Below, piece by piece: positions 1 to 64,000 of a DNA stretch of 64,000 bases (within the stretch, counting starts at the first letter, position 1; every line of letters begins with the position of its first letter). Source of the stretch: Treponemataceae bacterium (GTDB taxonomy: Bacteria > Spirochaetota > Spirochaetia > Treponematales > Rectinemataceae); contig CAXXGJ010000006.1 of the NCBI GenBank assembly GCA_963677895.2, positions 128,001-192,000 on the forward strand. The letters are read 5' to 3'. The position numbers and the translations under genes were made by a program. Below the pieces are notes generated by a model. That model was not told the DNA's origin and ran no database searches. It saw nothing but the letters and a program-made list of their open reading frames with translations.

Positions 1-1945
1 CGTAGCACCATTTTTCGAAACCGCGCAGAAGCGGCATGGCCATGCGCCTGTTTTCGCTCGCGTGTTCCGTGGTGACGAAACGGCGCCCGCGCGCGAAAAC
101 GCTCGCGACGGCGCACCAGTGAAAGCTCGGTCCGAGATGGGAATGGACGATATCGGGGTCGAAATCGCGGATTTTCTTCATGATACTGAACACTCTTAGG
201 GGGGAAAAGGCCGGTTTGGCGCGCTTTCCGGCCTTAAGAACGGCAAAGTCCACCCTCACGCCACCCGCCTCGAGTTCCCGGGCGAAGACGCTGGCCCTTC
301 CATCCAGGGCGAGAACATTGCATTCGATGTCGCGCTCCTGGAGCCGGGGAAGGAGTTCGGCCAGAAGCTTTTCGGCGCCGCCGGCCGCCAGGGAGTTGAT
401 GACGTGGAGGACCCTGACTGGCTCGCCGGTCGCTACGTCGGACCTCCCGCTAGTCTCGCCGGGCGCCCCGCCGAACCGGCCGCGACCTCGCCTCCCCAGC
501 TTCGCTTTCAGGAAATCCAGAAGACGATACATGGCGCTGTCTTCCAGGGCGAGGAGAAAGGCGGCATAGACCAGGACGGCTAGGGTGATGGAAACGGCGA
601 GCCTCGCCAGACCCGGCCGCATGAAAAGGCGGGGAAGCGAGGCGAATCCCGCGCTTCCGACGGCGCCGGCCAGATACCGCAGCGCTGCCCGCAGATCCAC
701 CAGCGCCCTGAGATCCTTGCCTCCGCAGAGGAAGGCATGGACAAGGAGAACGGTGACCTCCCCGGCAAGCATCCCGACGGCCGCTCCCACATGACCATAG
801 GGACCGACGAGGAAGGCGAGGACTATGGCCGTGACGACGAGACCGGCACCGAAGGAGAAGAGCATCGCCTTTTCCCGCCGCTTCGGGACGAGAATCTGCA
901 TCTGCAGGAAATTGGAGACGGTCACCACGGGAATGATGAAAGCCGCTATCCTCAATGAGTCGGCAACGCCCAGGAACCTGGAGCCGGCGAAGACATAGCC
1001 CAGGTCGGCGGCCACGGCGCAGATCCCGAAGCCCGCGGGAAGGGAAAACATGAGGCTATACGAGGAGGAGTGGCCGATGAGCCTCCCGAATTCCTCGGGA
1101 TCGCTGTCGACGAGGGAGGAAAGTCTCGGCATGAGCACGGCGCTCAGCGTCGTGGCGAGAGCTATCACCATCCTCACGAGACGGATCGATATGGAATACA
1201 GGCCGGCGTCCCGGCCGCTCGAGAAAAGGCCGAGAAAGAGGAGATCGAGATTCGTGTAGGCGACGATGGCGAACTGGAAAAGCGAGAATACCGCCATGGA
1301 GGCGAAGTGCCGCGAAGGATGAGCCCCGGCGAAGAGGGGCGAAGCGATCTTCCGGGCAGCCCTCAGATTGATGAAGGCGTTCGTCACCGAGGCCAGGGAA
1401 AAAAGGAGAGCGTACACGATATAGTCTTCCTGCCGCCTGACGAAAAGGAAAAGCGAGACGACAAAGACGATTTTTATCGCCAGATTTCTCAACCCTATGA
1501 ACCTGAAACGCTCCATCCCCTGGAAGAACCACTCGATGTTCATGGCGGCCGAGGGAATCGTTATGCCGAAGACGAGGAAGAGAAGCAGTTCGGACCTGTA
1601 GGCCGGGACAAGAAGGACGATCAAGACATAGAACAGGGAGGATAAAATGGCCGCGTACAAGCCGAGCAGTATGAGTTCGCCGGAAGTCCGCCCGAGACCG
1701 AGCGGATCCGCTTTCGTCCTGGCGATGGCTCTCACGCCATAAACAGGTAAGCCCAGCAGGGCCGCCACGATGAAGTAGTTGCTGAGCGCGCCCGCGATGC
1801 CGAGCTGGCCCAGCTTTTCGGGACCCAGCACCCTCGCGATATAGGGATAAGTGAGGATGGGCACGAATACGTTGAGAAACCCCGACAGGCTGGCGAAGAG
1901 GAAGTTGCCGGGAACCGAGGGCGCGGCCGCCGTCCCTTCCCTCAT
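1..1945 (-). CDS. Wzx-type polysaccharide flippase fused in frame to a GT4-family glycosyltransferase N-terminal domain (runs off the window start)
   Basis: ATG at 1945 overlaps the upstream stop (ATGA). Manual translation gives MREGTAAAPSVPGNFLFASLSGFLNVFVPILTYPYIARVLGPEKLGQLG (Wzx-like), then a Gly/Arg-rich linker, then VRVLHVINSLAAGGAEKLL...DIVHSHL...TTEH (GT4-like) in the same frame. It is absent from the ORF track, consistent with no stop before the window edge. Confidence 0.8.
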   Translation of the reverse strand, partial: MREGTAAAPSVPGNFLFASLSGFLNVFVPILTYPYIARVLGPEKLGQLGIAGALSNYFIVAALLGLPVYGVRAIARTKADPLGLGRTSGELILLGLYAAILSSLFYVLIVLLVPAYRSELLLFLVFGITIPSAAMNIEWFFQGMERFRFIGLRNLAIKIVFVVSLFLFVRRQEDYIVYALLFSLASVTNAFINLRAARKIASPLFAGAHPSRHFASMAVFSLFQFAIVAYTNLDLLFLGLFSSGRDAGLYSISIRLVRMVIALATTLSAVLMPRLSSLVDSDPEEFGRLIGHSSSYSLMFSLPAGFGICAVAADLGYVFAGSRFLGVADSLRIAAFIIPVVTVSNFLQMQILVPKRREKAMLFSFGAGLVVTAIVLAFLVGPYGHVGAAVGMLAGEVTVLLVHAFLCGGKDLRALVDLRAALRYLAGAVGSAGFASLPRLFMRPGLARLAVSITLAVLVYAAFLLALEDSAMYRLLDFLKAKLGRRGRGRFGGAPGETSGRSDVATGEPVRVLHVINSLAAGGAEKLLAELLPRLQERDIECNVLALDGRASVFARELEAGGVRVDFAVLKAGKRAKPAFSPLRVFSIMKKIRDFDPDIVHSHLGPSFHWCAVASVFARGRRFVTTEHASENRRMAMPLLRGFEKWCY

Positions 1946-2793
1946 GACTGGCTCTCGGAGAGCGCGGCCGCGCGGCCGGCGATCCAGCCCTGCACCGCCC
2001 TCACCCTTTTTTCAACCGCCGAATACACGTCCACGAAAGCGTACACGGCCTTGGAGGGATTCCCCAGGCATATGCCGTTCACCAGAAGGCCTTCCTTCAC
2101 GGGCAGGAGGAGAAAGCGCATCTCGAGCTCCCTCTTTCCGAAGGCATTGAAAAGGGCTATGCCCAGGGGTTTTTCGTTGGTGAGCGACACGAGGAGGGCC
2201 TCGTTCCTGCGTTCCATCAGGAGCGAATACCAGGTGGAACCGAAGTTCACGTCCTTGATATGGATGGTCATCGTCATGGAATAAGGCATGGCGGTGAAGG
2301 ACAGGTTGGGCAGCTTCGTCCTCGAGCCCGGCTCGTAGACCCTGTAGACATCGTCGAAAAGCACGGTGATCTTCTTGCGCGTCTCGGAATAGTAGGTGAT
2401 GCCCGACATCGTCCCTATCTTCGACAGTTCATTGACGAGGGCGAGAAGTCCCTCTTCGCTCAATTTCTTCATAGGCACGAGAAAAAGGCTGCCGATGAGA
2501 AGTTCGGGATCCGCCCTGGTCGCGTATTCCTCCAGCTTCCTGGCTTCGGGCGCGTTCACGAGAAAGCGGAAATTCTTGTCGCTCTTCGCGTCCACGACGA
2601 TGCCTCCCCCTTTCAGCACCGCGTCCAGTTCGCTCTGGCTCAGGCCCGGAAGAAAGGCTTTTGTCGGGGAGGCCACGGCGTCGAGGGCGGCGCCCTTAGT
2701 GTCCGAAGCGTAGGAGGATCCCGCGCCGCTAAGCAGTACGAAGGCGGCGAGCAGCGGCGCCCATGGCCGGGAGAGGAATGTCTTAATACGCAC
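1942..2793 (-). CDS. Exported hypothetical protein (resembles spirochaete DUF6675-type proteins)
   Basis: 283 aa with a signal peptide and a GITYYSETRKK motif; overlaps both neighbours. Confidence 0.6.
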   Translation of the reverse strand: MRIKTFLSRPWAPLLAAFVLLSGAGSSYASDTKGAALDAVASPTKAFLPGLSQSELDAVLKGGGIVVDAKSDKNFRFLVNAPEARKLEEYATRADPELLIGSLFLVPMKKLSEEGLLALVNELSKIGTMSGITYYSETRKKITVLFDDVYRVYEPGSRTKLPNLSFTAMPYSMTMTIHIKDVNFGSTWYSLLMERRNEALLVSLTNEKPLGIALFNAFGKRELEMRFLLLPVKEGLLVNGICLGNPSKAVYAFVDVYSAVEKRVRAVQGWIAGRAAALSESQS

Positions 2794-4222
2794 CCTTGCC
2801 CTCGAATACCACCGCCACCGTCCTGAAGATGATGTAGAGATCGAGCCAGAAGGACCAGCTCTGGATGTAGGAGCTGTCCAGGGACACCCTTTCGGCGTAA
2901 TCGGTTTCCGAACGGCCCGATATCTGCCAGAGCCCGGACATACCCGGCTTCACGCTGGAAAAGAGTTCATAGTCGTCGCCGTACTTTTCCACTTCCGCCT
3001 CGATGATGGGGCGAGGTCCCACGAGGCTCATGTCTCCCTTGATCACGTTCCACAGCTGAGGAAGCTCGTCGAGACTCGTCTTCCTGAGGATGCGCCCCAA
3101 CCTCGTCACGCGCGGATCATTCTGCAGCTTGAAGCTCGCTTCCCATTCCGCCCTGGCTTCCGGGTCATTTTTGAGGATATCGGCGAGAAGTTTGTCGGCG
3201 TTTTGGTGCATGGTCCTGAACTTGAGGATGCGCATCGGCTTGCCGTAGCGCCCTAGGCGTTTGTGCGCGTAGAAGACGGGGCCTTTCGAGTCGAGGGCGA
3301 CGAAAAGAGCGATAAGGGCGAAGACGGGCAGGAGGAGGAGCCCGCCCGTCATCGCAAGGATCAAATCCGTCACTCTTTTCAGAAGGAGGTTGCTGGGCTT
3401 GAGGAGGTTCTGGTCGCTGTGTATCCCGAGTATTCCGCCTACGTCCCGCACCGACATCCACAGATTCGCGACACCGAAAAAGTCGGGGATGATGGTGATG
3501 TTTCTGAACTGTTTGGAGTGCTTCGCGAGGATGCCGGCGAGTCTGTCCCTCTCGACGCCGGGCATCGCCACGATGGCAGTATCGACGCCCATGGCTTCGC
3601 GGATCATTTCGGCGCTGTCCACTCCGTGATAGAGGGGAAGGTTCCGGTAATGAGGCCCGAGGGAGGGGTCGTCATCGAGGATAGCCATGGGTTTGAGGCC
3701 GATGGAGGGTCTGTCCAGGAGTCTGTCGGCTATCATTCTGCCGGTCCTGCCGCCGCCTATGATGACGACGGGGATGCCCCAGAAAGGCGTGTTGACGAAA
3801 AAGCGTCGTATGAGTCCCCTGACCGTCATGAAGGCCGGCAGGCTCGCGAAAAAGGAGAGGGCGAAGGCGATAGATATGGCCGGGTCGATCTTGTGCTGGA
3901 TGTTCAGGGCGATGAGGATTCCGGCATGGCCGAAAAATGAGGCTATGGCGAATCTCCTCAGCTCGTCGGCATGCGCGTAATTCACTCCCGGATAAAGCTT
4001 AAGGATATGGAGGACGAAGAGGAAAAAAGGCAGATAGGGCCAGTATGAGACGAAGGACTTGAAGTTGATGGCGGTCATGTTCACGGCATTGACGATGAAA
4101 AAGCCCACGCCGAAGCTCGCCAACACGGCGGCCAGGTCTCCGGCCGCGAAATGCAGGGACATCAGGAGCCGATGGGAATTGTAGCCATACCTTGGTGCTG
4201 TCTGCGCGATGTCAAAGGTCAT
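2783..4222 (-). CDS. wbaP: Undecaprenyl-phosphate glycosyl-1-phosphate transferase (WbaP/WcaJ type)
   Basis: N-terminal TM helices, GGGRTG Rossmann-like segment, KFRTM, DPRVT, SLDELPQL, GDMSLVGPRP, KPGMSGLWQ motifs. Confidence 0.9.
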   Translation of the reverse strand: MTFDIAQTAPRYGYNSHRLLMSLHFAAGDLAAVLASFGVGFFIVNAVNMTAINFKSFVSYWPYLPFFLFVLHILKLYPGVNYAHADELRRFAIASFFGHAGILIALNIQHKIDPAISIAFALSFFASLPAFMTVRGLIRRFFVNTPFWGIPVVIIGGGRTGRMIADRLLDRPSIGLKPMAILDDDPSLGPHYRNLPLYHGVDSAEMIREAMGVDTAIVAMPGVERDRLAGILAKHSKQFRNITIIPDFFGVANLWMSVRDVGGILGIHSDQNLLKPSNLLLKRVTDLILAMTGGLLLLPVFALIALFVALDSKGPVFYAHKRLGRYGKPMRILKFRTMHQNADKLLADILKNDPEARAEWEASFKLQNDPRVTRLGRILRKTSLDELPQLWNVIKGDMSLVGPRPIIEAEVEKYGDDYELFSSVKPGMSGLWQISGRSETDYAERVSLDSSYIQSWSFWLDLYIIFRTVAVVFEGKGAY

Positions 4223-4472
4223 GTATCACCCTTGCGGAAATATTTTGTTCTCTTCCAGAGAAACGCGGTTTCGCCCGAAACCGTCTCGAAAAGAGGATAC
4301 CGCGGTACCGAGGCAAAGGTTGCCGACTCAGGCTTTTTTTAAGAAAATATTTGCGAGTTGAAATTCCTTGCTTTTCGGGCGCGGGCTCCCTGAACGGCTT
4401 GGTTTTGACCGGGGGAGTTCTTTCACCTTCATGAAAGCTTCTATATAATGGTTTTCAGCTCAGGAGGCTTTC

Positions 4473-5201
4473 ATGTTCGCGCTCAACATCACGTCCAAAC
4501 GTTATGCGGAATTATCCGGCACAATCGACACCGTCATCATACCCACGGGCAGTTTCGAGGCCCACGGAATGCACTGCCCCCTCGGCACCGATATCCTGAT
4601 TCCGGAACGCATGTGCCGCGACCTCGAAGCTGCATCGGGCGGCGAGTTCTTCATAGCGCCGACGGTCAACTACGGCTATACGCCGACCCTCGCCGGTTTT
4701 CCCGGCACGGTCACCATTCCCGCCGAGACCCTCATTTCCCTTTACGCGGAAATCGGTTCCTGCTTCGTGCGTTGGGGAGCCAAGAATATCGTCTTCATGA
4801 ACGGACACGGCGGCAATATCCCCGCCCTCACCCTCGCCTGCGACAAGATAGCCAAGGCGGGCGGGACGGCGATGGCCATCAGCTGGTGGGCGACGTATTC
4901 GGCCGATATCTTGAAGATCTGCGATACCCAGGGCCACGCCGGCGAGGACGAGACCTCGGCCGTCCTGGCGATCGACGCTTCCCTCGTGGACGATGCTGCC
5001 AGAAGCGTTCATATGAGGAAGGTTTTCTGTACGCCCCTTTCAGGTCCCACGCAGACCGAGGCGCGCTACCCGAATGCCATGAGCGGCGATTCGACGACGG
5101 CCACGCGCGAAAAGGGCGAAAAGCTCTATGCCATGATGCTAGGGAAAAACCTGGACTTCATCGCGAGGCTCCGCGCGGGCGATTTCACCGACCCGATCTA
5201 A
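4473..5201 (+). CDS. Creatininase / creatinine amidohydrolase family protein
   Basis: GSFEAHGMHCPLGTD, NGHGGN, HAGEDETS motifs; GGAGG RBS. Confidence 0.9.
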   Translation: MFALNITSKRYAELSGTIDTVIIPTGSFEAHGMHCPLGTDILIPERMCRDLEAASGGEFFIAPTVNYGYTPTLAGFPGTVTIPAETLISLYAEIGSCFVRWGAKNIVFMNGHGGNIPALTLACDKIAKAGGTAMAISWWATYSADILKICDTQGHAGEDETSAVLAIDASLVDDAARSVHMRKVFCTPLSGPTQTEARYPNAMSGDSTTATREKGEKLYAMMLGKNLDFIARLRAGDFTDPI

Positions 5202-5203
5202 GT

Positions 5204-6253
5204 TCAGCCCACGGCTTGCGAGAAGACCCGCGCGAAGTTTTTCCATGCCACTTTCTCCACATCATCTTGCGACAGGCCTGAGGCCAGGAGGGCGTCGACG
5301 ATGGCTTGGGCATGGGAAGCGTCCTCGAGCCCCTCGACGAGAGGATATTCCTCCCGCGTGTAGAGGTATTCGCAGAAATGGAGGCCAAGGCCGACGTGGT
5401 CGATGCCGGCCGCGCCGATCATGCGCAGGAGGTGCTGGATGTAGCGCTCCAGGCTGTGGTGGGCGCGATCGCTCATCGGGGCGAGGGCGGCCGGGCTCGT
5501 CATGCAGCCAATAAGGCCGCCTTTGTCGGCGATGGCGCGCATCTCCTCGTCGGAGAGGTTGCGGCCGTTGTCGTAGACCGCTTTGGCCGAGGTATGGGAG
5601 AGCATGACGGGCTTCGAGGACGTCGCGAGGATGTCGCGTCTCGTCGCCCTTCCCGCGTGGGATGTGTCTATCAGTATGCCGAGTTCGTTCATGAGGGCGA
5701 CGGCTTCCCTGCCCTTCTCCGTCAGGCCGAGGGCCTGATCGAGGGGCAGCCCCCCGCGGAGGCCGAGAGCGCCGCCGCCGAAGGGGTTGTCGTCGTTGTG
5801 CGTGAGGATGGCGAGCCTCAAGCCCGCTTCATTATAGAGTCGCGTGATCCAGTCCAGGTCGCCACCCGTGGCGCTCAGGCCTTCGTAGCCGACGATGGCG
5901 GCGAAAGTCCCGCTCGAGAGGGCTCGCCCGATGTCGGCGGCGGTTTTGACCTGGAGCAGGTTCTTCCCGGCGGCCCGCAGTTCTTCGTTGACATAGGCTA
6001 TGAAATGTTCGAGATGGGCCGGTTCCGCGCTTTCACCCGCCATCCTGCAGTCGGTGAGGACGGCGCCGAATATTCCGCCCGAGCGGATGCGCGCGAGATG
6101 CCGCATCTCCAGCTCTGCATAATCGCCCAACGTCTCGCCAGTGTTCAACGCGTTGTGCGATTCCGTAGCGTTGCGCGTTTCATGTCGCCTGACGAGATCC
6201 ATGAAAACGTCGGCGTGCAAGTCGAATATCGGCACCATCCATCGCCCCCGCAA
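5204..6253 (-). CDS. Membrane dipeptidase family (peptidase M19); start may be ~6238
   Basis: FDLHAD, GYEG, GLTEKGR, IDTSH, SHT, RNLSDE, GIDHVGLG motifs. Confidence 0.85.
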   Translation of the reverse strand: MRGRWMVPIFDLHADVFMDLVRRHETRNATESHNALNTGETLGDYAELEMRHLARIRSGGIFGAVLTDCRMAGESAEPAHLEHFIAYVNEELRAAGKNLLQVKTAADIGRALSSGTFAAIVGYEGLSATGGDLDWITRLYNEAGLRLAILTHNDDNPFGGGALGLRGGLPLDQALGLTEKGREAVALMNELGILIDTSHAGRATRRDILATSSKPVMLSHTSAKAVYDNGRNLSDEEMRAIADKGGLIGCMTSPAALAPMSDRAHHSLERYIQHLLRMIGAAGIDHVGLGLHFCEYLYTREEYPLVEGLEDASHAQAIVDALLASGLSQDDVEKVAWKNFARVFSQAVG

Positions 6254-6260
6254 TGTCAGC

Positions 6261-7355
6261 TCAGCGGCTGTAGCTCATTATCTCGCGCTCGAAGGTTTCC
6301 CGGTTCAGCGACCTGAGGAAGGCCAGGGAGAATTCCTTGGCGGCGGCGTAGTCCCTGTAGTCCATGATGCTCGAGTTGGTATGGATGTAGCGCGAGGGAA
6401 CGCCCACGGTCATCGAGGGGCAGCCGGATCTCGCCATGTGGATTTCGCCCGAGTCGGTGCCGCCCAGGGCCATGAAGTACTGGAAGGGTATGTTCTTCTT
6501 TTCGGCGAGTCTGGTTCCGTACATGAAAAGGCCTCGGTGCGTGATGGCCGTCCTGTCGATGTAGCGCAGCAGGACCCCCTTGCCCTGCTGGCCCAGTTCC
6601 TCCGGGTCGCCCATGTTGTCGTTGGCGGCCGAGGATTCGAAGACGATGGAGACTTCGGGTTCGACGGTGAAGGCGGCCGTCCTGGCGCCGCGAAGGCCTG
6701 ACTCTTCCTGGACGGTGGCGCCGATGTAGAGGTCGACGTCGAGCTCCTCGTTGGCTACTTCCTCGAGGACGTCGAGGGCGAGGGCGCAGCCGAAACGGTT
6801 GTCCCAGGCTTTGGACAGGAGCTTCTTTCCGCCGAAGAGGGGAACGAAGGGGCCGTCCACGATAATCATGTCGCCGGGCCTGATTCCGGCGGCCAGCACG
6901 TCTTCGCGGGATTCGGCGCCGATATCGATGAGCATCTGGTCGATGGAGAGAAGGCGCTTGGAGCTGTCCTCGGGAAGAAGGTGGGGCGGTATCGAAGCCA
7001 CGGCGCCCTGGTAGCCCTGGCCGGTGATGCTCGAGTAGACCGTGACGCGTTGAGCCATGATCACGTGCTCCCAGGTCCTGCCTATCGGGAAGAACTTGAT
7101 GAGCCCTTTGGGCGTTATCTGTTTGACGATGAAGCCGACTTCGTCCATGTGGCCGTTCATCATGACGCGCGGGGCGTTCGGTTTCTTCGAACGTTTGACC
7201 GCGAAGACGGAACCCAGGCCGTCGAAGACGAGTTCGGAGGCGTATTTGGACAGTTCTTTCTTCATGTACTCGCGGACGCGCATTTCGTGGGCAGAGACTC
7301 CGGGAATCTGGGTCAGCGTCCTGAATCTTTCCATTTGTCGTTCGGTAGGTATCAT
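6261..7355 (-). CDS. M42 family aminopeptidase
   Basis: HMDEVGF, KAWDNRFG, VQEESGLRGA, GGTD, RYIHT; start set at MIPTERQ behind a GGAG RBS. Confidence 0.9.
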   Translation of the reverse strand: MIPTERQMERFRTLTQIPGVSAHEMRVREYMKKELSKYASELVFDGLGSVFAVKRSKKPNAPRVMMNGHMDEVGFIVKQITPKGLIKFFPIGRTWEHVIMAQRVTVYSSITGQGYQGAVASIPPHLLPEDSSKRLLSIDQMLIDIGAESREDVLAAGIRPGDMIIVDGPFVPLFGGKKLLSKAWDNRFGCALALDVLEEVANEELDVDLYIGATVQEESGLRGARTAAFTVEPEVSIVFESSAANDNMGDPEELGQQGKGVLLRYIDRTAITHRGLFMYGTRLAEKKNIPFQYFMALGGTDSGEIHMARSGCPSMTVGVPSRYIHTNSSIMDYRDYAAAKEFSLAFLRSLNRETFEREIMSYSR

Positions 7356-7369
7356 TCTATTCTCCTGAT

Positions 7370-8353
7370 TTAGACGAATTGTTCCGCGAGGCGGCAGGCG
7401 ACGAAGCGCCCTGGGGCCACTTCCCTCAAAGCGGGATCGGCGACGGAGCATTCGGGCTGGGCGTGAATGCATCGCGGCGCGAAGCGGCAGCCCGGCTTGG
7501 GGTTGATGGGAGAGCTTACTTCGCTCTTGAGGATGATTCTTTCCTTCCTCGCGTTCAGCTTGGGTACGGGGATGGCCGACAGGAGGGCCCTGCCGTAGGG
7601 ATGAATGGGTTTGGCGAAGAGTTCCTCGGTGGGGCCTTTTTCGACGATCTGGCCCATGTACATTATGACGATGTCGTCGGAGATGTGCTTGACGACGGAG
7701 AGGTCGTGGGTGATGAAAAGGTAGGTAAGCCCGAGTTTGTCCTGGAGGTCCATGAGGAGGTTCAGGATCTGCGCCTGGATCGACACGTCGAGGGCCGAAA
7801 CCGGTTCGTCGCAGACGATGAACTCCGGGTCCAGGGCCAGGGCGCGCGCTATGCCGATGCGCTGGCGGCGTCCTCCGTCCAGCTCGTGGGGGTACGAATC
7901 GTAGAGGCGATCGGCGAGCCCGACGGTGGCCATGAGTTTTCTCACCCTCTCCTCGTATTCCTGGTTGCCCGACACTTTCTTGTGGATTTTCAGGGGCTCG
8001 CCGATGATGGTGGCCACGGTGTGGCGCGGGTTGATCGAGGAATAGGGGTCCTGGAAGATCATCTGCATCCGCGTGCGCAGGGTTTTCATCTCGCGGTCGT
8101 TGGCCTTGGTCACTTCCGAGCCGTCGTAGACGATGGATCCGGCCGTGGCTTCGTGGAGGCGGACGAGGAGCCTGCCTGTCGTGGACTTGCCGCAGCCCGA
8201 TTCGCCCACCATGCCCAGGGTCTTGCCTTTCTGGATGTCGAAGGAAACGTCGTCGACGGCGTGGAGGCTGCCGTGGGCGGACTGGAAGTATTTTTTGAGG
8301 TTGTTAACCCTCAATATGGGCGCCACTGCTGTGGCGAGGGTTTTGGCGCTCAT
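7370..8353 (-). CDS. oppF: Oligopeptide ABC transporter ATP-binding protein (OppF/DppF-like)
   Basis: GESGCGKST, QMIFQDP, DEPVSALD, GCRFAPRC; start MSAKTL overlaps the oppD stop. Confidence 0.9.
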   Translation of the reverse strand: MSAKTLATAVAPILRVNNLKKYFQSAHGSLHAVDDVSFDIQKGKTLGMVGESGCGKSTTGRLLVRLHEATAGSIVYDGSEVTKANDREMKTLRTRMQMIFQDPYSSINPRHTVATIIGEPLKIHKKVSGNQEYEERVRKLMATVGLADRLYDSYPHELDGGRRQRIGIARALALDPEFIVCDEPVSALDVSIQAQILNLLMDLQDKLGLTYLFITHDLSVVKHISDDIVIMYMGQIVEKGPTEELFAKPIHPYGRALLSAIPVPKLNARKERIILKSEVSSPINPKPGCRFAPRCIHAQPECSVADPALREVAPGRFVACRLAEQFV

Positions 8354-9342
8354 GCCTGGCTCCTTGCGCCGGTTTCGGCGGTATATAGGTGGCACTTGAC
8401 GCGATGGCCGCCGAGATCGATGTCCACGGGGTGCTTTTTGGCGCAGATGTCCATCGCGTGGGGACAGCGCGGGTTGAAGAAGCAGCCTTCGGGCAGGGCG
8501 GTCGGGTCGGGCATCAGGCCGGGGATGGGCTTGAGCCTGTCGGTGATCTCGGAGAGGTCGGGCAGGGAACCGAAGAGTCCCTTGGTGTAGGGATGCAGGG
8601 GGCCGCCGAAAACCTGATCGATCGAGCCGTATTCGACGATTTCGCCCGCGTACATGGTCGCCACTTCGTCGCAATTCTCGGCCACGAGGCCGAGGGAGTG
8701 GGTGATGAAGAGCACCGAGGTGCCGTTGTCGCGGATGAGGGTGCGCATGAGGTCGAGGACCTGGGCCTGGATGGTGACGTCCAGGGCCGTCGTGGGTTCG
8801 TCGGCGAGGAGCAGTTTGGGGTTGCAGGCGAGGGCGAGGGCGATGACGACGCGCTGCTTCATGCCGCCCGAGAACTGGTGGGGGTATTCCTTGGCGCGGT
8901 CGGCCGGTATGCCCACCGTTTCCAGCATCTTTTCGGCTTTTTTCCAGCTTTCCTCGCCGCTCAGGCCTTCGTGCTTCATCACCGTCTCGGCGATCTGCTC
9001 GCCCACGGTGAGGACGGGGTTGAGGGCCGTCATGGGATCCTGGAAGATCATGGCCACGTCCTTGCCGCGCATGTCGCGCAGGTCTTGCTTGGACATGCCG
9101 AGGACATCCTTGCCGGAGAAGCTGATGGAGCCTTTCATGATCTTGCCCTGGGGAGAGCGGATCATGTTGAGGATGGAGAGGGCCAGGGTGGTCTTGCCGG
9201 CGCCGGTCTCGCCGACGAGGCCGAGCACTTTGCCCGCTTTGAGGTCGAGGGTGAGGCCGTTTATGGCCTTCGTCACTTTGCGATACGAGAAGTACTGGAC
9301 TTCCAGATCGCGTATTTCAAGTATTTTTTCCATGCGGTTCAC
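8350..9342 (-). CDS. oppD: Oligopeptide ABC transporter ATP-binding protein (OppD/DppD-like)
   Basis: GETGAGKT, FSGGMKQR, DEPTTALD, GCFFNPRC. Confidence 0.9.
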   Translation of the reverse strand: MNRMEKILEIRDLEVQYFSYRKVTKAINGLTLDLKAGKVLGLVGETGAGKTTLALSILNMIRSPQGKIMKGSISFSGKDVLGMSKQDLRDMRGKDVAMIFQDPMTALNPVLTVGEQIAETVMKHEGLSGEESWKKAEKMLETVGIPADRAKEYPHQFSGGMKQRVVIALALACNPKLLLADEPTTALDVTIQAQVLDLMRTLIRDNGTSVLFITHSLGLVAENCDEVATMYAGEIVEYGSIDQVFGGPLHPYTKGLFGSLPDLSEITDRLKPIPGLMPDPTALPEGCFFNPRCPHAMDICAKKHPVDIDLGGHRVKCHLYTAETGARSQA

Positions 9343-10290
9343 CTATCGTTTCAGTTTGGGGTCGAGGGCGTCGCGCAGCCCGTCGCCGATGAGGTTGTAG
9401 GCCAGTACGGTGAGCAGGATCGTGAGCCCGGGGGCGAAGAGGAGGTGCGGCGCGTACTGGATGAATTCCCTCGCCTCGGAGAGCATGTTTCCCCACTCTG
9501 GTTTCGGGGGGAGGATGCCCAGGCCGAGGAAGGAGAGGGAGGCCGCCCAGTTGATCGCCGATCCGACGTTCAGCGTGGACTGGACGATGATGGGCGAGGT
9601 TATGTTGGGCATGATGTGCTTGAGCACGATCCGCAAGTCGCCGGCGCCTATGCAGCGGGCCGCCTCGACGAATTCCTGGTCCTTCACCTGGATGATGGAG
9701 GCGCGCACGATTCGTATGTAGCCCGGTATCATCGAGGTGGAGATGGCGACGATGAGGTTGAAGAAGCTGTTCCCCAGGGCGGCGACGATGGCTATGGCCA
9801 GCAGTATCGTCGGTATGGAGAGGAGGATGTCGGTGGCGCGCATGATGAAGGTGTCGAAGAGGCCGCCCTTGTAGCCGGCTATCGCCCCGAGTATGCCGCC
9901 CACCATGAAGGAGATGGCCACGGTGGCGAAGCCGATGATCATGGAAACCCTGGCGCCGTGGACGAGGCGGCCGAGGATGTCCCTGCCGTAGTTGTCCGAT
10001 CCGAGGATGAAGGTGTGTTCTATGTCCTTTTCGTGGTAATAGACGACGCCGCTCTCGCCCGGTTTGAGGAGGGCGTTTTCCAGGGAGTTGGAGGTGACGA
10101 AATCGTATTCGTAGAGGAGGTCGGCGAATATCGCCACCAGGGCGAAGACGATCACGAGGGCCAGGCTCAGCACGGCGAGCTTGTTGCGCGCCAGCTGCCG
10201 CCAGAACTGGGAAAAGTTCCTGCCCGTCCGGCGCATGAAGCGCGCGAATTTGGAGGTGTTGGTAATGGTGTTGGTCATGGTCTCGCTCAT
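9343..10290 (-). CDS. oppC: Oligopeptide ABC transporter permease (OppC/DppC-like)
   Basis: LGSDNYGRD, EFVEAARCIGA, LSFLGLG, PEWG, GDGLRDALDPK. Confidence 0.9.
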   Translation of the reverse strand: MSETMTNTITNTSKFARFMRRTGRNFSQFWRQLARNKLAVLSLALVIVFALVAIFADLLYEYDFVTSNSLENALLKPGESGVVYYHEKDIEHTFILGSDNYGRDILGRLVHGARVSMIIGFATVAISFMVGGILGAIAGYKGGLFDTFIMRATDILLSIPTILLAIAIVAALGNSFFNLIVAISTSMIPGYIRIVRASIIQVKDQEFVEAARCIGAGDLRIVLKHIMPNITSPIIVQSTLNVGSAINWAASLSFLGLGILPPKPEWGNMLSEAREFIQYAPHLLFAPGLTILLTVLAYNLIGDGLRDALDPKLKR

Positions 10291-11284
10291 GCCCGGCTCC
10301 TTGCTATGGCCGGTTTGGCCTTTTTCTTTCCAAAGGTCGTCTTGATGCGCGGGTCGATGAATCCATAGAGCACGTCGACCAGGAGGTTGATGACCGTGAA
10401 GGTGAGCGCGATGAAGCAGACCGAACCGAGGATCTGGGGCGTGTCCTTCTGGTAGATGGCGTCCACCATTATGGAGCCCAGGCCCGGATAGGAGAATATT
10501 TTCTCCGTGAGGACGGCGCCGCCGAGCAGCTGTCCGAACTGGAGTCCGGCCACGGTGACGACGGGGATGAGGGCGTTGCGGAGCGCGTGCTTGAAGATGA
10601 CGACCTTCTCGTCCATTCCCTTTACCCTGGCCGTCCTGATGTAATCCTGCTCCATGACTTCGAGCATGGAGGACCTCGTCATGCGCATGATGATGGCCAT
10701 GGAATACATGCTCAGCGTGATGGTCGGCAGGATGAGGGAGACGAAATCGCCCGGATTGGACATGGCGGGGAAGATCCTGAGGTTGTTGGCGAAGGTGTAG
10801 ATGAGGACCATGGCCGCCCAGAACACGGGCATCGAGGCCCCGAGGAGGGCGAAGACGGTGAAGATCATGTCGATCGCCGAGTATGGTCTCGTGGCCGAGA
10901 GTATGCCGATGGGCACGCCTATGCAGACCGCCAGCAGGAGGGCGCCGGCCGCGAGTATAAGTGTATTGGGAAACGAGCTCAGGATGAGCTCGAAGACGTT
11001 CCTGTTCGAGATGTAGGACCGGCCGAGGTCGCCGAAGAGGAGTCCTTTATAGCCGAAAATGGGATGGCTGTAGCCAAAGAGGAAGCGCACGTACTGGATC
11101 AGGAATGGCTTGTCGAGCCCATGTCCGCCTTCATCTGCGTGTAGGCGGCGGGTGAGGCGTTGGGTCCCAGCATCATCTGGGCGGGGTCCGAGGGCGTGAC
11201 GTACAGAAGCGCGAAGACTATCAGCGTCACGCCGAAAAGTACGGGTACCAGCATAAGGATACGCCGTAATAGGTATCTGCTCAT
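10287..11284 (-). pseudogene. oppB: Oligopeptide ABC permease OppB/DppB, split by a 1-nt deletion at ~11118-11120 (real lesion or sequencing error)
   Basis: ORFs 11099..11284 (MSRYLLRRIL...) and 10287..11090 join as ...KADMG-LDKPFLIQYVRFL... if one base is added after ATG GG, giving about 332 aa. Confidence 0.85.
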
Positions 11285-11416
11285 ATTTGGAAAGTCCGAT
11301 CGTAAAGCCCGGAAGGGTTCCCCGGGCGGGGTTTCCTTCCGGACGGAAGGCCGCGAGGCGGCAAGCGTTTCGTCGTCATGACGTCGCGCTCGCGGCCGGG
11401 AGGCCTTCCTTCAGCG

Positions 11417-13165
11417 TCAGAACTGCTTGGTCAGCAGGTGGAGGTCCACGAGTTTGGTGCCGAAAATCGCCCTGTCGAGATTGCCGACTCTGGGATGGGT
11501 TCCGAAGAGGACGTTTTCATAGACCATCGGGAAGTAGGGTTTGTCGGTCATGAGCTGGGTCTGGACTTTGTCGTAGGCAGCCTTGCGCGCCTTCGGGTCC
11601 AGGGTGTAGCGGCCGAGGGCGATGTTGGCGTTGACGATGTCGTTGTTGTAGACGGCGCCGTTCATGCCCGTGCCGATGGAGTCGCCGTTGTAGATGATGC
11701 AGGTGTAGTCGGGGTCGCCCGTGGGGGTGAACCAGCCGGTCACGACCATGTCGTAGCCTTCGCCTGTCTTGCTCATCTGGATGATCTGGGAGTTGACCAT
11801 CGGCGTCACTTTGATGAGGTCGATGCCGAGTGTGGTCTTGACCTGGTCCTTGATGTTGTTGGCGATCTTCACGCGGTCGGTGATGTTGCCGACGTCAAGC
11901 TGGACGATTTCGGGAGTGAGTTTAGCCCTGAATTCGGGGGAAAGGGCGGCGAACTCGGCCTTGGCCTTCTCGCGGTCGAAGTACCAGTCCTTTTCGGTGA
12001 ATTCGGCGAAGGGGGTGCCTTCGGGAGCGCCCTCGACGTGGCCGAGGAAGCCGGGCTGCATCATCTGGTTGGCGGGAATGGCGTTGCCGTTGAAGAGGTC
12101 TACCTGCCTGATGAAGGGGATAGGATTGATCGAATAGAAAATCGCCTTCCTGAGGTGGGTGGAATCGCCTTCGGTATATTTTCCGGAGAGGTCGAGCTTG
12201 CCGTTCACCTTCTGGCCGACGAGGTCGGAGTTCATGCTGAACACGCCGTACCAGATCGTGAGGCCGGGCTTGGAAGTGATGTTGATACCGGATTTCTCGA
12301 TGCTCTTGATGTCGAGCTTGGAGAGGTTGAAGGCCATGTCCACTTCGCCGGTGATGAGGACGTTGTTGACCTGGGGCTGTTCGGACATCGCCCTGAACTG
12401 GATGTTCTTGAAGGCCAGGGTTTTCGGATCGTTCCACCAGGCATCGTTCCTGGTGACGTTGACTTCCTGCGGGTTCGGGAAGGAGACGAACTTATAGGGA
12501 CCGGTTCCGGTCACGATCTTGGTGCCGTAGTCGGCGCCCGCCGCTTCGACGGTCTGGCTGTCCTCGATGCCCGAGCAATAGTGGGCGAGGATGTTGAGCG
12601 CCGGGCCGTAGGGAGAAGCTACCATGTACTTGGCCCTGTCCGCCCAGGAGGTGAGGGGGATGGTGGCGTATTCGGGGTTCTTGAGCTTGCCCCAGGTGAT
12701 CTTCACGGTGTATTCGTCCACTTTCTCGACCGAGAGAATGGCGCTGAACATGGACTTGGAGCTCGACTTGGGGTGATGCAGGATGCGATTGAAGGAGAAT
12801 ACGACGTCGTCGGCGGTGAAGGCGTTCCCGTTGTGGAATTTCACGCCTTTGCGCAGTTTGATCGTATAGACCGAACCGTCTTTCGACACGAGTCCGTTCT
12901 CAACGGTGGGGATGGTGTCGGCGAGGACGGGGTAGAACTTATAGTCCGGGGTCATGCCGACGAGTGTTTCGTTGATTTCGCGCATAACCTGCGCTTCGTT
13001 CAGGGTCGTGTAGAGGTTCGGGTCGAGGGGCTGGGGCGCGGCCGCCAGGACGAACACGAGGGTGTCCGCGTCGCGGTTGCGGAGCGCGGGGCCCTTGGCG
13101 CCCTGGGCGAAGACGACACCGCCCATCATGAGAGCGATGACCAAAACCGTCATTAGTTTTTTCAT
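11417..13165 (-). CDS. Peptide ABC transporter substrate-binding protein (family 5)
   Basis: Signal peptide MKKLMTVLV..., LRKGVKFHNG, FTADDVVFSF, GTGPYKF. Confidence 0.9.
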   Translation of the reverse strand: MKKLMTVLVIALMMGGVVFAQGAKGPALRNRDADTLVFVLAAAPQPLDPNLYTTLNEAQVMREINETLVGMTPDYKFYPVLADTIPTVENGLVSKDGSVYTIKLRKGVKFHNGNAFTADDVVFSFNRILHHPKSSSKSMFSAILSVEKVDEYTVKITWGKLKNPEYATIPLTSWADRAKYMVASPYGPALNILAHYCSGIEDSQTVEAAGADYGTKIVTGTGPYKFVSFPNPQEVNVTRNDAWWNDPKTLAFKNIQFRAMSEQPQVNNVLITGEVDMAFNLSKLDIKSIEKSGINITSKPGLTIWYGVFSMNSDLVGQKVNGKLDLSGKYTEGDSTHLRKAIFYSINPIPFIRQVDLFNGNAIPANQMMQPGFLGHVEGAPEGTPFAEFTEKDWYFDREKAKAEFAALSPEFRAKLTPEIVQLDVGNITDRVKIANNIKDQVKTTLGIDLIKVTPMVNSQIIQMSKTGEGYDMVVTGWFTPTGDPDYTCIIYNGDSIGTGMNGAVYNNDIVNANIALGRYTLDPKARKAAYDKVQTQLMTDKPYFPMVYENVLFGTHPRVGNLDRAIFGTKLVDLHLLTKQF

Positions 13166-13281
13166 GCTGATTTCCTCCCTTGGAAACAGTGAAAATGTAA
13201 GGCTGCTACGCAACCTACAAGGACAATATAAAAGCGCGGCGAGGGTCTGCTTGCGGACAGGACGCTCCCGATCGCTTCTTT

Positions 13282-14124
13282 TCAGGTGAACGCGGCGAAT
13301 TTGCCGCCTAGCATGGCCACGACGTGGAGCATCCGGTAAATCTCCCGGAAATCGCCGCTGGAATAGCGCACCGAGCGCCCCGAAGTTCTCGTAAGGCCGG
13401 GGATCGCGGCTACGGCGTCGGCCACGACGGTGGATGAGAGTTCTATGTCGAGCTGGGTCGCGGCCGCGGCGGGAAGGGCCTTGAACGCGGAAAGGCGATC
13501 GAGGGCCTTCGTCGCGCCCGCGACGAACTCGCCTTCAAGCCTTTCCGGCGCGTACATTTTTCCGGCGAACCGGCCAAGGCCTTCCTTGGTCCTCACGTAG
13601 ACGGGCATCGGTTCGAATCGGCCATTAAGCTGGGACTCGAGGATATTGTCGCCCGAGATGAAGCAGACCGGGACGCCGTAGAAACCGGCCAGCCTGGCGT
13701 TGATCTCCGTCTCGCCCGATTCCACGCCGTCCAGCCGCACGCGGTATATGCAGGAAGCCGAATAGGAATGGTCCATCATGCCGCCCTCGGAACCTATGGA
13801 CGCGTGGTAGCCGACGAGGAAAAGACCGGAATAGCTTTCGTCGAGGCCTTCCAGCATGTAATAGGGGCGCGGATAGCCGCGCACCATGGTGACGCGGGGA
13901 TCGCCGAAGCCTTTGAAAGGGACGCCTTCGCCCCTGGCGTGGGAATCGCAGACGCAGATTTCCTCGATTTCGGCGTCGCGCGGCGAGGCGGCGAGGCCGC
14001 GCAGAATCCAGGATATCTCCAGCCAGGCGCGTTCGTAGTTGGCGGCTCTGGATGGTCCCTCGAGGTCGCTCCAGGAGGTGGTTCCGTGGATGCCTTCCAT
14101 GTCGACGGATATGAAAAGTTTCAT
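13282..14124 (-). CDS. D-aminopeptidase DppA-type (peptidase M55)
   Basis: MKLFISVDMEG start, DSH, VGYHA, HSY, ISGD motifs; ATGA overlap with the rpiR stop. Confidence 0.9.
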   Translation of the reverse strand: MKLFISVDMEGIHGTTSWSDLEGPSRAANYERAWLEISWILRGLAASPRDAEIEEICVCDSHARGEGVPFKGFGDPRVTMVRGYPRPYYMLEGLDESYSGLFLVGYHASIGSEGGMMDHSYSASCIYRVRLDGVESGETEINARLAGFYGVPVCFISGDNILESQLNGRFEPMPVYVRTKEGLGRFAGKMYAPERLEGEFVAGATKALDRLSAFKALPAAAATQLDIELSSTVVADAVAAIPGLTRTSGRSVRYSSGDFREIYRMLHVVAMLGGKFAAFT

Positions 14125-14987
14125 TGCTTCTCCGAAATTTCGTGGATCGTCGTGTAGCCGCTTTCCTGCATCGAAAGCGTCGAACTCCGGGCTTCGATCG
14201 AACTGTCCTTGGCGCTTAGGAATACCGTATGGACGAGAATATTCATGGTGGAAACAAGCCCGACATAGGAATTCGCCAAAAGAAGGGAATTGGTGTCGCA
14301 TCGCACAACGACATCGGCGAGGGAATAGATGGGGCAAACCGCCGAATCGGTGAAAAGGTGGAGCGTACCGCCCTTTTCTTTCACTACCTGGGCGACATGG
14401 CGGACTTCGTCGGAATACGGAGGGAAGGTCATGATGAACATGGTGTCATCTGCCGTAAAAGTACGCAGACGGGGAGAATAGTCGGACACAGAGCCTGAGA
14501 TGACCATCACATCCTTGTTCACCGAGCACATGAGCGTATATTCGAACATCCTCGCCATGTGACCCGAGATGCCGAAACCGCAGATAAAAATTCTCCTCGA
14601 ATTCCTGATGCTGTCGGCCATTGTCTGCAGGTCTTTCACCCTTATGTTCTCGAAGGTGTTGCGGAGGTTGTTCACTTCATTCAGGAAGAGTTTCTGGAGG
14701 CGTTTCTCTTCCGGCATGCCATCGAGTTCACGGAGCGCTATCTTATCGTAGGGGCTTAGGCGGAACTTTATCTCGTCCTGGATTTCGCGCTTGAAGCTTT
14801 GGTACCCGTCCAGGTCCAGGCTTTTCGCGAAGCGGACAAGGGAAGCGTTGCTGACGCCGATGGCCTTGCTGATGACATAGATGGAAGCGAAAGCGACGCT
14901 CTGCTCGTGGTCGAGAATATAGGAGCCAATCTTCTTGAAATTCGGGGGCATGTCGGGAAGCGCTTTTTTTATTTTTTCGAGTATCAT
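14121..14987 (-). CDS. RpiR/MurR family transcriptional regulator
   Basis: HTH (GVSNASLVRFAKSL...GYQSFK) followed by a SIS domain. Confidence 0.88.
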   Translation of the reverse strand: MILEKIKKALPDMPPNFKKIGSYILDHEQSVAFASIYVISKAIGVSNASLVRFAKSLDLDGYQSFKREIQDEIKFRLSPYDKIALRELDGMPEEKRLQKLFLNEVNNLRNTFENIRVKDLQTMADSIRNSRRIFICGFGISGHMARMFEYTLMCSVNKDVMVISGSVSDYSPRLRTFTADDTMFIMTFPPYSDEVRHVAQVVKEKGGTLHLFTDSAVCPIYSLADVVVRCDTNSLLLANSYVGLVSTMNILVHTVFLSAKDSSIEARSSTLSMQESGYTTIHEISEKQ

Positions 14988-15232
14988 GGCGTCTCGAATC
15001 CTCCTGGAAGCCTGAAAACTGGAAGGCTGCAATGCGTGAAACTTATGTTTCCAAAGTCTTGCACGCCGAAACTGCGGTGTCATCTTTTTTTTTCGATATT
15101 TATAGCTTTTTTATCGACTAAAACGGTTAAGCGGCGGGAGTATTTAATAATGTGTTAGGACTCGGGAAGGACTTTTCTCAGTATGCTATACTTCTAGCAT
15201 CGCTTCTGTTCCGCAGATAAGGAGAAACCGCA

Positions 15233-15571
15233 ATGAAAATTGTCTATATAATCGTAATTCTTCTGGTAGCCATCGTGGCCGTCGTTTTCGCGCTTCAGAA
15301 CAGCGCCATGATCACCGTGACTCTGTTCAGCGGTTCGGTGTCGGGTTCGCTTTCTCTCTTCCTTATCGTCACCTTGGCCATCGGCATGATTCTCGGCATG
15401 TCGCTGATGGTGCCCGCGATTTTCAAGCGCGGCAGGCTTTCTTCGGGGCTGAAGCGCCAAGTTTCGGCGCTGGAAAAGCAGGTTGGCGAGTTGAGCCAGC
15501 AGGCGACCGAAGCTTCGGCGACGGCCGCGACGGCCGCGTCGGCCGCTTCGGATGCGTCGGACGCAGGCTGA
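15233..15571 (+). CDS. LapA/DUF1049-like small membrane protein
   Basis: Two TM helices with FALQN and a coiled-coil tail; AGGAG RBS. Confidence 0.75.
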   Translation: MKIVYIIVILLVAIVAVVFALQNSAMITVTLFSGSVSGSLSLFLIVTLAIGMILGMSLMVPAIFKRGRLSSGLKRQVSALEKQVGELSQQATEASATAATAASAASDASDAG

Positions 15572-15587
15572 GCCGGGAGCGATCCGA

Positions 15588-18005
15588 TTATCGCTTCTTC
15601 CGGAACAGGTCGGCGAAGGGATTATAGGTCATGCCATCGTCCTCCCTCTCCTTCGGCGCGGGGCGCTGCGGGGAAGGCCGCTGCCCGGAGCGCTGATCGC
15701 TCCGCTGTTCCGGACGCTGCTCGGGCCGCTGCGGGGAAGGCCGCTGCTCTGGTCGATGTTCAGGCCGCTGTTCCGGACGGCCGCGGGAATCGCCGGCGGG
15801 CCGCGCCACGACCCTGACCGCTTTTTTCGGACCCTGGTCGCCTCCCGCTGGGTTCCTGTCGGTCTTCAGCGAGAGCCCGATCCTGTGGCGCGCCTCGTCC
15901 AGGCTGATGATGGTGAATTCCCTCACGTCGCCTACCTTGATCGCTTCCATGGGGTCGCGCACGAACTGATTCGAGAGCTCTGAAATATGGATCAGGGCGC
16001 TTTCCTTTATGCCTATGTCGACGAAGGCGCCGAAATCGACGACGTTCTTCACCTTGCCCGTGACCTTCATGCCCTCCTTGAGGTCGGAGAAGTTGAGGAC
16101 ACCCTTCGAGAGTATGGGCGGCGGCAGGTTTTCGCGCGGGTCGCGGTTGGGTTTCTTCAGCTCGACGATGATGTCGTCCATGGTGGTGTCGCCCACCGAG
16201 TATTTTTCGCGCAGAGCGGTTCGCTGTTCTCGCGAGGGATCGGCGCCCGCCTTGATGAACTGGAGGATTTCGGCGGCCAGGGCGTAGTTTTCGGGGTGAA
16301 CCCAGGTGTTGTCGAGTTCGTTGGCGCTCTCGGGAATCTTGAGGAAGCCAGCGCACTGTTCGAAGGTCTTTTCGCCCAGGCCGGGGATCTGGGTGAGCAT
16401 GTCGCGCGACTTGATCGCTCCCTTTTCTTCCCTGAACTTGACGATTTTCTTGGCCAGGCCCCCGTTGATGCCCGAAACGTACTTGAGGATGGCGTGGCTC
16501 GCGGTGTTGAGGTTGACGCCCACCTGGTTGACGACGGAGCCGACAACCTCGTCCAGCTGCTCGGTCAGCTTTTTCTGGTTGACGTCGTGCTGGTAGAGGC
16601 CGACGCCGATGCTTTTGGGATCGATCTTGACGAGCTCGGCGAGGGGGTCCTGGAGGCGGCGGCCGATGGAGATGGCGCCCCTGATGGTGAGGTCGAGGTC
16701 GGGGAACTCTTCCCTGGCGATGTCGCTGGCTGAATAGACGGAAGCTCCGTCCTCATCCACGGCGGTGAACTTGCATTCAAGGCCGTTCTCCTCGATCGAG
16801 GCGGCGACGGCGGCCTGCACTTCGTGGCTGGCGGTGCCATTCCCCACGGCGACGATCTCGATGCGGTGCTTCTTGACGGAGGCGGCGATGGCTTTCTTGG
16901 CTTCCTCGAGCTTCGTTTCCTGATTGATGACGAAATAGTCGAGGAACTTGCCCGTCTCGTCCAGGGCGGCGCACTTGGTGCCGGTGCGGATGCCGGGGTC
17001 CACGCCGAGAATCCTCGAGCCGCGCAGGGGCGGCTGCATGAGGAGGTTCTTGAGGTTTTCGGAGAAGACGTCGATGGCGTGGGTTTCGGCGTACTCGGTG
17101 GCGTCGGAGCGGATTTCGCGGATGACGGCGGGCGAAAGGAGCCTAGAGAGGCCGTCCTCGATGGCTTCGGCGTGATAATCGTTATGAATCCAGGCCTTGT
17201 CCTTGAGCAGGGCGGCGGCTCCTTCCTCGTCGACGTCGATGGTGACATCGAGGGCCGATTCGCGCTCGGCGCGGTTGACGGCCAGGACCCGGTGGCTTTT
17301 CAGGGTCGAGAGGGGCTCGGAATAGTCCCAGTACATCTGATAGGTGGACTTTTCGCGGGCGGCATCGTCGCCGACGCCCTTCGTGACGAGCTTGCCCGTC
17401 TTTTTATACCAGGATTTGACGGCGGCGCGCATTTCGATGTTCTGCGAGACGCGCTCGGCGAGGATGTCCTTGGCGCCGGCGATGGCGTCCTGGGCGGTCG
17501 CCACCGAAAGTTCGGGATGTTCCGCGTCGGCGCGGACGAAGCCGGGCGCCGCCGCGTCGACTTCATTCTTTTCCTTTTCGAGCATTATTTCGGCCAGCGG
17601 GCTGAGGCCCTTTTCCTGGGCGAGCATGCCTCTGGTCTTCTTCTTTTTCTTGTAGGGCGCCCAGAGGTCGTCCAGTTCGGTGAGGGTCGAGGCTTTGACG
17701 ATATTTTCGTAGAGTGTTTCGTCGAGCTTGCCGAGGGCGGCGATGCCCTTGGTCACCTCGATCCTGCGTTCCTCGAGGTTCTTGTAGCTCTCGAATTTAT
17801 GGACGCAGTCGCGGACCTGGACTTCGTCGAGGCTGCCGGTTCTTTCCTTGCGGTAGCGGCTGATGAAGGGAACCGTGCTTCCTTCGGCGGTCAGGGTGAT
17901 GACGGCCGATACTTGCGCGGCCTTGATGTTCAGGTCTCCGGCTATCCGGTTCAAAATGGCGATCTCGTTGACTGCCAGTTTTTCTATGTCGGGCAATTGG
18001 CTCAT
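15588..18005 (-). CDS. tex: Tex family S1-domain RNA-binding protein
   Basis: TVPFISRYRKE, GVDPGIRTG, DPKSIGVGLYQHD, S1 domain (NVVDFGAFVDIG). Confidence 0.93.
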   Translation of the reverse strand: MSQLPDIEKLAVNEIAILNRIAGDLNIKAAQVSAVITLTAEGSTVPFISRYRKERTGSLDEVQVRDCVHKFESYKNLEERRIEVTKGIAALGKLDETLYENIVKASTLTELDDLWAPYKKKKKTRGMLAQEKGLSPLAEIMLEKEKNEVDAAAPGFVRADAEHPELSVATAQDAIAGAKDILAERVSQNIEMRAAVKSWYKKTGKLVTKGVGDDAAREKSTYQMYWDYSEPLSTLKSHRVLAVNRAERESALDVTIDVDEEGAAALLKDKAWIHNDYHAEAIEDGLSRLLSPAVIREIRSDATEYAETHAIDVFSENLKNLLMQPPLRGSRILGVDPGIRTGTKCAALDETGKFLDYFVINQETKLEEAKKAIAASVKKHRIEIVAVGNGTASHEVQAAVAASIEENGLECKFTAVDEDGASVYSASDIAREEFPDLDLTIRGAISIGRRLQDPLAELVKIDPKSIGVGLYQHDVNQKKLTEQLDEVVGSVVNQVGVNLNTASHAILKYVSGINGGLAKKIVKFREEKGAIKSRDMLTQIPGLGEKTFEQCAGFLKIPESANELDNTWVHPENYALAAEILQFIKAGADPSREQRTALREKYSVGDTTMDDIIVELKKPNRDPRENLPPPILSKGVLNFSDLKEGMKVTGKVKNVVDFGAFVDIGIKESALIHISELSNQFVRDPMEAIKVGDVREFTIISLDEARHRIGLSLKTDRNPAGGDQGPKKAVRVVARPAGDSRGRPEQRPEHRPEQRPSPQRPEQRPEQRSDQRSGQRPSPQRPAPKEREDDGMTYNPFADLFRKKR
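15655..15785 (-). repeat. Coding low-complexity tandem repeat (RPEQ / RPSPQ units) in the Tex C-terminal tail
   Basis: Translation RPEQRPEHRPEQRPSPQRPEQRPEQRSDQRSGQRPSPQRP. Confidence 0.7.
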
Positions 18006-18130
18006 GGTCCCCTACGGTACGCAAAGTCGGCGAGAATTGCAAGCGTTCGTCCGTTCATTTTATTATGGACATTCCGATGGGCTTGAATTATGCTTGTTTT
18101 TTGGCCAATGCCATTAAGCTCGGAAAGGAA

Positions 18131-18742
18131 ATGGGAAAAAACGATAAACGCGTAAGGATTTTCTCCGCACTCGAGGTGGCCAACCTATGCGGGGTGGTAA
18201 ATCAGACTGCCATCAACTGGATCAAGGCCGGCTATCTCAAGGCTTTCACGACGCCGGGCGGCCAATTCCGCGTGTTCGCCGAAGATCTCATCGCCTTCCT
18301 GGAAGACCGGAAGATGAGAATTCCGCCTGAAATCAATGCCGGGGTGAATGATTCCGTCGATCCGGGCCTCATCCTCATCGTCGACGACGATCCCGATCTC
18401 AACACTATCCTCAAGAGAATGCTCGAAAGGAAGATCCCCGACATCAGCGTCGCACAGGCTTTCGATGGCTTCGAGGCCGGCAGGATCATCGCCGAACGCC
18501 ACCCCGCCCTCGTCTTCCTGGATTTCGACCTGCCGGGCATCAACGGGAAGAGTCTTTGTCTGCGCATTCATTCCGATCCATCGATCGGAAAGCCTTCGGT
18601 TATTTCCATGACGGGCATCGATACGCCGGATCTGCGCGAAGAGATGCTGGCGGCGGGCGCCGATGATTTCTTCGGAAAGCCCCTGGATTTCGAAGCGATA
18701 ATCAGGCGGGCTTCGGAACTTCTGGCTTCGAGGGCCAGGTAG
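18131..18742 (+). CDS. Excisionase/MerR-like HTH plus response-regulator receiver domain protein
   Basis: FSALEVANLCGV...AFTTPGGQFRV HTH; ILIVDDD, LDFDLPG, KP receiver motifs. Confidence 0.85.
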   Translation: MGKNDKRVRIFSALEVANLCGVVNQTAINWIKAGYLKAFTTPGGQFRVFAEDLIAFLEDRKMRIPPEINAGVNDSVDPGLILIVDDDPDLNTILKRMLERKIPDISVAQAFDGFEAGRIIAERHPALVFLDFDLPGINGKSLCLRIHSDPSIGKPSVISMTGIDTPDLREEMLAAGADDFFGKPLDFEAIIRRASELLASRAR

Positions 18743-19294
18743 GTGAAGTCGGTCGGGACCTTCCTGGACGGCCGGCTCATCGTTGCCGTGGGCGACATCA
18801 CCCTTTTCGAGGGGAATGCCATCGTCAACGCGGCCAATTCGGGCCTCCTGGGGGGAGGCGGCGTGGATGGAGCCATCCACCGCGCGGGAGGCCCGTCCAT
18901 ACTCGCCGAGTGCCGCGCCCTCCGCGCCGGCCCGCTCAAATCCGGCCTGCCCGCCGGCGAGGCCGTGGCAACAGGGGCGGGAGCCTTGCGGGCAGGCCGC
19001 GTCATCCACACGGTGGGTCCGGTCTGGCAAGGCGGAGGTCGCGGCGAAGCGGCGGCCCTCGCCTCCTGCTATCGCCGCTGCCTGGAAATCGCGGCGGCGG
19101 AAAACCTCGCCGTCATCGCCTTCCCCGCCATCTCGACAGGCGTCTACGGCTATCCCAAGGCCAAAGCGGCGCGCGTCGCCTTCAACTCCGTCCGGGAATT
19201 CGCCGTCGCCCACCCTATCCCGCGCGAAATCTGGCTCGTTTTCTTTTCCGAAAGCGACGCGAACACCTTTCTGGAAGCCGCCTTTCCAAACTGA
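18743..19294 (+). CDS. Macro-domain O-acetyl-ADP-ribose deacetylase (YmdB-like)
   Basis: GDIT, IVNAANS, GGGGVDGAIHRAGG, VIHTVGP, PAISTGVYGYP. Confidence 0.93.
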   Translation: MKSVGTFLDGRLIVAVGDITLFEGNAIVNAANSGLLGGGGVDGAIHRAGGPSILAECRALRAGPLKSGLPAGEAVATGAGALRAGRVIHTVGPVWQGGGRGEAAALASCYRRCLEIAAAENLAVIAFPAISTGVYGYPKAKAARVAFNSVREFAVAHPIPREIWLVFFSESDANTFLEAAFPN

Positions 19295-19299
19295 ATATC

Positions 19300-19329
19300 T
19301 TGACGCCTGGCGCCCGCGGCAGGTATAGT
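19300..19329 (+). promoter_or_regulatory. Sigma70-like promoter for tRNA-Gly
   Basis: TTGACG-N18-TATAGT about 63 nt upstream of the tRNA. Confidence 0.6.
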
Positions 19330-19392
19330 GGCTCAGTCGCCGCGCGAGCGGCTGACCGCAGCCGCGTCGCGAGAAGCGACGCAGTTCCAATC

Positions 19393-19463
19393 GCGACCGT
19401 CGTATACCGGTATTACCCGAGCTTCCCAAGCTCGAGAAGCGGGTTCGACTCCCGTCGGTCGCT
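19393..19463 (+). tRNA. tRNA-Gly (anticodon CCC); CCA not encoded
   Basis: Acceptor stem GCGACCG/CGGTCGC, anticodon arm CGAGC-TTCCCAA-GCTCG, T-loop GGTTCGACTCC, discriminator T. Confidence 0.93.
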
Positions 19464-19577
19464 CTACGATTAAGTCTTTTTTAATAAAAGACTTATGCTT
19501 CTACCGTAAAAACGGAGAAGCGCCATTATTATCCAAAGTCACCCGAAAAGTCACACTTCGGGCGCCTGGAGGAATAA

Positions 19578-19760
19578 ATGCGCTCTCCGTTTTTGCTTTT
19601 TCTGAGGGTAAAGAAAACGACTGGTGAGAAATCCTGGTACGCAAAGTTCTGGAATGAAGAATCGAATCGTTACGACCGTACGCGAGCCCTGGTCGACCAC
19701 TGGCCACAATCCTTGGATTACCTCGATCATAATCGTCGGGCGCCTCGGCTCGTTTTTTAA
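19578..19760 (+). pseudogene. Probable N-terminal stub of a tyrosine integrase
   Basis: GGAGG RBS; MRSPFLLFLRVKKTTGEKSWYAKFWNEESNRY resembles integrase N-terminal arm-binding segments; next to the att site; no catalytic domain. Confidence 0.55.
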
Positions 19761-19795
19761 TAGCTTCGCCGCCCGCGCTTTCCTATATTTCGGGC

Positions 19796-20446
19796 TTGAG
19801 CAGCCAGGTCCGCCCCATCGCTGGCAATCACGAGTACACCTATTCCGACGAGTTCGGCCCGGCGGGGAGCCTCGTCCTCTGCGAGGCGGACGAGAGGGCG
19901 CGGAAACTGGAATATTTCAAGACCGCAATGGGATTGGAGTCCCTCCAACGCGAAGAGGAGCTGGGCGGCTACGAACTGATCTACCTTTCCTCCGATTCGC
20001 TCGACACGAGCCGCCGGGTCGGGATCTCGCCGGAGTCCCTCGCCTGGCTCGACGATTGCTTATCCGCGCACGCGTCGCTTCCGACGATTATTTTCTTCCA
20101 CGCGCCGCTCGAGGGAACGCTGAACGTCAAGGGCAAGCCGGCTTCCGGAAGCAGCGTCGCCCAACCTGCGGACGCGATCCACGAGATCCTCGGGCGCCAT
20201 CCCCAGGTGTTCCTCTGGGTTTCGGGGCACACGCACACGAGGCCGAGCAATGCATCCTTCGCGTCGCCGATCAACCTGTACGATGGCCGCGTCATGAACA
20301 TCCACTGCCCCGATTCGGATCGTATCGATCCTTGCACGAACTCCTTGTGGCTCTACCCCAACCATGTCCTGATCAGAACCTACGATCATCGGCGAGGCGC
20401 CTGGCTCACGAGGCTGGACCGGCGTGTGGCGGCCTGGGGCCGCTAG
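19796..20446 (+). pseudogene. Calcineurin-like metallophosphoesterase, probably 5'-truncated
   Basis: GNHE, FFHAP and SGHTH motifs are present; the N-terminal DxH and GD motifs are not evident. Confidence 0.65.
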
Positions 20447-20596
20447 TGTGCGGTAATATCAATTCGATGAAGGCAGAATAAGCGCGTTCCTTAGCGACAA
20501 GACAAGGCTTCCAGACAAGCCGCCAATTTCAGACAGCAGTTAATACCCTTCTTCGCGATCGCGGATTAAAGCCGCATTTAGTCAAAAAGTTTCAAC

Positions 20597-21223
20597 TCAG
20601 CTGTACCTTTTGCCGTATCGAGCCAGGAAGGTTGAAATAATCTCCCGCTTTAGCTCCGCGGTCCTTGGATCAAGCAGCCCTCCCTGGTATACCGACGGCC
20701 AGGTAAAAGCCCCACCCATCATAGCGGTAAAAACTCGCGAAGCCAACTCGGGATCGTCGGCGACCAGCTTGCCGTCAAGCGCAGCGGCGCGCATCCAGGC
20801 AGTCAAGCTGCTTTCGGAACTGGAATGCTTTGCCACCGCTTCCTTAGCCGTTTCAGGAAAGTTGATGAAGACTGAGAGCAATAACTTAATCTGCCCCATC
20901 CACTTTGGACTTTGGGCGACCATAATCTCGGCATCGACAAAATCTCCGAGCTGATCTTCAATGTTACGACGGTTGTCATAGGAAATATTTTTAATCGCCT
21001 TCATCTCCTGGTTAAACTGTTCCAAGACGGCGCGGAAAAGATCTTCCTTGCTTTGGAAATGATTGTAGACAGTTCTTTTCGACGCCTTAGCCGCCTCTGA
21101 GATACGGTCCATGCTTGAATTCTCATAACCCACATCAGAAAAAACCTGAATCGCCGCTTCGAGGATGGAATTTCTCTTGTCACTCGTGTCCCGTTTCTTT
21201 CTAGCATTTCCTGGGCCAATCAT
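20597..21223 (-). CDS. TetR/AcrR family transcriptional regulator
   Basis: ILEAAIQVF...SMDRISEAAKASKRTVYNHFQSKEDLF. Confidence 0.92.
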   Translation of the reverse strand: MIGPGNARKKRDTSDKRNSILEAAIQVFSDVGYENSSMDRISEAAKASKRTVYNHFQSKEDLFRAVLEQFNQEMKAIKNISYDNRRNIEDQLGDFVDAEIMVAQSPKWMGQIKLLLSVFINFPETAKEAVAKHSSSESSLTAWMRAAALDGKLVADDPELASRVFTAMMGGAFTWPSVYQGGLLDPRTAELKREIISTFLARYGKRYS

Positions 21224-21241
21224 CAGCAGAACCTCGCAGAT

Positions 21242-21299
21242 TTAAATTAAACTCGTCGGTGTAATTTAATTGACATTAATTACACTACTCGGTATAGTA
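21242..21299 (+). promoter_or_regulatory. Sigma70 promoter overlapped by two imperfect inverted repeats (putative TetR operators)
   Basis: TTGACA (21270)-N17-TATAGT (21293); TAAATTAAACT-N4-GGTGTAATTTA and AATTACACT-N4-GGTATAGTA. Confidence 0.65.
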
Positions 21300-21352
21300 T
21301 ACCATAAACGCCCGGCCTAAGCCAGTACATAGGGCGATACAGGAGGATACAT

Positions 21353-22021
21353 ATGAATGAATTGAATCTTTACGTGAGCCAGAAGAGAAAGGCCAGGCTT
21401 GCCGGGATCGGATGGACGATAGTTGCATTTGCGGCATGGCCCGACATGGTTCGCAAAACACTCTTTGTTCCCGGGGATGCGGTAGCCACTGGCCGGAATA
21501 TCCTGGTCAACAACCTACTATTCAGGATGAGCATATTGGGGGACATTGCTACGGAGATTGCCTTTCTACTTACGGCTCTAATCCTATTCGACCTGCTCCG
21601 GGAAGCCGGTAAAACAGCCGCGCGGGCGATGTTGTCCATGGTAGTGATAGCCGTCACAATGGCAATTCTAAAGACAGGAGCCGAGCTTGCGGCGCTCAAT
21701 TTCTTCGAGGCTAACGACCCGGCCCATGGCAACCTACTGATTGAATTGTTCCAAGCTTCCGCCGTCCCCACTTCGGTATTCTTCGGACTTTGGATGCTAC
21801 CGCTCGGTTATCTATTCTTTGTCTCAGGCTTCATGCCAAAAGCCTTGGGAGTTTTCCTCATGATAGGGAGCACAGGATAGGTCATCCATTCGACGCTGAG
21901 GATAATAGCGCCGGCCGTATCCGAGCAAGCCATACTTCTGTCTGTCGTCGCGGAAGTCACAACTATCGCCTGGTTACTGGTTGCAGGCGTACGCCGGCCC
22001 AAGGCAGCCGGCAGCATATGA
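21353..22021 (+). pseudogene. DUF4386-like membrane protein with an internal amber stop at 21878-21880
   Basis: The frame continues after TAG (VIHSTLRII...AEVTTIAWLLVAG) to TGA 22019-22021, which overlaps the next ATG. Confidence 0.75.
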
Positions 22022-22548
22022 GCCGTACGATGATTATGTGCAGAAATACTGCGTTGGCGTTCGCGATTTTCGCTGCCTTTGCCTTCGCCATCCCAGGGCA
22101 GCTTTTTGCCCATACGGGAGGGGCAGGCGGCAGCCTGGATTTTTCGGTAGGCGATATATGCCAGATGGTCGGCGGCGCAGTCGCCCTAGGCTTTGGGCTG
22201 TGGCACTTTGCCGTTCCAAGCATCTACGGCTGGCAATCCTACGTTCCCGACGCGCCCAAATCTCTTGTAGACGCCGTTGCTGCGACCAACTTCTTCTTCA
22301 GCCTTTCCCTAAGCCTGTTCGGGGCAACCAACGTCGTCGCGCCATTTATCGCCGACTCGTCAAATCCCGAGCGCCGCTCTTGGCTATGGGTCAATGTAGG
22401 GCTGTGGACTACCCGAGCCTTGTATCAGATTATAAAGCCACAGGGAACCCACAACGCTGCATTGCAATGGGGAATGACAGGAGCCTTTGTCGTCACAGAC
22501 CTGCTGTTCCTCGTTGCGGCTCTTGAGGCGACTATTGTGGTTAGATGA
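22018..22548 (+). CDS. Hypothetical membrane protein
   Basis: ATGA-coupled start, signal-like N-terminus and about 4 TM segments. Confidence 0.6.
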   Translation: MSRTMIMCRNTALAFAIFAAFAFAIPGQLFAHTGGAGGSLDFSVGDICQMVGGAVALGFGLWHFAVPSIYGWQSYVPDAPKSLVDAVAATNFFFSLSLSLFGATNVVAPFIADSSNPERRSWLWVNVGLWTTRALYQIIKPQGTHNAALQWGMTGAFVVTDLLFLVAALEATIVVR

Positions 22549-22644
22549 CCGGAAAGCAGACAAGCTCGAGAAGCGGGTTCGACTCCCGTCGGTCGCTCTA
22601 GTTTTTTCGAATCCTGGAGCAGGATTGAACCCCTTAGCCACCAG

Positions 22645-22673
22645 AAAAAAGCCGCTTTTATAGGCGGCTTTTT
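22645..22673. terminator. Bidirectional intrinsic terminator
   Basis: aaaaaagccgc...gcggcttttt between convergent units. Confidence 0.75.
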
Positions 22674-22676
22674 GTT

Positions 22677-24167
22677 TTATTGGGCTTTGTTTTTTTTCTT
22701 CGTAAGCAGGGGATAGAAAAAACCAAGAAGAGACACGATGAGAATGACAAGCGAAATCGGCCTGGTCACGAAACCCGCCCAGCTTCCATCGCCGATGATG
22801 AGCTGCTTCCGGAGCGAGTTTTCCGCGATGCCGCCCAAAATGAGTCCGAGAATGAATGCCGATGACGAGTATTTGAAGTGGTTGAAGAGAAATCCGATGA
22901 TGCTGAACGCGAACATGATGAGCACATCGTAGAAGGAATTTTGAAGCGCGTAGGCGCCGACCACGCCGAGTGCGATGATCAAGGTGCCGAGAAGGGGATA
23001 AGGCAGCTTGAGGACGCGGGCGAACTCCCTCGTGATGAAGCGGCCGCCTACAAAAAGCAGTATTGAGGCCAGCAAGATGCCGATGAATACCGCGTAGAGG
23101 AGGATCGGCTGCTCCCTCAAGAGAAGAGGGCCGGGCCTGAGGCCGTGGATCATGAAAGCCGCCATTATGACGGCCGCCGTCGGGCTGCCGGGGATGCCGA
23201 GCACCATAGTCGGCACCATAGCGCCGCCGACGGCGGCGTTGTTGGCCGACTCGGGAGCGGCGACACCCTCGGGTTCGCCCTTGCCGAATTTTTCGGGCGT
23301 CTTGCTCGATCGTACGGCTTCACCGTAAGAGACAAGGGCGGCGATGGAGCCGCCGGCGGCGGGAATGATGCCGATGATCGTGCCGATAATGGATGATTTG
23401 ATCAGCGTCTTCCACATCTTGAGCATCTCGGAAAACTTGACGATCTCCATGGAGATCTTGCCTTTGGCGGTTAGCTCGGAGGAAGTCTTGCCATATTCAT
23501 CGGCGATGGTCCGATACACTTCCGCGACCGCGAATACGCCGATCATGACAGGGATATAGCTGACGCCGTTCATGAGGAAGGGCTGGTCAAAGACAAAGCG
23601 GTTTATTCCGTTTATTGGGTCAATGCCGATCGTCGAGAAAAGGAGGCCGAGGACTGCGGCGAGCATCGCTTTAACCTGATCCTTGCCGCCTATGCTCGTG
23701 ATGCAACTAAGGCCCATCAGAGCCAGCATCAGGTATTCGGCGCTCTGGAAGCGTAGGGCGAGCGTGGCCAGGAGAGGCGCCGCTATGACCATACAGAAAG
23801 CCGAAAAAATGCCCCCAAACGAGGAAGCCGAGATAGCGATGCCGAGCGCCTTGCCAGCCTGCCCTTTCTGGGCCATGGGATGGCCGTCGAAGACCGTGGC
23901 GACCGCCTCTGGCGTGCCCGGTATCTTGAGGAGTATGGCGGAAATCGATCCGCCGGCCGCCCCGCCTATATAGACGGCAACCAGAGTGACGATGGCCGAC
24001 ACAGGTTCCATGGCGTACGTGAAGGGCAGAAGGAGAATGATCGCCATCGAGGAACTTATGCCGGGCAAAGCGCCGCAGATCATTCCAAAGAAGGTACCCG
24101 CCACGACGAGGAGAAGGTTGAGCGGTTGCATTATGACATAACTGAGAGCTTGAATAAAATTTTGCAT
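22677..24167 (-). CDS. tctA: Tripartite tricarboxylate transporter large subunit
   Basis: GALPGIS, IPGTP, DGHPMAQKG, APESANNA, LGIPGS. Confidence 0.92.
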   Translation of the reverse strand: MQNFIQALSYVIMQPLNLLLVVAGTFFGMICGALPGISSSMAIILLLPFTYAMEPVSAIVTLVAVYIGGAAGGSISAILLKIPGTPEAVATVFDGHPMAQKGQAGKALGIAISASSFGGIFSAFCMVIAAPLLATLALRFQSAEYLMLALMGLSCITSIGGKDQVKAMLAAVLGLLFSTIGIDPINGINRFVFDQPFLMNGVSYIPVMIGVFAVAEVYRTIADEYGKTSSELTAKGKISMEIVKFSEMLKMWKTLIKSSIIGTIIGIIPAAGGSIAALVSYGEAVRSSKTPEKFGKGEPEGVAAPESANNAAVGGAMVPTMVLGIPGSPTAAVIMAAFMIHGLRPGPLLLREQPILLYAVFIGILLASILLFVGGRFITREFARVLKLPYPLLGTLIIALGVVGAYALQNSFYDVLIMFAFSIIGFLFNHFKYSSSAFILGLILGGIAENSLRKQLIIGDGSWAGFVTRPISLVILIVSLLGFFYPLLTKKKNKAQ

Positions 24168-24186
24168 GCGTGTTTCCTTCCCGTCG

Positions 24187-24666
24187 TCAATACAACAGGT
24201 AGCTGAGCTCTTTGAGGATTCCGACTCCGCGTGGGAGGGGAACGAAAAAGGCCTTTCCAAAGAGGAGGAAGAGCCCCGCTGTCGTCAAGAAGGAAAACAG
24301 GACGAGCTTTCCAGGTTTGCGGTAGCCCGTGACCCTCGCAGCGACAAAGGAGTAGATTAAGGTGGACAGGATGAAGCCAAAGAGGTTCATCACCGCGAGG
24401 TAGATGGCAAGGACCAAAGCGTTCAACGCTATGGCTTTTCCTTCAGGCGTGGATAGATCGAGGAGTTTCTCGCCTGTCTTCTTCTTGTTCTTCAGCTGCT
24501 TCAGGAGCAGTATGATGCACAGCATAAAACCGAGCGCGCACATAATGAGGGGAAATCCCCCCGCGCCCAGTTGGTCGCCGACGATGGTTTCCTTGGGCAT
24601 GCCGAGCGAGAGTACCGCTGCGATCCCGAGAAAGCCCATGATGCACAATGTAAATACTACTTCCAT
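24187..24666 (-). CDS. tctB: Tripartite tricarboxylate transporter small subunit
   Basis: Four TM helices, FP motif, VPLPRG C-terminus; lies between tctC and tctA. Confidence 0.85.
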   Translation of the reverse strand: MEVVFTLCIMGFLGIAAVLSLGMPKETIVGDQLGAGGFPLIMCALGFMLCIILLLKQLKNKKKTGEKLLDLSTPEGKAIALNALVLAIYLAVMNLFGFILSTLIYSFVAARVTGYRKPGKLVLFSFLTTAGLFLLFGKAFFVPLPRGVGILKELSYLLY

Positions 24667-24759
24667 GCCCTAGCCTCCTGCGCCCTGCCGCCTACGCAGG
24701 CTGGGCCTTTCATGCGTGACAAGCGCGCCCCGTCAAAGAGGCGCGCCCAAAACTTTGTC

Positions 24760-25743
24760 TTATTTCAACAGTCCCATTTTCTTGAAGATTTGGACATAGC
24801 CGTTGTACTCGTCGTCCCATATCTTCCTGAACTCATCGGCCTTGGCGTAGCCGGGGCGGATATTCGTCATTTCCTTCTCTTCCATATCTTTGTAACCCTG
24901 GGTCTCGTAGGCTTTCTGCATGGCGTCGATGAGGATTTGCTTGATCTCGGGGGGCGTGCCTTTCTTCACGCAGAAACCGCGCCAGGATCCTTGCGTGAAG
25001 TTGATGCCGAGTTCGACGGTGCAGGGCGTATCCTTCAGAGAGGGAACCTGCGTCAGGCGGATGTCGTTCAGAACGACAAGGGGCCTGATATCGCCGGAGT
25101 CGACGATGGGGAGGAAAGAGATGAGCTTGTCCTGGTAGACATCGAGCTCGCCGCCGAGCACGGCTGCCTTGATCTCGGATCCGGACTTGTATGGAACATA
25201 GATCCAGTCAATTCCCGCGGCGTCGGCCAGGCCGTTCGCGATGTAGTCGTCAAGTCCGCCCGGCGACAAGCCGCCGATCTTGAGCTTCTTGCCGGGATTG
25301 GCCTTGGCGTAGTCGACAAGTTCCTTGAAGCTCTTGAACTTCGAGTTCTTCGCGACGCCGATGCACTGAAGATCGGATTGGACGCGCAGAAGCGGCTCAA
25401 AGTTTTCGCGGAACTTTATCGGGCTCTTTTTGAGAGCCTCAATGATCAGCAGGGAGGGCGTGATTTCAAGGATTGTGTAACCATCCGCGCTCTGGTTGTA
25501 GGCGTAGGTCATGCCTTCGATGGTACCGGCCGCGCCCTTGTTGATCGAGTTGATGGGTTTCCCCAGGAATTTTTCGGTCAGCTGGCTGTACTGGCGCGCG
25601 AAGATATCGCTAGCGCCGCCCGCGCCGAAGGGAATCACCATTTCGATGGGCCTTTTCGGAAAATCGACTTTCTTCGCCTGGGCACCGATGCCCATCGCCA
25701 CGGCGATGAGAACCATGATCGCAATCGCTGTTCGTTTCATCAC
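24760..25743 (-). CDS. tctC: Tripartite tricarboxylate transporter substrate-binding protein (Bug/TctC)
   Basis: FPKRPIEMVIPFGAGGASD, DGYTI, YVPYKSG. Confidence 0.92.
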   Translation of the reverse strand: MMKRTAIAIMVLIAVAMGIGAQAKKVDFPKRPIEMVIPFGAGGASDIFARQYSQLTEKFLGKPINSINKGAAGTIEGMTYAYNQSADGYTILEITPSLLIIEALKKSPIKFRENFEPLLRVQSDLQCIGVAKNSKFKSFKELVDYAKANPGKKLKIGGLSPGGLDDYIANGLADAAGIDWIYVPYKSGSEIKAAVLGGELDVYQDKLISFLPIVDSGDIRPLVVLNDIRLTQVPSLKDTPCTVELGINFTQGSWRGFCVKKGTPPEIKQILIDAMQKAYETQGYKDMEEKEMTNIRPGYAKADEFRKIWDDEYNGYVQIFKKMGLLK

Positions 25744-25755
25744 TTTCCTCCTGTA

Positions 25756-26895
25756 TTACCTATAAAATGCGGTCCCACTCATGATAAGCCTGGCCGTCCG
25801 GAATCCATAAGCCCAAGGAATCGTCAGGGAACCATCTTCCCCGCGTTCCTTATCCACGCCCGCCTGAATGATGCCGCCGGGATGACCGATGCGAATGTTC
25901 CGGGGATCGAAGCCGGGCCTGGCTGCCCCCCACACCACCGATCCCTCGATCACCGCCGCCGCCGCCGTGCAGACAGCCCCGGTGAGCGCGTAGCTCTTGT
26001 GGGTCTTCTGCATCGACATCATTCGCCCGAGGAAGTCAATCTCGTCGGCGCGAACGAGCTCCCCGCTCGACGTCCTGTAATCCTTGGCCCTGGCGACAAT
26101 AGTCATCTTGGGCACCGCGGGGGAGAGAGCCGCGGCGGTCCTGGGATCCTTCACAAAACCCAGCCTGTAGGCCGCCATCCCCCGGATATTCTCAAGCAAG
26201 GCCAGGGATTCGGGGTTCCCGTCGATATCCTCGGGGAGCTCGCTGCCCGAGAAGCCGATGTCGATAGCCCTGACGAAGACGAGCGGATTCGCGGCGTCGA
26301 CAATCGATACTTCCAGCTTTCCAATACCTTCCACCTCGAGGAAATCCGAAACGTTCCCGGTCGGAAGAAGGGCACCTGTCACCGATCCGGCCGGATTCCT
26401 GAACGCGAGCTTGATCATGGCGGATGTGCCAGGGACGCCCGAAATGGCGAAGTCCCCGTCATAAGCTACTTTCCCGCCAGGCGTCGCGACATGGGAGTAG
26501 ATCACTTTCTTCGTATTTGTATTGTAGATGCGGACTACCGTTTCGGGGTCAGAAAGGGAAGCCAGGCCCATTTCAAGCGCGTAGGGCCCCACAGCGGACG
26601 AGATGTTGCCGCAGTTGCCTTTGTAATCCACGAAGGGCCTGTCGATCGAAACCTGGGCGAAGGTGTAGTTCACGTCAGCCTCGATCCCGTCGGCCTTGGA
26701 GATGATAGCCACCTTGCTCGTGGTGGATACGGCGCCGCCCAACCCATCGATCTGCCTCAGATCGGGGCTCCCCATCAACTTCAGCAGCAATTGGTCTCGG
26801 GCGGCGCCGGAGGGAGGAATATCTTCCTCGCGCAGGAAGACACCCTTGCTTGTCCCGCCCCTGAATATCGTGCATGGAATCGAATGCAGCATCAT
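25756..26895 (-). CDS. PrpF family (aconitate/methylaconitate-type) isomerase
   Basis: RGGTSKG, QIDGLGG...TSK, GNCGN, HPGG, RTARLIMSG. Confidence 0.9.
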   Translation of the reverse strand: MMLHSIPCTIFRGGTSKGVFLREEDIPPSGAARDQLLLKLMGSPDLRQIDGLGGAVSTTSKVAIISKADGIEADVNYTFAQVSIDRPFVDYKGNCGNISSAVGPYALEMGLASLSDPETVVRIYNTNTKKVIYSHVATPGGKVAYDGDFAISGVPGTSAMIKLAFRNPAGSVTGALLPTGNVSDFLEVEGIGKLEVSIVDAANPLVFVRAIDIGFSGSELPEDIDGNPESLALLENIRGMAAYRLGFVKDPRTAAALSPAVPKMTIVARAKDYRTSSGELVRADEIDFLGRMMSMQKTHKSYALTGAVCTAAAAVIEGSVVWGAARPGFDPRNIRIGHPGGIIQAGVDKERGEDGSLTIPWAYGFRTARLIMSGTAFYR

Positions 26896-28838
26896 GCCTC
26901 CCGTTTTTTCGCGTTCAAGCCAGCGGCGTAATTGAGGGCACCGCCCGCCAGCACTATGGCCCTCTGCCGAGCCGTAAGCGCGCATTCGGCGTATATCACT
27001 TTCCCCGACCGCTCATTTCTCACGGCTATTCTTTCATTCTCTATTTGTGAATGTACGTTTTCGATCAGGAGTTCGTCGCCAGCCTCGAACCCTTCCCAGT
27101 CGGCCTGATCTCCGAACGTGAGCATGAGGATGCCGAAGTTGACGAGATTGGCCGCGTGAATTCGTTCGACGCTCTTGGCGAGAAGAAGCCGGACACCGAG
27201 GTACATTGGACAAAGCGCCGCATGCTCCCGCGAGGAGCCCTGGCCGTAGCTCTGCCCGGCCACGATCGCCGAAGCGAAACCCGCGCTGGCGTTCGCCTTG
27301 CAGAGTTCGGCGAAACGCGGTTCCACGTCGCGGAAAGCGAACTGGGCATACTTCGGAACGTTGGAGCGATACTTCAATAGGGAACCTGCCGGCATGATGT
27401 GGTCGGTCGTGATCTTATCGCCGACCTTGACCGCGACTTTGCAGCGCAGGGTTCCGGGCATCGGCGTATTCGCCGGGGGCGGGCCGATATTGGGTCCGCG
27501 GAAGACCTCCGTCGAAGGCGAGAGGCTGGGAAGGATAACCATTCCGTCGTCCGCAGGGTAGTTTTCCGGAACGCTGTAGGCCGGAAAAGGGATCCCGAGG
27601 TCGCGAGGATCGGTGATCCGGCCAGTAATGGCCGAGGCCACGGCGGTTTCAGGGCTCGCCAGGAAGACCGAGGCATCGAGCGTCCCGCTTCTCCCCAAGA
27701 AATTCCGGTTGCTCGTCCGCACCGAGACGGAACCCGTTCGCGGGGCCTGACCGCAGCCTACGCAGAAACCGCAGGCTACCTCGAGGATGCGCGCGCCAGC
27801 CGCGACGATATCGCCCAAAAAACCATCGCGAGCCGCCATCGCGAGGACCTGTCGCGAACCCGGCGCCACGCCAAAACTCACGTTGGGATGAATCTTCCTG
27901 CCGCGCAGCATGCCGGCGACTACCGCGAGGTCGCGGTACGAGGAATTGGTGCAGCTGCCGACAAGGACCTGGTCAACGGCCAGGCCGGCGACTTCGCGAA
28001 CGGTCTTCACATTGTCCGGGGAATGAGGGCAGGCAATCATCGGGTCGATGGATCCGAGATCCAGCTCGATTGTTCGGTCGTAGTTCGCGTCCGGGTCGGG
28101 AGCCAGCGCCAGCCAATCGGCCTCACGTCCCTGAGCCTGAAAAAACGCGTGCGTCGTCCCGTCGCTCGGAAAGATAGAAGTGGTAACGCCGAGTTCGGTG
28201 CCCATATTGGCGATAGTGGCGCGTTCCGGGACGTTTAAGCTGTCGAGGCCGGGCCCCGAGTATTCGAGCGCTGTCCCCACGTTGCCTTTTGTCGTCAGCA
28301 TCCGAAGAATATGAAGGATGACATCCTTCGCCGAACTCCATTCGGGAAGCTTCCCTCTCAATTCTATTCTCACAATCTTGGGATATCTGAAAAAATATGG
28401 CCCACCCGCCATGGCAGTCGCGACATCCAAGCCCCCGACGCCCATCGCCAGCATGCCGACAGCCCCGCAGGTGGGAGTATGGCTGTCGGATCCCACAAGC
28501 GTGAGCCCCGGTCTGCTGAAGCGCTCCAAGTGAACCTGGTGGCAGATGCCGTTTCCGGCTTTTGAGTATTTTATGCCATATCGGTCGGCCACGGTCTGCA
28601 GATAGCGGTGATCGTCCGCGTTCTCGTAGCCGTCCTGAAGGGTGTTGTGGTCAACGTAAGAGATCGAATCCGTCACGACCCGCTCTATGCCCATCGCTTC
28701 GAACTGGAGGTATGCCATCGTTCCCAGCGCGTCCTGAGTGAGTGTCTGATCGATTCTGATGCCAATTTCCTCGCCCGCTTCCATGATCCCGGATTCAAGA
28801 TGTGATGCGACGAGCTTCTCTAAAAGGTTCTTTCCCAT
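26892..28838 (-). CDS. Aconitate hydratase (single-chain aconitase family)
   Basis: QDALGT, DHN, GICHQVHLE, DSHT, GSCTN, CGFCVG, NRNF, TTDHI, YGQGSSREHA. Confidence 0.92.
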   Translation of the reverse strand: MGKNLLEKLVASHLESGIMEAGEEIGIRIDQTLTQDALGTMAYLQFEAMGIERVVTDSISYVDHNTLQDGYENADDHRYLQTVADRYGIKYSKAGNGICHQVHLERFSRPGLTLVGSDSHTPTCGAVGMLAMGVGGLDVATAMAGGPYFFRYPKIVRIELRGKLPEWSSAKDVILHILRMLTTKGNVGTALEYSGPGLDSLNVPERATIANMGTELGVTTSIFPSDGTTHAFFQAQGREADWLALAPDPDANYDRTIELDLGSIDPMIACPHSPDNVKTVREVAGLAVDQVLVGSCTNSSYRDLAVVAGMLRGRKIHPNVSFGVAPGSRQVLAMAARDGFLGDIVAAGARILEVACGFCVGCGQAPRTGSVSVRTSNRNFLGRSGTLDASVFLASPETAVASAITGRITDPRDLGIPFPAYSVPENYPADDGMVILPSLSPSTEVFRGPNIGPPPANTPMPGTLRCKVAVKVGDKITTDHIMPAGSLLKYRSNVPKYAQFAFRDVEPRFAELCKANASAGFASAIVAGQSYGQGSSREHAALCPMYLGVRLLLAKSVERIHAANLVNFGILMLTFGDQADWEGFEAGDELLIENVHSQIENERIAVRNERSGKVIYAECALTARQRAIVLAGGALNYAAGLNAKKREA

Positions 28839-28929
28839 AACTGCGCAAATCTTCCTTTGTTTGGTGTATCCCAGTAGAAAAAATCCTAACATTGCTTTTC
28901 CGATAAGAATAATATTTTAATTTTATCTT

Positions 28930-28954
28930 TTATGATAAAATAATTTTATCATAA
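28930..28954. promoter_or_regulatory. Palindromic LysR-type operator containing ATAA-N7-TTAT
   Basis: ttatgataaaa-taa-ttttatcataa between the divergent aconitase and LysR genes. Confidence 0.7.
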
Positions 28955-29026
28955 CAAATAAAGGCCAGCTTTTCCTGCTCGCGCCAGGGAACAGTCAGCC
29001 ACCATCACCCGTCCGAAGGAGAAACT

Positions 29027-29941
29027 ATGAACGACCGAGACTGGGTTTTGCTCACGACGATAGCCAAGGAACGCAATGTTACGCGAGCCGCTGAACGTCT
29101 TTACCTATCGCAGCCCGCCCTCACCTACAGGATCAGGCTTCTGGAAGCCGAATTCGGCGCCAAACTCCTCATACGCACACCCAGCGGAGTCATCCCCACA
29201 CCCCAGGGCGAGTTTCTTGTGGAATACGCGAACGAGATGCTCCTCCGGCTCACCCGAACGAAAGAACGCCTCGCCAGTTTCGAAGATCAGGTAAAAGGCC
29301 CACTGCGCATCGGGAGTTCGGCGATTTTCGCCTATTACGAGCTTCCCCAGCTCCTGAAGGTTTTTTTGGAGCTATTCCCGGAAGTGGAGATATTCCTTAA
29401 GACCGGCAGAAGCAACCAGGTGGTCCGGATGCTCGAGCAGGAGGAAGTCGCGGTCGCGATTGTTCGAGGGAATCATGAGTGGAAATACGATATGCATCTG
29501 CTGTGCGAGGAACCTATATGCCTTGTCTCCAGCAGGTCCATGGAGATAAGCGAACTCCCCGACAAGCCGCGCATCATCTATGGGACCGATACCTCCCTGC
29601 AAGGCATGGTCGAAGAATGGTGGCGAGCCACTTTCTCCCGCCCCTCGCACGACAGCATGGCCGTCGATGCCATGGACACCTGCCGCAGAATGGTACTTCA
29701 GGGGCTCGGCTGGGCTATCCTGCCCTCGATCGGTCTGCGCGAGCTCGACGAACTCCATACCCAACCCCTTTTCTGGCCGGACGGCAAACCGCTTACCAGA
29801 AAGACATGGCTATGCTGCGCTCCCTACGCCACGGAACTGCCCGCCCTGCGTCAATTCGTAGCCTTCGTGATAGGCGAATTCGCAGCGCGCGTGCCGTATG
29901 GCATCCCGAAAAGCAAGGCTGGTTCAAACATTTCCATATGA
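29027..29941 (+). CDS. LysR family transcriptional regulator (CcpC/CitR-like context)
   Basis: NVTRAAERLYLSQPALTYRI HTH; divergent from aconitase. Confidence 0.9.
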   Translation: MNDRDWVLLTTIAKERNVTRAAERLYLSQPALTYRIRLLEAEFGAKLLIRTPSGVIPTPQGEFLVEYANEMLLRLTRTKERLASFEDQVKGPLRIGSSAIFAYYELPQLLKVFLELFPEVEIFLKTGRSNQVVRMLEQEEVAVAIVRGNHEWKYDMHLLCEEPICLVSSRSMEISELPDKPRIIYGTDTSLQGMVEEWWRATFSRPSHDSMAVDAMDTCRRMVLQGLGWAILPSIGLRELDELHTQPLFWPDGKPLTRKTWLCCAPYATELPALRQFVAFVIGEFAARVPYGIPKSKAGSNISI

Positions 29942-29954
29942 TCGTCGCCGCGGG

Positions 29955-31127
29955 TTATTCCAGCGCCACTCTATCCTTCGCCAGCGCCGAGGGATCGGCG
30001 AAGAAGGCGCCCACGCCCTTCTCCGTCAATTCCGCGTAGGAAGGCAGCCCGTCGATGGCGATCGGTTTCTCGGGATACATCATGCCCCAAACCTCGAGCA
30101 CTTTCTCGATGGTCGTAACATGTCTTCCGACTCGCACCTCGATGGGCCAGCCCTTTTCGTCGATCGGCCAGTAGAGGAGGCCGGCCTTCCCGGCCTTGAG
30201 GACGAAGTCGTCCTGGCCCGTGAGGAGGAGTTTTTCGTTCGTCGCCCCTCGGACGCGGTCGAGGAAGGGTTCGGGGGATTCGAAGAGGAGGGCGGTCGCG
30301 TCGGAAAAATCGCCAATCTCGCGGTGCGTGAGCCCGTGGAGGGATCTCGGCGACACCTCCATCCCGATCCTGAACTCGCTCGCGGAAAGCTCCATCGAAG
30401 CCATCGCCGCGATTTCCTGCGCCTTCTGGTGGGCCACAATGGTGCCGATGACGGGGTATTCGAGCTCGGCCTCGTGGAGGTCGATGACGAGATCCACCTT
30501 TTCCTTCCGTATCATCTCCATGAAGGCGAAAGCCGTCCGCTCGCAGATGAGGCCGTCAGGCCTGCCCGGCCAGGTCCTGTTGATGTTGCGGATATCCATA
30601 TAGGCCAGCATCTGGCCGCTGGGGAAATGCACATAGGTCTCGGGGTCGGGCCAGGAATCCAGGGGATTGGCCGAACGGTCGCCCATGCGGTATTTTTTCT
30701 GCCCCCAATCCGTCTTGATAGAATAGAACTGCGGATAGGCTTCGCCCGGCCTCGTGACCGTGGAAGCGCTGCGGTTCGTGTGGATGGCGACCATGAGCCT
30801 GCCGCTTGTGGGTCTGGCGTTCTCCACCAGGAGTTCGGCGGCGAGGGTGGTGGCCGGTTCCTCGGGGTGGGTTCCCCCGAGCACGAGGATCGTCGAGCCG
30901 GGTACACCCGAGTCGAGGACGTAGACGTTGCAGTCGTTCGTCGAGCCCGCGAGCGGGGCGAACCATTCGTGGAGCGATCGCGTCGAGGTGACGCCCGGGC
31001 CCAGGACCACGGTCTCTTTCCAGTTCCGATGGTCGTAGAAAGCCTTGCCCGCGAAAGCCATCACCCCAAGCCAGAGGACCAGCGCCAGAACCTTCAGTAT
31101 CGTCGCGTTTTTTGCTTCAATTTTCAT
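29955..31127 (-). CDS. Membrane-anchored M14-like deacylase (succinylglutamate desuccinylase/aspartoacylase family)
   Basis: GGTHPEE, RNINRTWPG, IDLHEA; N-terminal TM helix. Confidence 0.75.
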   Translation of the reverse strand: MKIEAKNATILKVLALVLWLGVMAFAGKAFYDHRNWKETVVLGPGVTSTRSLHEWFAPLAGSTNDCNVYVLDSGVPGSTILVLGGTHPEEPATTLAAELLVENARPTSGRLMVAIHTNRSASTVTRPGEAYPQFYSIKTDWGQKKYRMGDRSANPLDSWPDPETYVHFPSGQMLAYMDIRNINRTWPGRPDGLICERTAFAFMEMIRKEKVDLVIDLHEAELEYPVIGTIVAHQKAQEIAAMASMELSASEFRIGMEVSPRSLHGLTHREIGDFSDATALLFESPEPFLDRVRGATNEKLLLTGQDDFVLKAGKAGLLYWPIDEKGWPIEVRVGRHVTTIEKVLEVWGMMYPEKPIAIDGLPSYAELTEKGVGAFFADPSALAKDRVALE

Positions 31128-31145
31128 GGTATTCCCTCCCCGCCG

Positions 31146-31301
31146 TCATTTGAGCCTGATGAGCCGCATGACGAAGGGCATCAGCACGACCAGGTAAAGG
31201 AGCGCTTTCTGCAGGTTCTTTGTCTTGACGAAATTCCACGCGAGGCAGACCGCGAAAAAGGCCGTCATCGCGTAGTACAGGATCATCACCGCATCGTTCA
31301 T
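31146..31301 (-). CDS. Small two-TM membrane protein (51 aa), below the ORF-track cutoff
   Basis: GAGGAGG RBS; MNDAVMILYYAMTAFFAVCLAWNFVKTKNLQKALLYLVVLMPFVMRLIRLK fills the gap in the operon. Confidence 0.7.
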   Translation of the reverse strand: MNDAVMILYYAMTAFFAVCLAWNFVKTKNLQKALLYLVVLMPFVMRLIRLK

Positions 31302-31313
31302 GGCATTCCCTCC

Positions 31314-32603
31314 TCAACCCAAGACCGTGAGGAACTTGAGCTGGTTGCTGAAAATGACGACCAAGGTGGAAAGCGCCATTATGAAAAGCACGGGGACGAT
31401 CGTCGCCTTGACGAAACCGCGGTAGTACGGCCCCTCGTAAGAAGTGACCATCACCGCCGCGCGGCCCACGACCAGGGTGGGCGGAAGCATGTCGCCTATC
31501 GGCCACATCACCGCCATCGCGGAGAGGGCGACAACGGGATTGATACCCTTCATGTTGAAAAGGAGGATGAGGGGGACGCCCAGAAGTGGCGCCGCTGCGT
31601 ACTGCACCAGCCCCTCGGAGAAGGGCAGGATGAGGAAAAGGGCCGCTATGATGACGACGAGGGGAAGCGTGACGACGCTGAGCGAGATAAGCCCCCTGAC
31701 GCCGCTCAGGCTCATCACCTGCACCAGGATTCCGACCACGATCATCATGCCTATCAGCGGCAAAAGCTTCTCCACCGTATCCCGCGCTATCTGGAAGACC
31801 GCGAGCTTTTTCGTGCTCGTGGCCACGGCGACGGCGCCGGAAATCATGAAACAGAGAGGAAGCCCCAGGATCGGGAACGAATAGGGGAATATTCTCGATA
31901 GCGCGATGAGGACGATGAGGACGGCGAAGGGCAGCCCCACCCTCCATCCCCGCATCTTCGCGTCGATCCTGATTTCGGCGAGAACCTTTTCGGCGTCGAT
32001 CGGCGTGCCTTTCCAGCCCAGCCAGAACATGCTGAAAAGAGCGCCGGCGATCGACAGGGCTCCGAGGGGCCCTATGAAACCGACGTAAGGCATGTTCGAA
32101 CCCGCAGCCGCCATCATCGCCCAGAGGTTCACCGGCGGCGCGGCCGCGCTCATCGCGGCGCAGAGAAAGATTATCGCGGTGACCTTCTGTTTCGGAATGC
32201 CCATTTCGGCGAGGACCTTCGAGGCGAGGGCCCCGACCACCAGGACCGTCACCGAGCCGGAGCCCGTGAGGGCGCCCGGAATGAGGAGGATGAAGGTGAG
32301 GAAAAGCAGGCAGAGAAAGCGGCTTGCGTGGAAGCGCTTCACGATGCCGCCGACGATGAAGTCGACGCCACCCGATTCCTTGACGATATTCATGAAAAAG
32401 GTAGCGCTGAGAAAGATGAGCGTGACGTCGAAATAGGTGAAGGAACCGTCCACGATATGGCGGGCCGAAAAGCCGGAGGCGTTCGCGAGCCCTCCGCCCA
32501 AGGCCGCCAGCAGCATCGACAGCTCCACCGTCACCTTGAAGCGGCTCGCCACGATGAAGATGAGAACCATGACTCCCAAGACGATCAGCGCGTGGTTAAG
32601 CAT
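31314..32603 (-). CDS. IT-superfamily / TRAP large-permease-like transporter
   Basis: 429 aa, about 12 TM helices, PGALTGS and APPVN motifs. Confidence 0.7.
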   Translation of the reverse strand: MLNHALIVLGVMVLIFIVASRFKVTVELSMLLAALGGGLANASGFSARHIVDGSFTYFDVTLIFLSATFFMNIVKESGGVDFIVGGIVKRFHASRFLCLLFLTFILLIPGALTGSGSVTVLVVGALASKVLAEMGIPKQKVTAIIFLCAAMSAAAPPVNLWAMMAAAGSNMPYVGFIGPLGALSIAGALFSMFWLGWKGTPIDAEKVLAEIRIDAKMRGWRVGLPFAVLIVLIALSRIFPYSFPILGLPLCFMISGAVAVATSTKKLAVFQIARDTVEKLLPLIGMMIVVGILVQVMSLSGVRGLISLSVVTLPLVVIIAALFLILPFSEGLVQYAAAPLLGVPLILLFNMKGINPVVALSAMAVMWPIGDMLPPTLVVGRAAVMVTSYEGPYYRGFVKATIVPVLFIMALSTLVVIFSNQLKFLTVLG

Positions 32604-32648
32604 CGGAGCCTCCTTGAACGCGAAATTGCAGGCCTGTCCGAGCCGCCG

Positions 32649-33239
32649 TCATTTGGAGAAAATCTGCGGGAAAATCTTCAAAAGGTCCAGCTGCTGGTCA
32701 ATGAAGATCTGCGGAATCTTCTTCTCGGCCGCCGTCTTCGTGAAGTAACCGTCCTTGTTGGCCTGGTTGTGGGTGACAAGAACGTCGGCGAGCGGCGTCA
32801 TCGCGCGGATGGACTGCTCGTCGGATTCATCGACCCGCCTCGAGGCTCCCTCAACCTGGGCGACAATCACCTTGATGCCCGCGCTCTTCGCTTTTTTCAC
32901 GAGGTCGGTACAGCGCTTGATTTCCTCGCTCAGCTCGACGCCCGCCGATCCCATTCCCTTGAGGCTCGTTCCCGTGATCACGATGAGGGTCTTGTAGGGT
33001 TTCTTGGCCAGGACATCGGCCGTCGCCAGGTCCTCCAGATCCGCGTCCAGCTTGAGCTGACGGCAGAGCACTTTCACGTAAACGCCGCCGGGGCTCTGTC
33101 CGCAGGCGGTGATCAGGATCGGGGTCTTCAGCTCGGGCAGATTCTTGGGAAGCGCGGCCTGGGCCTCGGCGGCGGCGCCGCAGATCAGCCCGAACATGAT
33201 GAAAGCGGACGCGAGGAAAGCGAAACGAGTAGTGCGCAT
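32649..33239 (-). CDS. Exported protein (DUF6305-like)
   Basis: Signal peptide; PILITACGQSP, GTSLKGMGSAG. Confidence 0.6.
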   Translation of the reverse strand: MRTTRFAFLASAFIMFGLICGAAAEAQAALPKNLPELKTPILITACGQSPGGVYVKVLCRQLKLDADLEDLATADVLAKKPYKTLIVITGTSLKGMGSAGVELSEEIKRCTDLVKKAKSAGIKVIVAQVEGASRRVDESDEQSIRAMTPLADVLVTHNQANKDGYFTKTAAEKKIPQIFIDQQLDLLKIFPQIFSK

Positions 33240-33366
33240 ATGGTGAATGACCTCCTGTCAGCGCTCGGGAAGGGGCGACATTCATGTCGCCCTCGCCCGA
33301 ACGAATGTGGCCGTTGGATCGGGCGGGACCACCTCCAGGCAGCCCCGCCCGATCCAGAACAGCCGC

Positions 33367-35028
33367 CTATTTCTCGTCTGGATAGATGATGTCTTTGTAC
33401 TTGTCGAATTTGGCCGAATCGCCGTATTTGACGGCAGCCAGCCACTCGTCGGGATAGCCCTTCGTCTTGTACCAGAGATAGCCGTCGTTGTACTTGGCCG
33501 TAAGCTCGTCGGCGAAGTTCCACCACTCGCTCACCACGCGGTTGATCGAATCGCCCGTATAGCGCGTGAGGTAGGCTTTCGCGAGAGCCGGATTGGTCGC
33601 GTACATCGCCGCGGCGGCGGCCTCGACCGGTCCCTGCATGGCCAGGAACTCGCCCTCGTACTGGGCCTGCTTGGCCTTGATGTCCTTGATCATGAAGGAA
33701 TAGGAAAGGTTCGCCCAGTTTTCCACGAAGTCGAAGGCCCACCAGGCCGAGTCGCGGCTGAACTGGTAGCGATTCTGGATGGCCAGGGATTTGGGAAGGG
33801 AGGTCACGCCGGCGTAGATCGGCATGTACACGGTCGCGTGGGGAGCGTCCTCGCCGAACCAGAGCACGCCGCCGACGGCGTCAGGCAGCCAGGAACGGGC
33901 CTGCGACACGAAGCAATAGGAACAGCGGAACATCGAAATCGCGCGTTCCCATCCGCCCGAGTTCGGAGCGGACTTGGTCGCCCAGCGGTTCGGGTTGCCA
34001 AAGGGTCCGGCTTCGACGCCCTTGGTGAGGTCGAACTGCGTGCCTTCATAGTGGTCGCGGTAGATGGCGAACACGTCGCCGAGGCTCACTTTCTTGTCCG
34101 GCGTCACGGCGAAGGGATAGCGCCTAGCGAAGGGATCGAAGTCGTGGGAGGGAGCGACCGTGGAATAGACGCGCCACTCTCGCCTCGAGTTGTAGGGATT
34201 ATCCTTCGGCGAATAGACTTCCCAGAAACGGAAGGTGGATTTGCCGTCCCAGAGACCCATTTCCTCGGCGAGGCTGAAGACGTTCGGGGAAGCCATGTAC
34301 CAATCGGGCTTCGAGAGATCGAGTTCGCCGATGCGCGAGCGGTTCGCGGAGACGAAAACCTTGTCGTCCGGAACGCGCTGGGCTACCCACACGGCTCCCG
34401 GCTTTCCGGAATCCCTGGTCCAGAGCGGTCCGCCGCCGATGCATTCGAAGACCCAGCCTTCGTTCTCGTCGGTCACCGTCAGGCACTCGCCGCCGTCCGC
34501 GTAGCCGTACTTCTCGGCGAGGGCGCCCATGATCTGCACCACTTCCCGCGCCGTCTTGCCGCGCTGGAGGGCGATCGCCTCGAGCTGTTCTATATAGAAC
34601 ATTCCGTTCGGATTGTTCATTTCCCTGCGGTTGCCGATGGTGGTTTCGCCGATCATGACCTGGAACTCATTCATGAAGGGATAGGCGATCTGGAAATAGG
34701 TATAGGTTTTCTCGACCTGCGGAATCTCGCCCGTGACGGTCACCTTGACGCTCGGGTTGTCAGAATAGAGCAGATCCTTCAGGATCTTGACGGTCTCGCC
34801 GGGCTTGAAGGTCGCGCCCGGGACGACGGTGAGGCGGGAATCGTAGTTGCCGTCGCAGGTGTGCGAGGTCATCACCGAGCCGTCGGTCGAGGCCAACTTG
34901 CCGATGATGAGCGCCGTGCATTCGCCCGGTTCGAGATCCGGCGAAGCGTACTGGGAAAAGTCCTGGGCGCCGGCGAACAAAGCCGCGAACACCAGGATAG
35001 CCGCCAAGAGCGCAGTTTTCTTCAACAT
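33367..35028 (-). CDS. Exported peptidase C69 family dipeptidase (Ntn hydrolase)
   Basis: Signal peptide followed by ECTALIIGK..STDGSV (N-terminal nucleophile Cys), MNEFQV, WVAQRVPDD, ERAIS. Confidence 0.88.
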   Translation of the reverse strand: MLKKTALLAAILVFAALFAGAQDFSQYASPDLEPGECTALIIGKLASTDGSVMTSHTCDGNYDSRLTVVPGATFKPGETVKILKDLLYSDNPSVKVTVTGEIPQVEKTYTYFQIAYPFMNEFQVMIGETTIGNRREMNNPNGMFYIEQLEAIALQRGKTAREVVQIMGALAEKYGYADGGECLTVTDENEGWVFECIGGGPLWTRDSGKPGAVWVAQRVPDDKVFVSANRSRIGELDLSKPDWYMASPNVFSLAEEMGLWDGKSTFRFWEVYSPKDNPYNSRREWRVYSTVAPSHDFDPFARRYPFAVTPDKKVSLGDVFAIYRDHYEGTQFDLTKGVEAGPFGNPNRWATKSAPNSGGWERAISMFRCSYCFVSQARSWLPDAVGGVLWFGEDAPHATVYMPIYAGVTSLPKSLAIQNRYQFSRDSAWWAFDFVENWANLSYSFMIKDIKAKQAQYEGEFLAMQGPVEAAAAAMYATNPALAKAYLTRYTGDSINRVVSEWWNFADELTAKYNDGYLWYKTKGYPDEWLAAVKYGDSAKFDKYKDIIYPDEK

Positions 35029-35521
35029 AGCAAATCCCCCTTTTCTTTCAATGTGCGTTTGCACTTCGAACTACAGCTTTTAGCATGCGACCCGCCATGG
35101 ATCCAAAATTTTCCGGCGGAGAAGATGGAGCGATCCTGTCCATATCAATTCTTTTTTATTTTATTCAATCTTAGTGCGTACGTTCGCCCTGTCAAGGAAT
35201 ATATGACCGTGTTTGAAATGTTATTTTTTGGATTTTTGCCGAGGTTTCACCGCATACGCTTCCATCGCTTTTATTTTGGCACGGAAAGCAAGCAAGACTG
35301 ACGGCAAACCATTGAGCGCGACCGCTGAAAAACGCGGCATCAAAATGAGGAGTGAAGCATGAAATCATTACTATTTATTTATATAAAAACAAGTTAATAA
35401 TATTAAACCTTAAGAAGGCCAATGCTCATACTCATTCTTTATGCCTTTCGCGGCTGCCCATGCCCGTCATTCATAAGCGCAGGTTTCGGCAGCGGCGCTG
35501 AAACACTCATCTACGTCGCTT

Positions 35522-36724
35522 TCACCCGGCGGATAAGCCGGCAAGGTAGTTCAGCGCGAATCCGGCCAGAAGCGCGGCGCCGCGGGCAAGCTGGTCGTCG
35601 CCCGCGTTGAAATGGGGCGAGTGATGCGGCTTGTCGGTTCCTTTGGCGGGATCGTTGATGCCCAGCATGCCGAACACGGCGGGTATTTTTTCGCCGTAAT
35701 AGCTGAAATCCTCCGAGCCCATGGCGATGGGGATTTCTTTCGTATTTTCTTTACCCAGCAGATCGGTTGCCGTGCGCAGCATCAAATCCGTCAACGCGGG
35801 ATCGTTCACCGTCACCCCATAAATCTGCGTGTAGGTAAGGGTGGATGCGCAGCGAAGGGCATCCGAGACGCCTCCGATGACTCTCGCCATGCGGGATTCC
35901 ATCTCGGAGCGCGTCGTCCGGTCGGTAGTCCTGACGTTGCCGGTGATAAGTGCCGTATCGGGTATGATATTGGGCGCGCTGCCCGTTTCTATCTTGCCCA
36001 CGCTCAGCACGACGCTTTCCAGGGGATTTATCTCGCGGCTCACTATCGTCTGGAGCATGGAAATGATGTAACTGGCGGCTATAGTCGGATCGATCGCCTT
36101 GTGAGGCATGGCCCCGTGGCCTCCCTGACCCTGGATCGAGACTTCCCAAATGTCGGCGGAAGCCATTATCGGACCATTTTTTATGGCTAGAACCCCCGCC
36201 GGGTGCTCCGACATCACGTGCAGTCCGGCGATCGCGCTCACCCCTTCCAGGACTCCTTCCTCGATGAGCTTCGGAGCGCCGGAGTTCCGCCCCGTTTCCT
36301 CGGCAGGCTGAAAAATCAGGCGGACGCGGCCGGAAAAGCTATCCTTCATGGCCATCAGTATCCGGGCGGCCCCGATCAATATCGCGGCGTGCGCATCGTG
36401 CCCGCACGCGTGCATCACGCCTTCGACGGTGGACGCGTAAGGGACATCGTTAGCCTCGACTATCGGCAAGGCATCGATATCGGCCCTGAGCGCGACACAG
36501 GGGCCTTCCCCGACGCCCGCAATTTCGGCGATCACGCCGGATCCCGTACCGGCGAAGCCTCTTTTGATATTCTCGCAGCCGAGTTCCCTCAAGAGCGATT
36601 CTATCTTTTGGGAGGTTTCGATCTCTTTCCATCCTAGCTCGGGATGAGCGTGTATTTCATGCCTCAAGGCGATCAGGTCTTTCTCGATTCCCTTGGATAA
36701 GTCAAGTATTCTTTCGGAATTCAT
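35522..36724 (-). CDS. M20D family amidohydrolase
   Basis: HAHPEL, RADIDALP, MHACGHD, FQPAEE, GGHGAMPH, SEDF. Confidence 0.92.
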   Translation of the reverse strand: MNSERILDLSKGIEKDLIALRHEIHAHPELGWKEIETSQKIESLLRELGCENIKRGFAGTGSGVIAEIAGVGEGPCVALRADIDALPIVEANDVPYASTVEGVMHACGHDAHAAILIGAARILMAMKDSFSGRVRLIFQPAEETGRNSGAPKLIEEGVLEGVSAIAGLHVMSEHPAGVLAIKNGPIMASADIWEVSIQGQGGHGAMPHKAIDPTIAASYIISMLQTIVSREINPLESVVLSVGKIETGSAPNIIPDTALITGNVRTTDRTTRSEMESRMARVIGGVSDALRCASTLTYTQIYGVTVNDPALTDLMLRTATDLLGKENTKEIPIAMGSEDFSYYGEKIPAVFGMLGINDPAKGTDKPHHSPHFNAGDDQLARGAALLAGFALNYLAGLSAG

Positions 36725-36742
36725 CGGGTGCGTCCTTCTCGA

Positions 36743-37921
36743 TCAGAACATTTTAACGATAAAGCCGGCCAGTATCACTGAAGCCACGGTCACCGTGGTA
36801 AATCCCGCGATGAGCATTTTAGGCAGGATGCGCTTCAGGAGAAACTGCTTCTCGCTTTCATTTTGGGAGAGCGAGGCCGCGACTTCCTGGGAAATGATAT
36901 AGGTTCCGGGGAACCCGAAAAGGCAGGTGGAGCCGATGGCAAGGCTCAGTTCCCAAGAATATCCCAAGAGTTTGCTGAAAAGCAGGGCAACGGCGATCAT
37001 CCCGATCAGGGAAATCACAAAGGCGAGAAGCATGGGAAGCAATAGGGACAGGACGAGTTCCGGCGTGGCTTTGGAAAGGCTTATGAATATGGGGACGAGG
37101 AGGAAAAACATGGCGAGTCCGGCGGAGTTGGCCTTGTCCAGTACCTTGAATTCGATGAAGCCTATCTCATACGCGATGATGCCGAAAAAAAGCGCGACGA
37201 TATAGGGATGAATGACGTTCCCTATGAGGCCGGCGGCGCCCACGGCCAGCCACGCGATGAAAAACGTCTTGGCGAGGAGGATGAAGGGCGTCTGCAGAGC
37301 CTTGGGCAGCGGCGGAATCAGCCGCCAGGTCGGAACCTCCGGGTCGGAAGCATTCTTGGCGGAGTCTTTTTCCGCCAATCCTCCCGACCTGAAACCGGCG
37401 ATAAGCCTTTTCCCTTCGCGCTTGAGGCAAAACGACGCGATAGGCAGGCCTATGAAGCTTTGGAGAACCAGGAGAAGCGTGGCGAACACCATGAGCGTCT
37501 CCTGACCCTTGGCTTTCGCCGCTTCGCTGACGATGAGCGTCGCGACGACGCCGCCTGAAATTGGTCCGATGGCGGTAAGAGCCCGGTCCCGCCCGATGAG
37601 AGGAGTTCCGATGAAATAAAGCGTGACGGAAAGGGCGATAAGGGCCGAGATGGCTACGAGCACGGTTCTCCACTCATCCTTCAGGTCTTTGATCTTCATC
37701 AGGCTGCCCATATAGACCATGAGCATCGAGATGAGGGCCATCGCCACGGGAGCTATCTTGGAATCATCGAAGAGCGTCTTGGGGATGCCGACCCAAAAAC
37801 CGACCAAAAAAAGAAGCCCCGAGGTGAACATCATGGAAAAGAGGGCTTTCGTCTTGTGCGAAACATAGTCCCCGATCGCGTAGATGACGGCGATGATCAG
37901 GATAGCGGTAAGCGCTGGCAT
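36743..37921 (-). CDS. Multi-pass membrane protein, putative secondary transporter
   Basis: About 12 hydrophobic segments, GPISGGVVA, FGFPG; co-oriented with the amidohydrolase. Confidence 0.6.
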   Translation of the reverse strand: MPALTAILIIAVIYAIGDYVSHKTKALFSMMFTSGLLFLVGFWVGIPKTLFDDSKIAPVAMALISMLMVYMGSLMKIKDLKDEWRTVLVAISALIALSVTLYFIGTPLIGRDRALTAIGPISGGVVATLIVSEAAKAKGQETLMVFATLLLVLQSFIGLPIASFCLKREGKRLIAGFRSGGLAEKDSAKNASDPEVPTWRLIPPLPKALQTPFILLAKTFFIAWLAVGAAGLIGNVIHPYIVALFFGIIAYEIGFIEFKVLDKANSAGLAMFFLLVPIFISLSKATPELVLSLLLPMLLAFVISLIGMIAVALLFSKLLGYSWELSLAIGSTCLFGFPGTYIISQEVAASLSQNESEKQFLLKRILPKMLIAGFTTVTVASVILAGFIVKMF

Positions 37922-38164
37922 AAGAACCTCCCGTAGACCGTTGCGATAAAGTCACGCTGCACGGAAAAAGGATCAAGCCAATCCTGCGTTTCTATGCATC
38001 GATACATTCAAGCCTAGGCGATTCGCGATGTCAAGCTGAATTTTTCGATCTTTCGATAATATTTGCCAGTATTTGTGCCGCAAAAACACCTACTGCCCTC
38101 GCCGACGCGTTCCATATTGGCAGCCTACCATACTGCGGTTATAGTGGCCTCAAGAGGAATACGC

Positions 38165-39205
38165 ATGAAAGCCGCCATTTTCGACCAGTTCCGCGCTCCG
38201 ATCCAGATTTCCGAAGTGCCCGACCCCCAGGTTCCCGAGGACGGCGTCGTCCTGGCCGTGGACGCCACCGGCATCTGCCGGAGCGACTGGCACGGCTGGC
38301 AGGGCCACGACACCGACATCAAGCTGCCCCACGTCCCGGGGCACGAACTCGCGGGCACCATTGTCGAAGTGGGCAAGGGCATCAAGAACTGGAAGCGCGG
38401 CGAGCGCGTCACCATGCCCTTCGTGGCCGGCTGCGGGCACTGCGCCCCCTGCCAATCGGGCAACCAGCAGGTCTGCGACCACCAGTTCCAGCCCGGCTTC
38501 ACGCATTGGGGATCCTTCGCCCAGTATGTCGCCATCCACTACGCCGACATGAACCTCGTCCGCCTACCGGACAGCATGGATTCGGTGTCCGCGGCGAGCC
38601 TCGGCTGCCGCTTCGCCACCGCCTTCAGGGCTCTGGAAGCCCAGGCCAGGGTGCGCGCGGGCGACTGGGTCGCCATCCACGGCTGCGGCGGCGTCGGCCT
38701 CTCCGCCGTCATGATCGCCAAGGCCATGGGCGCCCGGATCGTCGCGGTGGACATCCAGAAGGACAAACTGGAAATGGCGCTGCAGCTCGGCGCCGACGTG
38801 GCCATCGACGGTCGCGCTACCCCGGACATCGTCGGCGCCATCAAGGACGTCACGGGCGGCGGCGCCCAGGTTTCCATGGACGCACTCGGCAGCCTCCAGA
38901 CCTGCTTCAACTCGGTGGCCTGCCTCGCCAAGCGGGGGCGGCACGTGCAGGTCGGCCTCATGCTGGGCGACCAGCACCATCCCGCCATCCCCATGGATCT
39001 CGTCGTCGCCCGCGAACTGGAAATCTACGGCAGCCACGGCATCCAGGCCCACCGCTACGACGTGCTCCTCGGCATGGTCGCCGCGGGAACCCTCCACCCC
39101 GAGCGCCTCGTCACCGACCGCTACACCCTCGCCGAAGGCATCGACTTCCTCCAGCGGATGGACCAGTTCCCGGGCACGGGGATCAGGGTGATCGACAGGG
39201 TATAG
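38165..39205 (+). CDS. Zinc-dependent alcohol dehydrogenase family protein
   Basis: GICRSD, GHE, CGHCAPC...C, GCGGVG; start MKAAIF behind a GAGG RBS. Confidence 0.93.
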
Positions 39206-39252
39206 CGATTCAATACCGTGGTAACTCGCTTCATCAACTAGAGTATTAACGC

Positions 39253-39281
39253 TTGACCGCATTGTAATATTAAATTACAAT
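39253..39281 (+). promoter_or_regulatory. higBA promoter with an overlapping palindromic operator
   Basis: TTGACC-N17-TACAAT; ATTGTAAT-ATTAA-ATTACAAT at 39261-39281. Confidence 0.7.
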
Positions 39282-39300
39282 ATAACTCATGAGGTAATAT

Positions 39301-39615
39301 GTGAAGGTTGAGTTTAAAAATTCTCAACTCGAAAAACTCTATTCAACCGGACAATCGAAGAAGTACCCAGTAGGCTCGGCTATCGCGACAAAATTCGTGG
39401 CCGTCGTAGCCAGATTGAAAGCCGCTCAAGACATCCACGATCTTTGGAGACTGCCTTCGCTAAACTTCGAACGACTTCATGGTAACCCGAACAGGTATTC
39501 GGCGAGAGTAACGATCAAGTACCGAGTCGAGATGGAAATAGACTGGGAAAACCAGGAGAAAACCATTGGACTTATCGGTATCGTCGAGCTCTCGAGCCAT
39601 TATGGAGGAAGGTGA
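39301..39615 (+). CDS. higB: HigB/RelE-like toxin
   Basis: 104 aa, LNFERLHG...YSARVTIKYR; precedes an HTH antitoxin. Confidence 0.8.
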   Translation: MKVEFKNSQLEKLYSTGQSKKYPVGSAIATKFVAVVARLKAAQDIHDLWRLPSLNFERLHGNPNRYSARVTIKYRVEMEIDWENQEKTIGLIGIVELSSHYGGR

Positions 39616-40721
39616 CTATGGGCGAACTCAAGCCATTCATCAATATCGGACCCGGCATCGTTATAAAGGATGAACTGGAAGCGCTAGGTTGGTCGCAGGA
39701 TGATCTGGCACGCATCATGGGCATGTCACTGAAAGCCGTCAATGAAATCCTTAACGACAAGGTGGCGATAACAGTCGAAACAGCGCGGCTTCTGGGAAAA
39801 GCATTCGGGACATCGGCGGAAATATGGATAAACCTGGATACGGCATATCGACTTCGCCTCCGAGAAGATACCGAGCGCGAACGGGAAGCCGAACGTTATG
39901 CGGCAGTCATGAAGTACATGCCGGTCAGGGAGATGGTCAAGAAAGGATGGCTAGAAACCTACAACTCGTCATCGGAGCTTTTGGAAAAAGCCAAGAATTT
40001 CTGGAATGTTTCCGAGCCTGATTTCTCATTCTTGGGCAAGGCTAAGGAGCCCTGTTTCAGGCGTTCCGACGCTTATGAATTCTACGAGAAATATTACGCC
40101 CTCACCTGGACCCAAAAAGCAAAGGATACTGCTTCAAGTATACATTTGCCGGAATGGGACAGAACCGCGGCCAAAAAGATTGGAGCAAAGCTCGGCAATT
40201 TCTCTCGGCTCGAGAATGGCACCTCGACATTTATACAGGACTTAGAAGTGGCAGGCATAGGGTTTTTCGTACTGAGCCACCTGCAGAAAACGTATCTGGA
40301 CGGAGCGGCGATTTTCGTCGGCGCGAATCCATTCATCGTCTATACTGGCCGCTTCGATCGTTGTGACAATTTCTGGTTTACCGTAGCCCACGAGTTAGCC
40401 CACCTAGTTCTTGGTCACGTGAAGAAGGACGGACAGGAAATCCTTGATGACCTGAAACAGGAAGCCGGAAACGATCAGGAAAAAGCAGCAGATAAACTGG
40501 CTGAAACCTATCTCCACACTGTGGAAATTCTGGAATTTTGCGCGCCTTTTAAAAAGTATCTCTCGCGCGAGAGGATAGAGCGCTGCGCTGAAACAGTCGG
40601 AGTAAGCCCGGGTATTGTGGTTGGAACCTTACAGTATGCGGGTATCCTGCCGTACAAGAACCTAAATAACTATAAAAGACCAATACTCACGGCACTTCCT
40701 GCATCATGCATCAAGGGATAA
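39612..40721 (+). CDS. higA: HigA-type HTH antitoxin fused to an ImmA/IrrE-like metallopeptidase domain
   Basis: PGIVIKDELEALGWSQDDLA...WINL HTH; DNFWFTVAHELAH (HExxH). Confidence 0.85.
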   Translation: MTMGELKPFINIGPGIVIKDELEALGWSQDDLARIMGMSLKAVNEILNDKVAITVETARLLGKAFGTSAEIWINLDTAYRLRLREDTEREREAERYAAVMKYMPVREMVKKGWLETYNSSSELLEKAKNFWNVSEPDFSFLGKAKEPCFRRSDAYEFYEKYYALTWTQKAKDTASSIHLPEWDRTAAKKIGAKLGNFSRLENGTSTFIQDLEVAGIGFFVLSHLQKTYLDGAAIFVGANPFIVYTGRFDRCDNFWFTVAHELAHLVLGHVKKDGQEILDDLKQEAGNDQEKAADKLAETYLHTVEILEFCAPFKKYLSRERIERCAETVGVSPGIVVGTLQYAGILPYKNLNNYKRPILTALPASCIKG

Positions 40722-40723
40722 AC

Positions 40724-41554
40724 CTAGACATCATCAAAAAGCTCTTTTTGGTATTCATATGGTATCGGTAATACACCAACAATAACCCAAGGGTTAGGAG
40801 CTAAAAAATGAAACTGTTGAGTCGTGCCAAGATAAAAATGGAGATCTTTCTGTACAAATGTGTCGAAGTATTTTGCCCGAACTTTTTCCAAGACTTGTCG
40901 ATCATCTATCCCTGGTTCCTTGAAACAATTCCAATACAACGCCCCAATTTCCCAATCGAGTATTTGAAGCTGACAACTACGCCCTCGATCATCTTCAAAT
41001 CTGTAAGAAAAGCTATATGGCAACTTTTTTATTAGCTTGAAGGTTCTTCGCCATTCATTATCGTCAAATAAATCAAGCTGATTATAAAAACCCCTCATTT
41101 CAGCAACTTTAGATTCATCCCACTCTCGTTCTTCACTTTCTGAGATAAAATCTATAACTCTCGTAGGTTTGAATATCGCCAACGAAGTTATGTTCCGCTT
41201 TGCATCAATGATAAGAGCATCCATATTTGTATATACTTTTGCAGTTTTTAAGAGAATTTCTCGGCGTGCATGCCAATTATTCTCAGTACCAATTCTACCT
41301 ACCGGTTTTAATTCTTCAGGATTTATCGGACTATATGATTCTGGTCTTGGATCTTTGGTTCTCCGGTTTGTCTGGCATTCAATCCAATCATATTTGCTAT
41401 ATTGTTCAGCTTCATCCAGCCTTCGAAACGGCACTGGGTATAACCTTACCCAAGAGCCATCCTCCCTGATACCAGCCGTGCATACGGTTTCGCCATACTT
41501 CATCGATAATGTCGGATACGTTTTAACGGTGATTAGGATACGTTCCTTTGACAT
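40724..41554 (-). CDS. Conserved-looking hypothetical protein, partner of the DUF488 gene
   Basis: 276 aa, ITVKTYP...ETVCTAG...WVRLYP, DWEIGALY, FYLGT; GGAG RBS. Confidence 0.7.
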   Translation of the reverse strand: MSKERILITVKTYPTLSMKYGETVCTAGIREDGSWVRLYPVPFRRLDEAEQYSKYDWIECQTNRRTKDPRPESYSPINPEELKPVGRIGTENNWHARREILLKTAKVYTNMDALIIDAKRNITSLAIFKPTRVIDFISESEEREWDESKVAEMRGFYNQLDLFDDNEWRRTFKLIKKLPYSFSYRFEDDRGRSCQLQILDWEIGALYWNCFKEPGIDDRQVLEKVRAKYFDTFVQKDLHFYLGTTQQFHFLAPNPWVIVGVLPIPYEYQKELFDDV

Positions 41555-41566
41555 ACACCAGCTCCG

Positions 41567-42463
41567 TTACAAATTTATTATTTTTATTTTCTCCTCATGC
41601 GTACTTTCAATTGCTTCAGCCACACAGTGCCTATGGCATTGTTCGGGCAAGTGTTCATAGCACGTCAAGGCAACACTCTCTCCCTCCCTAATCCATATAC
41701 GAATCAATTCTAGTGATTCGCTTTTATTTGGAAGAATATTTTTTTTATATTCTTCGAAAAGATGATCATACTCTGCTTGTGTATCAAGATTTTTTCGTTG
41801 ATCGGACGCAATTCCCAAATCAGGCAAATGCTCATACCTGATTCCAACTCCTGCACAAGCCTTAAGCAAGGTATTCTTAGAAAATCCATATTTCCGGCTT
41901 ATTGGATTGCGACGTACATCACAAAGTAGGCTTACGCCACTTCGAATTAAAATATTCAGATACGCTTCCAGGGACAATCCTTCATACCCAATCGTCAGTA
42001 AGCCAGGACACTTTCTTGGTTTCGCTTCTTCGATTCGCTTCAATGCCTTGATATCTGAATGAAGGACCCTCTCCGCTATTTCACTTTTAATCCCGTAGTA
42101 TGGATATTTTCGATACGTTTCTGCAACTAATTCATCACCTCTCAAGCTTGAGTATTTTTGCATAAAACTGCTGATTTTTGTTTTGATATCGGGAGATACC
42201 ATTGTCGATGCCTCAAATCCCGATTGCGTCAATCGCCAATAATGTTCGTCAGGTGACAGCATTCCAGATTCGACCAAATGTCTGCGATCGGCATAGGATG
42301 TGAAGGAAAAGGCACCATACCGATATGGAATAAACTCGTAAAATGCGTTGACATCACACTCCTGGCAACTGAGAAAAAGTAGTTTCTGGAAGTCAAGATT
42401 TCCGACAGGACCATTAGCTGATGCCAACAGTGCCAGCAAGTATTTTTGTCGATGAAATATCAT
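41567..42463 (-). CDS. Winged-helix (Panacea/SocA-like motif) plus DUF488 domain protein
   Basis: N-terminal FQKLLFL...FIPYRYGAFS; C-terminal TIGYEG, DVRRNPISRKYGFSK, LTCYEH...CHR. Confidence 0.8.
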   Translation of the reverse strand: MIFHRQKYLLALLASANGPVGNLDFQKLLFLSCQECDVNAFYEFIPYRYGAFSFTSYADRRHLVESGMLSPDEHYWRLTQSGFEASTMVSPDIKTKISSFMQKYSSLRGDELVAETYRKYPYYGIKSEIAERVLHSDIKALKRIEEAKPRKCPGLLTIGYEGLSLEAYLNILIRSGVSLLCDVRRNPISRKYGFSKNTLLKACAGVGIRYEHLPDLGIASDQRKNLDTQAEYDHLFEEYKKNILPNKSESLELIRIWIREGESVALTCYEHLPEQCHRHCVAEAIESTHEEKIKIINL

Positions 42464-42511
42464 AGTGTCCTATTTACATTATACGAGAATATTTCAGCTT
42501 TACAAGTTCTC

Positions 42512-42595
42512 TTACTTCAACGCCGTATAGATTTCTTAAAGACTCTCGATACTAACTTCCAGTTTTTCGATGATCTCACCAGCGAGAATGTCAGG
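42512..42595 (-). pseudogene. Probable 3' remnant of a type I restriction-modification methyltransferase (hsdM)
   Basis: Translation PDILAGEIIEKLEVSIESL*EIYTALK* resembles HsdM C-termini (PDVLAxEIxExLE); internal stop. Confidence 0.45.
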
Positions 42596-42628
42596 GTAAA
42601 GTAAAGGGTCACCATCTCTGGGAGCTCG

Positions 42629-42676
42629 GCATAAAGCATGGCAGAAGCGCGCAACGGGTTGAAGCGGTTGTTCGTA
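42629..42676 (-). other. Truncated attC half-site
   Basis: Minus strand TACGAAC-AACC-GCTTCAACC...GCCATGCTTTATGC parallels the first half of the attC at 43276-43400 and lies just after the DUF1801 stop. Confidence 0.55.
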
Positions 42677-42691
42677 AAATATTATTTCTTT

Positions 42692-43075
42692 CTATATTCG
42701 TCTCAATTCTCCATTATTGATTCTTATGTTTTTGTAATCCCATTGTATGCTTAGTGCTTCATCAAGCCACTTATTAAGTTCGTTTTCGTTTGTTTCTTCA
42801 ATTTTTGTATATACCCTTTCCGCAGCTTTGAATTTCCCGATTGGACTTAGCCCCTTGTTGCTGAAGGATTGTCCACTCCAAAAAAGTAGTGCAATTCCAT
42901 TTTTCTTTTTTGAATATCCGACTATCGGATTTTCGTCTATAAACCATACAGGAGCACCATGGTACATTTTTGATGTAGCGTTCTTCAGTTTTAGATTAAT
43001 CAAACCGCAGAGTTTTATGCAAATGTCTTTCAGGGTGCCTTCAAATTGATTGTTGTATTCTTCAAATTGATCCAT
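42692..43075 (-). CDS. DUF1801 (YdhG-like) protein, probable gene cassette ORF
   Basis: MYHGAPVWF..NPIVGYS...LLFWSGQSF...GKFKAA...WDYKNI; GGAGG RBS before MDQF. Confidence 0.8.
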   Translation of the reverse strand: MDQFEEYNNQFEGTLKDICIKLCGLINLKLKNATSKMYHGAPVWFIDENPIVGYSKKKNGIALLFWSGQSFSNKGLSPIGKFKAAERVYTKIEETNENELNKWLDEALSIQWDYKNIRINNGELRRI

Positions 43076-43275
43076 AATCCTCCGATATCTTGCTTGATCG
43101 AAGCAACATCTTTTATATGCTGGACGTATTTGCGCGCGTAGCATCAGGCTAATAAGTATGATGTCCTTCTTCGTAAAATACTTTTGAATAATCTATTTTC
43201 CATTAATATATTGTAGTTAAAACAAATATAACTCTTTTATACAACATAGCTATTTCAGCTCCATATAGTTGATCC

Positions 43276-43400
43276 GACTAACATAAGCTTAACCTTTAAA
43301 GCCTGGCCCGAGCTACTGCGAGGGATTGGCGTGGTTTGTGCATGTGATTTCTGCACAAACCATGCCAAAAGGCTTTATAAGGTTGAAGCATTTGTTAGGA
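43276..43400 (-). mobile_element. Integron attC recombination site (125 bp)
   Basis: Minus strand: R'' TCCTAAC, L'' GCTTCAACC, central hairpin, L' GGTTAAGC, R' GTTAGTC. L'' has one extra base relative to L'. It begins 7 nt after the RT stop. Confidence 0.8.
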
Positions 43401-43407
43401 TTCTTTT

Positions 43408-44730
43408 TTAAGACATTGCACTCATATCTTGTTCAATATCAAGAATACTCTTGTGTATTAATTTTTTAAATTTGTATTGCGCGTCATCTATATTTTTAAA
43501 CTGAATACCGATATAACTTAGTAGTTTTATTATCATATCGTCAGAATATTCATCATAATTGGGTATATATTTTGATTTTATGCCTTTTTTAGTTATTTCT
43601 TTATATACTCTAGATATCTTTTTAATTTTAAGCTCTTCACATTTATACCTTTTCATCTGTCTATTTATAAAGTGATCTATTGAAAATAATTCTTGAATAT
43701 TTTCTGTTTGTGAAAAAAAGAACATCCATCCATACTTTTTGTTTTCCCAAATAAATCCGGTAATTCTCAAGTTTACTCTAAACTCTAGTTTTTTTGGATT
43801 TTTTTTTGCCTGATGCTTATATATTGTTAGAAGACGTATAATAGATTCTTTGAATTTCCTTTTGCTCTTTAATCGAATTGATACTTTTCTATTTGAAAAA
43901 CAATATCCAAGGTAATCAAACTTATCATGAATTGGTGCAACCTTATACTTATCCCCATCATTAAAGACTAACTTGTATTTTTCAATTTCTTTGAATAATT
44001 TATTTTCTAAATACTTCCTATTATCAAAATTACATAAAATTAAAATATCATCAACGTACCTATAGTACTTAATATTTCTTATCTTTGAGATCTCTTTATC
44101 AAATGGAGTTAGATATACATTTGCAAGAATATTTGCTATAGATAAACCTTGCGGAACTCCTTTATCCCTGACAAAAATATCATCAGCTTTGTAAGCAGAA
44201 TTTGTATTTTTAATAGACGCCATAAGCAATTTTATAACTTCAACTTTTCTAATTTTTGTTTTAACTTGTTTTAATAGTATCTCGTGATCTATGCTTGGGT
44301 AATAATTTTTAACATCTAGCTTAATAAAGCAATTATACTGTAAGTCTTTAATACTTTTTGATATATCTGCAATTTGAGTATGCAGCCTTCTTTTTACTAA
44401 TTGTTCGGTAAATGCACTTTCAAGTATTTCGAATAATGCTCTTAAGACTAATCGATCTCTCAAAGTTGGCTTTTCAACAATTCTTGGACAACTATTGTAG
44501 CCTTTTGAAAGTAATTTTGCTTTATAGACAGTAAAACTATACGTTCCTGCCTTACACTTAGTAATAATTAACTCTGTGTGCAATGCAAAATCACGTCGAA
44601 ACTGATGGCTTGTCATTCCATCAATTCCTGAAGTTGCATTTAATCCAATTTTATCATCAAATATTGATAATAAAGCTTTATTTGTAAATATTTTATTAAA
44701 TTTTTCTGCAGAATTTAACTTAATAGCCAT
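43408..44730 (-). CDS. Reverse transcriptase, UG/Abi defence-associated type (UG17/DRT10-like), about 440 aa
   Basis: GIDG, PTLRDRLV, KLDVKNYYPSIDH, GVPQGLSIANILANVYL, YYRYVDDILI, FDYLGY; start MAIKLN overlaps the SLATT 3' end; no maturase/HNH domain evident. Confidence 0.9.
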   Translation of the reverse strand: MAIKLNSAEKFNKIFTNKALLSIFDDKIGLNATSGIDGMTSHQFRRDFALHTELIITKCKAGTYSFTVYKAKLLSKGYNSCPRIVEKPTLRDRLVLRALFEILESAFTEQLVKRRLHTQIADISKSIKDLQYNCFIKLDVKNYYPSIDHEILLKQVKTKIRKVEVIKLLMASIKNTNSAYKADDIFVRDKGVPQGLSIANILANVYLTPFDKEISKIRNIKYYRYVDDILILCNFDNRKYLENKLFKEIEKYKLVFNDGDKYKVAPIHDKFDYLGYCFSNRKVSIRLKSKRKFKESIIRLLTIYKHQAKKNPKKLEFRVNLRITGFIWENKKYGWMFFFSQTENIQELFSIDHFINRQMKRYKCEELKIKKISRVYKEITKKGIKSKYIPNYDEYSDDMIIKLLSYIGIQFKNIDDAQYKFKKLIHKSILDIEQDMSAMS

Positions 44731-45290
44731 ATAAATATTCCTATCGGGATAACTAAGTAAATCAGAATTATTATTAGCCAAACTACTATATTTCGTATAA
44801 TAAAATAGCTCCATTCAAAAAATGATGGATTTGGAACAGTATTATTCTCAGAAGGATTTGTGGTTTTTCTAAGAAAACACTGAATAATTACTTTTTTATA
44901 ATCATATTCTGAGTGATTTTCAGTTTCCCTAAGCAATTGATCATATTGATCTTCAATATTCGCTGTACTATCATTTCTGTTTTCTGCAGAATAAGCATCA
45001 CTTATTAGTTTCCCGATACTAATATATTGTTCTTTTACTTGTCGGCATTCTTGTTTAAAATCTTTCTGCGATAGTAAAAGCGATACAACTAATACAATAA
45101 TCGAACCGAGCACTGAAAAGGTGTTTCTAATAGAGGAATCAACATTAGAAGGTATGATAGATACAGCAATAAGTAAAATTGAATACCACGGAATCAAGTA
45201 AGTACAGATTTTATAATTGAAATTCAATCTTTTTTCCATATTAATACGTACTTTTCTTGTAATCCACATTCTATCACTTAGCTTATTCAT
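44715..45290 (-). CDS. SLATT-domain membrane effector (SLATT_5-like)
   Basis: MWITRKVRINMEKRL, two TM helices, helical region, Y..LL..TENH...DY, C-terminal TM; GGAG RBS. Confidence 0.8.
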   Translation of the reverse strand: MNKLSDRMWITRKVRINMEKRLNFNYKICTYLIPWYSILLIAVSIIPSNVDSSIRNTFSVLGSIIVLVVSLLLSQKDFKQECRQVKEQYISIGKLISDAYSAENRNDSTANIEDQYDQLLRETENHSEYDYKKVIIQCFLRKTTNPSENNTVPNPSFFEWSYFIIRNIVVWLIIILIYLVIPIGIFIWLLS

Positions 45291-45307
45291 AACTACTCCA
45301 AAAAAAA

Positions 45308-45432
45308 GGGGGAATTCTTATAGGAACACCTTAACAACGCTTCTTGCAAAGCTTATCTCTCGATAAAAGCATTACTGCTTTTTTGAATAGAACACCTACA
45401 ATGTAAGCTGTGTAAACACAAAGAATCCCCCC
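45308..45432 (-). ncRNA. Putative RT-associated structured ncRNA
   Basis: Terminal 12-bp stem GGGGGGAUUCUU/AAGAAUUCCCCC (one G-U) encloses hairpins, two with GNRA loops (GUAA, GAGA), plus duplicated AGCUU...AGGUGUUC motifs; directly upstream of SLATT-RT. Confidence 0.7.
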
Positions 45433-45446
45433 AATAATCACAAAGT

Positions 45447-45480
45447 AATCCTAACAATTATTATACCGTTTATCATAAAC
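45447..45480 (-). other. attI-like site / cassette 5' boundary
   Basis: Minus strand GTTTATGATAAAC-GGTATAAT-AATT-GTTAGGATT. GTTAGGATT is the exact reverse complement of AATCCTAAC at the start of the downstream attC. Confidence 0.6.
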
Positions 45481-45700
45481 TACTATTTAGGTAATCTATT
45501 CGCCAGTAACATATGACACCATCATTAGATGTTATATCTCTTTGAGTGATTCCGCAACATTTTTCGTGATTCTTATAATCCTACGTAAGTAATGAAGAGT
45601 AATGCAACTAACGCGATGGGCGCCTTACCATGCATTAACAAAGCCAAGGGTCAATTTACAGCAACTGCCCGCAATCGACAAACTCTTGATATCGTTTTTG

Positions 45701-46444
45701 CTATTTTTTTAAAATACTTGACGCATCGACAATGACTAGCATTTTCTCTTTACACTCATCCCAAAGCCGCGGCTCAGTAACTAGCTCGCACATAAAATGC
45801 GCGACATTAGCCATGGCGGTGGCTTTAGGCTTGAAAAGACTGCTCACAAGGCTCTCGTGTACCTTGTACTCGCTCACGTCGCCCTCTGTGAGGCTATCCG
45901 GGCGCACGACAACCCACTGGATTGCGGGATCGACGAGGCCGATCCTGTCGCGAAGGTAGTCGGCCGCATTCTGATTATCCGAGGCGGGGGGCACGAGGCC
46001 GCGCATGACCCAGAGAAGGGCCTTTTCCAAAACCCCCCGCCGCGCATCGGCAGCGCCTGGCACGTTGACCGAAACACTGCTCATGAGCACGAACTTGACC
46101 GCTTTTTCGGGCTTGAGAGCCTGAACAGCCGCGCAAGCCCTGGCGACGACCTGCGCCACAAGATCCCTGGGCTGACCGAAAATGCCTTTCATTGTCGTGG
46201 TTGTGTGGCCGAGGCAGGAAATGATCGCGTCGCATCCGGCGACGTACCGGCTAAGCTCGTCGTCGCCTAACGACAATAAATCGGCCTCGATTACCTCAAG
46301 CCCCTCCTTGCCGGCAACTCCTTCGGGCAGCCTGGCGCTTGAACGGACGATCGCGCGGACGGTGACTCCGCGTTCCAGAAGCTGCCTGAGGACGCGGCCG
46401 CCGGTGCGCCCGGTGCCACCCAATAAAAGCACGGTGATGTTCAC
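45701..46444 (-). CDS. NAD(P)H-binding atypical SDR (NmrA/BVR-B-like) protein
   Basis: LGGTGRTG, VRAIVRS, WVVVRP. Confidence 0.85.
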   Translation of the reverse strand: MNITVLLLGGTGRTGGRVLRQLLERGVTVRAIVRSSARLPEGVAGKEGLEVIEADLLSLGDDELSRYVAGCDAIISCLGHTTTTMKGIFGQPRDLVAQVVARACAAVQALKPEKAVKFVLMSSVSVNVPGAADARRGVLEKALLWVMRGLVPPASDNQNAADYLRDRIGLVDPAIQWVVVRPDSLTEGDVSEYKVHESLVSSLFKPKATAMANVAHFMCELVTEPRLWDECKEKMLVIVDASSILKK

Positions 46445-46671
46445 GATTCTTCCTCCGAATAGTGGAACACCTCGTTCAGCGGCACGCCGAACACGTTGGC
46501 GATTCGGAAGGCCATCTCCAGCGAAGGAGAATAACGGCCCTGCTCTATCGCGATTATTGTCTGCCTGGTCACACGCACGCGGTCCGCGAGCTCGGCCTGG
46601 GTCATCTCGCCCGCGGCGAACCTGAGCGTCCGAATGCTGTTGGTCACCCTCATCGACGAGTCCATGATCAA
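46441..46671 (-). CDS. XRE family HTH transcriptional regulator
   Basis: MTQAELADRVRVTRQTIIAIEQGRYSPSLEMAFRIA. Confidence 0.92.
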   Translation of the reverse strand: MIMDSSMRVTNSIRTLRFAAGEMTQAELADRVRVTRQTIIAIEQGRYSPSLEMAFRIANVFGVPLNEVFHYSEEES

Positions 46672-47120
46672 TAACCCCTGCGGTAGATGACGATCTTGAC
46701 CACGGAGGACACGAGCCCCCCTATCATCATGGTCAAAAAGAGGGCGTTCGCGATCCAGAACTGGTCAGCCCTCACCATGGCGAGGGCTATGACGCCGAGA
46801 ATGCCCACCGACGCGACGTAGTAGCCGACAAGCTCGCCGCGGCGGTTGATGTGGTCATCCCTCTCGTCTTTGCGGCCGATATCGTCCGCCGAGCCCCTGT
46901 GTCGTATCTCGGCAGCGACGGCGGAGCCGATCGACATGAGTATCATGCCAACGATCGTCGCGACGATAATGGCTCCGATGGCCATGAGCATTGGTTTCTG
47001 ATAGGCGATATGGGCCAGCGGCACGCTTCCCATCTGATTGAGAACAAAGGAGCAATAAATTCCCGTGACCAGCACGGTCACAATGGTTGAAACCCAGGTG
47101 GCTCTCTCTTCGTACGACAT
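46668..47120 (-). CDS. Four-TM membrane protein with a DERD motif, coupled to the XRE regulator
   Basis: MSYEERATW..., KDERDDHI; GGAGG RBS; ATGA overlap. Confidence 0.75.
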   Translation of the reverse strand: MSYEERATWVSTIVTVLVTGIYCSFVLNQMGSVPLAHIAYQKPMLMAIGAIIVATIVGMILMSIGSAVAAEIRHRGSADDIGRKDERDDHINRRGELVGYYVASVGILGVIALAMVRADQFWIANALFLTMMIGGLVSSVVKIVIYRRGY

Positions 47121-47131
47121 CGAAACCTCCA

Positions 47132-47199
47132 ACATGTCAAGAATGTTTGACATGTGCTAATGTAAAGCTATCTATACATTATGTCAAGGATGTTATACA
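47132..47199. promoter_or_regulatory. Three tandem imperfect palindromes (ATGTCAA-N6-TTGACAT type), putative XRE operators
   Basis: acatgtcaagaatgtttgacatgt, aatgtaaagctatctatacatt, atgtcaaggatgttataca. Confidence 0.65.
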
Positions 47200-47307
47200 A
47201 AAAAATATTATTCAGTGAGCAGGGTGCGTGACCAAACGGGAGCCGATTCCCGATTGGTCATGACTTTTCGGGAATCCGTTTCATTTTAGTCCTTTGTAAA
47301 GCGCAGA

Positions 47308-47335
47308 AGCCGCCCGGAATGACGCCCGGGCGGCT
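47308..47335 (-). terminator. Hairpin downstream of alkaline phosphatase
   Basis: agccgcccgg-N8-ccgggcggct. Confidence 0.55.
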
Positions 47336-47354
47336 CTCAATATTTTTAAAATTT

Positions 47355-48989
47355 TTATTTAATCAGATCGATCACGTTTTCGGCGACGAACCATTTGGTG
47401 CCGTTGAAAACCGCCACGCCATCCGAATCCACGGCCTCGCCGTTCAGATAGACGACGCTTTTATTGCGGGGTATGCGCAGTGTCTTGTCGCCCTTGGCGG
47501 CGACGAGCGCGATGTTTTCAGGATCGGTCTTGTCCACCGAAACGGAGGCGCCCATCTTGGAGAACATCGAGACCGCGTCCAGGAAGAGGCGGGAGGTCGT
47601 CGCCTCGAGATCGACGTTCATCGTCGCGGCCATATAGGTGGCTATATCAGTGTTCTTCACCAGGCCGGAGAGTCTTTTGCCGAAAGGATCGTAGCCGTAG
47701 AGGACGACATCCTCGCCGGTATGTCCGTTGGTGGTGAAACCGATCTTCGCGCGGGCGGCGACCATGGGACCGATCGCGTAATTCAAGGAACCGGACTTCG
47801 CGGCGGCAATCGCGGCGACCTCGGCTTCCGTCAGGTCGGAGATTCCCATGTTGGCGGCGACGACTTCCCTTATCGCCTCTTCCTTGGAACGATCGGCCGC
47901 CTTGGCCGCGAGCGTCGCAGCGAGCGCCGCCTCGAGCCCTTCGCCGGTGAGGCTCGCACGCTTGAGCGGATTGATGAAGGTGGTCCAGGAAGTCTTGTCG
48001 TAGCCGGAACTGATCGAGCGATCCCCAATCGAGATGCCCGAATTGCCATGGTCGGTAGCGGCGATGACGACGGTGTTGCCGTCCTGCTTCGCGAAGTCGA
48101 GGGCCACCTTCACCGCGTCGTCGAAGGCGATTATGTCGGTGACGAGAGCGACAGGATCGTTCGCGTGCGCCGCCCAGTCGATCTTGGAGCCTTCCACCAT
48201 GAGGAAGAATCCCTTCTTGTTCATCGAGAGGATTTCAATGGCCTTGGCCGTCATTCTGGCGAGCGAGGGTTCGTTTCCCGAATCCCTGTCGATGTCGTAG
48301 GACATCGCGGTGGAAGTCGTGGTCTTGCCGAAGGTGCCGACGAGCCTGTCGCCTCTGAAGGCGCGCAGGTCCGAGGCGTTGTCCACGTAGCCGTAGCCCC
48401 GCGACGCGAGAATGGCTTTCATGTCCTCTTTATCCTTTCTGGCTTCCGCGTTCAGGTAAGGCGTTCCTCCACCGAGGATGACATTGAGCCCGTTGTACAC
48501 AATCTGTTCGGTCAGGTTGTCGTAATTGGAGCGGGAAGGATCATGGGCGCTGAAATCGGCCGGCGTCGCGTGCATGAACTCGCTCGTGCTGATTATGCCG
48601 GTGGAGCGGCCGCTCAGGCGCGCGGCCTCGAGGATCGTCGCCACCGGGCGCGATTCATCGGCCTCGGGAACCGCGACCCCAGGAAGCAGGTACAGCTTGC
48701 CGATGCTTGCCACGTTTCCCGTCTGGGAAGCCCAGCCCGTGGCGAAGGCCGATCCGGCGGGCGCGGAATCGGCGATGGTCCCATCTGAACTCCATGTGCT
48801 CACGAGACCGCAGGCGATTTCATCCAGCGCCAGCGGGCTTCCTTTATAGAATCTGGCCAGGGTAGTGCCCGCCACGCTCATGCCGTCAGGAATGAGCATT
48901 ATCACGTTCTGGGCGAAGGCCCGCGCTCCCATGCCCAGAATCAGCATCGCCAGGACGACCCCGTTCTTCATGCTTCTTTTCATTTTCAC
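47355..48989 (-). CDS. phoA: Alkaline phosphatase (PhoA family) with a small C-terminal domain
   Basis: IPDGM, ADSAPAGSA, HATPA, FFLMVEGSKIDWAAHAND, TDHGN, HTGEDV. Confidence 0.92.
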   Translation of the reverse strand: MKMKRSMKNGVVLAMLILGMGARAFAQNVIMLIPDGMSVAGTTLARFYKGSPLALDEIACGLVSTWSSDGTIADSAPAGSAFATGWASQTGNVASIGKLYLLPGVAVPEADESRPVATILEAARLSGRSTGIISTSEFMHATPADFSAHDPSRSNYDNLTEQIVYNGLNVILGGGTPYLNAEARKDKEDMKAILASRGYGYVDNASDLRAFRGDRLVGTFGKTTTSTAMSYDIDRDSGNEPSLARMTAKAIEILSMNKKGFFLMVEGSKIDWAAHANDPVALVTDIIAFDDAVKVALDFAKQDGNTVVIAATDHGNSGISIGDRSISSGYDKTSWTTFINPLKRASLTGEGLEAALAATLAAKAADRSKEEAIREVVAANMGISDLTEAEVAAIAAAKSGSLNYAIGPMVAARAKIGFTTNGHTGEDVVLYGYDPFGKRLSGLVKNTDIATYMAATMNVDLEATTSRLFLDAVSMFSKMGASVSVDKTDPENIALVAAKGDKTLRIPRNKSVVYLNGEAVDSDGVAVFNGTKWFVAENVIDLIK

Positions 48990-49155
48990 TCCTTATCCCC
49001 GCAGGGGTTGCCTGAGGATAGCTTGTGAATGTTAAGGGCTCTTTTTCTTTCCATGAAAAATTGGTAAAAACAGAGGTTCATGCCGCGTATGTTCGCTTCC
49101 CTACAGACCGAATGTTTGAAGCGATGCCGTACAAGTTCTGGAATCCTGAGAACGC

Positions 49156-49197
49156 AAAGAGAGGCTGTCTACTAAGTTCAAGCAGACAGCCCCTTTT
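49156..49197. terminator. Intrinsic terminator-like hairpin
   Basis: ggctgtct...agacagcc flanked by A/T runs. Confidence 0.5.
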
Positions 49198-49222
49198 CAT
49201 ATGCCTTGCGCGTGTCTCGGGA

Positions 49223-49567
49223 TTATAGCCTGATGAATTCTCGAACCAGTCCGCCGCCCGAAGGGGTAAGGGTCATAATCGAATTGTCGCTGCTAAATGA
49301 ATAGAAATCGACCTGATTCTCCGAAGATCCAGTCCATGTCATGGTGAGAGTCGTGCTGTCAGAGATCCAGACTCCTGTGGTAGTGGCACCCACGCTCAGA
49401 ATCGTCACGGTTCCAAGGCTGGTACCGTCCGAATTGAAGTCATAATTAGTGGTTATGCCCAGCGTTGTGTTTTCCCATGTCCCGACTATAGGGTTCAGGA
49501 TCGAGGAAAGGTTGCAGCCGGTAACAATGAGCAACGCGACAAGTGCGATCGCAGCGAATTTTTTCAA
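49223..49567 (-). CDS. Small lipoprotein
   Basis: TTG start behind AAGGAG; lipobox LIVTGC; IVGTW beta-rich domain. Confidence 0.75.
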   Translation of the reverse strand: MKKFAAIALVALLIVTGCNLSSILNPIVGTWENTTLGITTNYDFNSDGTSLGTVTILSVGATTTGVWISDSTTLTMTWTGSSENQVDFYSFSSDNSIMTLTPSGGGLVREFIRL

Positions 49568-49617
49568 AATGTACTCCTTAGTCTGAGTACAAGTTACTCG
49601 CGGCGCATCGCATCGTC

Positions 49618-49633
49618 TGTGCGGTACCGCACT
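49618..49633. promoter_or_regulatory. TGTGCG-N4-CGCAC(A/T) palindrome, copy 1
   Basis: TGTGCG-GTAC-CGCACT upstream of the lipoprotein gene. Confidence 0.55.
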
Positions 49634-49771
49634 GACTCCCTATCGGCAAAGCCGTATCCCCAGAATATCGCGAAGGGTATAGGATAAAAGATTTTTCCGC
49701 CCCGGATACTGGATTCGAGCAGAGTGGTTCAACCCGCGCCGCGAGTTCTTTTATAGGTGAGTGGATAATTA

Positions 49772-49800
49772 GGGCGCCCGCTGAGAATCAGCGGGCGCCC
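49772..49800 (-). terminator. Hairpin after the Crp/Fnr gene
   Basis: gggcgcccgctga-gaa-tcagcgggcgccc (13-bp arms). Confidence 0.6.
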
Positions 49801-49825
49801 CTACATTTGCCGCGATCGGCAAGCA

Positions 49826-50581
49826 TTATATAGCTGTGATATCGGGTAACAGCCGGACGAATTCTTCCTTCACGACTTTATAGCATTCGCAGACGCGCGC
49901 TTCGAGTCCGGGTCGGTCCAGAACGGTGAGGCAGCCACGGCTGTAGCTTATCAGGCCGGCATCCTGCAGTTTTCCCGCGGCTTCGGTAACGCCCTCGCGG
50001 CGCACTCCCAGCATGTCCGCGATCAATTCCTGGGTCATGTTGAGAACATTCCCGGATAGCCGATCCATGCTCAGCAAAAGCCAGCGGCAAAGCTGCTGGT
50101 CGATGCTGTGGTGCCTGTTGCAGATAGCCGTCTGAGCCATCTGCGCCAGCAAGGCCATGATATAGCGCATGAAAAGATGCTGCATCGCCGGATCGCGGTC
50201 AAATTCCCGTTTCAGCAGATCGCCGGGCAGGCGATAGGCGGTTCCTTCACTCTGAACCAGCGCGCGGCTCAGCATGGACGCTCCTCCCATGAACAGGGCC
50301 ACGCCCACGACGCCTTCCCTGCCGACAACGGCGATTTCGGCGGTGGAACCGTTTTCGAGCACGTTCAACAGCGAAACGATAGCGGTGGTGGGGAAATAAA
50401 TGTAATGGGTCTTGCCGCCCGCCTCGCTGATGGTCTCTCCCAGGAAGAGTTGCACGCGTTCAAGATGGGGCAGGAGTCTTTGATACTCAAACTCGGGAAG
50501 CGCCGCGAGCAGGTGGTTCTGGCGAGGGTTGGGGGCGTAGGGAGGGCTCGATAAAATGGCCAAAAAGCTCCTCCTTGCCAT
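49826..50581 (-). CDS. Crp/Fnr family transcriptional regulator (start possibly TTG at 50563)
   Basis: NHLLAALP, VGREGVVG, CNRHHSIDQQLCRWLL, TQELIADMLGVRREGVT. Confidence 0.92.
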   Translation of the reverse strand: MARRSFLAILSSPPYAPNPRQNHLLAALPEFEYQRLLPHLERVQLFLGETISEAGGKTHYIYFPTTAIVSLLNVLENGSTAEIAVVGREGVVGVALFMGGASMLSRALVQSEGTAYRLPGDLLKREFDRDPAMQHLFMRYIMALLAQMAQTAICNRHHSIDQQLCRWLLLSMDRLSGNVLNMTQELIADMLGVRREGVTEAAGKLQDAGLISYSRGCLTVLDRPGLEARVCECYKVVKEEFVRLLPDITAI

Positions 50582-50664
50582 TTATTTCAATTATTAATCA
50601 GTATTTTCGCAAGCCCGGGCAAAGATGTCAATATATAGAAAATCGGGACGTATCGACAGCGCTA

Positions 50665-50680
50665 TGTGCGCTACCGCACA
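50665..50680. promoter_or_regulatory. TGTGCG-N4-CGCACA palindrome, copy 2
   Basis: TGTGCG-CTAC-CGCACA between the divergent crp and kinase genes. Confidence 0.55.
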
Positions 50681-50732
50681 GATGGAAGCTCGTTTCGTCG
50701 ATATTCCTAAACTGGATGAAGGAGGATGCTTC

Positions 50733-52256
50733 TTGAACCAGCTCCTGCGTATTCTCATAATCGACGATTCGGAAGAAGACGCCAGCCTTATGCGGCAGTC
50801 ACTCCAGATCGGTGGCTATGATGCGATTTCCGAAATTGTCGATTCCTCGGAGGATATGCTTGCCGCCTTGAAGCATCAGAATTGGGATGTCATCACCTCG
50901 GACCACGGCATGCCTCATTTCAGCGCTCCGGCGGCGCTTAAGATCGCCACGGAAACATGCCCTCTCGTGCCTTTCATCATCGTATCCGGGGAAATCGACC
51001 TCAATCTCGCCGTCTCCCTCATGAGAAACGGCGCTAAAGACTACATCACAAAAACGGAGCTATCCCGATTGGTTCCGGTTATCGAGCGCGAACTCCACGA
51101 AGTGAAACTGCGCAAGGAAATCCAGAAGATAGAGAGCGCCCTGAAGCGCTCGGAAACCCGTTACCGGCGGCTCTTCGAGACCGCCGAGGACGGGATATTG
51201 ATACTCGACGCGATAACAGGCCAAATCCTCGACGTGAATCCCTTCCTTATCAAGATATTGGGATATTCCAAGGACGATTTTCTGGGAAAGATGCTCTGGA
51301 ATCTCGGTTTCTTTCACGACGAGGCAGAATCGAAAAAAGCTTTTGCCGAACTGCAGGAGAAAGGCTACGTCCGCTACGAGAACCTTCCTCTGGAAACAAG
51401 CAGCGGAAAAAAGATTTCCGTCGAATTCGTCAGCAATACCTATATGGTCAACGATATAAAGGTAGCCCAATGCAACATACGCGACATATCCGAACATCTT
51501 AAAGACGAAAAGGAAATCAACAAACTCAATTCGGAATTGGAGCAGCGCGTTCAGGAACGAACCCAGCAGCTCGAGGCCCTCAACAAGGAACTCGAAGCCT
51601 TCGGCTATTCCGTATCCCACGATCTGCGCGCCCCGTTGCGGCGCATCATGACGTTTACGGCAGCCCTTAAGGAAGACATCAAGACCAAACAATGCGCCGG
51701 AAGCAACGAACTGATTGAAAAAATCAACAGCAACACGCAGAGGATGGACCAGCTCATCGGCGCCTTGCTGGACCTTTCGCATCTAACGCGTCAACCGCTG
51801 AAACACGGTATCGTGGATTTGAGCGGCCTTGCCCACAGCATAGCCAACGAGCTTCTGCAAAGCCAACCCGATCGCAAAGTCGTCTTTACCATCGCCGATG
51901 GAATAAAGGTCAACGGAGATAGCCAATTGCTTCGCAGCGTTATGGAGAATCTATTGGGCAACTCCTGGAAATACACATCCAAGAAGGCCGCCGCCGCTAT
52001 TCAATTCGGCGTCTCGCAGCAATCCTCCGGCGACAACGCCTATTTCATCAAGGATAACGGCGCCGGTTTTGACATGGCCTATGCCAACAAGTTGTTCGGC
52101 GCCTTCCAGCGATTGCACAGCGAAAAGGAATTCCCCGGAATCGGTATCGGGCTGGCGACCGTGCAAAGAATAATCAACAGTCACAAGGGGCAAGTCTGGG
52201 CCGAAAGCGTCATGGGAGAAAGCACCATATTCCACTTTACGCTCGGAAAAGATTAG
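50733..52256 (+). CDS. Soluble hybrid sensor histidine kinase (REC-PAS-HisKA-HATPase)
   Basis: ILIIDD, PAS (YRRLFETAEDGILILD), SVSHDLRAPL, NLLGNSWKYT, DNGAGF, GIGLA; TTG start behind GGAGG. Confidence 0.9.
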   Translation: MNQLLRILIIDDSEEDASLMRQSLQIGGYDAISEIVDSSEDMLAALKHQNWDVITSDHGMPHFSAPAALKIATETCPLVPFIIVSGEIDLNLAVSLMRNGAKDYITKTELSRLVPVIERELHEVKLRKEIQKIESALKRSETRYRRLFETAEDGILILDAITGQILDVNPFLIKILGYSKDDFLGKMLWNLGFFHDEAESKKAFAELQEKGYVRYENLPLETSSGKKISVEFVSNTYMVNDIKVAQCNIRDISEHLKDEKEINKLNSELEQRVQERTQQLEALNKELEAFGYSVSHDLRAPLRRIMTFTAALKEDIKTKQCAGSNELIEKINSNTQRMDQLIGALLDLSHLTRQPLKHGIVDLSGLAHSIANELLQSQPDRKVVFTIADGIKVNGDSQLLRSVMENLLGNSWKYTSKKAAAAIQFGVSQQSSGDNAYFIKDNGAGFDMAYANKLFGAFQRLHSEKEFPGIGIGLATVQRIINSHKGQVWAESVMGESTIFHFTLGKD

Positions 52257-52357
52257 AAAACCAGCAGGACGCGGCGTCGGAATTCCATTGCGATCGCTCT
52301 CGAAGATCGATACAATTCCTTGAGATATGCCGTTGACGGCATGCGCAAGGAGTCACG

Positions 52358-53773
52358 ATGATCCAAAGACCGCACAGTATCTTCCTTGCGGGAGAAAAGC
52401 CCCGCCTTGTCGGAATAATCCAAAACCTCGCTCCTGAATTCGACTACATCAGCGTACTGGGGACCGACGACCGCGGCTTATCCTATTACGCGACGCCCGG
52501 AGAAACCCGGACCGCGGAACCGATGTGGGTCCAGCGCGGTTTCGTATTCAGGGCGCAGGACGAGGGCAAGGTCGCCGAATACGCCTGCCCGCTCCTCCCG
52601 GGCAAAACACCGGCCGAAACGGCCGAGATTGTGTCGAAGGAACTCCGAAAACTGCTCGATGGGGAAAATGCCCTGCGTTATCCGCCCATTCCCGACGAAG
52701 CCCTCGTCGAGGAATTCCATGGCTCCATCGATGAAGACCCCTTCGCCGCCGATCCCGAGGCGGTATTGTCCCGCCTTACGGCGATACGGGAAAAACTCAC
52801 CGACGGAAAGATCGTCGTGATGGCCCAGTCCCGCTACGAATTCGTCGATGTATCCAGGATCTTCATTTCCCCTCGCCGCTCCCTTTTCCAGAGTTTCGCC
52901 TGGTCTCAGGCATACCTCTTCGGCGTCGCGCGCAAAGGCCAGAGCTCTAAGATGTCCTATCGCCCCGTTTCGGGCAGAAAGGGTCTGGAAATTCTCCGCG
53001 AGTTGGAAGGCAAACTGCCGGAACTCACCGCTGAGCTTGCCTCCCTCCTCGATGCCGTCAGAATCGAGCCGGGCGAATATGAGGTCATCCTCGATTCCGA
53101 CATGACGGGCACCCTCGCGCACGAAGCCTTCGGTCACGGCGTCGAAACCGATATGTTCTTCAAGGGCAGGGCTAAAGCCGTCGAATACCTCGGCAAGCGC
53201 GTCGGTTCGGATCTCGTGACGATGTACGACGGCGCTGATGGCGTCGATCAGTGCGGCTCCTTCCTCTTCGACGATGAGGGAACCAAGGCCACGAAGACGA
53301 AAATCATCGACAAGGGCATTCTGCTCGGCGGCATCTCGGACGCGCTTTCGGCCCTAGCCCTCGGCATCCCCCTGACCGGAAACGGGCGCCGCGAGGCGTT
53401 TTCCCACAAGGCTTACGCCAGGATGACGAATACGTATTTCGCGCCGGGCTCGTCGAAGCTCCAGGACATGATTTCTTCCGTCAAAAATGGATGGATGCTC
53501 TCCAGGCTCACCTCGGGCATGGAAGATCCCCGCAACTGGGGCATTCAGCTGCTCTGCCTCGTCGGCAGGGAAATCGTGGACGGAAAATTCACCGGAAAGG
53601 TGGCGAGTCCTGTCGTCTGCTCTGGCTATGTCCCCGATGTGCTCCAGGCCATCGACATGGTTTCCGACGATTTCGAGCTCGCCGGTTCGGGGGCATGCGG
53701 CAAGGGACACAAGGAATTGGCGAAGGTTTCTTCCGGCGGCCCCTGCGTCAGGACAAAGATGAGGTTGGGATGA
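52358..53773 (+). CDS. tldD: TldD family metalloprotease
   Basis: LAHEAFGHGVE, FDDEG, TGNGRR, RMTNTY, CGKG. Confidence 0.9.
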   Translation: MIQRPHSIFLAGEKPRLVGIIQNLAPEFDYISVLGTDDRGLSYYATPGETRTAEPMWVQRGFVFRAQDEGKVAEYACPLLPGKTPAETAEIVSKELRKLLDGENALRYPPIPDEALVEEFHGSIDEDPFAADPEAVLSRLTAIREKLTDGKIVVMAQSRYEFVDVSRIFISPRRSLFQSFAWSQAYLFGVARKGQSSKMSYRPVSGRKGLEILRELEGKLPELTAELASLLDAVRIEPGEYEVILDSDMTGTLAHEAFGHGVETDMFFKGRAKAVEYLGKRVGSDLVTMYDGADGVDQCGSFLFDDEGTKATKTKIIDKGILLGGISDALSALALGIPLTGNGRREAFSHKAYARMTNTYFAPGSSKLQDMISSVKNGWMLSRLTSGMEDPRNWGIQLLCLVGREIVDGKFTGKVASPVVCSGYVPDVLQAIDMVSDDFELAGSGACGKGHKELAKVSSGGPCVRTKMRLG

Positions 53774-55161
53774 TGAAAGACACAATAATCGCGGCAATAG
53801 GGAAAATAAATTCGGGAAAGGGGCCGAAGGTAGCCGACTGGCGGCTTATCGGCACGGAAATTTCGCGTGGCGAGCGGTATTTCGTCAAGACGGGCACCGA
53901 GCTGGCGAGGACCGTCGAGGAAACGCGGTATTCGCTCACGGTCTATGTGGACGCCGAGGTTTCGGGTAAAAAGGTTCGGGGCGACGCCACCGTCACGATC
54001 CAGCCCAGCCACGGGGAAGCGGAAATCGAGGCGAAAATCCTCCAGGCTGTCTTCGCCGCGTCCAAATCGAAAAATGCCTGGTTCGACCTGCCCGGTCCCT
54101 CCGCGCCCAAGGTTGTCCTCCCCGTTTCGGGCTTCGACAGGCTGGACGGGCAAAACCGGATGAAATCCGTCCGGGACGCCTTGTACGCCCCCGAGGCGGA
54201 AATCGCCGCGGGCGCTGCGGCGGCGGGCGCCGCGGCCGAACCTGACTCCACGGCCGGTCTTCCCCGCATCAACGCCCTCGAGATTTTCCTCTCCCGCGAG
54301 GATAAAACCTTCTCCAACTCCAGAGGCCAGGAATTCCGGACCTCCGCCTGGAAAGGATACTCCGAATTCGTCGTCGAGGCCGATTCCCGAAAGGGTATGG
54401 TCGAGCTTTTCGACGATATAGAATTCTCCGATCCCGATGCCGGACGCCTTGCCGAGGCCACGCGATCCAGGCTCGTCCAGGTAAGGGACAGGGCGATGGC
54501 GATCCCCATGGGCGCACTAAAGGACCTCCCCGTCATTCTCTCGGGCAGGGAAGCGGAAGAAGTCTTCGCCTGGTTCTTCGGAAATTCCACGACGAGCGCC
54601 ATCTTCACCAAGTCTTCGTCCTTCGTTCAGGGGGCCAATGTCCAACAGGCCGAAGGGGGCGGAAAGGTCGAGGATCCCCTCGACCTATGGGCCGAACCTT
54701 TCATCCAGGGACTCCCCGCCTCTTCGGCCTTCGACGCGGACGGATTCCCCCTCGAACGCTGCGCCGTCATCGAAGGCGGCTATCTCAAAACCCTTGTCGG
54801 CGCCATCCGCTACGCCGACTGGCTGGGCGTGGAGCGGAAAGGCTCATTCCCGCTGTTCTCCGTATCGCCGGGTTCCATGAGCATGGCCAAGATGTTCGCG
54901 AAGCCTCACCTGGCGCCCGTCATGTTCTCGGACTTCAGGCTCGACGCGGTCACGGGCGACTTCGGCGCCGAAATCAGGCTCGCTTATTGGTTTGACGGGA
55001 AAAAGCGCGTCCCAGTGACAGGCGGATCGATCTCCGGATCGGTATCCGAACTTCGGTCCGGCATGAGACGTTCCTCGGAATGCGCCCTCGCCTCCCGCTC
55101 TCTCTGCCCCAAGGCATTGCTGCTGAATGGCGTTTCGATTACGGGGGCGGCTTTTTTATAA
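53770..55161 (+). CDS. PmbA/TldE-like partner protein
   Basis: ATGA-coupled to tldD; FDADG, TGDFGAEIRL, PVTGGSISG; lacks HExxH. Confidence 0.8.
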   Translation: MMKDTIIAAIGKINSGKGPKVADWRLIGTEISRGERYFVKTGTELARTVEETRYSLTVYVDAEVSGKKVRGDATVTIQPSHGEAEIEAKILQAVFAASKSKNAWFDLPGPSAPKVVLPVSGFDRLDGQNRMKSVRDALYAPEAEIAAGAAAAGAAAEPDSTAGLPRINALEIFLSREDKTFSNSRGQEFRTSAWKGYSEFVVEADSRKGMVELFDDIEFSDPDAGRLAEATRSRLVQVRDRAMAIPMGALKDLPVILSGREAEEVFAWFFGNSTTSAIFTKSSSFVQGANVQQAEGGGKVEDPLDLWAEPFIQGLPASSAFDADGFPLERCAVIEGGYLKTLVGAIRYADWLGVERKGSFPLFSVSPGSMSMAKMFAKPHLAPVMFSDFRLDAVTGDFGAEIRLAYWFDGKKRVPVTGGSISGSVSELRSGMRRSSECALASRSLCPKALLLNGVSITGAAFL

Positions 55162-55190
55162 AATATGCGCGTTACTGAACATTTTTCGGA

Positions 55191-56378
<1,188 letters not shown>

Positions 56379-56583
56379 AATACCCTCTTTAGCAAGAATT
56401 TTTTACCCGCCCGCAATTTGGAGAACTCGGCGGGACCATCCCGAATCGGAAAACTTCCTTCGAAAAGGCTTTAGCGGGAGTTTATTGTTTCAGGCGCAAA
56501 GAGTCAACATCGGCGGCCCATGCCGGCCACCGGAAAATCGGAAGATATTTCATTGGAGGATCAATCTTTCCGATACTGATACC

Positions 56584-57684
56584 ATGGGCAGGAAACGCTC
56601 CCGCGGCATCGGTTCCGCGTTCACCTTCATCCTCGTCATTCTCTGCGCGGTGCTCTTTCGCCCCGCGCCCGCCGGCGCCGACGCGGGGGAAATCCCTCTG
56701 CCGACGCTTACGCCCTCCCGCACGAGGAATTCCATACTCGCCGCGGCCGAGCGCCATCTCGGCACTCCCTATGTTTATGGAGGAGAAAGCGTACAGGGCG
56801 TCGACTGTTCGGGATTCGTGTTTCTCGTTTTCCGGGAAGCCACCGGTCATTCTATACCGCGCACCGTGATCGAACAGGGCCTTTGGGCGATGATCATTCC
56901 CAAAAGGGAACTCAAGCCCGGCGATCTCGTCTTTTTCAACCTCGGCCCGGATGCCCCGGCGCCTAAATCCAAACTTTTCGCCAAGACCGCGGATGGAACG
57001 AAGGCCCTCGCAAGCGCGGCCGATCACGTGGGCATCTATGCCGGAGACGGGCTTTTCATGCACGCGGCGAGCGCCGGCGCGAAAACCGGCGTCATAAGGA
57101 ACTCTCTTTCCGAACCTTCGTGGGCCAGGCGCTTCCTCTTCGCGGGAAGAATCGTACCCGCGTCGGCGCTCTCCGGAATGGCCCTCGACTGGGGCGTATC
57201 GGCCAGTTTCGACGCCGAAATTCCCGAGGGCACAAGCCTGGAGGATCTCGGCTTCCGCGGCGCGGGCCTGAGGGTCGCCGTCACCTATCCCCTGTTCAAC
57301 AATTTTTCCATCGGTCTTCAGGGCCGCCTCGAATGGGACAGCCTCCTGGATACGGTCCGTCTGCCGCTGGAACTCCTCGTCGGCCAAAATCAGGGCTTCT
57401 CGCTGTTCGCGGGTCCGGCCCTCACCTTGGGATCGCCCTCCCTCCCAGCCTCGGAAACCGGCCCCGCGCGCGATTACGAAGCGGTCGGCGGCTGGCTGGT
57501 CTCGGCGGGCATACGCTGGTCCCCGCAGATGATCCGCTCAGGGGCCTCCAGCGCGGGGCTCTTCGCGGAACTTCGCTTCAACCGCTACCTGCCCCTGCCC
57601 GGCCAGGCCATCGACCAGGCAGCCGACCGCCGCGCGACCATCAGCCTGGGCCTAGGTCTTCGCTTCCGCTCCGTACGGTATTAA
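56584..57684 (+). CDS. NlpC/P60 peptidoglycan endopeptidase with a beta-rich C-terminal domain
   Basis: Signal peptide; GTPYVYGG, DCSGFV, PGDLVFF, HVGIY, HA. Confidence 0.85.
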   Translation: MGRKRSRGIGSAFTFILVILCAVLFRPAPAGADAGEIPLPTLTPSRTRNSILAAAERHLGTPYVYGGESVQGVDCSGFVFLVFREATGHSIPRTVIEQGLWAMIIPKRELKPGDLVFFNLGPDAPAPKSKLFAKTADGTKALASAADHVGIYAGDGLFMHAASAGAKTGVIRNSLSEPSWARRFLFAGRIVPASALSGMALDWGVSASFDAEIPEGTSLEDLGFRGAGLRVAVTYPLFNNFSIGLQGRLEWDSLLDTVRLPLELLVGQNQGFSLFAGPALTLGSPSLPASETGPARDYEAVGGWLVSAGIRWSPQMIRSGASSAGLFAELRFNRYLPLPGQAIDQAADRRATISLGLGLRFRSVRY

Positions 57685-57703
57685 AACATTCACGATACTG
57701 AAC

Positions 57704-57749
57704 AAAAAGGGCGGCAATCGGAAGGAAAACCCTTCGATTGCCGCCCTTT
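57704..57749. terminator. Bidirectional terminator between nlpC and the rnf operon
   Basis: aaagggcggcaatcg...cgattgccgcccttt. Confidence 0.75.
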
Positions 57750-57824
57750 CGCCGATCAGGCGATAGCCCTCGCCCAAGCCAGAATCCGGCCCGGACCAGA
57801 GCCCTGTTTAGGCTAACGTCCCGT

Positions 57825-58664
57825 CTAGACAGCCACCGGGACCTTTTTCTTCTCGCCCATCACGTCCGTCTCGAGAAGCTTGTAGGAGTGAGTCGGGCAC
57901 TTCTGCACGCAGACGCCGCAGGAGGTGCACTTGGAATAATCGGTGACGGGAATGCCGTTCACCATCGCTATGCACTTTTCGGGACAGCTCTTCACGCAGA
58001 TTTCGCATTTGATGCAGCCCGTCTTGCAGGTCTTGATCACGTTCGCCTTCACCACGTTCCTGTTGGAGCAGAGGACGATGGAACCCTTCTTGCCTCTCGG
58101 AATCATGGCGAAAAGCTTCTGGGGGCATTCAGCGGCGCACATGCCGCAGCCCGTGCAGTTGTCGTAGTTCACATGGGGCAGTCCGTCGGCGCCCATCTCG
58201 AGCGCGTCGAACTTGCAGACCGCGACGCAGTCGCCGAATCCCTGGCAGCCCCAGGCGCAGGCTTTCACGCTTCCGGTCGAAAGCTTGGCGGCGCGGCAGG
58301 TCTTGATGCCCATGTACTCGCCCTTCTGGAGCGCGAGATCCTTCGTTCCCTGGCACTGAAGGACGGATACGAGATCCTCGACGACGGCGGAAACGCCCAT
58401 GATCTGGGACACGGCTTCGGCGGTGGAGGCTCCGCCCGCCGAGCATTTATTGGTCGGGGCGCGACCCGTACCGACGGCTTCCGCGTAGCCGTCGCACCCG
58501 GGGAATCCGCAGCCGCCGCAGTTGGCGCCGGGCAGGGCCGCGCGCACCTCGTCGATCTTGGGATCGCGTTCAACCTTGAATTTCTTTTCGAACCAGCCCA
58601 GCAGAATGCCGATTATAAAGGCGAGCAGGGCGGAAAACGCAGCGGTAATCAATATGGTTGTCAT
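57825..58664 (-). CDS. rnfB: Rnf complex subunit B
   Basis: LPGANCGGCGFPGC and multiple CxxCxxCxxxCP motifs. Confidence 0.93.
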   Translation of the reverse strand: MTTILITAAFSALLAFIIGILLGWFEKKFKVERDPKIDEVRAALPGANCGGCGFPGCDGYAEAVGTGRAPTNKCSAGGASTAEAVSQIMGVSAVVEDLVSVLQCQGTKDLALQKGEYMGIKTCRAAKLSTGSVKACAWGCQGFGDCVAVCKFDALEMGADGLPHVNYDNCTGCGMCAAECPQKLFAMIPRGKKGSIVLCSNRNVVKANVIKTCKTGCIKCEICVKSCPEKCIAMVNGIPVTDYSKCTSCGVCVQKCPTHSYKLLETDVMGEKKKVPVAV

Positions 58665-58676
58665 AGCCTACTTCCC

Positions 58677-59252
58677 TTATTTTATCAGGCCGGCGAAGCC
58701 CATGAAGGCCATGCCGATCATGCTCGTCGCGATGAAGAGGATGGGCGTTCCCTGGAGGAACTTCGGCACCGGGCTCGTTCTCATCCTCTGGCGCACGCCC
58801 GCCAGCAGTATCATCGCCAGGAGATAGCCCAGCGAGACACCCACCGCGTAGACGATGGACTGGATGAAGGTATAGTTGAGGGAGATGTTCTCGAAGACTA
58901 CCGCCGAAATGGCGCAGTTCGTCGTGATCAAGGGAAGATAGATGCCCATGGCGGCGTAGAGGCCGGGGATATTCTTCTTCAGATAGAATTCCACCAGCTG
59001 GACGAGGCTTGCCACCACGAGAATGAAGATGATGATCTCGAGAAACTGAAGATGGAGTGGCGCCAGAACGAAGTGGTAGAGCGGCCAGGTGACCGCGGTG
59101 GCCATCACCGTCACGAAGGTCACGGCCATGCCCATGCCGAAGGACTGGCCCACGTCGTTCGTCATCCCGATATAGGAGCAGAGCGCGATGAAGCGCATCA
59201 GGATGATGTTGTTGATGAGCACGCTGACGATAAGGATTTTCATCAGATCCAT
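58677..59252 (-). CDS. rnfA: Rnf complex subunit A
   Basis: GIYLPLITTNCA. Confidence 0.93.
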   Translation of the reverse strand: MDLMKILIVSVLINNIILMRFIALCSYIGMTNDVGQSFGMGMAVTFVTVMATAVTWPLYHFVLAPLHLQFLEIIIFILVVASLVQLVEFYLKKNIPGLYAAMGIYLPLITTNCAISAVVFENISLNYTFIQSIVYAVGVSLGYLLAMILLAGVRQRMRTSPVPKFLQGTPILFIATSMIGMAFMGFAGLIK

Positions 59253-59875
59253 TATGCGCTCTCCTTTGCGTCCGCTTTCTTGTTGGAGCGTCCCTTCATC
59301 CAGATGTTGAACGAGATGAAGAGGCCGAAGATGAGGAATCCGCCGGGAGGCAGAATGAAGAAGAGGATGGGCTTGTACGATTCAGGCATTACCTGGATCC
59401 CCGCGAAGGTTCCGTTGCCGAGAAGTTCGCGCAAGGCGGACATTCCCACGAGCACCCATGTGTAGCCCAGGCCCATGCCCAGGGCGTCAAAGATGGCGGG
59501 GAGAACTTTCTGCTTGTAGGAGAAAGCTTCCACGCGGCCCATGATTATGCAGTTTACGACGATGAGGGGAATGAAGACGCCCATGCTCTTGGAGAGTTCG
59601 GGAAGATAGGCCTTCATCGTAAGGTCGACGATCGTCGTGAACGCGCCGATGATGATGAGGAATATGGGCATTCGCACCGAGCTGGGGATCACTTTCCTGA
59701 AACCCGAAACGATGATCTCGGAGAAGAGGAGCACGAATGTCATCGCGAGCCCCATGCCGACGCCGTTCGATACGTTGGAGGTCACGGCGAGGGCCGAGCA
59801 AAGGCCTATCATCAGGATGAGCAGCGGATTCTCGAATACGAGCCCCGCCTTGAATACTTTCCAGAGGTTTTTCAT
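59252..59875 (-). CDS. rnfE: Rnf complex subunit E
   Basis: GLCSALAVT, FIPLIVVNC, LPPGGF. Confidence 0.93.
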   Translation of the reverse strand: MKNLWKVFKAGLVFENPLLILMIGLCSALAVTSNVSNGVGMGLAMTFVLLFSEIIVSGFRKVIPSSVRMPIFLIIIGAFTTIVDLTMKAYLPELSKSMGVFIPLIVVNCIIMGRVEAFSYKQKVLPAIFDALGMGLGYTWVLVGMSALRELLGNGTFAGIQVMPESYKPILFFILPPGGFLIFGLFISFNIWMKGRSNKKADAKESA

Positions 59876-59876
59876 G

Positions 59877-60545
59877 TCACTTGCCTCCCGTCGTTTCGGC
59901 GGCGGTTTCGGCTGCCGCGGGCTGGCCTTCTGTGGTCGCGGGCGCTGTCGCGGACGCGACTGTCGAATTCTCGAGCCATAGCGCGGCGGCGTCGGCGGCC
60001 GTCTTTATGATGCGCGTCAGGGATTTGGAGGTTATCGTCGACGCGGTAATGGCCACGACGTCCTTCTTGACTTCAAAGGCATCGGTGATGAACTTCCCGG
60101 CGAACTGGCCGGGGAAGGTGATCTTCTCGGCCTTCTTGACGAAATAGCCCGCGTTTTTGGCGTTGGCGCCGAGGCCGGCCGTATCGTTGAGTTCGAGAAC
60201 GCTCACGCCGGCGATGCTGCGGTTGAGGTTTACCCCAACGAGAAGCTTGGCCGCGCCGCCGTAGCTGGAGCCCGTCGCCTTTATCGCCAGCCCGAGGGGG
60301 GCGAGCGCGGATTTGACGAAGAAGGCTTGTTCGAACTTGATGCCCTCGACGCTCGAGCTGACCGTCGACGAGACATCCTCGAAGCTTTCGGCGTCGGGGA
60401 AAATATTCTTGAGCGATTCGTTCAGGGCTTTCTCGCTCTGCATCGCTATGGCCGATTCGGTGACGGAGTAGACCACGGCAAGCGCCGCGCAGCCGACCGC
60501 CGCGAAAATGGCGAGGATGAGGCCCAGCCTTGTGATTCCTTTCAT
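59877..60545 (-). CDS. rnfG: Rnf complex subunit G
   Basis: N-terminal TM, DTAGLG, ITASTITS FMN-binding-type motif; operon position. Confidence 0.88.
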   Translation of the reverse strand: MKGITRLGLILAIFAAVGCAALAVVYSVTESAIAMQSEKALNESLKNIFPDAESFEDVSSTVSSSVEGIKFEQAFFVKSALAPLGLAIKATGSSYGGAAKLLVGVNLNRSIAGVSVLELNDTAGLGANAKNAGYFVKKAEKITFPGQFAGKFITDAFEVKKDVVAITASTITSKSLTRIIKTAADAAALWLENSTVASATAPATTEGQPAAAETAAETTGGK

Positions 60546-61552
60546 CGGGAGGCCTCCTTGGACGGTTTCGCCGGCTTGACGGGAGGCAGGTATCCGTATT
60601 TCTTCACTCTAAGCTTGTTGAGATAGGGCGTCACGATGTTCATGGTGAGGATGGCGTAGGTCACGCCCTCGGGGAATCCGCCCAATTTCCTGATCAATAT
60701 GACGAGGAGACCGATCCCCACGCCGAAGACAGCCTGGCCCAAGGGAGTAAGCGGCCTGGTCGAATAGTCGGTCGCCATGAAGAAGGCGCCGAAAACGAGA
60801 CCGCCCGACAGAACCGCGAAGAAGGGGTTCATGCCGAATATCCACGCGAAGACGAAGGCCGATCCGATCACCGAGACGGGGACGATCCACTGGACGATGC
60901 CGATCGCGATGAGGAAGATTCCGCCCAGGAGGATGAGGAGGATGGAACTCTCCCCGAGCGAGCCGGAGCGATAGCCCATGAAGAGCTGGCGCATGAAGGC
61001 GCCGACATCGGAGGCGCCGAAATAGGTGGCCACGTCGGCGAGGGACGAACCTTGTTTAATGAGAGCGAGCGGCGTGGCCGTGCTCAAGGCGTCAGCCGCG
61101 AGGGGCAGGCCGTTGGGCATGGACCAGGTGGTGATCGCCGCCGGGAAGCTCATCAATAGGAAGGCGCGGCCGATCAACGCGGGGTTGAAGGGGTTCGCGC
61201 CCAAGCCCCCGAAGAATTCCTTGGCCACGACGATCGCGAAAACGGCGCCGAGGGCGGCCATCCAGAGCGGCGTCTTGGGAGGGAGAATCAGGGCGAGCAG
61301 AAGGCCGGTGATGACGGCGGAAAAATCGCCTACCGTTGTCGTGGCCTTGATCAGCTTCCGGAAAAGGTATTCCGCGGCGACGGCCGCCGCGACGGATACG
61401 AAAACAAGGGCGAGCGCCGAAAAACCATAGAGGTATACGCCATAGCCGACGGCGGGAATCAAGGCGATGATGACGGAGAGCATCATGCGCGAGGTGGTCA
61501 CCGGCGTGAACGAATGGGGGCTCGAAGAGAGCAACATGCCTTTAGCGGGCAT
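60542..61552 (-). CDS. rnfD: Rnf complex subunit D
   Basis: SSPH, FGGLGANPFNPA, STATPL, FMATD, PEGVTYAIL. Confidence 0.93.
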   Translation of the reverse strand: MPAKGMLLSSSPHSFTPVTTSRMMLSVIIALIPAVGYGVYLYGFSALALVFVSVAAAVAAEYLFRKLIKATTTVGDFSAVITGLLLALILPPKTPLWMAALGAVFAIVVAKEFFGGLGANPFNPALIGRAFLLMSFPAAITTWSMPNGLPLAADALSTATPLALIKQGSSLADVATYFGASDVGAFMRQLFMGYRSGSLGESSILLILLGGIFLIAIGIVQWIVPVSVIGSAFVFAWIFGMNPFFAVLSGGLVFGAFFMATDYSTRPLTPLGQAVFGVGIGLLVILIRKLGGFPEGVTYAILTMNIVTPYLNKLRVKKYGYLPPVKPAKPSKEASR

Positions 61553-62924
61553 TCTGGGCCTCCTTTTGCTTCAATGCGCGAAGAACCTGCTTGCCTACCC
61601 TGAAGCGCTGCACCAGATGGCGATGCGCCGGGCATACGAAGGAACAGGTTCCGCATTCGATACAGTCAAGGAGTCCGATCTTTTCGGCTTCCTTATAGTC
61701 TTCTTCCTCTATCGCCACGGCGAGAAGGGCGGGCGACAGCCTGCAGGAGCAGGCTCTCATGCATCTGCCGCAGCGGATGCATGTTTCCTCGTCGTAGTGC
61801 CTCGCTTCCTCGGCGTTGAGAAGAAGCACGCCGGAAGTGTTTTTCTGGACGGGAATCTGATAGTTGGGAACGGCGACGCCCATCATGGGACCGCCGTAGA
61901 TGATCATCGCGAGCGCCGCTTCGTCCACCTGGGCGAGTCCCGCGGCGATAATGTCGGCGACGGGAGTGCCAATCGGCGCGATCACGTTTACCGGCTTCGT
62001 GCATGCTCCGCCCGAAATCGTAAGCCCGCGCTCTATGAGAGGCTTGCCTTCCTTGAAGGCGTCCACCATGGCGCAAAGCGATCCGATATTTTGGACAACG
62101 CAGCCGACATCCATGGGAAGCCCGCCGGAGGGGACTTCCTTGCCGGTTATCGCCGCGATCAGCATTTTTTCGCCGCCCTGGGGATACTTCGTTTTCAGCA
62201 GCTGGACGCGGATTTTCATGCCAGCGCGCGTGCGCGGGCTGGAGGCTATCGCCTTTTCGAGGAGGGGAATGGCGTGAGCCTTGTTTTCCTCCACGGCGAT
62301 GATGCCTTCAGGGGCATTCACGATTTTCATCGTGATGGCCACGCCTTCGACCACATCCTCGGGACGCTCGATCATCGTCCGCTCGTCAATCGTCAGGAAA
62401 GGTTCGCACTCGGCTCCGTTCGCGATCACGAAGGAGATGGGTTTGGAGGGGGCCAGCTTTACGTGCACGGGAAAGCCCGCGCCGCCCATGCCCACGATTC
62501 CCGCCGCGCGGACGCGAGCCAGGGCCTCTTCCTTCGTGCAGCTGAATACATCGAGCGGCGGCATGAAATCGACGAGATCTTCCGGTGCCGGCGCCGCCTG
62601 TCCCTCTGCCGGAGGAGGCAGGGCTTCGATGATGATGCAGGGGCCATCGTTGTTGTTGGACTGGGTTCTCGGTTCGATCTTCTTGACGACGCCGGCTATG
62701 GGGGAATGGACGGGTACCGTCATTCTGCCATCGGCATCGGCAATTTTCTGCCCGCGTTTCACAATATCGCCGACCTTGACCAAAGCCTGGAGCGGAGCTC
62801 CGAAGTGCTGGTTAACGGGGACGACGACTTGTTTAACCTCGCGCAGACGTTCGACCGCAAGGCCGCTCGAACGGTCTTTTCTCTCGGGTGGGTGTGCTCC
62901 ACCTTTAAAGGTCTTTACTGTCAT
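61542..62924 (-). CDS. rnfC: Rnf complex subunit C
   Basis: GIVGMGGAGFP, NGAECEP, YPQGGEK, CIRCGRC, CIECGTC. Confidence 0.95.
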   Translation of the reverse strand: MTVKTFKGGAHPPERKDRSSGLAVERLREVKQVVVPVNQHFGAPLQALVKVGDIVKRGQKIADADGRMTVPVHSPIAGVVKKIEPRTQSNNNDGPCIIIEALPPPAEGQAAPAPEDLVDFMPPLDVFSCTKEEALARVRAAGIVGMGGAGFPVHVKLAPSKPISFVIANGAECEPFLTIDERTMIERPEDVVEGVAITMKIVNAPEGIIAVEENKAHAIPLLEKAIASSPRTRAGMKIRVQLLKTKYPQGGEKMLIAAITGKEVPSGGLPMDVGCVVQNIGSLCAMVDAFKEGKPLIERGLTISGGACTKPVNVIAPIGTPVADIIAAGLAQVDEAALAMIIYGGPMMGVAVPNYQIPVQKNTSGVLLLNAEEARHYDEETCIRCGRCMRACSCRLSPALLAVAIEEEDYKEAEKIGLLDCIECGTCSFVCPAHRHLVQRFRVGKQVLRALKQKEAQNAR

Positions 62925-63130
62925 GGCGGAAAAAATCTCCTTTGCAGGTAATATCCGCTTTCGTGCGTGTCCCGTCGAAAATGAAAAGTGGACACGATGA
63001 ATGGGTGGGAAATCGCGAAATTCTAACCCAAATAATAAAGAACGGTCAAGCCGGAAAGTATGGAAATGTATTTATAAGTCTTTATATCATCTATGATAAG
63101 CGTCGCTTTTTTCGATATTATATTATCTAT

Positions 63131-63171
63131 AAAAAAAGCCGGCTTAAACCCTCAAGGGGAAGCCGGCTTTT
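63131..63171 (-). terminator. Intrinsic terminator after jag
   Basis: aaaagccggctt...aagccggctttt, followed by a U run on the minus strand. Confidence 0.8.
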
Positions 63172-63205
63172 CAATGGCATCCGGAGAGGATGCGCTACCG
63201 TCTGG

Positions 63206-63943
63206 TTACTTTCTGCCGCGGAACATCACGCGGACCTGCTTGTAAAGGCCTTCGCCTTCGCTCTTCGTCTCGATGTCGACGATGTCGTTCAACGTCGTGT
63301 GGATGATTCGGCGCTCGAAGGGATTCATCGGCTCCAGCAGGATCGAGCGTCCGGTCCTCCGCACCTGTTCGGCGGATTCATAGGCTATGCGGACGAGGGA
63401 TTCTTCCCTGCGGATCCTGTAGTTCTCTGAATCCAGGATGACTTTTATGTCTTCCCTGCCGAGCTTTCCGGCATAGACATTGGCCAGGAGCTGAAGGGCG
63501 TCGATATTCTTGCCCTTCTTGCCGATGATCATCGAGGTGTTTTCCGTCTCGATCTTCAGGCCAACCTTCTTCTCTTCCCTGAAGAGGACAGATACCTTGG
63601 CGGGATAGCCCATTTTGCCGACCACTTCCGTCGTCCATGCCACCATCTTCGTCTCGAACTCATCGATCGGCATCTTTTCCGCGTCGGAAAGCGGAGCGCG
63701 TTCGATCGGCGAGGAAGCCGAAGCGGCGGGAGCGGAGGAAGCAGCCTGCGGCGCCATGGCCGGATTCTTCGGCTCGGCTTCGCTAGTATGCACCCTGATC
63801 CGCACTTTTCCCTTCTTGAACAGACCCCCGGAGAGGGACTCCAGGATCTCCACGTCGAACTCGTCCGTTTCCAGTCCGAGTTCCGAGGCGGCAAGCTCGA
63901 TAGCCTCACGCTCCGTCTTGCCTTCAAATTCATATATCATCAC
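63206..63943 (-). CDS. jag: Jag/EloR/KhpB RNA-binding protein
   Basis: Jag_N (FEGKTEREAI), KH (IIGKKGKNIDALQ), R3H (PMNPFERRIIH). Confidence 0.93.
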   Translation of the reverse strand: MMIYEFEGKTEREAIELAASELGLETDEFDVEILESLSGGLFKKGKVRIRVHTSEAEPKNPAMAPQAASSAPAASASSPIERAPLSDAEKMPIDEFETKMVAWTTEVVGKMGYPAKVSVLFREEKKVGLKIETENTSMIIGKKGKNIDALQLLANVYAGKLGREDIKVILDSENYRIRREESLVRIAYESAEQVRRTGRSILLEPMNPFERRIIHTTLNDIVDIETKSEGEGLYKQVRVMFRGRK

Positions 63944-63965
63944 GAATCTCCTAAAGAGAGGGATA

Positions 63966-64000
63966 TTACTTGCTCGCGGTCAGCCTCAACGCTTCTTTCC
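63966..64000 (-). CDS. 3' end of an upstream gene (KEALRLTASK*), possibly yidC by synteny
   Basis: Open frame ending in TAA just before the jag RBS; identity inferred only from the common yidC-jag gene order. Confidence 0.3.
   Translation of the reverse strand, partial: KEALRLTASK

Follow-up and report, generated by a model that had tools for sequence, protein, structure and literature searches.

An intact-looking DRT10 defence system packaged as one integron gene cassette in a Treponemataceae genome

A reverse transcriptase (RT) gene that ends a few nucleotides short of an integron attC site raises the question of what has been captured at such a locus, a single gene or an entire immune system with its own structured RNA, and of how it came to be where it is. 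The locus in point lies in a 64,000-nucleotide stretch of a Treponemataceae genome (GenBank assembly GCA_963677895.2, contig CAXXGJ010000006.1, positions 128,001 to 192,000 of the forward strand), which is referred to here, at its full length, as the window. A preliminary description, made from the sequence alone, proposed that non-coding RNA (ncRNA), SLATT gene and RT gene move together as a single 2173-bp cassette (45454-43282), and copies with the same ends elsewhere bear this out: the unit is confirmed as one integron cassette with an intact-looking DRT10 system. Its parts, with the slash in G/TT marking the crossover, are as follows.

43282 to 45454, minus strand: integron gene cassette holding DRT10, 2173 bp; a homologous locus (L052) and contigs of the sequencing runs X4, X5 and X9 share its ends
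43276 to 43400, minus strand: complete attC, 125 bp (R'', L'' with an extra base, inner hairpin, L', R')
43408 to 44730, minus strand: UG17/DRT10 reverse transcriptase, 440 aa, YVDD, Ser440 (PADLOC RT_UG17 4e-131, 436 bits)
44715 to 45290, minus strand: SLATT_5 two-membrane-helix effector, 191 aa (Pfam PF18160 1e-31; NF033631 over cut-off; PADLOC RTasSLATT 1e-42)
45308 to 45432, minus strand: DRT10 ncRNA core, made up of SL1 (45432-45421 with 45319-45308), SL2, SL3, Loop A, SL4, SL5, SL6 and Loop B
45325 to 45336, minus strand: predicted A-B-A' template (4+4+4 nt), with a 2-nt linker before it (rule from PMC12632851, section 8)
45452 to 45465, minus strand: orphan attI-like simple site (YAAT, 4 nt, G/TT), crossover between 45455 and 45454

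Cassette ends and the attC family

Read along the minus strand, the unit runs from the crossover G/TT (45455/45454) through 164 nt of non-coding DNA, the SLATT gene, the RT gene and 7 nt to the attC at 43400-43276. The R'' box of this attC ends at 43394, L'' occupies 43388-43381, L' occupies 43294-43288, and R' starts with the G at 43282. L'' and L' pair at 7/7 positions with the fourth base of L'' looped out. The inner hairpin (43367-43327), put at 16 bp when it was first noticed, is present with 15/16 positions paired and one G-T wobble (bottom strand). The bottom strand as a whole folds at -37.8 kcal/mol (z -8.9), and 0/200 shuffles were equally stable. The coordinates first given are all correct; the RT stop ends at 43408, 7 nt ahead of the 125-bp attC with its R'', L'', L' and R' boxes and extra L'' base. 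The RT start originally placed at 44814 was not kept; 44730 is the most likely start and yields 440 aa, as in database protein P0001.

The complementarity of the cassette start to its own R'' over 9 nt, on which the preliminary description relied, is also found as described and proves to be the norm of a family. The same attC element ends cassettes along C39, a 46-kb contig of the same assembly that holds 48 plus-strand copies, and 36/44 scored C39 cassettes begin with a match of 8-9 nt to their own R''. In the control, in which the cassette start was set against the R'' of the preceding attC, a match of at least 8 nt occurred in 4/42. Because C39 cassettes match their own R'' and not the preceding one, the 9-nt match in the window is a signature of the family. 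The window attC was matched by a profile derived from the array of this genome and, separately, by a test of attC geometry, and the suspicion that its hairpin might be a free, dispersed repeat falls away, since it belongs to this family of cassette-terminal elements. The family is present in 10/61 genomes searched, the assembly itself (G000) included. IntI scored over the cut-off in 5/5 relatives tested, four of them picked for their attC matches and both congeneric genomes among them; full-length relatives of a same-family IntI are mostly from Spirochaetota, and the cluster of one window protein includes a member named Spirochaetaceae, in keeping with a spirochaete host. One congeneric genome, G001, has three intI-attI platforms (L023, L028, L041), each intI pointing towards its array, and more than 100 attC matches together with satellite arrays.

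A length of 2173 bp is long for a cassette; it is not unique. The median in C39 is 841 bp (43 measured), and cassettes of more than 2 kb occur in G001, with one of more than 4 kb in G019. The initial characterization as unusually complex cargo is tempered by the cassettes of at least 2 kb in relatives' arrays. The G019 example (L048, at about 7090-11340), an unusually large cassette of ~4.2 kb, matches its own R'' over 9 nt.

Copies of the cassette in other surroundings were found by comparing the window with four of 21 listed sequencing runs (X2, X4, X5 and X9, from four studies) and with homologous loci. X4 and X5 contain one contig each (2104 and 2110 nt), extending from 43374 or 43369 to 45456 with 11-12 differences; the flanks of the window cassette are uncovered in both runs, save for small patches in X4, and past the crossover the X5 contig has what looks like an L' box and its spacer, from a different attC. 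The X9 contig (1467 nt) matches the window at 45327-45457 only, the remainder being unlike it. In L052 (contig MTLC01000120.1), a 2154-bp homologue lies mid-array between two attCs; it is 69% identical over the cassette and 66% identical in the RT, and it has the same first 13 bases, the same R'' and the same terminal bases as the window cassette. Other than in the attC, the similarity of L052 to the window ends at the cassette limits. L052 and the X4, X5 and X9 contigs all break at the predicted ends, and these independent copies in other contexts support the reading that the cassette moves with those ends. The X2 contigs cross both cassette junctions with no differences; X2 may be the source sample, and its evidence speaks only against misassembly.

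The exact-excision joint of the cassette is not among the joints listed for the runs compared, and an X2 joint between 43396 and 45460 (depth 3.5, side 23) differs from the product that excision should give. Among 400 other genomes from the order the RT turned up in none, and RT_UG17 occurs in 1/400 genomes of a sample of the phylum. A single-protein scan of genome contigs gave 80 candidates, of which 0 were confirmed, a scan of genome contigs with the ncRNA pattern gave 0 matches, and plasmid matches are at most 36% identical.

DRT10 as cargo, in the window and beyond

The cargo is DRT10, an already described anti-phage system built from three parts, a template RNA, a membrane protein and a telomerase-like RT. 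The next best PADLOC family matches the RT at 8e-36, the RT start overlaps the SLATT stop, and the RT ends in a serine (Ser440) that is nearly invariant in 26 sequences and is the candidate priming residue; in DRT10 the C-terminal serine serves as primer (PMC12632851, in the part drawn on here). The clade of the window RT is ~35-42% identical to most other UG17 matches.

The ncRNA, known here from two sequences, appears when modelled to fit the published DRT10 geometry. Loop A has 12 nt (45393-45382) and Loop B 19 nt (45338-45320); the fold has a z of -2.9, and the six-stem arrangement is 3.3 kcal/mol less stable than the minimum-free-energy structure. All 34 pairs hold in the two sequences, those of the window and L052, and the same two sequences give no covariation signal (258/500 shuffles score as high). 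By analogy with the published template rule, the predicted cDNA product is tandem CCTTAACA, a repeat of 8 nt. The L052 template conserves A and A' and differs at one base of B, for a predicted repeat of CCTCAACA. The CCTTAACA repeat is absent from the part of the Tang supplement (PMC12632851) that was covered. Rfam has no match in the cassette region, and no intron there; the sole Rfam match in the window is a tRNA gene at 19393-19463. If the system works as characterised DRT10 systems do, two RT molecules would bind the pseudo-symmetric ncRNA, and one of them would prime on its C-terminal serine and copy Loop B repeatedly, generating protein-linked tandem CCTTAACA; the infected cell would be arrested or killed by the effector, the SLATT membrane protein.

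How often DRT10 travels in this way was gauged from 188 loci (160 and the first 28 of 49 viral UG17-like loci), in 158 of which both ends are present. Tests of repeat and geometry were adopted for this purpose because attC heuristics with an energy filter are insensitive: they recovered only L052 (1/153, 1/179) and missed L061 and L154. Six of the 158 loci have attC geometry at the RT stop; three (L052, L061 and L154) combine it with an upstream GTT that is complementary over at least 8 nt, a combination that null draws produced 0/4620 times. The array around L061 has attCs of a different type, and the attC of L154 is short, at 62 bp. L135, with an 11-nt match and an atypical 8-nt L'-R' spacer, is a probable fourth DRT10 cassette. 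The RTs of all four are RT_UG17. L100 was rejected as a cassette (8-nt match without attC geometry), as was L177, whose repeated hairpins are not attC-like by eye, and the 28 viral UG17-like loci tested yielded no cassette. The arrangement within L135 (48-898) has its own features: the SLATT start seems to lie ~70 nt past the crossover, there is a gap before the RT, and the ncRNA may lie between the genes. L341 (G442) has DRT10 in RT-SLATT order with attC-like sequences, judged by eye, on either side and some distance off; it may be in an array.

In a quick tree built from 100 RTs (those of 89 loci, plus 11 proteins), the window and L052 share a clade with support of 100, together with three proteins of unknown context; in the same unrooted tree, L061, L154 and L135 fall in separate clades. 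We infer from these RT sequences that DRT10 was probably captured into cassettes on three to four separate occasions. Of the DRT10 loci sampled, about 2% are cassettes, and most DRT10 systems are not packaged in that way. DRT10 does travel by integron, but the route is a minor one, so that the earlier suggestion of a path for spreading DRT systems stands in kind and shrinks in extent (three firm cases and one probable among 158-181 testable loci).

The insertion site

The cassette lies in an island whose other features are these.

39206 to 47308, no strand assigned: variable island, 8 kb; congeneric G001 has an unrelated ~1.3 kb here
42670 to 43281, minus strand: second cassette, with a DUF1801-like gene (43075-42692, 127 aa; Pfam match below curated cut-off)
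42630 to 42676, minus strand: attC of the second cassette, degenerate and cut down to R'' and L''; weak C39 attC matches, lower end approximate
42512 to 42597, minus strand: 3' remnant of a type I restriction-modification (R-M) hsdM gene, matching the end of an N6_Mtase/HsdM_N gene of G019 (498 aa) at 78%
40724 to 42463, minus strand: candidate defence pair PDC-M19A/B, a DUF488 protein with its partner, lying outside the cassettes (PADLOC 3e-104, 7e-110)
39301 to 40721, plus strand: HigB-like toxin and HTH/peptidase-M78 partner (PD-Lambda-2_B-like)

At 42512-42676 the second attC stops behind its L'' and gives way to the final 86 bp of hsdM, which suggests a deletion in which the remainder of the array and the bulk of the type I R-M operon may have been lost. 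No intI adjoins the cassette and none is present in the assembly, which is 92.8% complete and also lacks the genes next to intI in G001 and G002. Since the assembly has this degree of completeness and C39 begins mid-cassette, a gap at IntI is likely, loss of the gene being possible. The site accordingly lacks the intI next to attI that marks a complete integron, and because no integrase is adjacent or assembled, the window copy is taken as an outlying insertion, outside the main array.

The site itself has a GTT core with the spacing of an attI, its original right-hand side having been lost on insertion. That spacing is the one found at the canonical attI beside intI in G001 (three sites), G019 and G031. 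A strict motif for such sites, defined after these sites had been inspected, has 9 matches in G000 and G001 together, 8 of them cassette starts (reversed control, 1; looser version of the motif, 4/13). The four matches in G001 are the three attI sites and one cassette start in a satellite array; four of the five in G000 are at first-cassette junctions. Elsewhere in G000, C28:14320, C4:7977 and C13:13337 belong to alleles of one locus, probably strain variants in the bin, that are 95-96% identical and diverge at the attI-like site, where their first cassettes encode a 296-aa DUF4145 protein, a 1086-aa NACHT-like protein and an unknown 384-aa protein, respectively. A second apparent allele pair of G000 (C2:326083-328245 and C5:6026-7632) also has different first cassettes, for a 639-aa AAA ATPase (AriA/Old-like) and an unknown 477-aa protein. 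At C30:17695-19201 (L348) of the same assembly, an orphan attI-like site is followed by a 274-bp cassette without a long ORF and then by a cassette for a UG9-like RT, split over two ORFs; it is a second DRT-type RT, in a satellite array.

These observations are assembled into the following account. The IntI recombinase would excise and insert the 2173-bp unit through its attC, as comparison of the copies implies. The window copy was probably inserted in trans, by an IntI belonging to the large chromosomal integron of the host, and the target would have been an outlying attI-like site in a defence island, ahead of an older DUF1801 cassette; insertion there places the DRT10 cassette in the first, best-expressed position. 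Taken whole, as a genuine cassette with a complete DRT10 system, moved by IntI through attC, inserted here in trans and functioning in the manner expected of DRT10, this account is in our estimation highly probable.

One extension of it is considerably more speculative. The L-box half of the window site is a perfect TATAAT (45465-45460), a sequence that occurs in several orphan sites (C6, C28, C30, C4 and L046), and in 0/5 attI with such spacing. The notion is that in this spirochaete lineage -10 boxes mimic the attI L box, so that scattered promoters would serve as reusable docks for the integrase, large defence systems would be switched on at several sites at once, and DRT10 would have been fitted into cassettes at least three to four times independently; as a package we regard it as an unlikely proposal. 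A promoter scan found 16 sites where 18.1 are expected, none of them at the crossover, with no -35 partner for the TATAAT and no sigma-70 call, and 15/19 sites of the form TATAAT-N4-GTT have no attC downstream. Were the notion correct, cassettes from a silent chromosomal library would be dropped exactly at a transcription start, and defence systems, RNA-templated ones that begin with an ncRNA included, would not be competing for a single first position.

The strongest rival to insertion in trans grants that the cassette is real and holds that the site is the leftover attI of a former small integron whose intI has been lost (a CALIN), or that both cassettes arrived with the island on another mobile element. 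G001 lacks the island, which has a decayed look (the second attC is truncated and only a remnant of hsdM is left), the site is spaced like an attI, and IntI is missing from the assembly, all of which would fit. The gene upstream of the crossover, on the other hand, is NAD(P)H-binding, with no IntI-like match there; past its core of 13 nt the site is, by eye, unlike the three canonical attI regions of G001; and three nearly identical alleles with three different first cassettes demand ongoing insertion. We regard this rival as improbable. A little less probable still is that the cassette, though real, is a stored and unexpressed copy, silent or non-functional in its host. The lack of a promoter call at the crossover, a GC content of 29% in a genome of 56% and a decaying neighbourhood are what such a copy might present; yet neither ORF is disrupted, the RT retains YVDD and Ser440, 34/34 ncRNA pairs hold in both homologues, and the cassette occupies the first position, where a TATAAT precedes the crossover by 4 nt. 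An RT next to an attC site is a typical feature of group IIC-attC introns, and the present RT does adjoin an attC and match TIGR04416 weakly, but the reading of it as such an intron or another retroelement, like that of the hairpin as a dispersed repeat unrelated to cassette ends, is refuted to near certainty by a TIGR04416 score of 128 bits against a cut-off of 300 (set beside 436 bits for RT_UG17), the absence of any Rfam intron match, the SLATT partner, copies that break at the cassette ends in four other contexts, and the recurrence of the element at cassette ends throughout C39.

Relation to known systems

A DRT10 system carried whole as a cassette has several wider implications. Its recombination ends delimit a minimal DRT10 unit naturally, with CCTTAACA repeats (CCTCAACA for L052) as a testable product. 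The probable captures in separate RT lineages bear on the open question of cassette origin, because an ncRNA-first operon of two genes was taken whole each time. Orphan attI-like sites with cassette turnover provide a natural case of insertion outside the integron.

In the parts of the literature compared here (which also include 10.64898/2026.03.17.712381, PMC10924106 and PMC13434031), the system shares with characterised DRT10/UG17 (Eco1-3DRT10; PMC12632851, 10.64898/2026.06.29.735271, 10.64898/2026.04.29.721553) the order ncRNA-SLATT_5-RT, overlapping genes, YVDD and an A-B-A' template. Its C-terminal serine (S456 in Eco3), 12-nt Loop A, 19-nt Loop B and 2-nt linker resemble Eco3, and its six-stem ncRNA layout resembles Eco1 (10.64898/2026.06.29.735271, in the part compared). 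It differs from characterised DRT10 in being packaged as an attC cassette and in its spirochaete host.

As to the integron side, the arrangement resembles the SALIN/CALIN elements and attG insertions of Loot et al. (10.1101/2022.09.11.507474), as far as that text was drawn on, in having a cassette far from intI, a chromosomal G/TT and possibly a resident promoter. According to the same portion of Loot et al., attG differs from attI in its GWT core and CRGM motif, whereas sites of the window lineage keep attI spacing; unlike attG, the orphan sites here often have TATAAT, and one of them is refilled by different cassettes in different alleles. The Treponema chromosomal integrons described in the part of PMC3607928 consulted are alike in that intI points towards attI in G001 and G019 and in their long attCs (115-132 bp); that account counts one attI per integron, and G001 has three intI-attI platforms with satellite arrays.

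Anti-phage cassettes have been described in mobile integrons (Kieffer et al., in the part used here) and in sedentary chromosomal integrons by Darracq et al. (10.1101/2024.07.02.601686), where the passages compared stress small, streamlined systems. Like those cassettes, the present one has defence cargo with at most two protein components and would be best expressed in first position; unlike them, as they appear in those passages, it is a full-length system of 2.2 kb with an essential structured RNA. DRT, retron, RT and SLATT go unnamed in the main text of Darracq et al. as covered; Table S4 (783 systems) lies outside this comparison and could list DRT. In literature pairing integrons with DRT10, UG17 or defence RTs, DRT10 was not found described as a cassette, and the DRT10 papers matched use the word integron 0 times. 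DRT10 is known and defence cassettes are known; their combination seems to be undescribed. Against the published picture of small, streamlined and protein-only cargo, an integron cassette is able to hold an RNA-templated immune system at full length, its ncRNA included.

Follow-up and report, generated by a model that had tools for sequence, protein, structure and literature searches.

Gene content of the locus

The window is a stretch of 64,000 nucleotides from a Treponemataceae bacterium assembly (GCA_963677895.2; contig CAXXGJ010000006.1, positions 128,001 to 192,000 of the forward strand). On its minus strand lies an AT-rich unit of three parts, in the order leader (45432-45308), SLATT_5 gene (45290-44715) and reverse transcriptase (RT) gene with a YVDD motif (44730-43408), and all three were found where the initial annotation had put them. 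The cassette that holds them (see below) has a GC content of 28.9%, compared with 56% for the genome. The extent originally given, 43408 to 45432, places the parts correctly, but 45432 is the start of the non-coding RNA (ncRNA) and the mobile unit reaches 45454 and 43282. A spirochaete host had been suggested, which agrees with the 90% cluster of a flanking housekeeping protein, labelled 'Spirochaetaceae bacterium'. The exact RT, SLATT, M20 and NAD-binding proteins have each been recorded on a contig of one and the same length, 1,626,876 bases, from a second assembly; its counterpart in the present genome is the 456,625-base contig C6.

The first protein (44715-45290, 191 aa), described earlier as SLATT-like, is a SLATT_5 membrane effector by its profiles. 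It scored above cut-off against SLATT_5 in both Pfam (E = 1.1e-31, 110 bits, cut-off 29.5) and NCBIfam (121 bits, cut-off 60), and matched the PADLOC model RTasSLATT (E = 9.6e-43, 143.9 bits). Three hydrophobic segments were found in a Kyte-Doolittle scan, at residues ~27-50, 53-78 and 157-191. The longest frame of the RT is 468 aa (43408-44814). However, the family match begins at residue 35 and the usual length in the family is 436-446 aa, and therefore Met29 (ATG at 44730) is the likely start. The RT is then likely to be 440 aa long, as annotated at first, and to overlap the SLATT gene by 16 nt; an overlap had been recorded and does exist, but not of 100 nt.

Natural variants of both genes were recovered from metagenome contigs, 13 synonymous and 6 nonsynonymous in the RT gene and 5 synonymous and 4 nonsynonymous in the SLATT gene. 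Overall there were 17 synonymous and 10 nonsynonymous variants over ~373 synonymous and 1,526 nonsynonymous sites (dN/dS ~0.14). Purifying selection thus acts on both genes.

The reverse transcriptase belongs to UG17

The RT matched the PADLOC model RT_UG17 over its whole length (E = 4e-131, 435.8 bits, profile positions 3-429 of 429), whilst the next PADLOC model reached 121.8 bits. In a tree of 119 rows it fell inside UG17, in a 6-row clade with a support of 100. This clade is part of a 53-row group (support 99) that holds all 11 Bacillota rows and 5 of the 6 Campylobacterota rows, and which stands apart from the Pseudomonadota groups. Amino acid identity to four relatives is 50-73%, with 66% to the RT of locus L083, and falls to 27-41% for the fetched UG17 RTs outside its own clade; the description of the locus as an intact but divergent member of the family therefore stands. 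The gene order SLATT-RT excludes subtype UG17-B. Within YVDD, both aspartates (D227 and D228) are Asp in 119/119 aligned RTs and V226 is Val in 117/119.

Could this be an RT of another class (retron, group II intron maturase, DGR or Abi) with a SLATT gene beside it by coincidence? The best named NCBIfam model is indeed a group II intron RT/maturase (E = 3.5e-37), and the closest solved relative by sequence is the GsI-IIC RT (PDB search, E = 2e-20), with no chain named DRT10 or UG17 returned by that search. However, NCBIfam is without any UG17 model, and the RT reaches only 128 of the 300 bits required by the group II intron model and 50 of the 235 required by the retron model, whilst covering the whole RT_UG17 profile. 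Nor is the SLATT neighbour coincidental, as 99 of 109 UG17 loci have an ORF of 130-260 aa ending at the RT start. The PADLOC and NCBIfam scores and the tree together rule out a non-UG17 class, to which we give next to no probability. A search of genome contigs for related loci with a single protein found nothing.

The C-terminal E..D....S motif of the RT is conserved. In the terminal column (Ser440, the last residue) 77 of the 119 RTs carry Ser and 7 carry Tyr, and further RTs end in Tyr 1-4 residues on. By analogy, Ser440 may be equivalent to the priming residue Ser456 of Eco3 (Tyr444 in Eco1).

A predicted structured RNA precedes the SLATT gene

The leader had been described as structured and ~125 nt long, and a 12-bp basal stem (SL1; 45432-45421 paired with 45319-45308) closes exactly this interval, 45308-45432 on the minus strand, with four hairpins and two single-stranded loops inside. 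The 190-nt leader stretch has a minimum free energy of -50.1 kcal/mol (z = -3.25), and none of 200 shuffles folded as well. Directly after the basal stem comes a U8 tract (45307-45300), and then a GGAG ribosome-binding site (45299-45296) five bases ahead of the SLATT ATG, both read from the sequence. The U8 tract was not called by a terminator scan, the rule of which requires a loop of 3-8 nt.

The leader is ~90% identical at the nucleotide level to that of L083 (mean column identity 89%), even though the two RTs are only 66% identical, and the basal stem differs between the two loci in a compensatory manner. By sequence, conservation reaches no further: an nhmmer search of 163 loci with the leader matched only its own copy (L081) and L083, all others having E of at least 0.33, and Rfam, searched over 43000-46000 at E up to 1, gave no match. 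A covariance model (CM R1) derived from the leader was run over the UG17 loci. It matched upstream of SLATT in L003, L063/L069, L005/L088, L092, L074 and L048. Outside its own clade the matches were weak (E 4.7e-5 to 3.8). Apart from the minus-strand match at this locus and that in L083 there were 13 matches, 8 of which lay on the sense strand immediately upstream of the SLATT ORF or RT of the locus concerned. In 7/7 of the aligned loci the two sides of the basal stem pair perfectly over 9-12 bp, although its sequence differs from locus to locus. In this alignment, which was fitted to the model and so leans towards it, 37 of 42 pairs were changed on both sides, paired cells made up 90.7% compared with 46-52% when slid, and none of 500 shuffles reached the observed values. 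The RNA architecture is thus common to other UG17 loci.

Two loops invite comparison with known DRT10 RNAs. The first, a candidate Loop A (GUUCUAUUCAA, 11 nt, 45383-45393), lies between the third and fourth stem-loops and is named by analogy with Eco3DRT10, where Loop A is 12 nt (10.64898/2026.06.29.735271). The 3-bp helix drawn around it by the minimum free energy fold is paired in only 41.7% of cells. Loop A has a 3-nt pattern of its own, UUC-UA-UUC, which one metagenome variant (45385) breaks. The second, a candidate Loop B or template loop of 19 nt (45320-45338), follows the last stem-loop and precedes the 3′ strand of the basal stem, the position that the 19-nt Loop B has in Eco3. It contains an A-B-A' pattern, UGUU-AAGG-UGUU (45336-45325), of which A and A' are kept and B is changed in L083 (UGUU-GAGG-UGUU); such a pattern with A of at least 4 nt arises in 30% of loop shuffles and is not significant alone. 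The best template candidate would be 5'-UGUUAAGG-3' followed by UGUU, which, by analogy with the known systems, would yield (CCTTAACA)n single-stranded DNA.

The unit is probably an integron-type cassette

All parts of the three-part unit were thus present, but what had been missed is that they sit in an integron-type cassette of 2,173 bp (45454-43282) with an attC-like site, which accounts for both the AT-richness and the sharp borders of the unit. At its 5′ junction is an R'-type box, GTTAGGA (45449-45455, minus strand), with the cassette proper starting from TT at 45454. Homology to L083 begins exactly here, at TGTTAGG, and ends within the attC-like site; nothing upstream of the junction could be aligned between the two loci. 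At the other end is the attC-like site itself (43276-43400, minus strand, 125 nt), composed of R'' TCCTAAC (43400-43394), a bulged imperfect palindrome and R' GTTAGTC (43282-43276), so that the cassette ends at G 43282. Its single-stranded DNA folds had energies of -35.3 and -37.8 kcal/mol, with R'' and R' paired and single-base bulges. The consensus boxes of the family are cCTAAC and GTTAGgt and stand at the exact edges of conservation.

This site has 51 copies in the genome, 44 of which are on contig C39, all on the plus strand with gaps of 428-3,528 nt. The GC content of C39 is 33.4%, again compared with 56% for the genome. In metagenomes the site reached a summed contig depth of up to 16,680 with divergent continuations. 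Metagenome contigs also mark the borders, with ends at 45456 and 43374: a 2,104-nt contig ends at 45456, a contig covers only 43374-45456, and another continues past 45457 into unlike sequence. Among 107 other UG17 loci the attC family was found in one, L083, where it occurs both before and after the DRT10 and also after the preceding ORF (at least three sites), and where the preceding attC ends in the 5′ box. The recombination boxes at the two ends of the unit are therefore of integron type and belong to the family found in the 44-cassette array of the host.

No integron integrase was identified, as none of seven TIGR02249 matches was above cut-off in the assembly, which is 92.8% complete. 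The best was a 295-aa recombinase on contig C30 (156 bits, cut-off 265), which is without model positions 179-235 and whose top NCBIfam model was XerA/integron integrase (178.8 bits, cut-off 220). Given the completeness of the assembly and that C39 is cut at both ends, an integrase may be unassembled. Upstream of the cassette there was neither an attI nor an attC of this family. Searches for movement gave no circular-cassette joint (43282 to 45454) in metagenome contigs and no clean empty site in 20 related genomes. Only one of these 20 (G005) shares the flank, with homology ending at 45667 and followed by unrelated host-like DNA. In a blastn search of the genome, neither the cassette body nor its upstream 245 nt nor the rest of the island turned up a further time. 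This copy is therefore a solitary cassette outside the main array, and the array, as it stands, is an attC cluster without an integrase.

The missing integrase and attI leave room for another reading, in which the DRT10 is genuine but the 125-nt repeat is a REP/MITE-like palindrome or the site of some other recombinase, and the C39 array is not an integron. The site also carries an extra 22-nt arm relative to the L083 copies, and it was scanned for with a custom, home-made scanner rather than the model of IntegronFinder. However, the boxes are the canonical RYYYAAC and GTTRRRY, placed at the very edges of conservation, and they pair in a stem with single-base bulges. Moreover, the 44 copies on C39 are co-oriented and 58 of the 69 ORFs there are on the same strand, whilst the homology of two cassettes that are 66% apart starts at G|TT. 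Long attC sites, of 115-132 bp, have also been reported from Treponema integrons (PMC3607928). We thus consider it improbable that the repeat is anything other than an attC site.

Neighbours and expression of the cassette

Outside the cassette, on the same strand, is a 150-aa DUF1801-like ORF (42692-43144; Pfam DUF1801, E = 2.2e-5, 25.2 bits, below the cut-off of 27.2). It is followed by PDC-M19A (DUF488, 41567-42463) and PDC-M19B (40724-41554), together a candidate defence pair (40724-42463) matched at full length in PADLOC (E = 3.1e-104 and 6.5e-110). An attC scan of 39000-46200 found none near the DUF1801-like gene or PDC-M19.

The gap from the 5′ edge of the cassette to the basal stem of the RNA is only 21 nt. 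This leaves hardly any room for an RNA promoter within the cassette, and expression probably depends on the position of the cassette. On the minus strand upstream of the RNA a promoter scan called no sigma-70-type promoter; inspection by eye showed a single TATAAT box (45465-45460), located 5 nt ahead of the junction. The 22 sequencing runs listed as holding the locus included no RNA run.

It is conceivable that an intact cassette is stored here without a promoter, away from the main array, and that it stays silent and confers no protection at this position. The short gap and the promoter scan both favour this, as does a biobank model in which most cassettes of chromosomal integrons are unexpressed (10.1101/2024.07.02.601686; PMC13434031). 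However, purifying selection on both genes and a location in a defence island beside PDC-M19 speak against silence. Moreover, the TATAAT box is placed, as judged by eye, to start transcription near the cassette edge, and in E. coli cDNA is made constitutively by DRT10 (PMC12632851). We therefore regard a silent cassette as unlikely.

Comparison with known systems

The association of a UG17 RT with SLATT and an ncRNA is already published as DRT10, a system that makes tandem-repeat DNA (PMC12632851; three 2026 preprints, among them 10.64898/2026.04.29.721553 and 10.64898/2026.06.29.735271), which confirms in print what the initial annotation had stated of the family (PMC12632851; 10.64898/2026.04.29.721553). 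The Escherichia systems (Eco1-3DRT10, Tang et al. 2025, PMC12632851; E3659 UG17-A, Sanchez-Nieto et al. 2026, 10.64898/2026.04.29.721553) share with this locus the order ncRNA-SLATT_5-RT with overlapping genes, and an RT of ~440 aa that has YVDD and ends in Ser. They also share an RNA of ~125-143 nt with a basal stem, five stem-loops and a 19-nt 3′ loop, in which the A-B-A' pattern is, for this locus, a candidate, but there is no detectable similarity between the RNA sequences. The host also differs, being a spirochaete rather than Escherichia, and the clade of this RT groups with lineages of environmental anaerobes rather than with the Pseudomonadota. Carriage in a cassette is a further difference, as integrons and attC are unmentioned in the main texts of both studies (PMC12632851; 10.64898/2026.04.29.721553).

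Anti-phage systems in integrons are themselves known. Like this locus, those of Darracq et al. (10.1101/2024.07.02.601686) are single defence cassettes with their own attC, and the genomes that hold them have a large chromosomal array of cassettes whose attC sites are homogeneous; Kieffer et al. 2025 likewise describe anti-phage systems in integron cassettes, as cited in PMC13434031. The systems in the former survey never had more than two components, being mostly toxin-antitoxin pairs, Shedu, AbiV and PD-T7-4 (10.1101/2024.07.02.601686), whereas this cassette holds two proteins and an RNA in 2.2 kb. The terms DRT, reverse transcriptase, SLATT and retron are absent from the main text of that survey, though DRT types could appear in its supplementary tables. 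The chromosomal integrons that Wu, Doak and Ye (2013, PMC3607928) described in Treponema resemble the present case in their spirochaete host, in a long co-oriented array and in attC sites that are likewise long, at 115 and 132 bp in T. brennaborense and T. succinifaciens. Unlike in those integrons, as there described, no intI was recovered here and this copy is solitary, outside the array.

Every DRT10 part is there in intact form, is conserved and evolves under purifying selection. We conclude, with a probability of roughly 80%, that a single integron-type gene cassette of 2,173 bp here carries an intact anti-phage system of the DRT10 (UG17) kind.

Proposed mechanism and significance

The biochemistry, the choice of template, the trigger and the movement of the cassette by an integron integrase are what we infer for this DRT10. 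By homology with the E. coli systems, in which there are two RTs per RNA (Eco1 and Eco3), the RT would bind the 125-nt ncRNA, use its C-terminal serine (Ser440) as the primer for DNA synthesis and copy a short template from the RNA's 3′ loop. The product could then realign on the downstream repeat of the template's first bases. Infection may change the amount or the state of the repeat DNA, so that the SLATT membrane protein would be switched on and, once activated, would stop the infected cell.

As a DRT10 the locus adds little to a family whose genetics, biochemistry and structure have been described since 2025. It does represent a divergent clade, from a phylum absent from the published subtype scheme, and its RNA, alignable by structure only, helps to define the invariants of DRT10 RNAs. 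It also shows the three components of an RNA-dependent defence system packed into a single integron cassette, where the published survey gives at most two components for any system borne by an integron. More tentatively, a whole RT immune system (template RNA, effector and polymerase) may travel as one cassette that is transcribed from outside, with its activity set by position via integron shuffling; one UG17 subclade (this locus, L083 and perhaps P0002-P0005) might then be specialised in cassette carriage among anaerobic environmental bacteria. We hold the chances of this to be somewhat short of even. The locus offers a testable link between the position of a cassette and the expression of an RT system that is constitutively active and potentially toxic.

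Other candidate defence genes in the genome

Lastly, the ORFs of the main array on C39 were compared with PADLOC. Of the 69 non-nested ORFs of at least 70 aa, 57 were included (56 on the plus strand and one on the minus strand), leaving out three that span locus borders and nine on the minus strand. Three of the 57 matched at E up to 1e-5, one through a TIR-like stretch and two to mad2. The same genome also encodes a UG9-type RT with a PolA-like partner, located beside another copy of the same attC.

An intact and divergent DRT10 system

DRT10 systems consist of a UG17 reverse transcriptase (RT), a SLATT protein and an upstream ncRNA, and defence requires all three. Protein-primed synthesis by the RT on an A-B-A' template, located in an RNA loop, yields tandem-repeat ssDNA, with a C-terminal Ser or Tyr as the priming residue (PMC12632851). 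This agrees with the statement in the initial annotation that SLATT-linked UG17 RTs are DRT10 systems that use an ncRNA to make tandem-repeat DNA. Published work divides DRT10 into three subtypes whose RNAs are subtype-specific, and describes both SbcB control and a phage SSB-like trigger (10.64898/2026.04.29.721553). Cryo-EM work reports two RTs per pseudo-symmetric RNA, which has a Loop A and a Loop B, the latter holding the template (10.64898/2026.06.29.735271; 10.64898/2026.10.08.757509).

The window locus is well supported as an intact, divergent member of this known family. All parts of the AT-rich, three-part unit described on the minus strand were present, at 28.9% GC against 56% for the genome. 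The first gene (45290-44715, minus strand) encodes a 191-aa protein matching SLATT_5 in Pfam (E 1.1e-31) and NCBIfam (121 bits, cut-off 60) as well as RTasSLATT in PADLOC (E 9.6e-43). A hydropathy scan found three hydrophobic segments, in keeping with the SLATT-like membrane protein first proposed. The longest RT frame (44814-43408, minus strand) is 468 aa. However, three observations make Met29 (44730) the likely start: residue 35 is where the family match begins, homologues span 436-446 aa, and a protein of 440 aa has been recorded. With this start the RT is 440 aa, overlaps the SLATT gene by 16 nt and has an intact YVDD motif, much as initially annotated. It matched PADLOC RT_UG17 over the entire profile (435.8 bits; the runner-up, a generic RT model, scored 121.8 bits). 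NCBIfam models for group II intron, Drt3a, Drt2 and retron RTs all scored far under cut-off and these types were rejected, including the retron or group II affiliation that the initial annotation had set against its own reading.

Of 1,666 RT homologues returned at E <= 0.001, close relatives number four, at 73, 65, 64 and 50% identity; the rest share at most 41%, as expected of the divergent member proposed. In a FastTree phylogeny of 119 UG17 RTs (109 obtained by translating locus sequences, nine database proteins and the window RT), the window RT falls in a six-row clade (support 100) whose sister group contains a Spirochaetia MAG. Both lie within a 31-row clade of environmental anaerobe lineages (support 97), itself part of a 53-row group (support 99) that holds 11/11 Bacillota and 5/6 Campylobacterota rows and is separate from the Pseudomonadota-dominated groups. 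Because this tree has neither an outgroup nor reference sequences of the published subtypes, only subtype B was excluded, its order being RT-SLATT and that of the window SLATT-RT.

The last RT residue is Ser440, a column with Ser in 77 and Tyr in 7 of the 119 RTs; in some other UG17 RTs a C-terminal Tyr lies one to four positions beyond it. Among the natural variants listed from two metagenome runs, at least 17 synonymous (~373 sites) and at least 10 nonsynonymous changes (~1,526 sites) fell in the two genes, one site being counted in both where they overlap. From these listed variants dN/dS is ~0.14, which, with the YVDD motif and Ser440 retained, fits the intact system originally described. 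One listed variant lies within the 161-nt RNA stretch.

A conserved RNA fold upstream of the SLATT gene

The leader folds into four hairpins enclosed by a 12-bp basal stem (45432-45421 with 45319-45308, minus strand), with a z-score of -3.25 and 0/200 shuffles equally stable. The structured leader of ~125 nt annotated at 45308-45432 thus coincides exactly with the basal stem. A sequence search with the leader found no relative other than L083, a metagenome contig whose RT is 66% identical to that of the window. This is in line with the reported restriction of RNA models to single DRT10 subtypes (10.64898/2026.04.29.721553). The alignable part of the two leaders runs from TGTTAGGATTAC as far as the basal stem's 3' strand (89% mean column identity), with nothing alignable upstream. 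The basal stem GGGGGGAUUCUU/AAGAAUUCCCCC of the window becomes GGGGCUCUU/AAGAGCCCC in L083, with full pairing kept.

A covariance model (R1), built from the window locus alone, was searched against 100 sources at E <= 10. Of the 15 matches, two were the window and L083 and eight were further sense-strand sites; the remaining five included two that are antisense to such sites. Sense-strand matches ended just before the SLATT ORF in L003 (E 4.7e-5), L063 and L069 (0.021), L092, L074 and L048; in L005 and L088 (E 0.065), neither of which had an ORF called upstream of the RT, they lay at a matching distance before the RT. In a seven-locus alignment that excludes the window, and which is biased towards R1 through being fitted to it, 90.7% of cells were paired compared with 46-52% for slid partners. 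Both sides had changed in 37/42 pairs, and 0/500 shuffles reached the observed values. One predicted 3-bp helix was unsupported (41.7% of cells paired). In each of the seven loci the basal stem shows perfect complementarity over 9-12 bp despite a different sequence, which argues for the fold independently of the model-fitted pair counts.

Leaving aside the unsupported helix, the RNA opens with SL1 and two hairpins; an 11-nt loop and a third hairpin come next, then a 7-nt linker, the fourth hairpin, a 19-nt loop and finally the SL1 3' strand. Its loops of 11 and 19 nt compare with 12 and 19 nt in the published DRT10 member Eco3 (10.64898/2026.06.29.735271). The 19-nt loop contains UGUU-AAGG-UGUU (45336-45325; UGUU-GAGG-UGUU in L083), although an A-B-A' pattern of this length arises in 30% of shuffled 19-nt loops. 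Were this the template, itself a prediction, the predicted product would be (CCTTAACA)n. The 11-nt loop contains UUC-UA-UUC, a pattern broken by one natural variant.

Carriage on an integron-type cassette

After the RT stop lies an attC-like site (43400-43276, minus strand) consisting of TCCTAAC, a long bulged palindrome and GTTAGTC; its ssDNA fold, in which both boxes are paired, has an energy of -35 to -38 kcal/mol. Summed metagenome-contig depth reached 350-16,700 over 43300-43383 against ~2-12 over the genes, and many short contigs covering this stretch continue into differing sequences. One contig of 2,104 nt covers 43374-45456 only. The host genome holds 51 copies of the site (>= 80 nt, 70-91% identity), with cCTAAC and GTTAGgt of the consensus at the exact edges of conservation. 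Forty-four of these lie in a single orientation on the 46.4-kb contig C39 (33.4% GC; 58/69 ORFs on the array strand), at gaps of 428-3,528 nt. One copy each is found on C2, C5, C6 (that of the window), C13, C18, C28 and C30.

At the 5' edge of the unit stands the box GTTAGGA (45455-45449, minus strand), which in L083 ends the attC of the preceding cassette. L083 carries sites of this family on both sides of its DRT10 unit, ahead of the RNA and beyond the RT, as well as after the first ORF. Given this edge box and the sites flanking the L083 DRT10, the unit is, judged from its sequence, an integron-type cassette of 2,173 bp (45454-43282). Such carriage explains both its base composition and its borders. 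A binning artefact is ruled out because the low-GC unit is internal to a 456-kb contig. Of the 107 other UG17 loci with sufficient sequence beyond the RT, L083 alone carried an attC-like site there; the antisense control likewise flagged just L083, which is what a palindrome should give.

L083:1-5890 is itself a cassette array of block-wise GC content (26-44%), with ORFs of 498 and 203 aa, the DRT10 cassette and ORFs of 184 and 177 aa; attC-like sites follow each of the first three. C39 is one cassette array throughout, and 3/57 ORFs tested there match defence models, one through a TIR-like stretch and two to mad2.

Besides that of the window, six solitary copies are each preceded by 0.5-3 kb of lower-GC DNA (27-37% beside the site) in host-like DNA, and cassettes seem to be scattered round the chromosome beyond the C39 array. 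For five of them (C13:9905-10025, C2:326084-326194, C28:15186-15279, C5:6025-6157 and C18:529579-529666) the preceding 1-3 kb is ~27-34% GC in host DNA of 50-66%. After the sixth, on C30 (L204:4909-5038, minus strand), come the three ORFs of a split UG9-type RT (139, 260 and 135 aa, matching profile positions 12-136, 142-389 and 411-540, respectively) and a PolA-like gene of the RT-associated type (E 1.5e-91). This ~29% GC stretch (L204:1695-5038) adjoins a type II cytosine methyltransferase.

No integron integrase scored above cut-off in the host assembly (92.8% complete), and none was found on C39, which is cut at both ends. The best candidate was a 295-aa tyrosine recombinase on C30 (156 bits against 265, without model positions 179-235), whose top model was XerA/integron integrase (178.8 bits against 220); it lies 7 kb from the UG9-type locus on the opposite strand. 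Upstream of the window cassette there was neither an attI nor a further attC, and the one of 20 related genomes sharing the flank diverges at 45667 and gives no empty site. The cassette edge and the ncRNA basal stem are just 21 nt apart, so the RNA promoter would lie at least partly outside the cassette. No sigma-70-like promoter was called upstream of the RNA; a lone TATAAT, read by eye at 45465-45460, is placed for transcription to start at about the cassette junction. The arrangement suggests that expression of the window DRT10 depends on cassette position.

Integron-borne defence is established, with 783 systems, never of more than two components, in RefSeq integrons (10.1101/2024.07.02.601686; PMC13434031); these are mostly toxin-antitoxin pairs, Shedu, AbiV and PD-T7-4 (10.1101/2024.07.02.601686). 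The main text of the latter mentions no DRT, reverse transcriptase, SLATT, retron or UG17, and those of PMC12632851 and 10.64898/2026.04.29.721553 no integron or attC, although the supplementary tables of the preprints could list cases. A full-text literature search gave no title or abstract joining DRT10 with integron cassettes. The added interest of the window DRT10 is its carrier, an integron-type cassette.

Host and neighbouring genes

The M20 amidohydrolase flanking the unit falls in the same 90% cluster as a protein labelled Spirochaetaceae bacterium, consistent with the spirochaete host initially proposed. The exact RT, SLATT, M20 and NAD-binding proteins are each also recorded on a 1,626,876-base contig of a second assembly, beside the 456,625-base C6. 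Upstream of the NAD-binding gene, at host GC, a 76-aa XRE-type HTH protein overlaps a 161-aa membrane protein (46441-47153, minus strand) with a weak, below cut-off match to 8xMP (E 0.003). In contigs from two groundwater runs, 45708 is followed directly by 45567, so that 140 nt are missing from the stretch that links the NAD-binding gene to the DNA upstream of the cassette; relatives thus differ by an indel here.

The island (~39,200-45,667) is composite, containing an HTH-M78 gene (~50% GC), PDC-M19A/B (~40%), a DUF1801-like ORF and the cassette. PDC-M19A (DUF488 domain) and PDC-M19B, a candidate defence pair (40724-42463, minus strand; full-length matches, E 3e-104 and 6.5e-110), sit immediately downstream of the DRT10 cassette and share its orientation. 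Convergent with PDC-M19B at the left edge of the island is a gene (39612-40721, plus strand) whose 369-aa product combines HTH_3 at its N-terminus with a peptidase domain of the M78 (ImmA/IrrE-like) type.

Follow-up and report, generated by a model that had tools for sequence, protein, structure and literature searches.

A divergent DRT10 system with a predicted 8-nt repeat template, apparently carried on an integron-type cassette in a Treponemataceae bacterium

A 125-nt element that precedes the genes for SLATT_5 and a UG17 reverse transcriptase (RT) in a Treponemataceae bacterium was analyzed, and the locus as a whole is very probably best explained as an intact DRT10 ncRNA with its template in the 3' loop (Loop B), a (ACCTTAAC)n product, a SLATT effector and carriage on a cassette. 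The window, i.e. the whole stretch of DNA that was analyzed and to which all positions below refer, comprises 64,000 nt (GCA_963677895.2, contig CAXXGJ010000006.1, 128,001-192,000). An earlier note on this DNA had proposed an ncRNA of pseudo-symmetric structure whose halves each bind one RT protomer, with A-B-A' repeats copied from one loop only. This agrees with the published DRT10 mechanism, and the locus can be assigned to DRT10; the general model of the note is the published one, since the DRT10 papers report those features.

According to the available parts of PMC12632851 and 10.64898/2026.06.29.735271, DRT10 systems synthesize protein-primed tandem-repeat cDNA from an A-B-A' template, with two RTs bound to one pseudo-symmetric RNA. 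The 3' Loop B gives the repeats, while the 12-nt Loop A yields a product of ∼10 nt. The linker following the anchor G is a rigid 2 nt, and the product is lost when two bases of the 3' linker are removed.

Three loci served for detailed comparison: L152, the sole close relative with available DNA (RT 66% identical); L076; and L107, which represents Eco3DRT10 and was matched to it by features and not by accession (a 456-aa RT with N197/R371/K385/Y388/S456, and a Loop B equal to the published template). The parts of the locus are as follows (P, pair probability).

45449..45455, minus strand: core site GTTAGGA, perfectly complementary to the inverse core 43400-43394 (TCCTAAC); the crossover point follows G45455
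45308..45432, minus strand: putative DRT10 ncRNA of 125 nt, predicted to form six stem-loops and to leave two loops single-stranded; ends placed by the closing stem, layout matched in L152 and L076
45421..45432, minus strand: 5' strand of SL1 (closing stem, 12 bp), partner 45308-45319; P 0.63-1.0
45409..45420, minus strand: SL2 hairpin, P 0.6-0.7; 4/4 pairs invariant in three sequences
45394..45408, minus strand: SL3, 5' boundary hairpin of Loop A; P about 0.44, plus the grammar parse
45381..45392, minus strand: Loop A, 12 nt, containing UUC-UA-UUC; predicted abortive template
45367..45380, minus strand: SL4, symmetric counterpart of SL1; P 0.92-0.99
45353..45366, minus strand: SL5 hairpin, corresponding to SL2; low probability in the ensemble of the free RNA (P 0.05-0.13), recovered by grammar parsing of the window, L152 and L076
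45339..45352, minus strand: SL6, 5 bp with a GCAA cap, 5' boundary hairpin of Loop B; paired in 15/15 cells
45337-45336, minus strand: 2-nt linker of Loop B, preceding the predicted template
45328..45335, minus strand: predicted template A-B (GUU + AAGGU), predicted cDNA unit ACCTTAAC, by the rules of PMC12632851 and 10.64898/2026.06.29.735271
45325..45327, minus strand: predicted A' realignment segment GUU, 7 nt from its first base to SL1 (repeat length k=3, period 8, tail 7)
45296..45307, minus strand: eight consecutive U following SL1, then GGAG, the putative ribosome-binding site for SLATT, as read from the sequence
44715..45290, minus strand: SLATT_5 membrane effector, 191 aa; PF18160 E 1.1e-31, NF033631 121 bits (cut-off 60), PADLOC RTasSLATT E 9.6e-43
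43408..44730, minus strand: UG17/DRT10 RT, 440 aa; PADLOC RT_UG17 E 4e-131 over 427/429 model positions, runner-up 8.4e-36
43276..43400, minus strand: attC-type site closing the cassette, directly beyond the RT stop; bottom-strand DNA hairpin of -37.8 kcal/mol, z -8.56

Judged by its sequence, the locus is an intact, family-typical DRT10 system, and the element is identified as a DRT10 ncRNA because genes for SLATT_5 and a UG17 RT follow it. The RT most likely starts at the ATG at 44730, as do P0001 and the homologues, and this start overlaps the end of the SLATT gene. The catalytic YVDD is encoded at 44058-44047 (residue 225). Residues N200, R361 and the C-terminal S440 align with N197, R371 and S456 of L107, and both S440 and R361 are nearly invariant in 40 homologues. 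The SL1-contacting residues K385/Y388 of L107 (Eco3) align to R374/K377, with Y376 one column off. A quick tree built from 50 RTs placed the window RT with P0002, P0003, P0004 and L152 (SH-aLRT 100), in an 11-row clade (SH-aLRT 99) apart from the Eco1-like and Eco3-like groups.

Other assignments were rejected. Scores against related families were low (Drt3a 96 of 200 bits, Drt2 72 of 390, retron St85 50 of 235); Drt9 matched at E 2e-18, below UG17, and the RNA has no poly-U template loop. UG17-B was excluded, since its gene order is RT-SLATT. The best match in a PDB sequence search was a group II intron RT, and the copy searched yielded no DRT10 chain. Genome contigs were scanned for homologues with an alignment query, a single-sequence query having found nothing. 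At E<=1e-50, no second match was found in 68 genomes of the family and 400 of the order. A scan of 400 genomes of the phylum gave one match at this threshold (L233); these three sets overlap. The L233 locus has no SLATT match and an unclear RNA, and it was left out of the comparisons.

Judging from its flanking sites, the ncRNA-SLATT-RT unit moves as one integron-type cassette. A GTTAGGA core site is located 23 nt upstream of the ncRNA; the last base of a core site is usually a pyrimidine, here it is A. The cassette (45454-43282, 2173 bp) has a GC content of 28.9%, compared to 33.4% for contig C39 and 56.0% for the genome, and its attC-type site matches members of the C39 array with an identity of up to 92% across 115 nt. 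A regular expression for attC failed to detect the site in the window and matched 1 of 208 loci; a profile was built from the window site and two L152 sites and is therefore clade-specific. At E<=1e-8, 51 attC-type sites were counted in the genome, 45 of them on C39 (G000, 46,421 bp, 33% GC), where they form a 45-site cassette array; single sites occur on C2, C4, C13, C18 and C30. In L152, attC sites flank the corresponding ncRNA-SLATT-RT unit within an array that has five of them, and an attC there ends at the motif seen in the window. Two contigs from runs of other studies, X4 and X9, diverge from the window at 45456/45457. No attC site was found upstream of the window cassette. No match to the integron integrase model TIGR02249 exceeded the cut-off in the 39-contig, 92.8% complete assembly (best 103 of 265 bits).

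Integron cassettes that carry phage-defence genes have been described before (BRiCs; Kieffer et al., 10.1101/2024.07.02.601719, available parts). The window cassette shares with BRiCs a defence system bounded by attC, copies outside an array included. It differs in holding an ncRNA and two genes, and the terms 'reverse transcriptase' and 'SLATT' are absent from the available text of that paper. In the accessible portions of the DRT10 texts PMC12632851, 10.64898/2026.06.29.735271, 10.64898/2026.04.29.721553 and 10.64898/2026.10.08.757509, no statement was found that DRT10 forms an integron cassette and the word 'integron' does not occur, although one clinical paper contains both 'integron' and 'UG17'. 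The locus also illustrates the packing of a whole ncRNA-SLATT-RT system into a single putative cassette.

The stretch 45290-45450 folds beyond chance (z -4.32, 0/200 shuffles as good). All strings quoted in the earlier note were found on the minus strand, including UUC-UA-UUC at 45392-45385 and AAGCA-GUAA-UGCUU at 45380-45367, and the closing stem that it had drawn is present as 12 bp (45432-45421/45319-45308). The grammar parse of the window reads SL1-SL2-SL3-G-Loop A-SL4-SL5-SL6-G-Loop B. On the SL3 side, G45393 (opposite A45409) would be the anchor G, a role assigned via 10.64898/2026.06.29.735271; the anchor G predicted after SL6 is G45338, which faces A45353. Loop A shortens to 11 nt if SL4 gains a sixth pair; it is 12 nt long in 39/63 homologous RNAs. 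The minimum-energy fold of the free RNA (-40.1) and the six-hairpin fold (-36.8) differ in SL5/SL6. Because the former matches neither the short SL6 nor a longer alternative hairpin of half 2, it is homology, together with a presumed binding of the RT, that supports the six-hairpin fold.

Covariation was assessed in three sequences only (window, L152 and L076, the last misaligned in SL3-SL5), since the quality of a 12-RNA MAFFT alignment was insufficient for this purpose. Two-sided changes were seen at 3/12 pairs of SL1 and 2/5 pairs of SL6. The earlier note had proposed folding and covariation in homologues as a check on its structure: the six-hairpin layout recurred in L152 and L076, with SL6 paired in all 15 cells, and the ensemble disfavoured the long half-2 hairpin. 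The 8-U run after SL1, also present in L152 and L076, is possibly the 3' end of the ncRNA or a partial terminator; a terminator scan gave no flag at this position.

The position of the template was examined in homologous RNAs. A total of 211 loci were gathered from genome, viral and metagenome collections, 208 with a strong RT match and 174 with an abutting upstream ORF. The 167 loci with sufficient upstream DNA, together with the window, were parsed with a grammar (closing stem, hairpins, two loops) that is blind to repeats, but forces a G after both boundary hairpins. Parsing succeeded for 147/168 items, and 84 (63 non-redundant) were retained after filtering by energy, by the lengths of the loops and by a short motif in Loop A, so 84/168 were lost to parse failure or filter. 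As a calibration, the parse of L107 returned the published Eco3 Loop B, with its 2-nt linker, 9-nt template, 4-nt A' and 4-nt 3' linker.

At linker lengths of 0, 1, 2 and 3 nt, Loop B contained a repeat of at least 3 nt with a tail of 5 nt or more in 28, 32, 45 and 22 of the 63 RNAs, against 15.2, 13.9, 13.0 (sd 3.3) and 11.7 expected from shuffled loops; kinship among the homologues inflates the significance of this comparison with shuffles, and the contrast is descriptive. The same count for Loop A was 9, 3, 0 and 2 of 63 (shuffled 5.1, 4.0, 2.8 and 1.6). The earlier note had assigned the repeating loop to half 1, and this is not supported at the 2-nt linker, where the repeat occurs in no Loop A and in 45/63 Loops B. 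Two-nt repeats of Loop A at a 1-nt linker were in excess (35/63, shuffled 18.1), mostly owing to one motif common to the Eco1-like group.

In the window, the 18-nt Loop B is parsed as UU / GUU / AAGGU / GUU / CCUAU. The claim that half 2 lacks an A-B-A' pattern is therefore wrong: GUU-AAGGU-GUU lies at 45335-45325, or UGUU-AAGG-UGUU if the boundary is set one base earlier, and such a shift leaves the period intact because the repeat extends to UGUU. The predicted unit ACCTTAAC corresponds to the plus-strand letters 45328-45335. The tail of 7 nt equals that of the Eco3-like L107 (k=4, period 9, tail 7) and matches the seven-nt 3' linker of loop 2 reported in the available part of Chen et al. 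(10.64898/2026.10.08.757509). In L152, both GUU are kept while B and the 3' linker have changed, and Loop B again has k=3, period 8 and tail 7, with the predicted unit ACCTCAAC. We consider it highly likely that the template is in Loop B and that the product is the 8-nt (ACCTTAAC)n.

The motif AGGUGUUC does occur twice, at 45397-45390 and 45331-45324, with a spacing of 66 nt. These copies are not symmetric equivalents in the fold typical of the family: the first comprises a hairpin end, the anchor G and the UU linker, and the second the end of B and A' of the 3'-loop template. The counterpart of AGGU-G-UU of half 1 is AAGC-G-UU (45342-45336). Such an 8-mer recurrence carries little signal, arising in 9.6% of 5000 dinucleotide shuffles and in 8/63 homologous RNAs. 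Pairing of the cDNA with the half-1 copy of AGGUGUUC as a feedback was considered and dropped, the 8-mer repeat being within chance.

Searches for the motifs themselves gave little: Rfam returned only one chance match (E 4.2), viral contigs contained no match to the Loop A pattern, and the template motifs were not found in the available part of the supplement of Tang et al. (PMC12632851). In the genome, the 8-mer unit never occurs in two or more tandem copies and the 5-mer unit in at most two, a count that is uninformative because the predicted product is non-genomic.

By extension from studied homologues, two RT molecules would bind opposite halves of one RNA. The RT at Loop B would prime on its own C-terminal Ser440 and start near G45327, and copying would end at G45335, where 2 nt still separate it from the anchor G45338 that Arg361 would hold. 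The cDNA end AAC would then realign on A' (45327-45325) and the cycle would repeat, yielding long single-stranded (ACCTTAAC)n. A GU at 45329-45328 might act as a cryptic realignment site, interspersing 6-nt units. By analogy, the RT on the 12-nt Loop A of half 1 should give only a short abortive product. During phage infection, the level or state of the cDNA would activate the SLATT membrane effector.

Readings in which Loop A also repeats, or the RNA switches folds, have to be weighed against this one. A DRT10 that makes (ACCTTAAC)n from Loop B and (GAATA)n from Loop A, or which is switched off when an equal-energy long hairpin hides the 3' template, is unlikely overall. Taken by itself, a natural dual template, with an 8-nt repeat from Loop B and the 5-nt (GAATA)n from a half-1 boundary 1-2 nt further upstream than in Eco3 (e.g. 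if the basal G-U of SL3 opens), is quite unlikely. Engineered RNAs with A-B-A' in both loops do yield both products (PMC12632851; 10.64898/2026.06.29.735271, available parts), and the tail counted from the first U of the second UUC (45387) is 6 nt, as long as the 3' linker of loop 1 in the consulted part of 10.64898/2026.10.08.757509. The second UUC thus starts 6 nt before SL4, and a Loop A repeat would need only that shift of 1-2 nt. The excess of 2-base Loop A repeats points the same way, mostly via one motif of related sequences. Loop A is, moreover, identical in L152 and the window; this is explained by Loop A being a conserved scaffold motif of the family. With the 2-nt linker, however, the first UU of UUC-UA-UUC is the linker, which leaves 1 nt of A-A' identity and a tail of 3-4 nt, whereas Eco3, as far as the published account was available, requires 2-3 nt of identity and no longer gives product once two 3' linker bases are deleted. 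None of the 63 Loops A has a repeat of at least 3 nt at linker 2 with a tail of at least 5. In a single X9 contig (depth 6.07) the last C of UUC-UA-UUC, C45385, is replaced, a change that should prevent repeats from Loop A under the mismatch rules of Eco3; the X4 contig has no listed differences within the RNA. No natural two-product DRT10 was found in the available parts of the DRT10 literature (PMC12632851, 10.64898/2026.06.29.735271, 10.64898/2026.04.29.721553, 10.64898/2026.10.08.757509), and this locus would be one if both loops did repeat.

The model of the earlier note, which requires a long half-2 hairpin that sequesters the Loop B template and (GAATA)n repeats from Loop A alone, or else an RNA that switches folds, appears highly improbable. 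The long hairpin (45352-45328) pairs 45352-45344 with 45337-45328 around a 7-nt loop. In isolation it equals the short SL6 in energy in the window (-4.7 and -4.7), and an alternative within 1.5 kcal/mol exists in just 2/64 RNAs, a proximity reached by 17/300 Loop B shuffles. In L152 its register keeps 9/9 pairs, one by a two-sided change. In the ensemble, the long form nevertheless has a probability of 0.01-0.03 unconstrained (short form 0.42-0.45) and 0.05 with the remaining helices fixed (short form 0.94). It falls to 0.00 in L152, at 2.4 kcal/mol worse than the short form, and in L076 it is 1.9 kcal/mol worse with 4/9 pairs broken. A (GAATA)n product from UUC-UA-UUC further requires a zero-length 5' linker; repeats of at least 3 nt at that spacing occur in the 5' loop of homologues at the chance frequency (9/63, 9.0 expected), and a zero-length linker abolished the wild-type repeat in Eco3 according to the accessible published text. 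It also leaves the well-placed, conserved GUU-x-GUU unexplained. It is very unlikely, too, that the cassette is silent or poorly active here, being out of its array with no promoter or having an RNA that misfolds when free. A promoter scan of the minus strand upstream of the ncRNA showed no promoter-like site, the free RNA has competing folds and the assembly has no integron integrase above the cut-off, the last point weakened by its 92.8% completeness. Against this, the RNA and both frames are intact, a TATAAT is present at 45464-45459, and near-identical copies with other upstream neighbours occur in runs of other studies.

With Loop B as the preferred template, the system is a new, divergent DRT10 member whose mechanism has already been described in four preprints; it adds a member, not a concept. 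Its value is that published boundary rules, applied to a distant RT (∼34% identical to Eco3-like), predict an 8-nt repeat and reject a 5-nt one. As judged from the available parts of 10.64898/2026.06.29.735271 and PMC12632851 (Table S2), it shares with the Eco1DRT10 type the order SL1-SL2-SL3-Loop A (12 nt)-SL4-SL5-SL6-Loop B, the G and 2-nt linker ahead of A, and a SLATT_5 gene followed by an RT gene with overlapping ends. It differs in A/A' (GUU, against an ACU-type motif in the Eco1 group), in the separate clade of its RT and in a C-terminal serine where the Eco1 type has tyrosine. With Eco3DRT10 (L107) it has in common the 2-nt 5' linker, the 7-nt tail past the first base of A', the 12-nt Loop A, the C-terminal serine and the N197 and R371 equivalents. 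However, the two RTs are about 34% identical, the window RNA has six stem-loops and Eco3 five, and the predicted units are the 8-nt ACCTTAAC and the 9-nt GAATCATTG. The anchor is A-G here and G-G in Eco3, where, by the published text available, A-G is tolerated. The SLATT-RT order, the tight coupling and the ncRNA upstream of SLATT are shared with UG17-A / UG17-C, as presented in the consulted part of Sanchez-Nieto et al. (10.64898/2026.04.29.721553). Telomerase RNA/TERT likewise combines a template, an alignment segment and a boundary hairpin, and is said in the available part of PMC12632851 to work alike; DRT10 is not a member of that group, being protein-primed, with a 2:1 RT:RNA ratio and no chromosome ends.

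Several additional observations were made on the compared loci. In some Eco1-like loci (e.g. L050, L060 and L063), Loop A resembles Loop B minus one period, with a 2-nt linker, an equal 3-nt A motif and a 7-nt tail, which suggests that the DRT10 halves arose by duplication, with Loop B then gaining the repeat. The RT frame of L076 (2001-3307) stops at 311 aa while the match goes on, so that either the gene is disrupted or the assembly is faulty here; the ncRNA of this locus is intact and has a 2-nt A and a period of 9. DRT10 RTs were also present in archaea-titled records (L029, L049 and L154; Methanobacterium, Bathyarchaeia), L029 and L154 being the same in the tree rows; these may reflect binning or true transfer. 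The genome of L076 contains an integron-integrase-like gene in two pieces (G448:C1:412371-413302; L239 and L240, 196 and 176 bits).

The cassette now lies within a small defence island. Beyond its attC, a DUF1801 gene (42628-43144, minus strand) is followed by the apparent first half of another attC, cut off (weak profile match, E 0.59), and this is probably a second, damaged cassette. Further downstream (40724-42463, minus strand) are two genes matching the PADLOC candidate PDC-M19 (A, DUF488-containing, E 3e-104; B, E 6.5e-110). At the edge of the island (39301-40721, plus strand), a HigB-like toxin gene and an HTH/Peptidase_M78 gene (PD-Lambda-2_B-like, E 1e-45) form, from their domain content, a bacterial toxin-antitoxin or defence pair.
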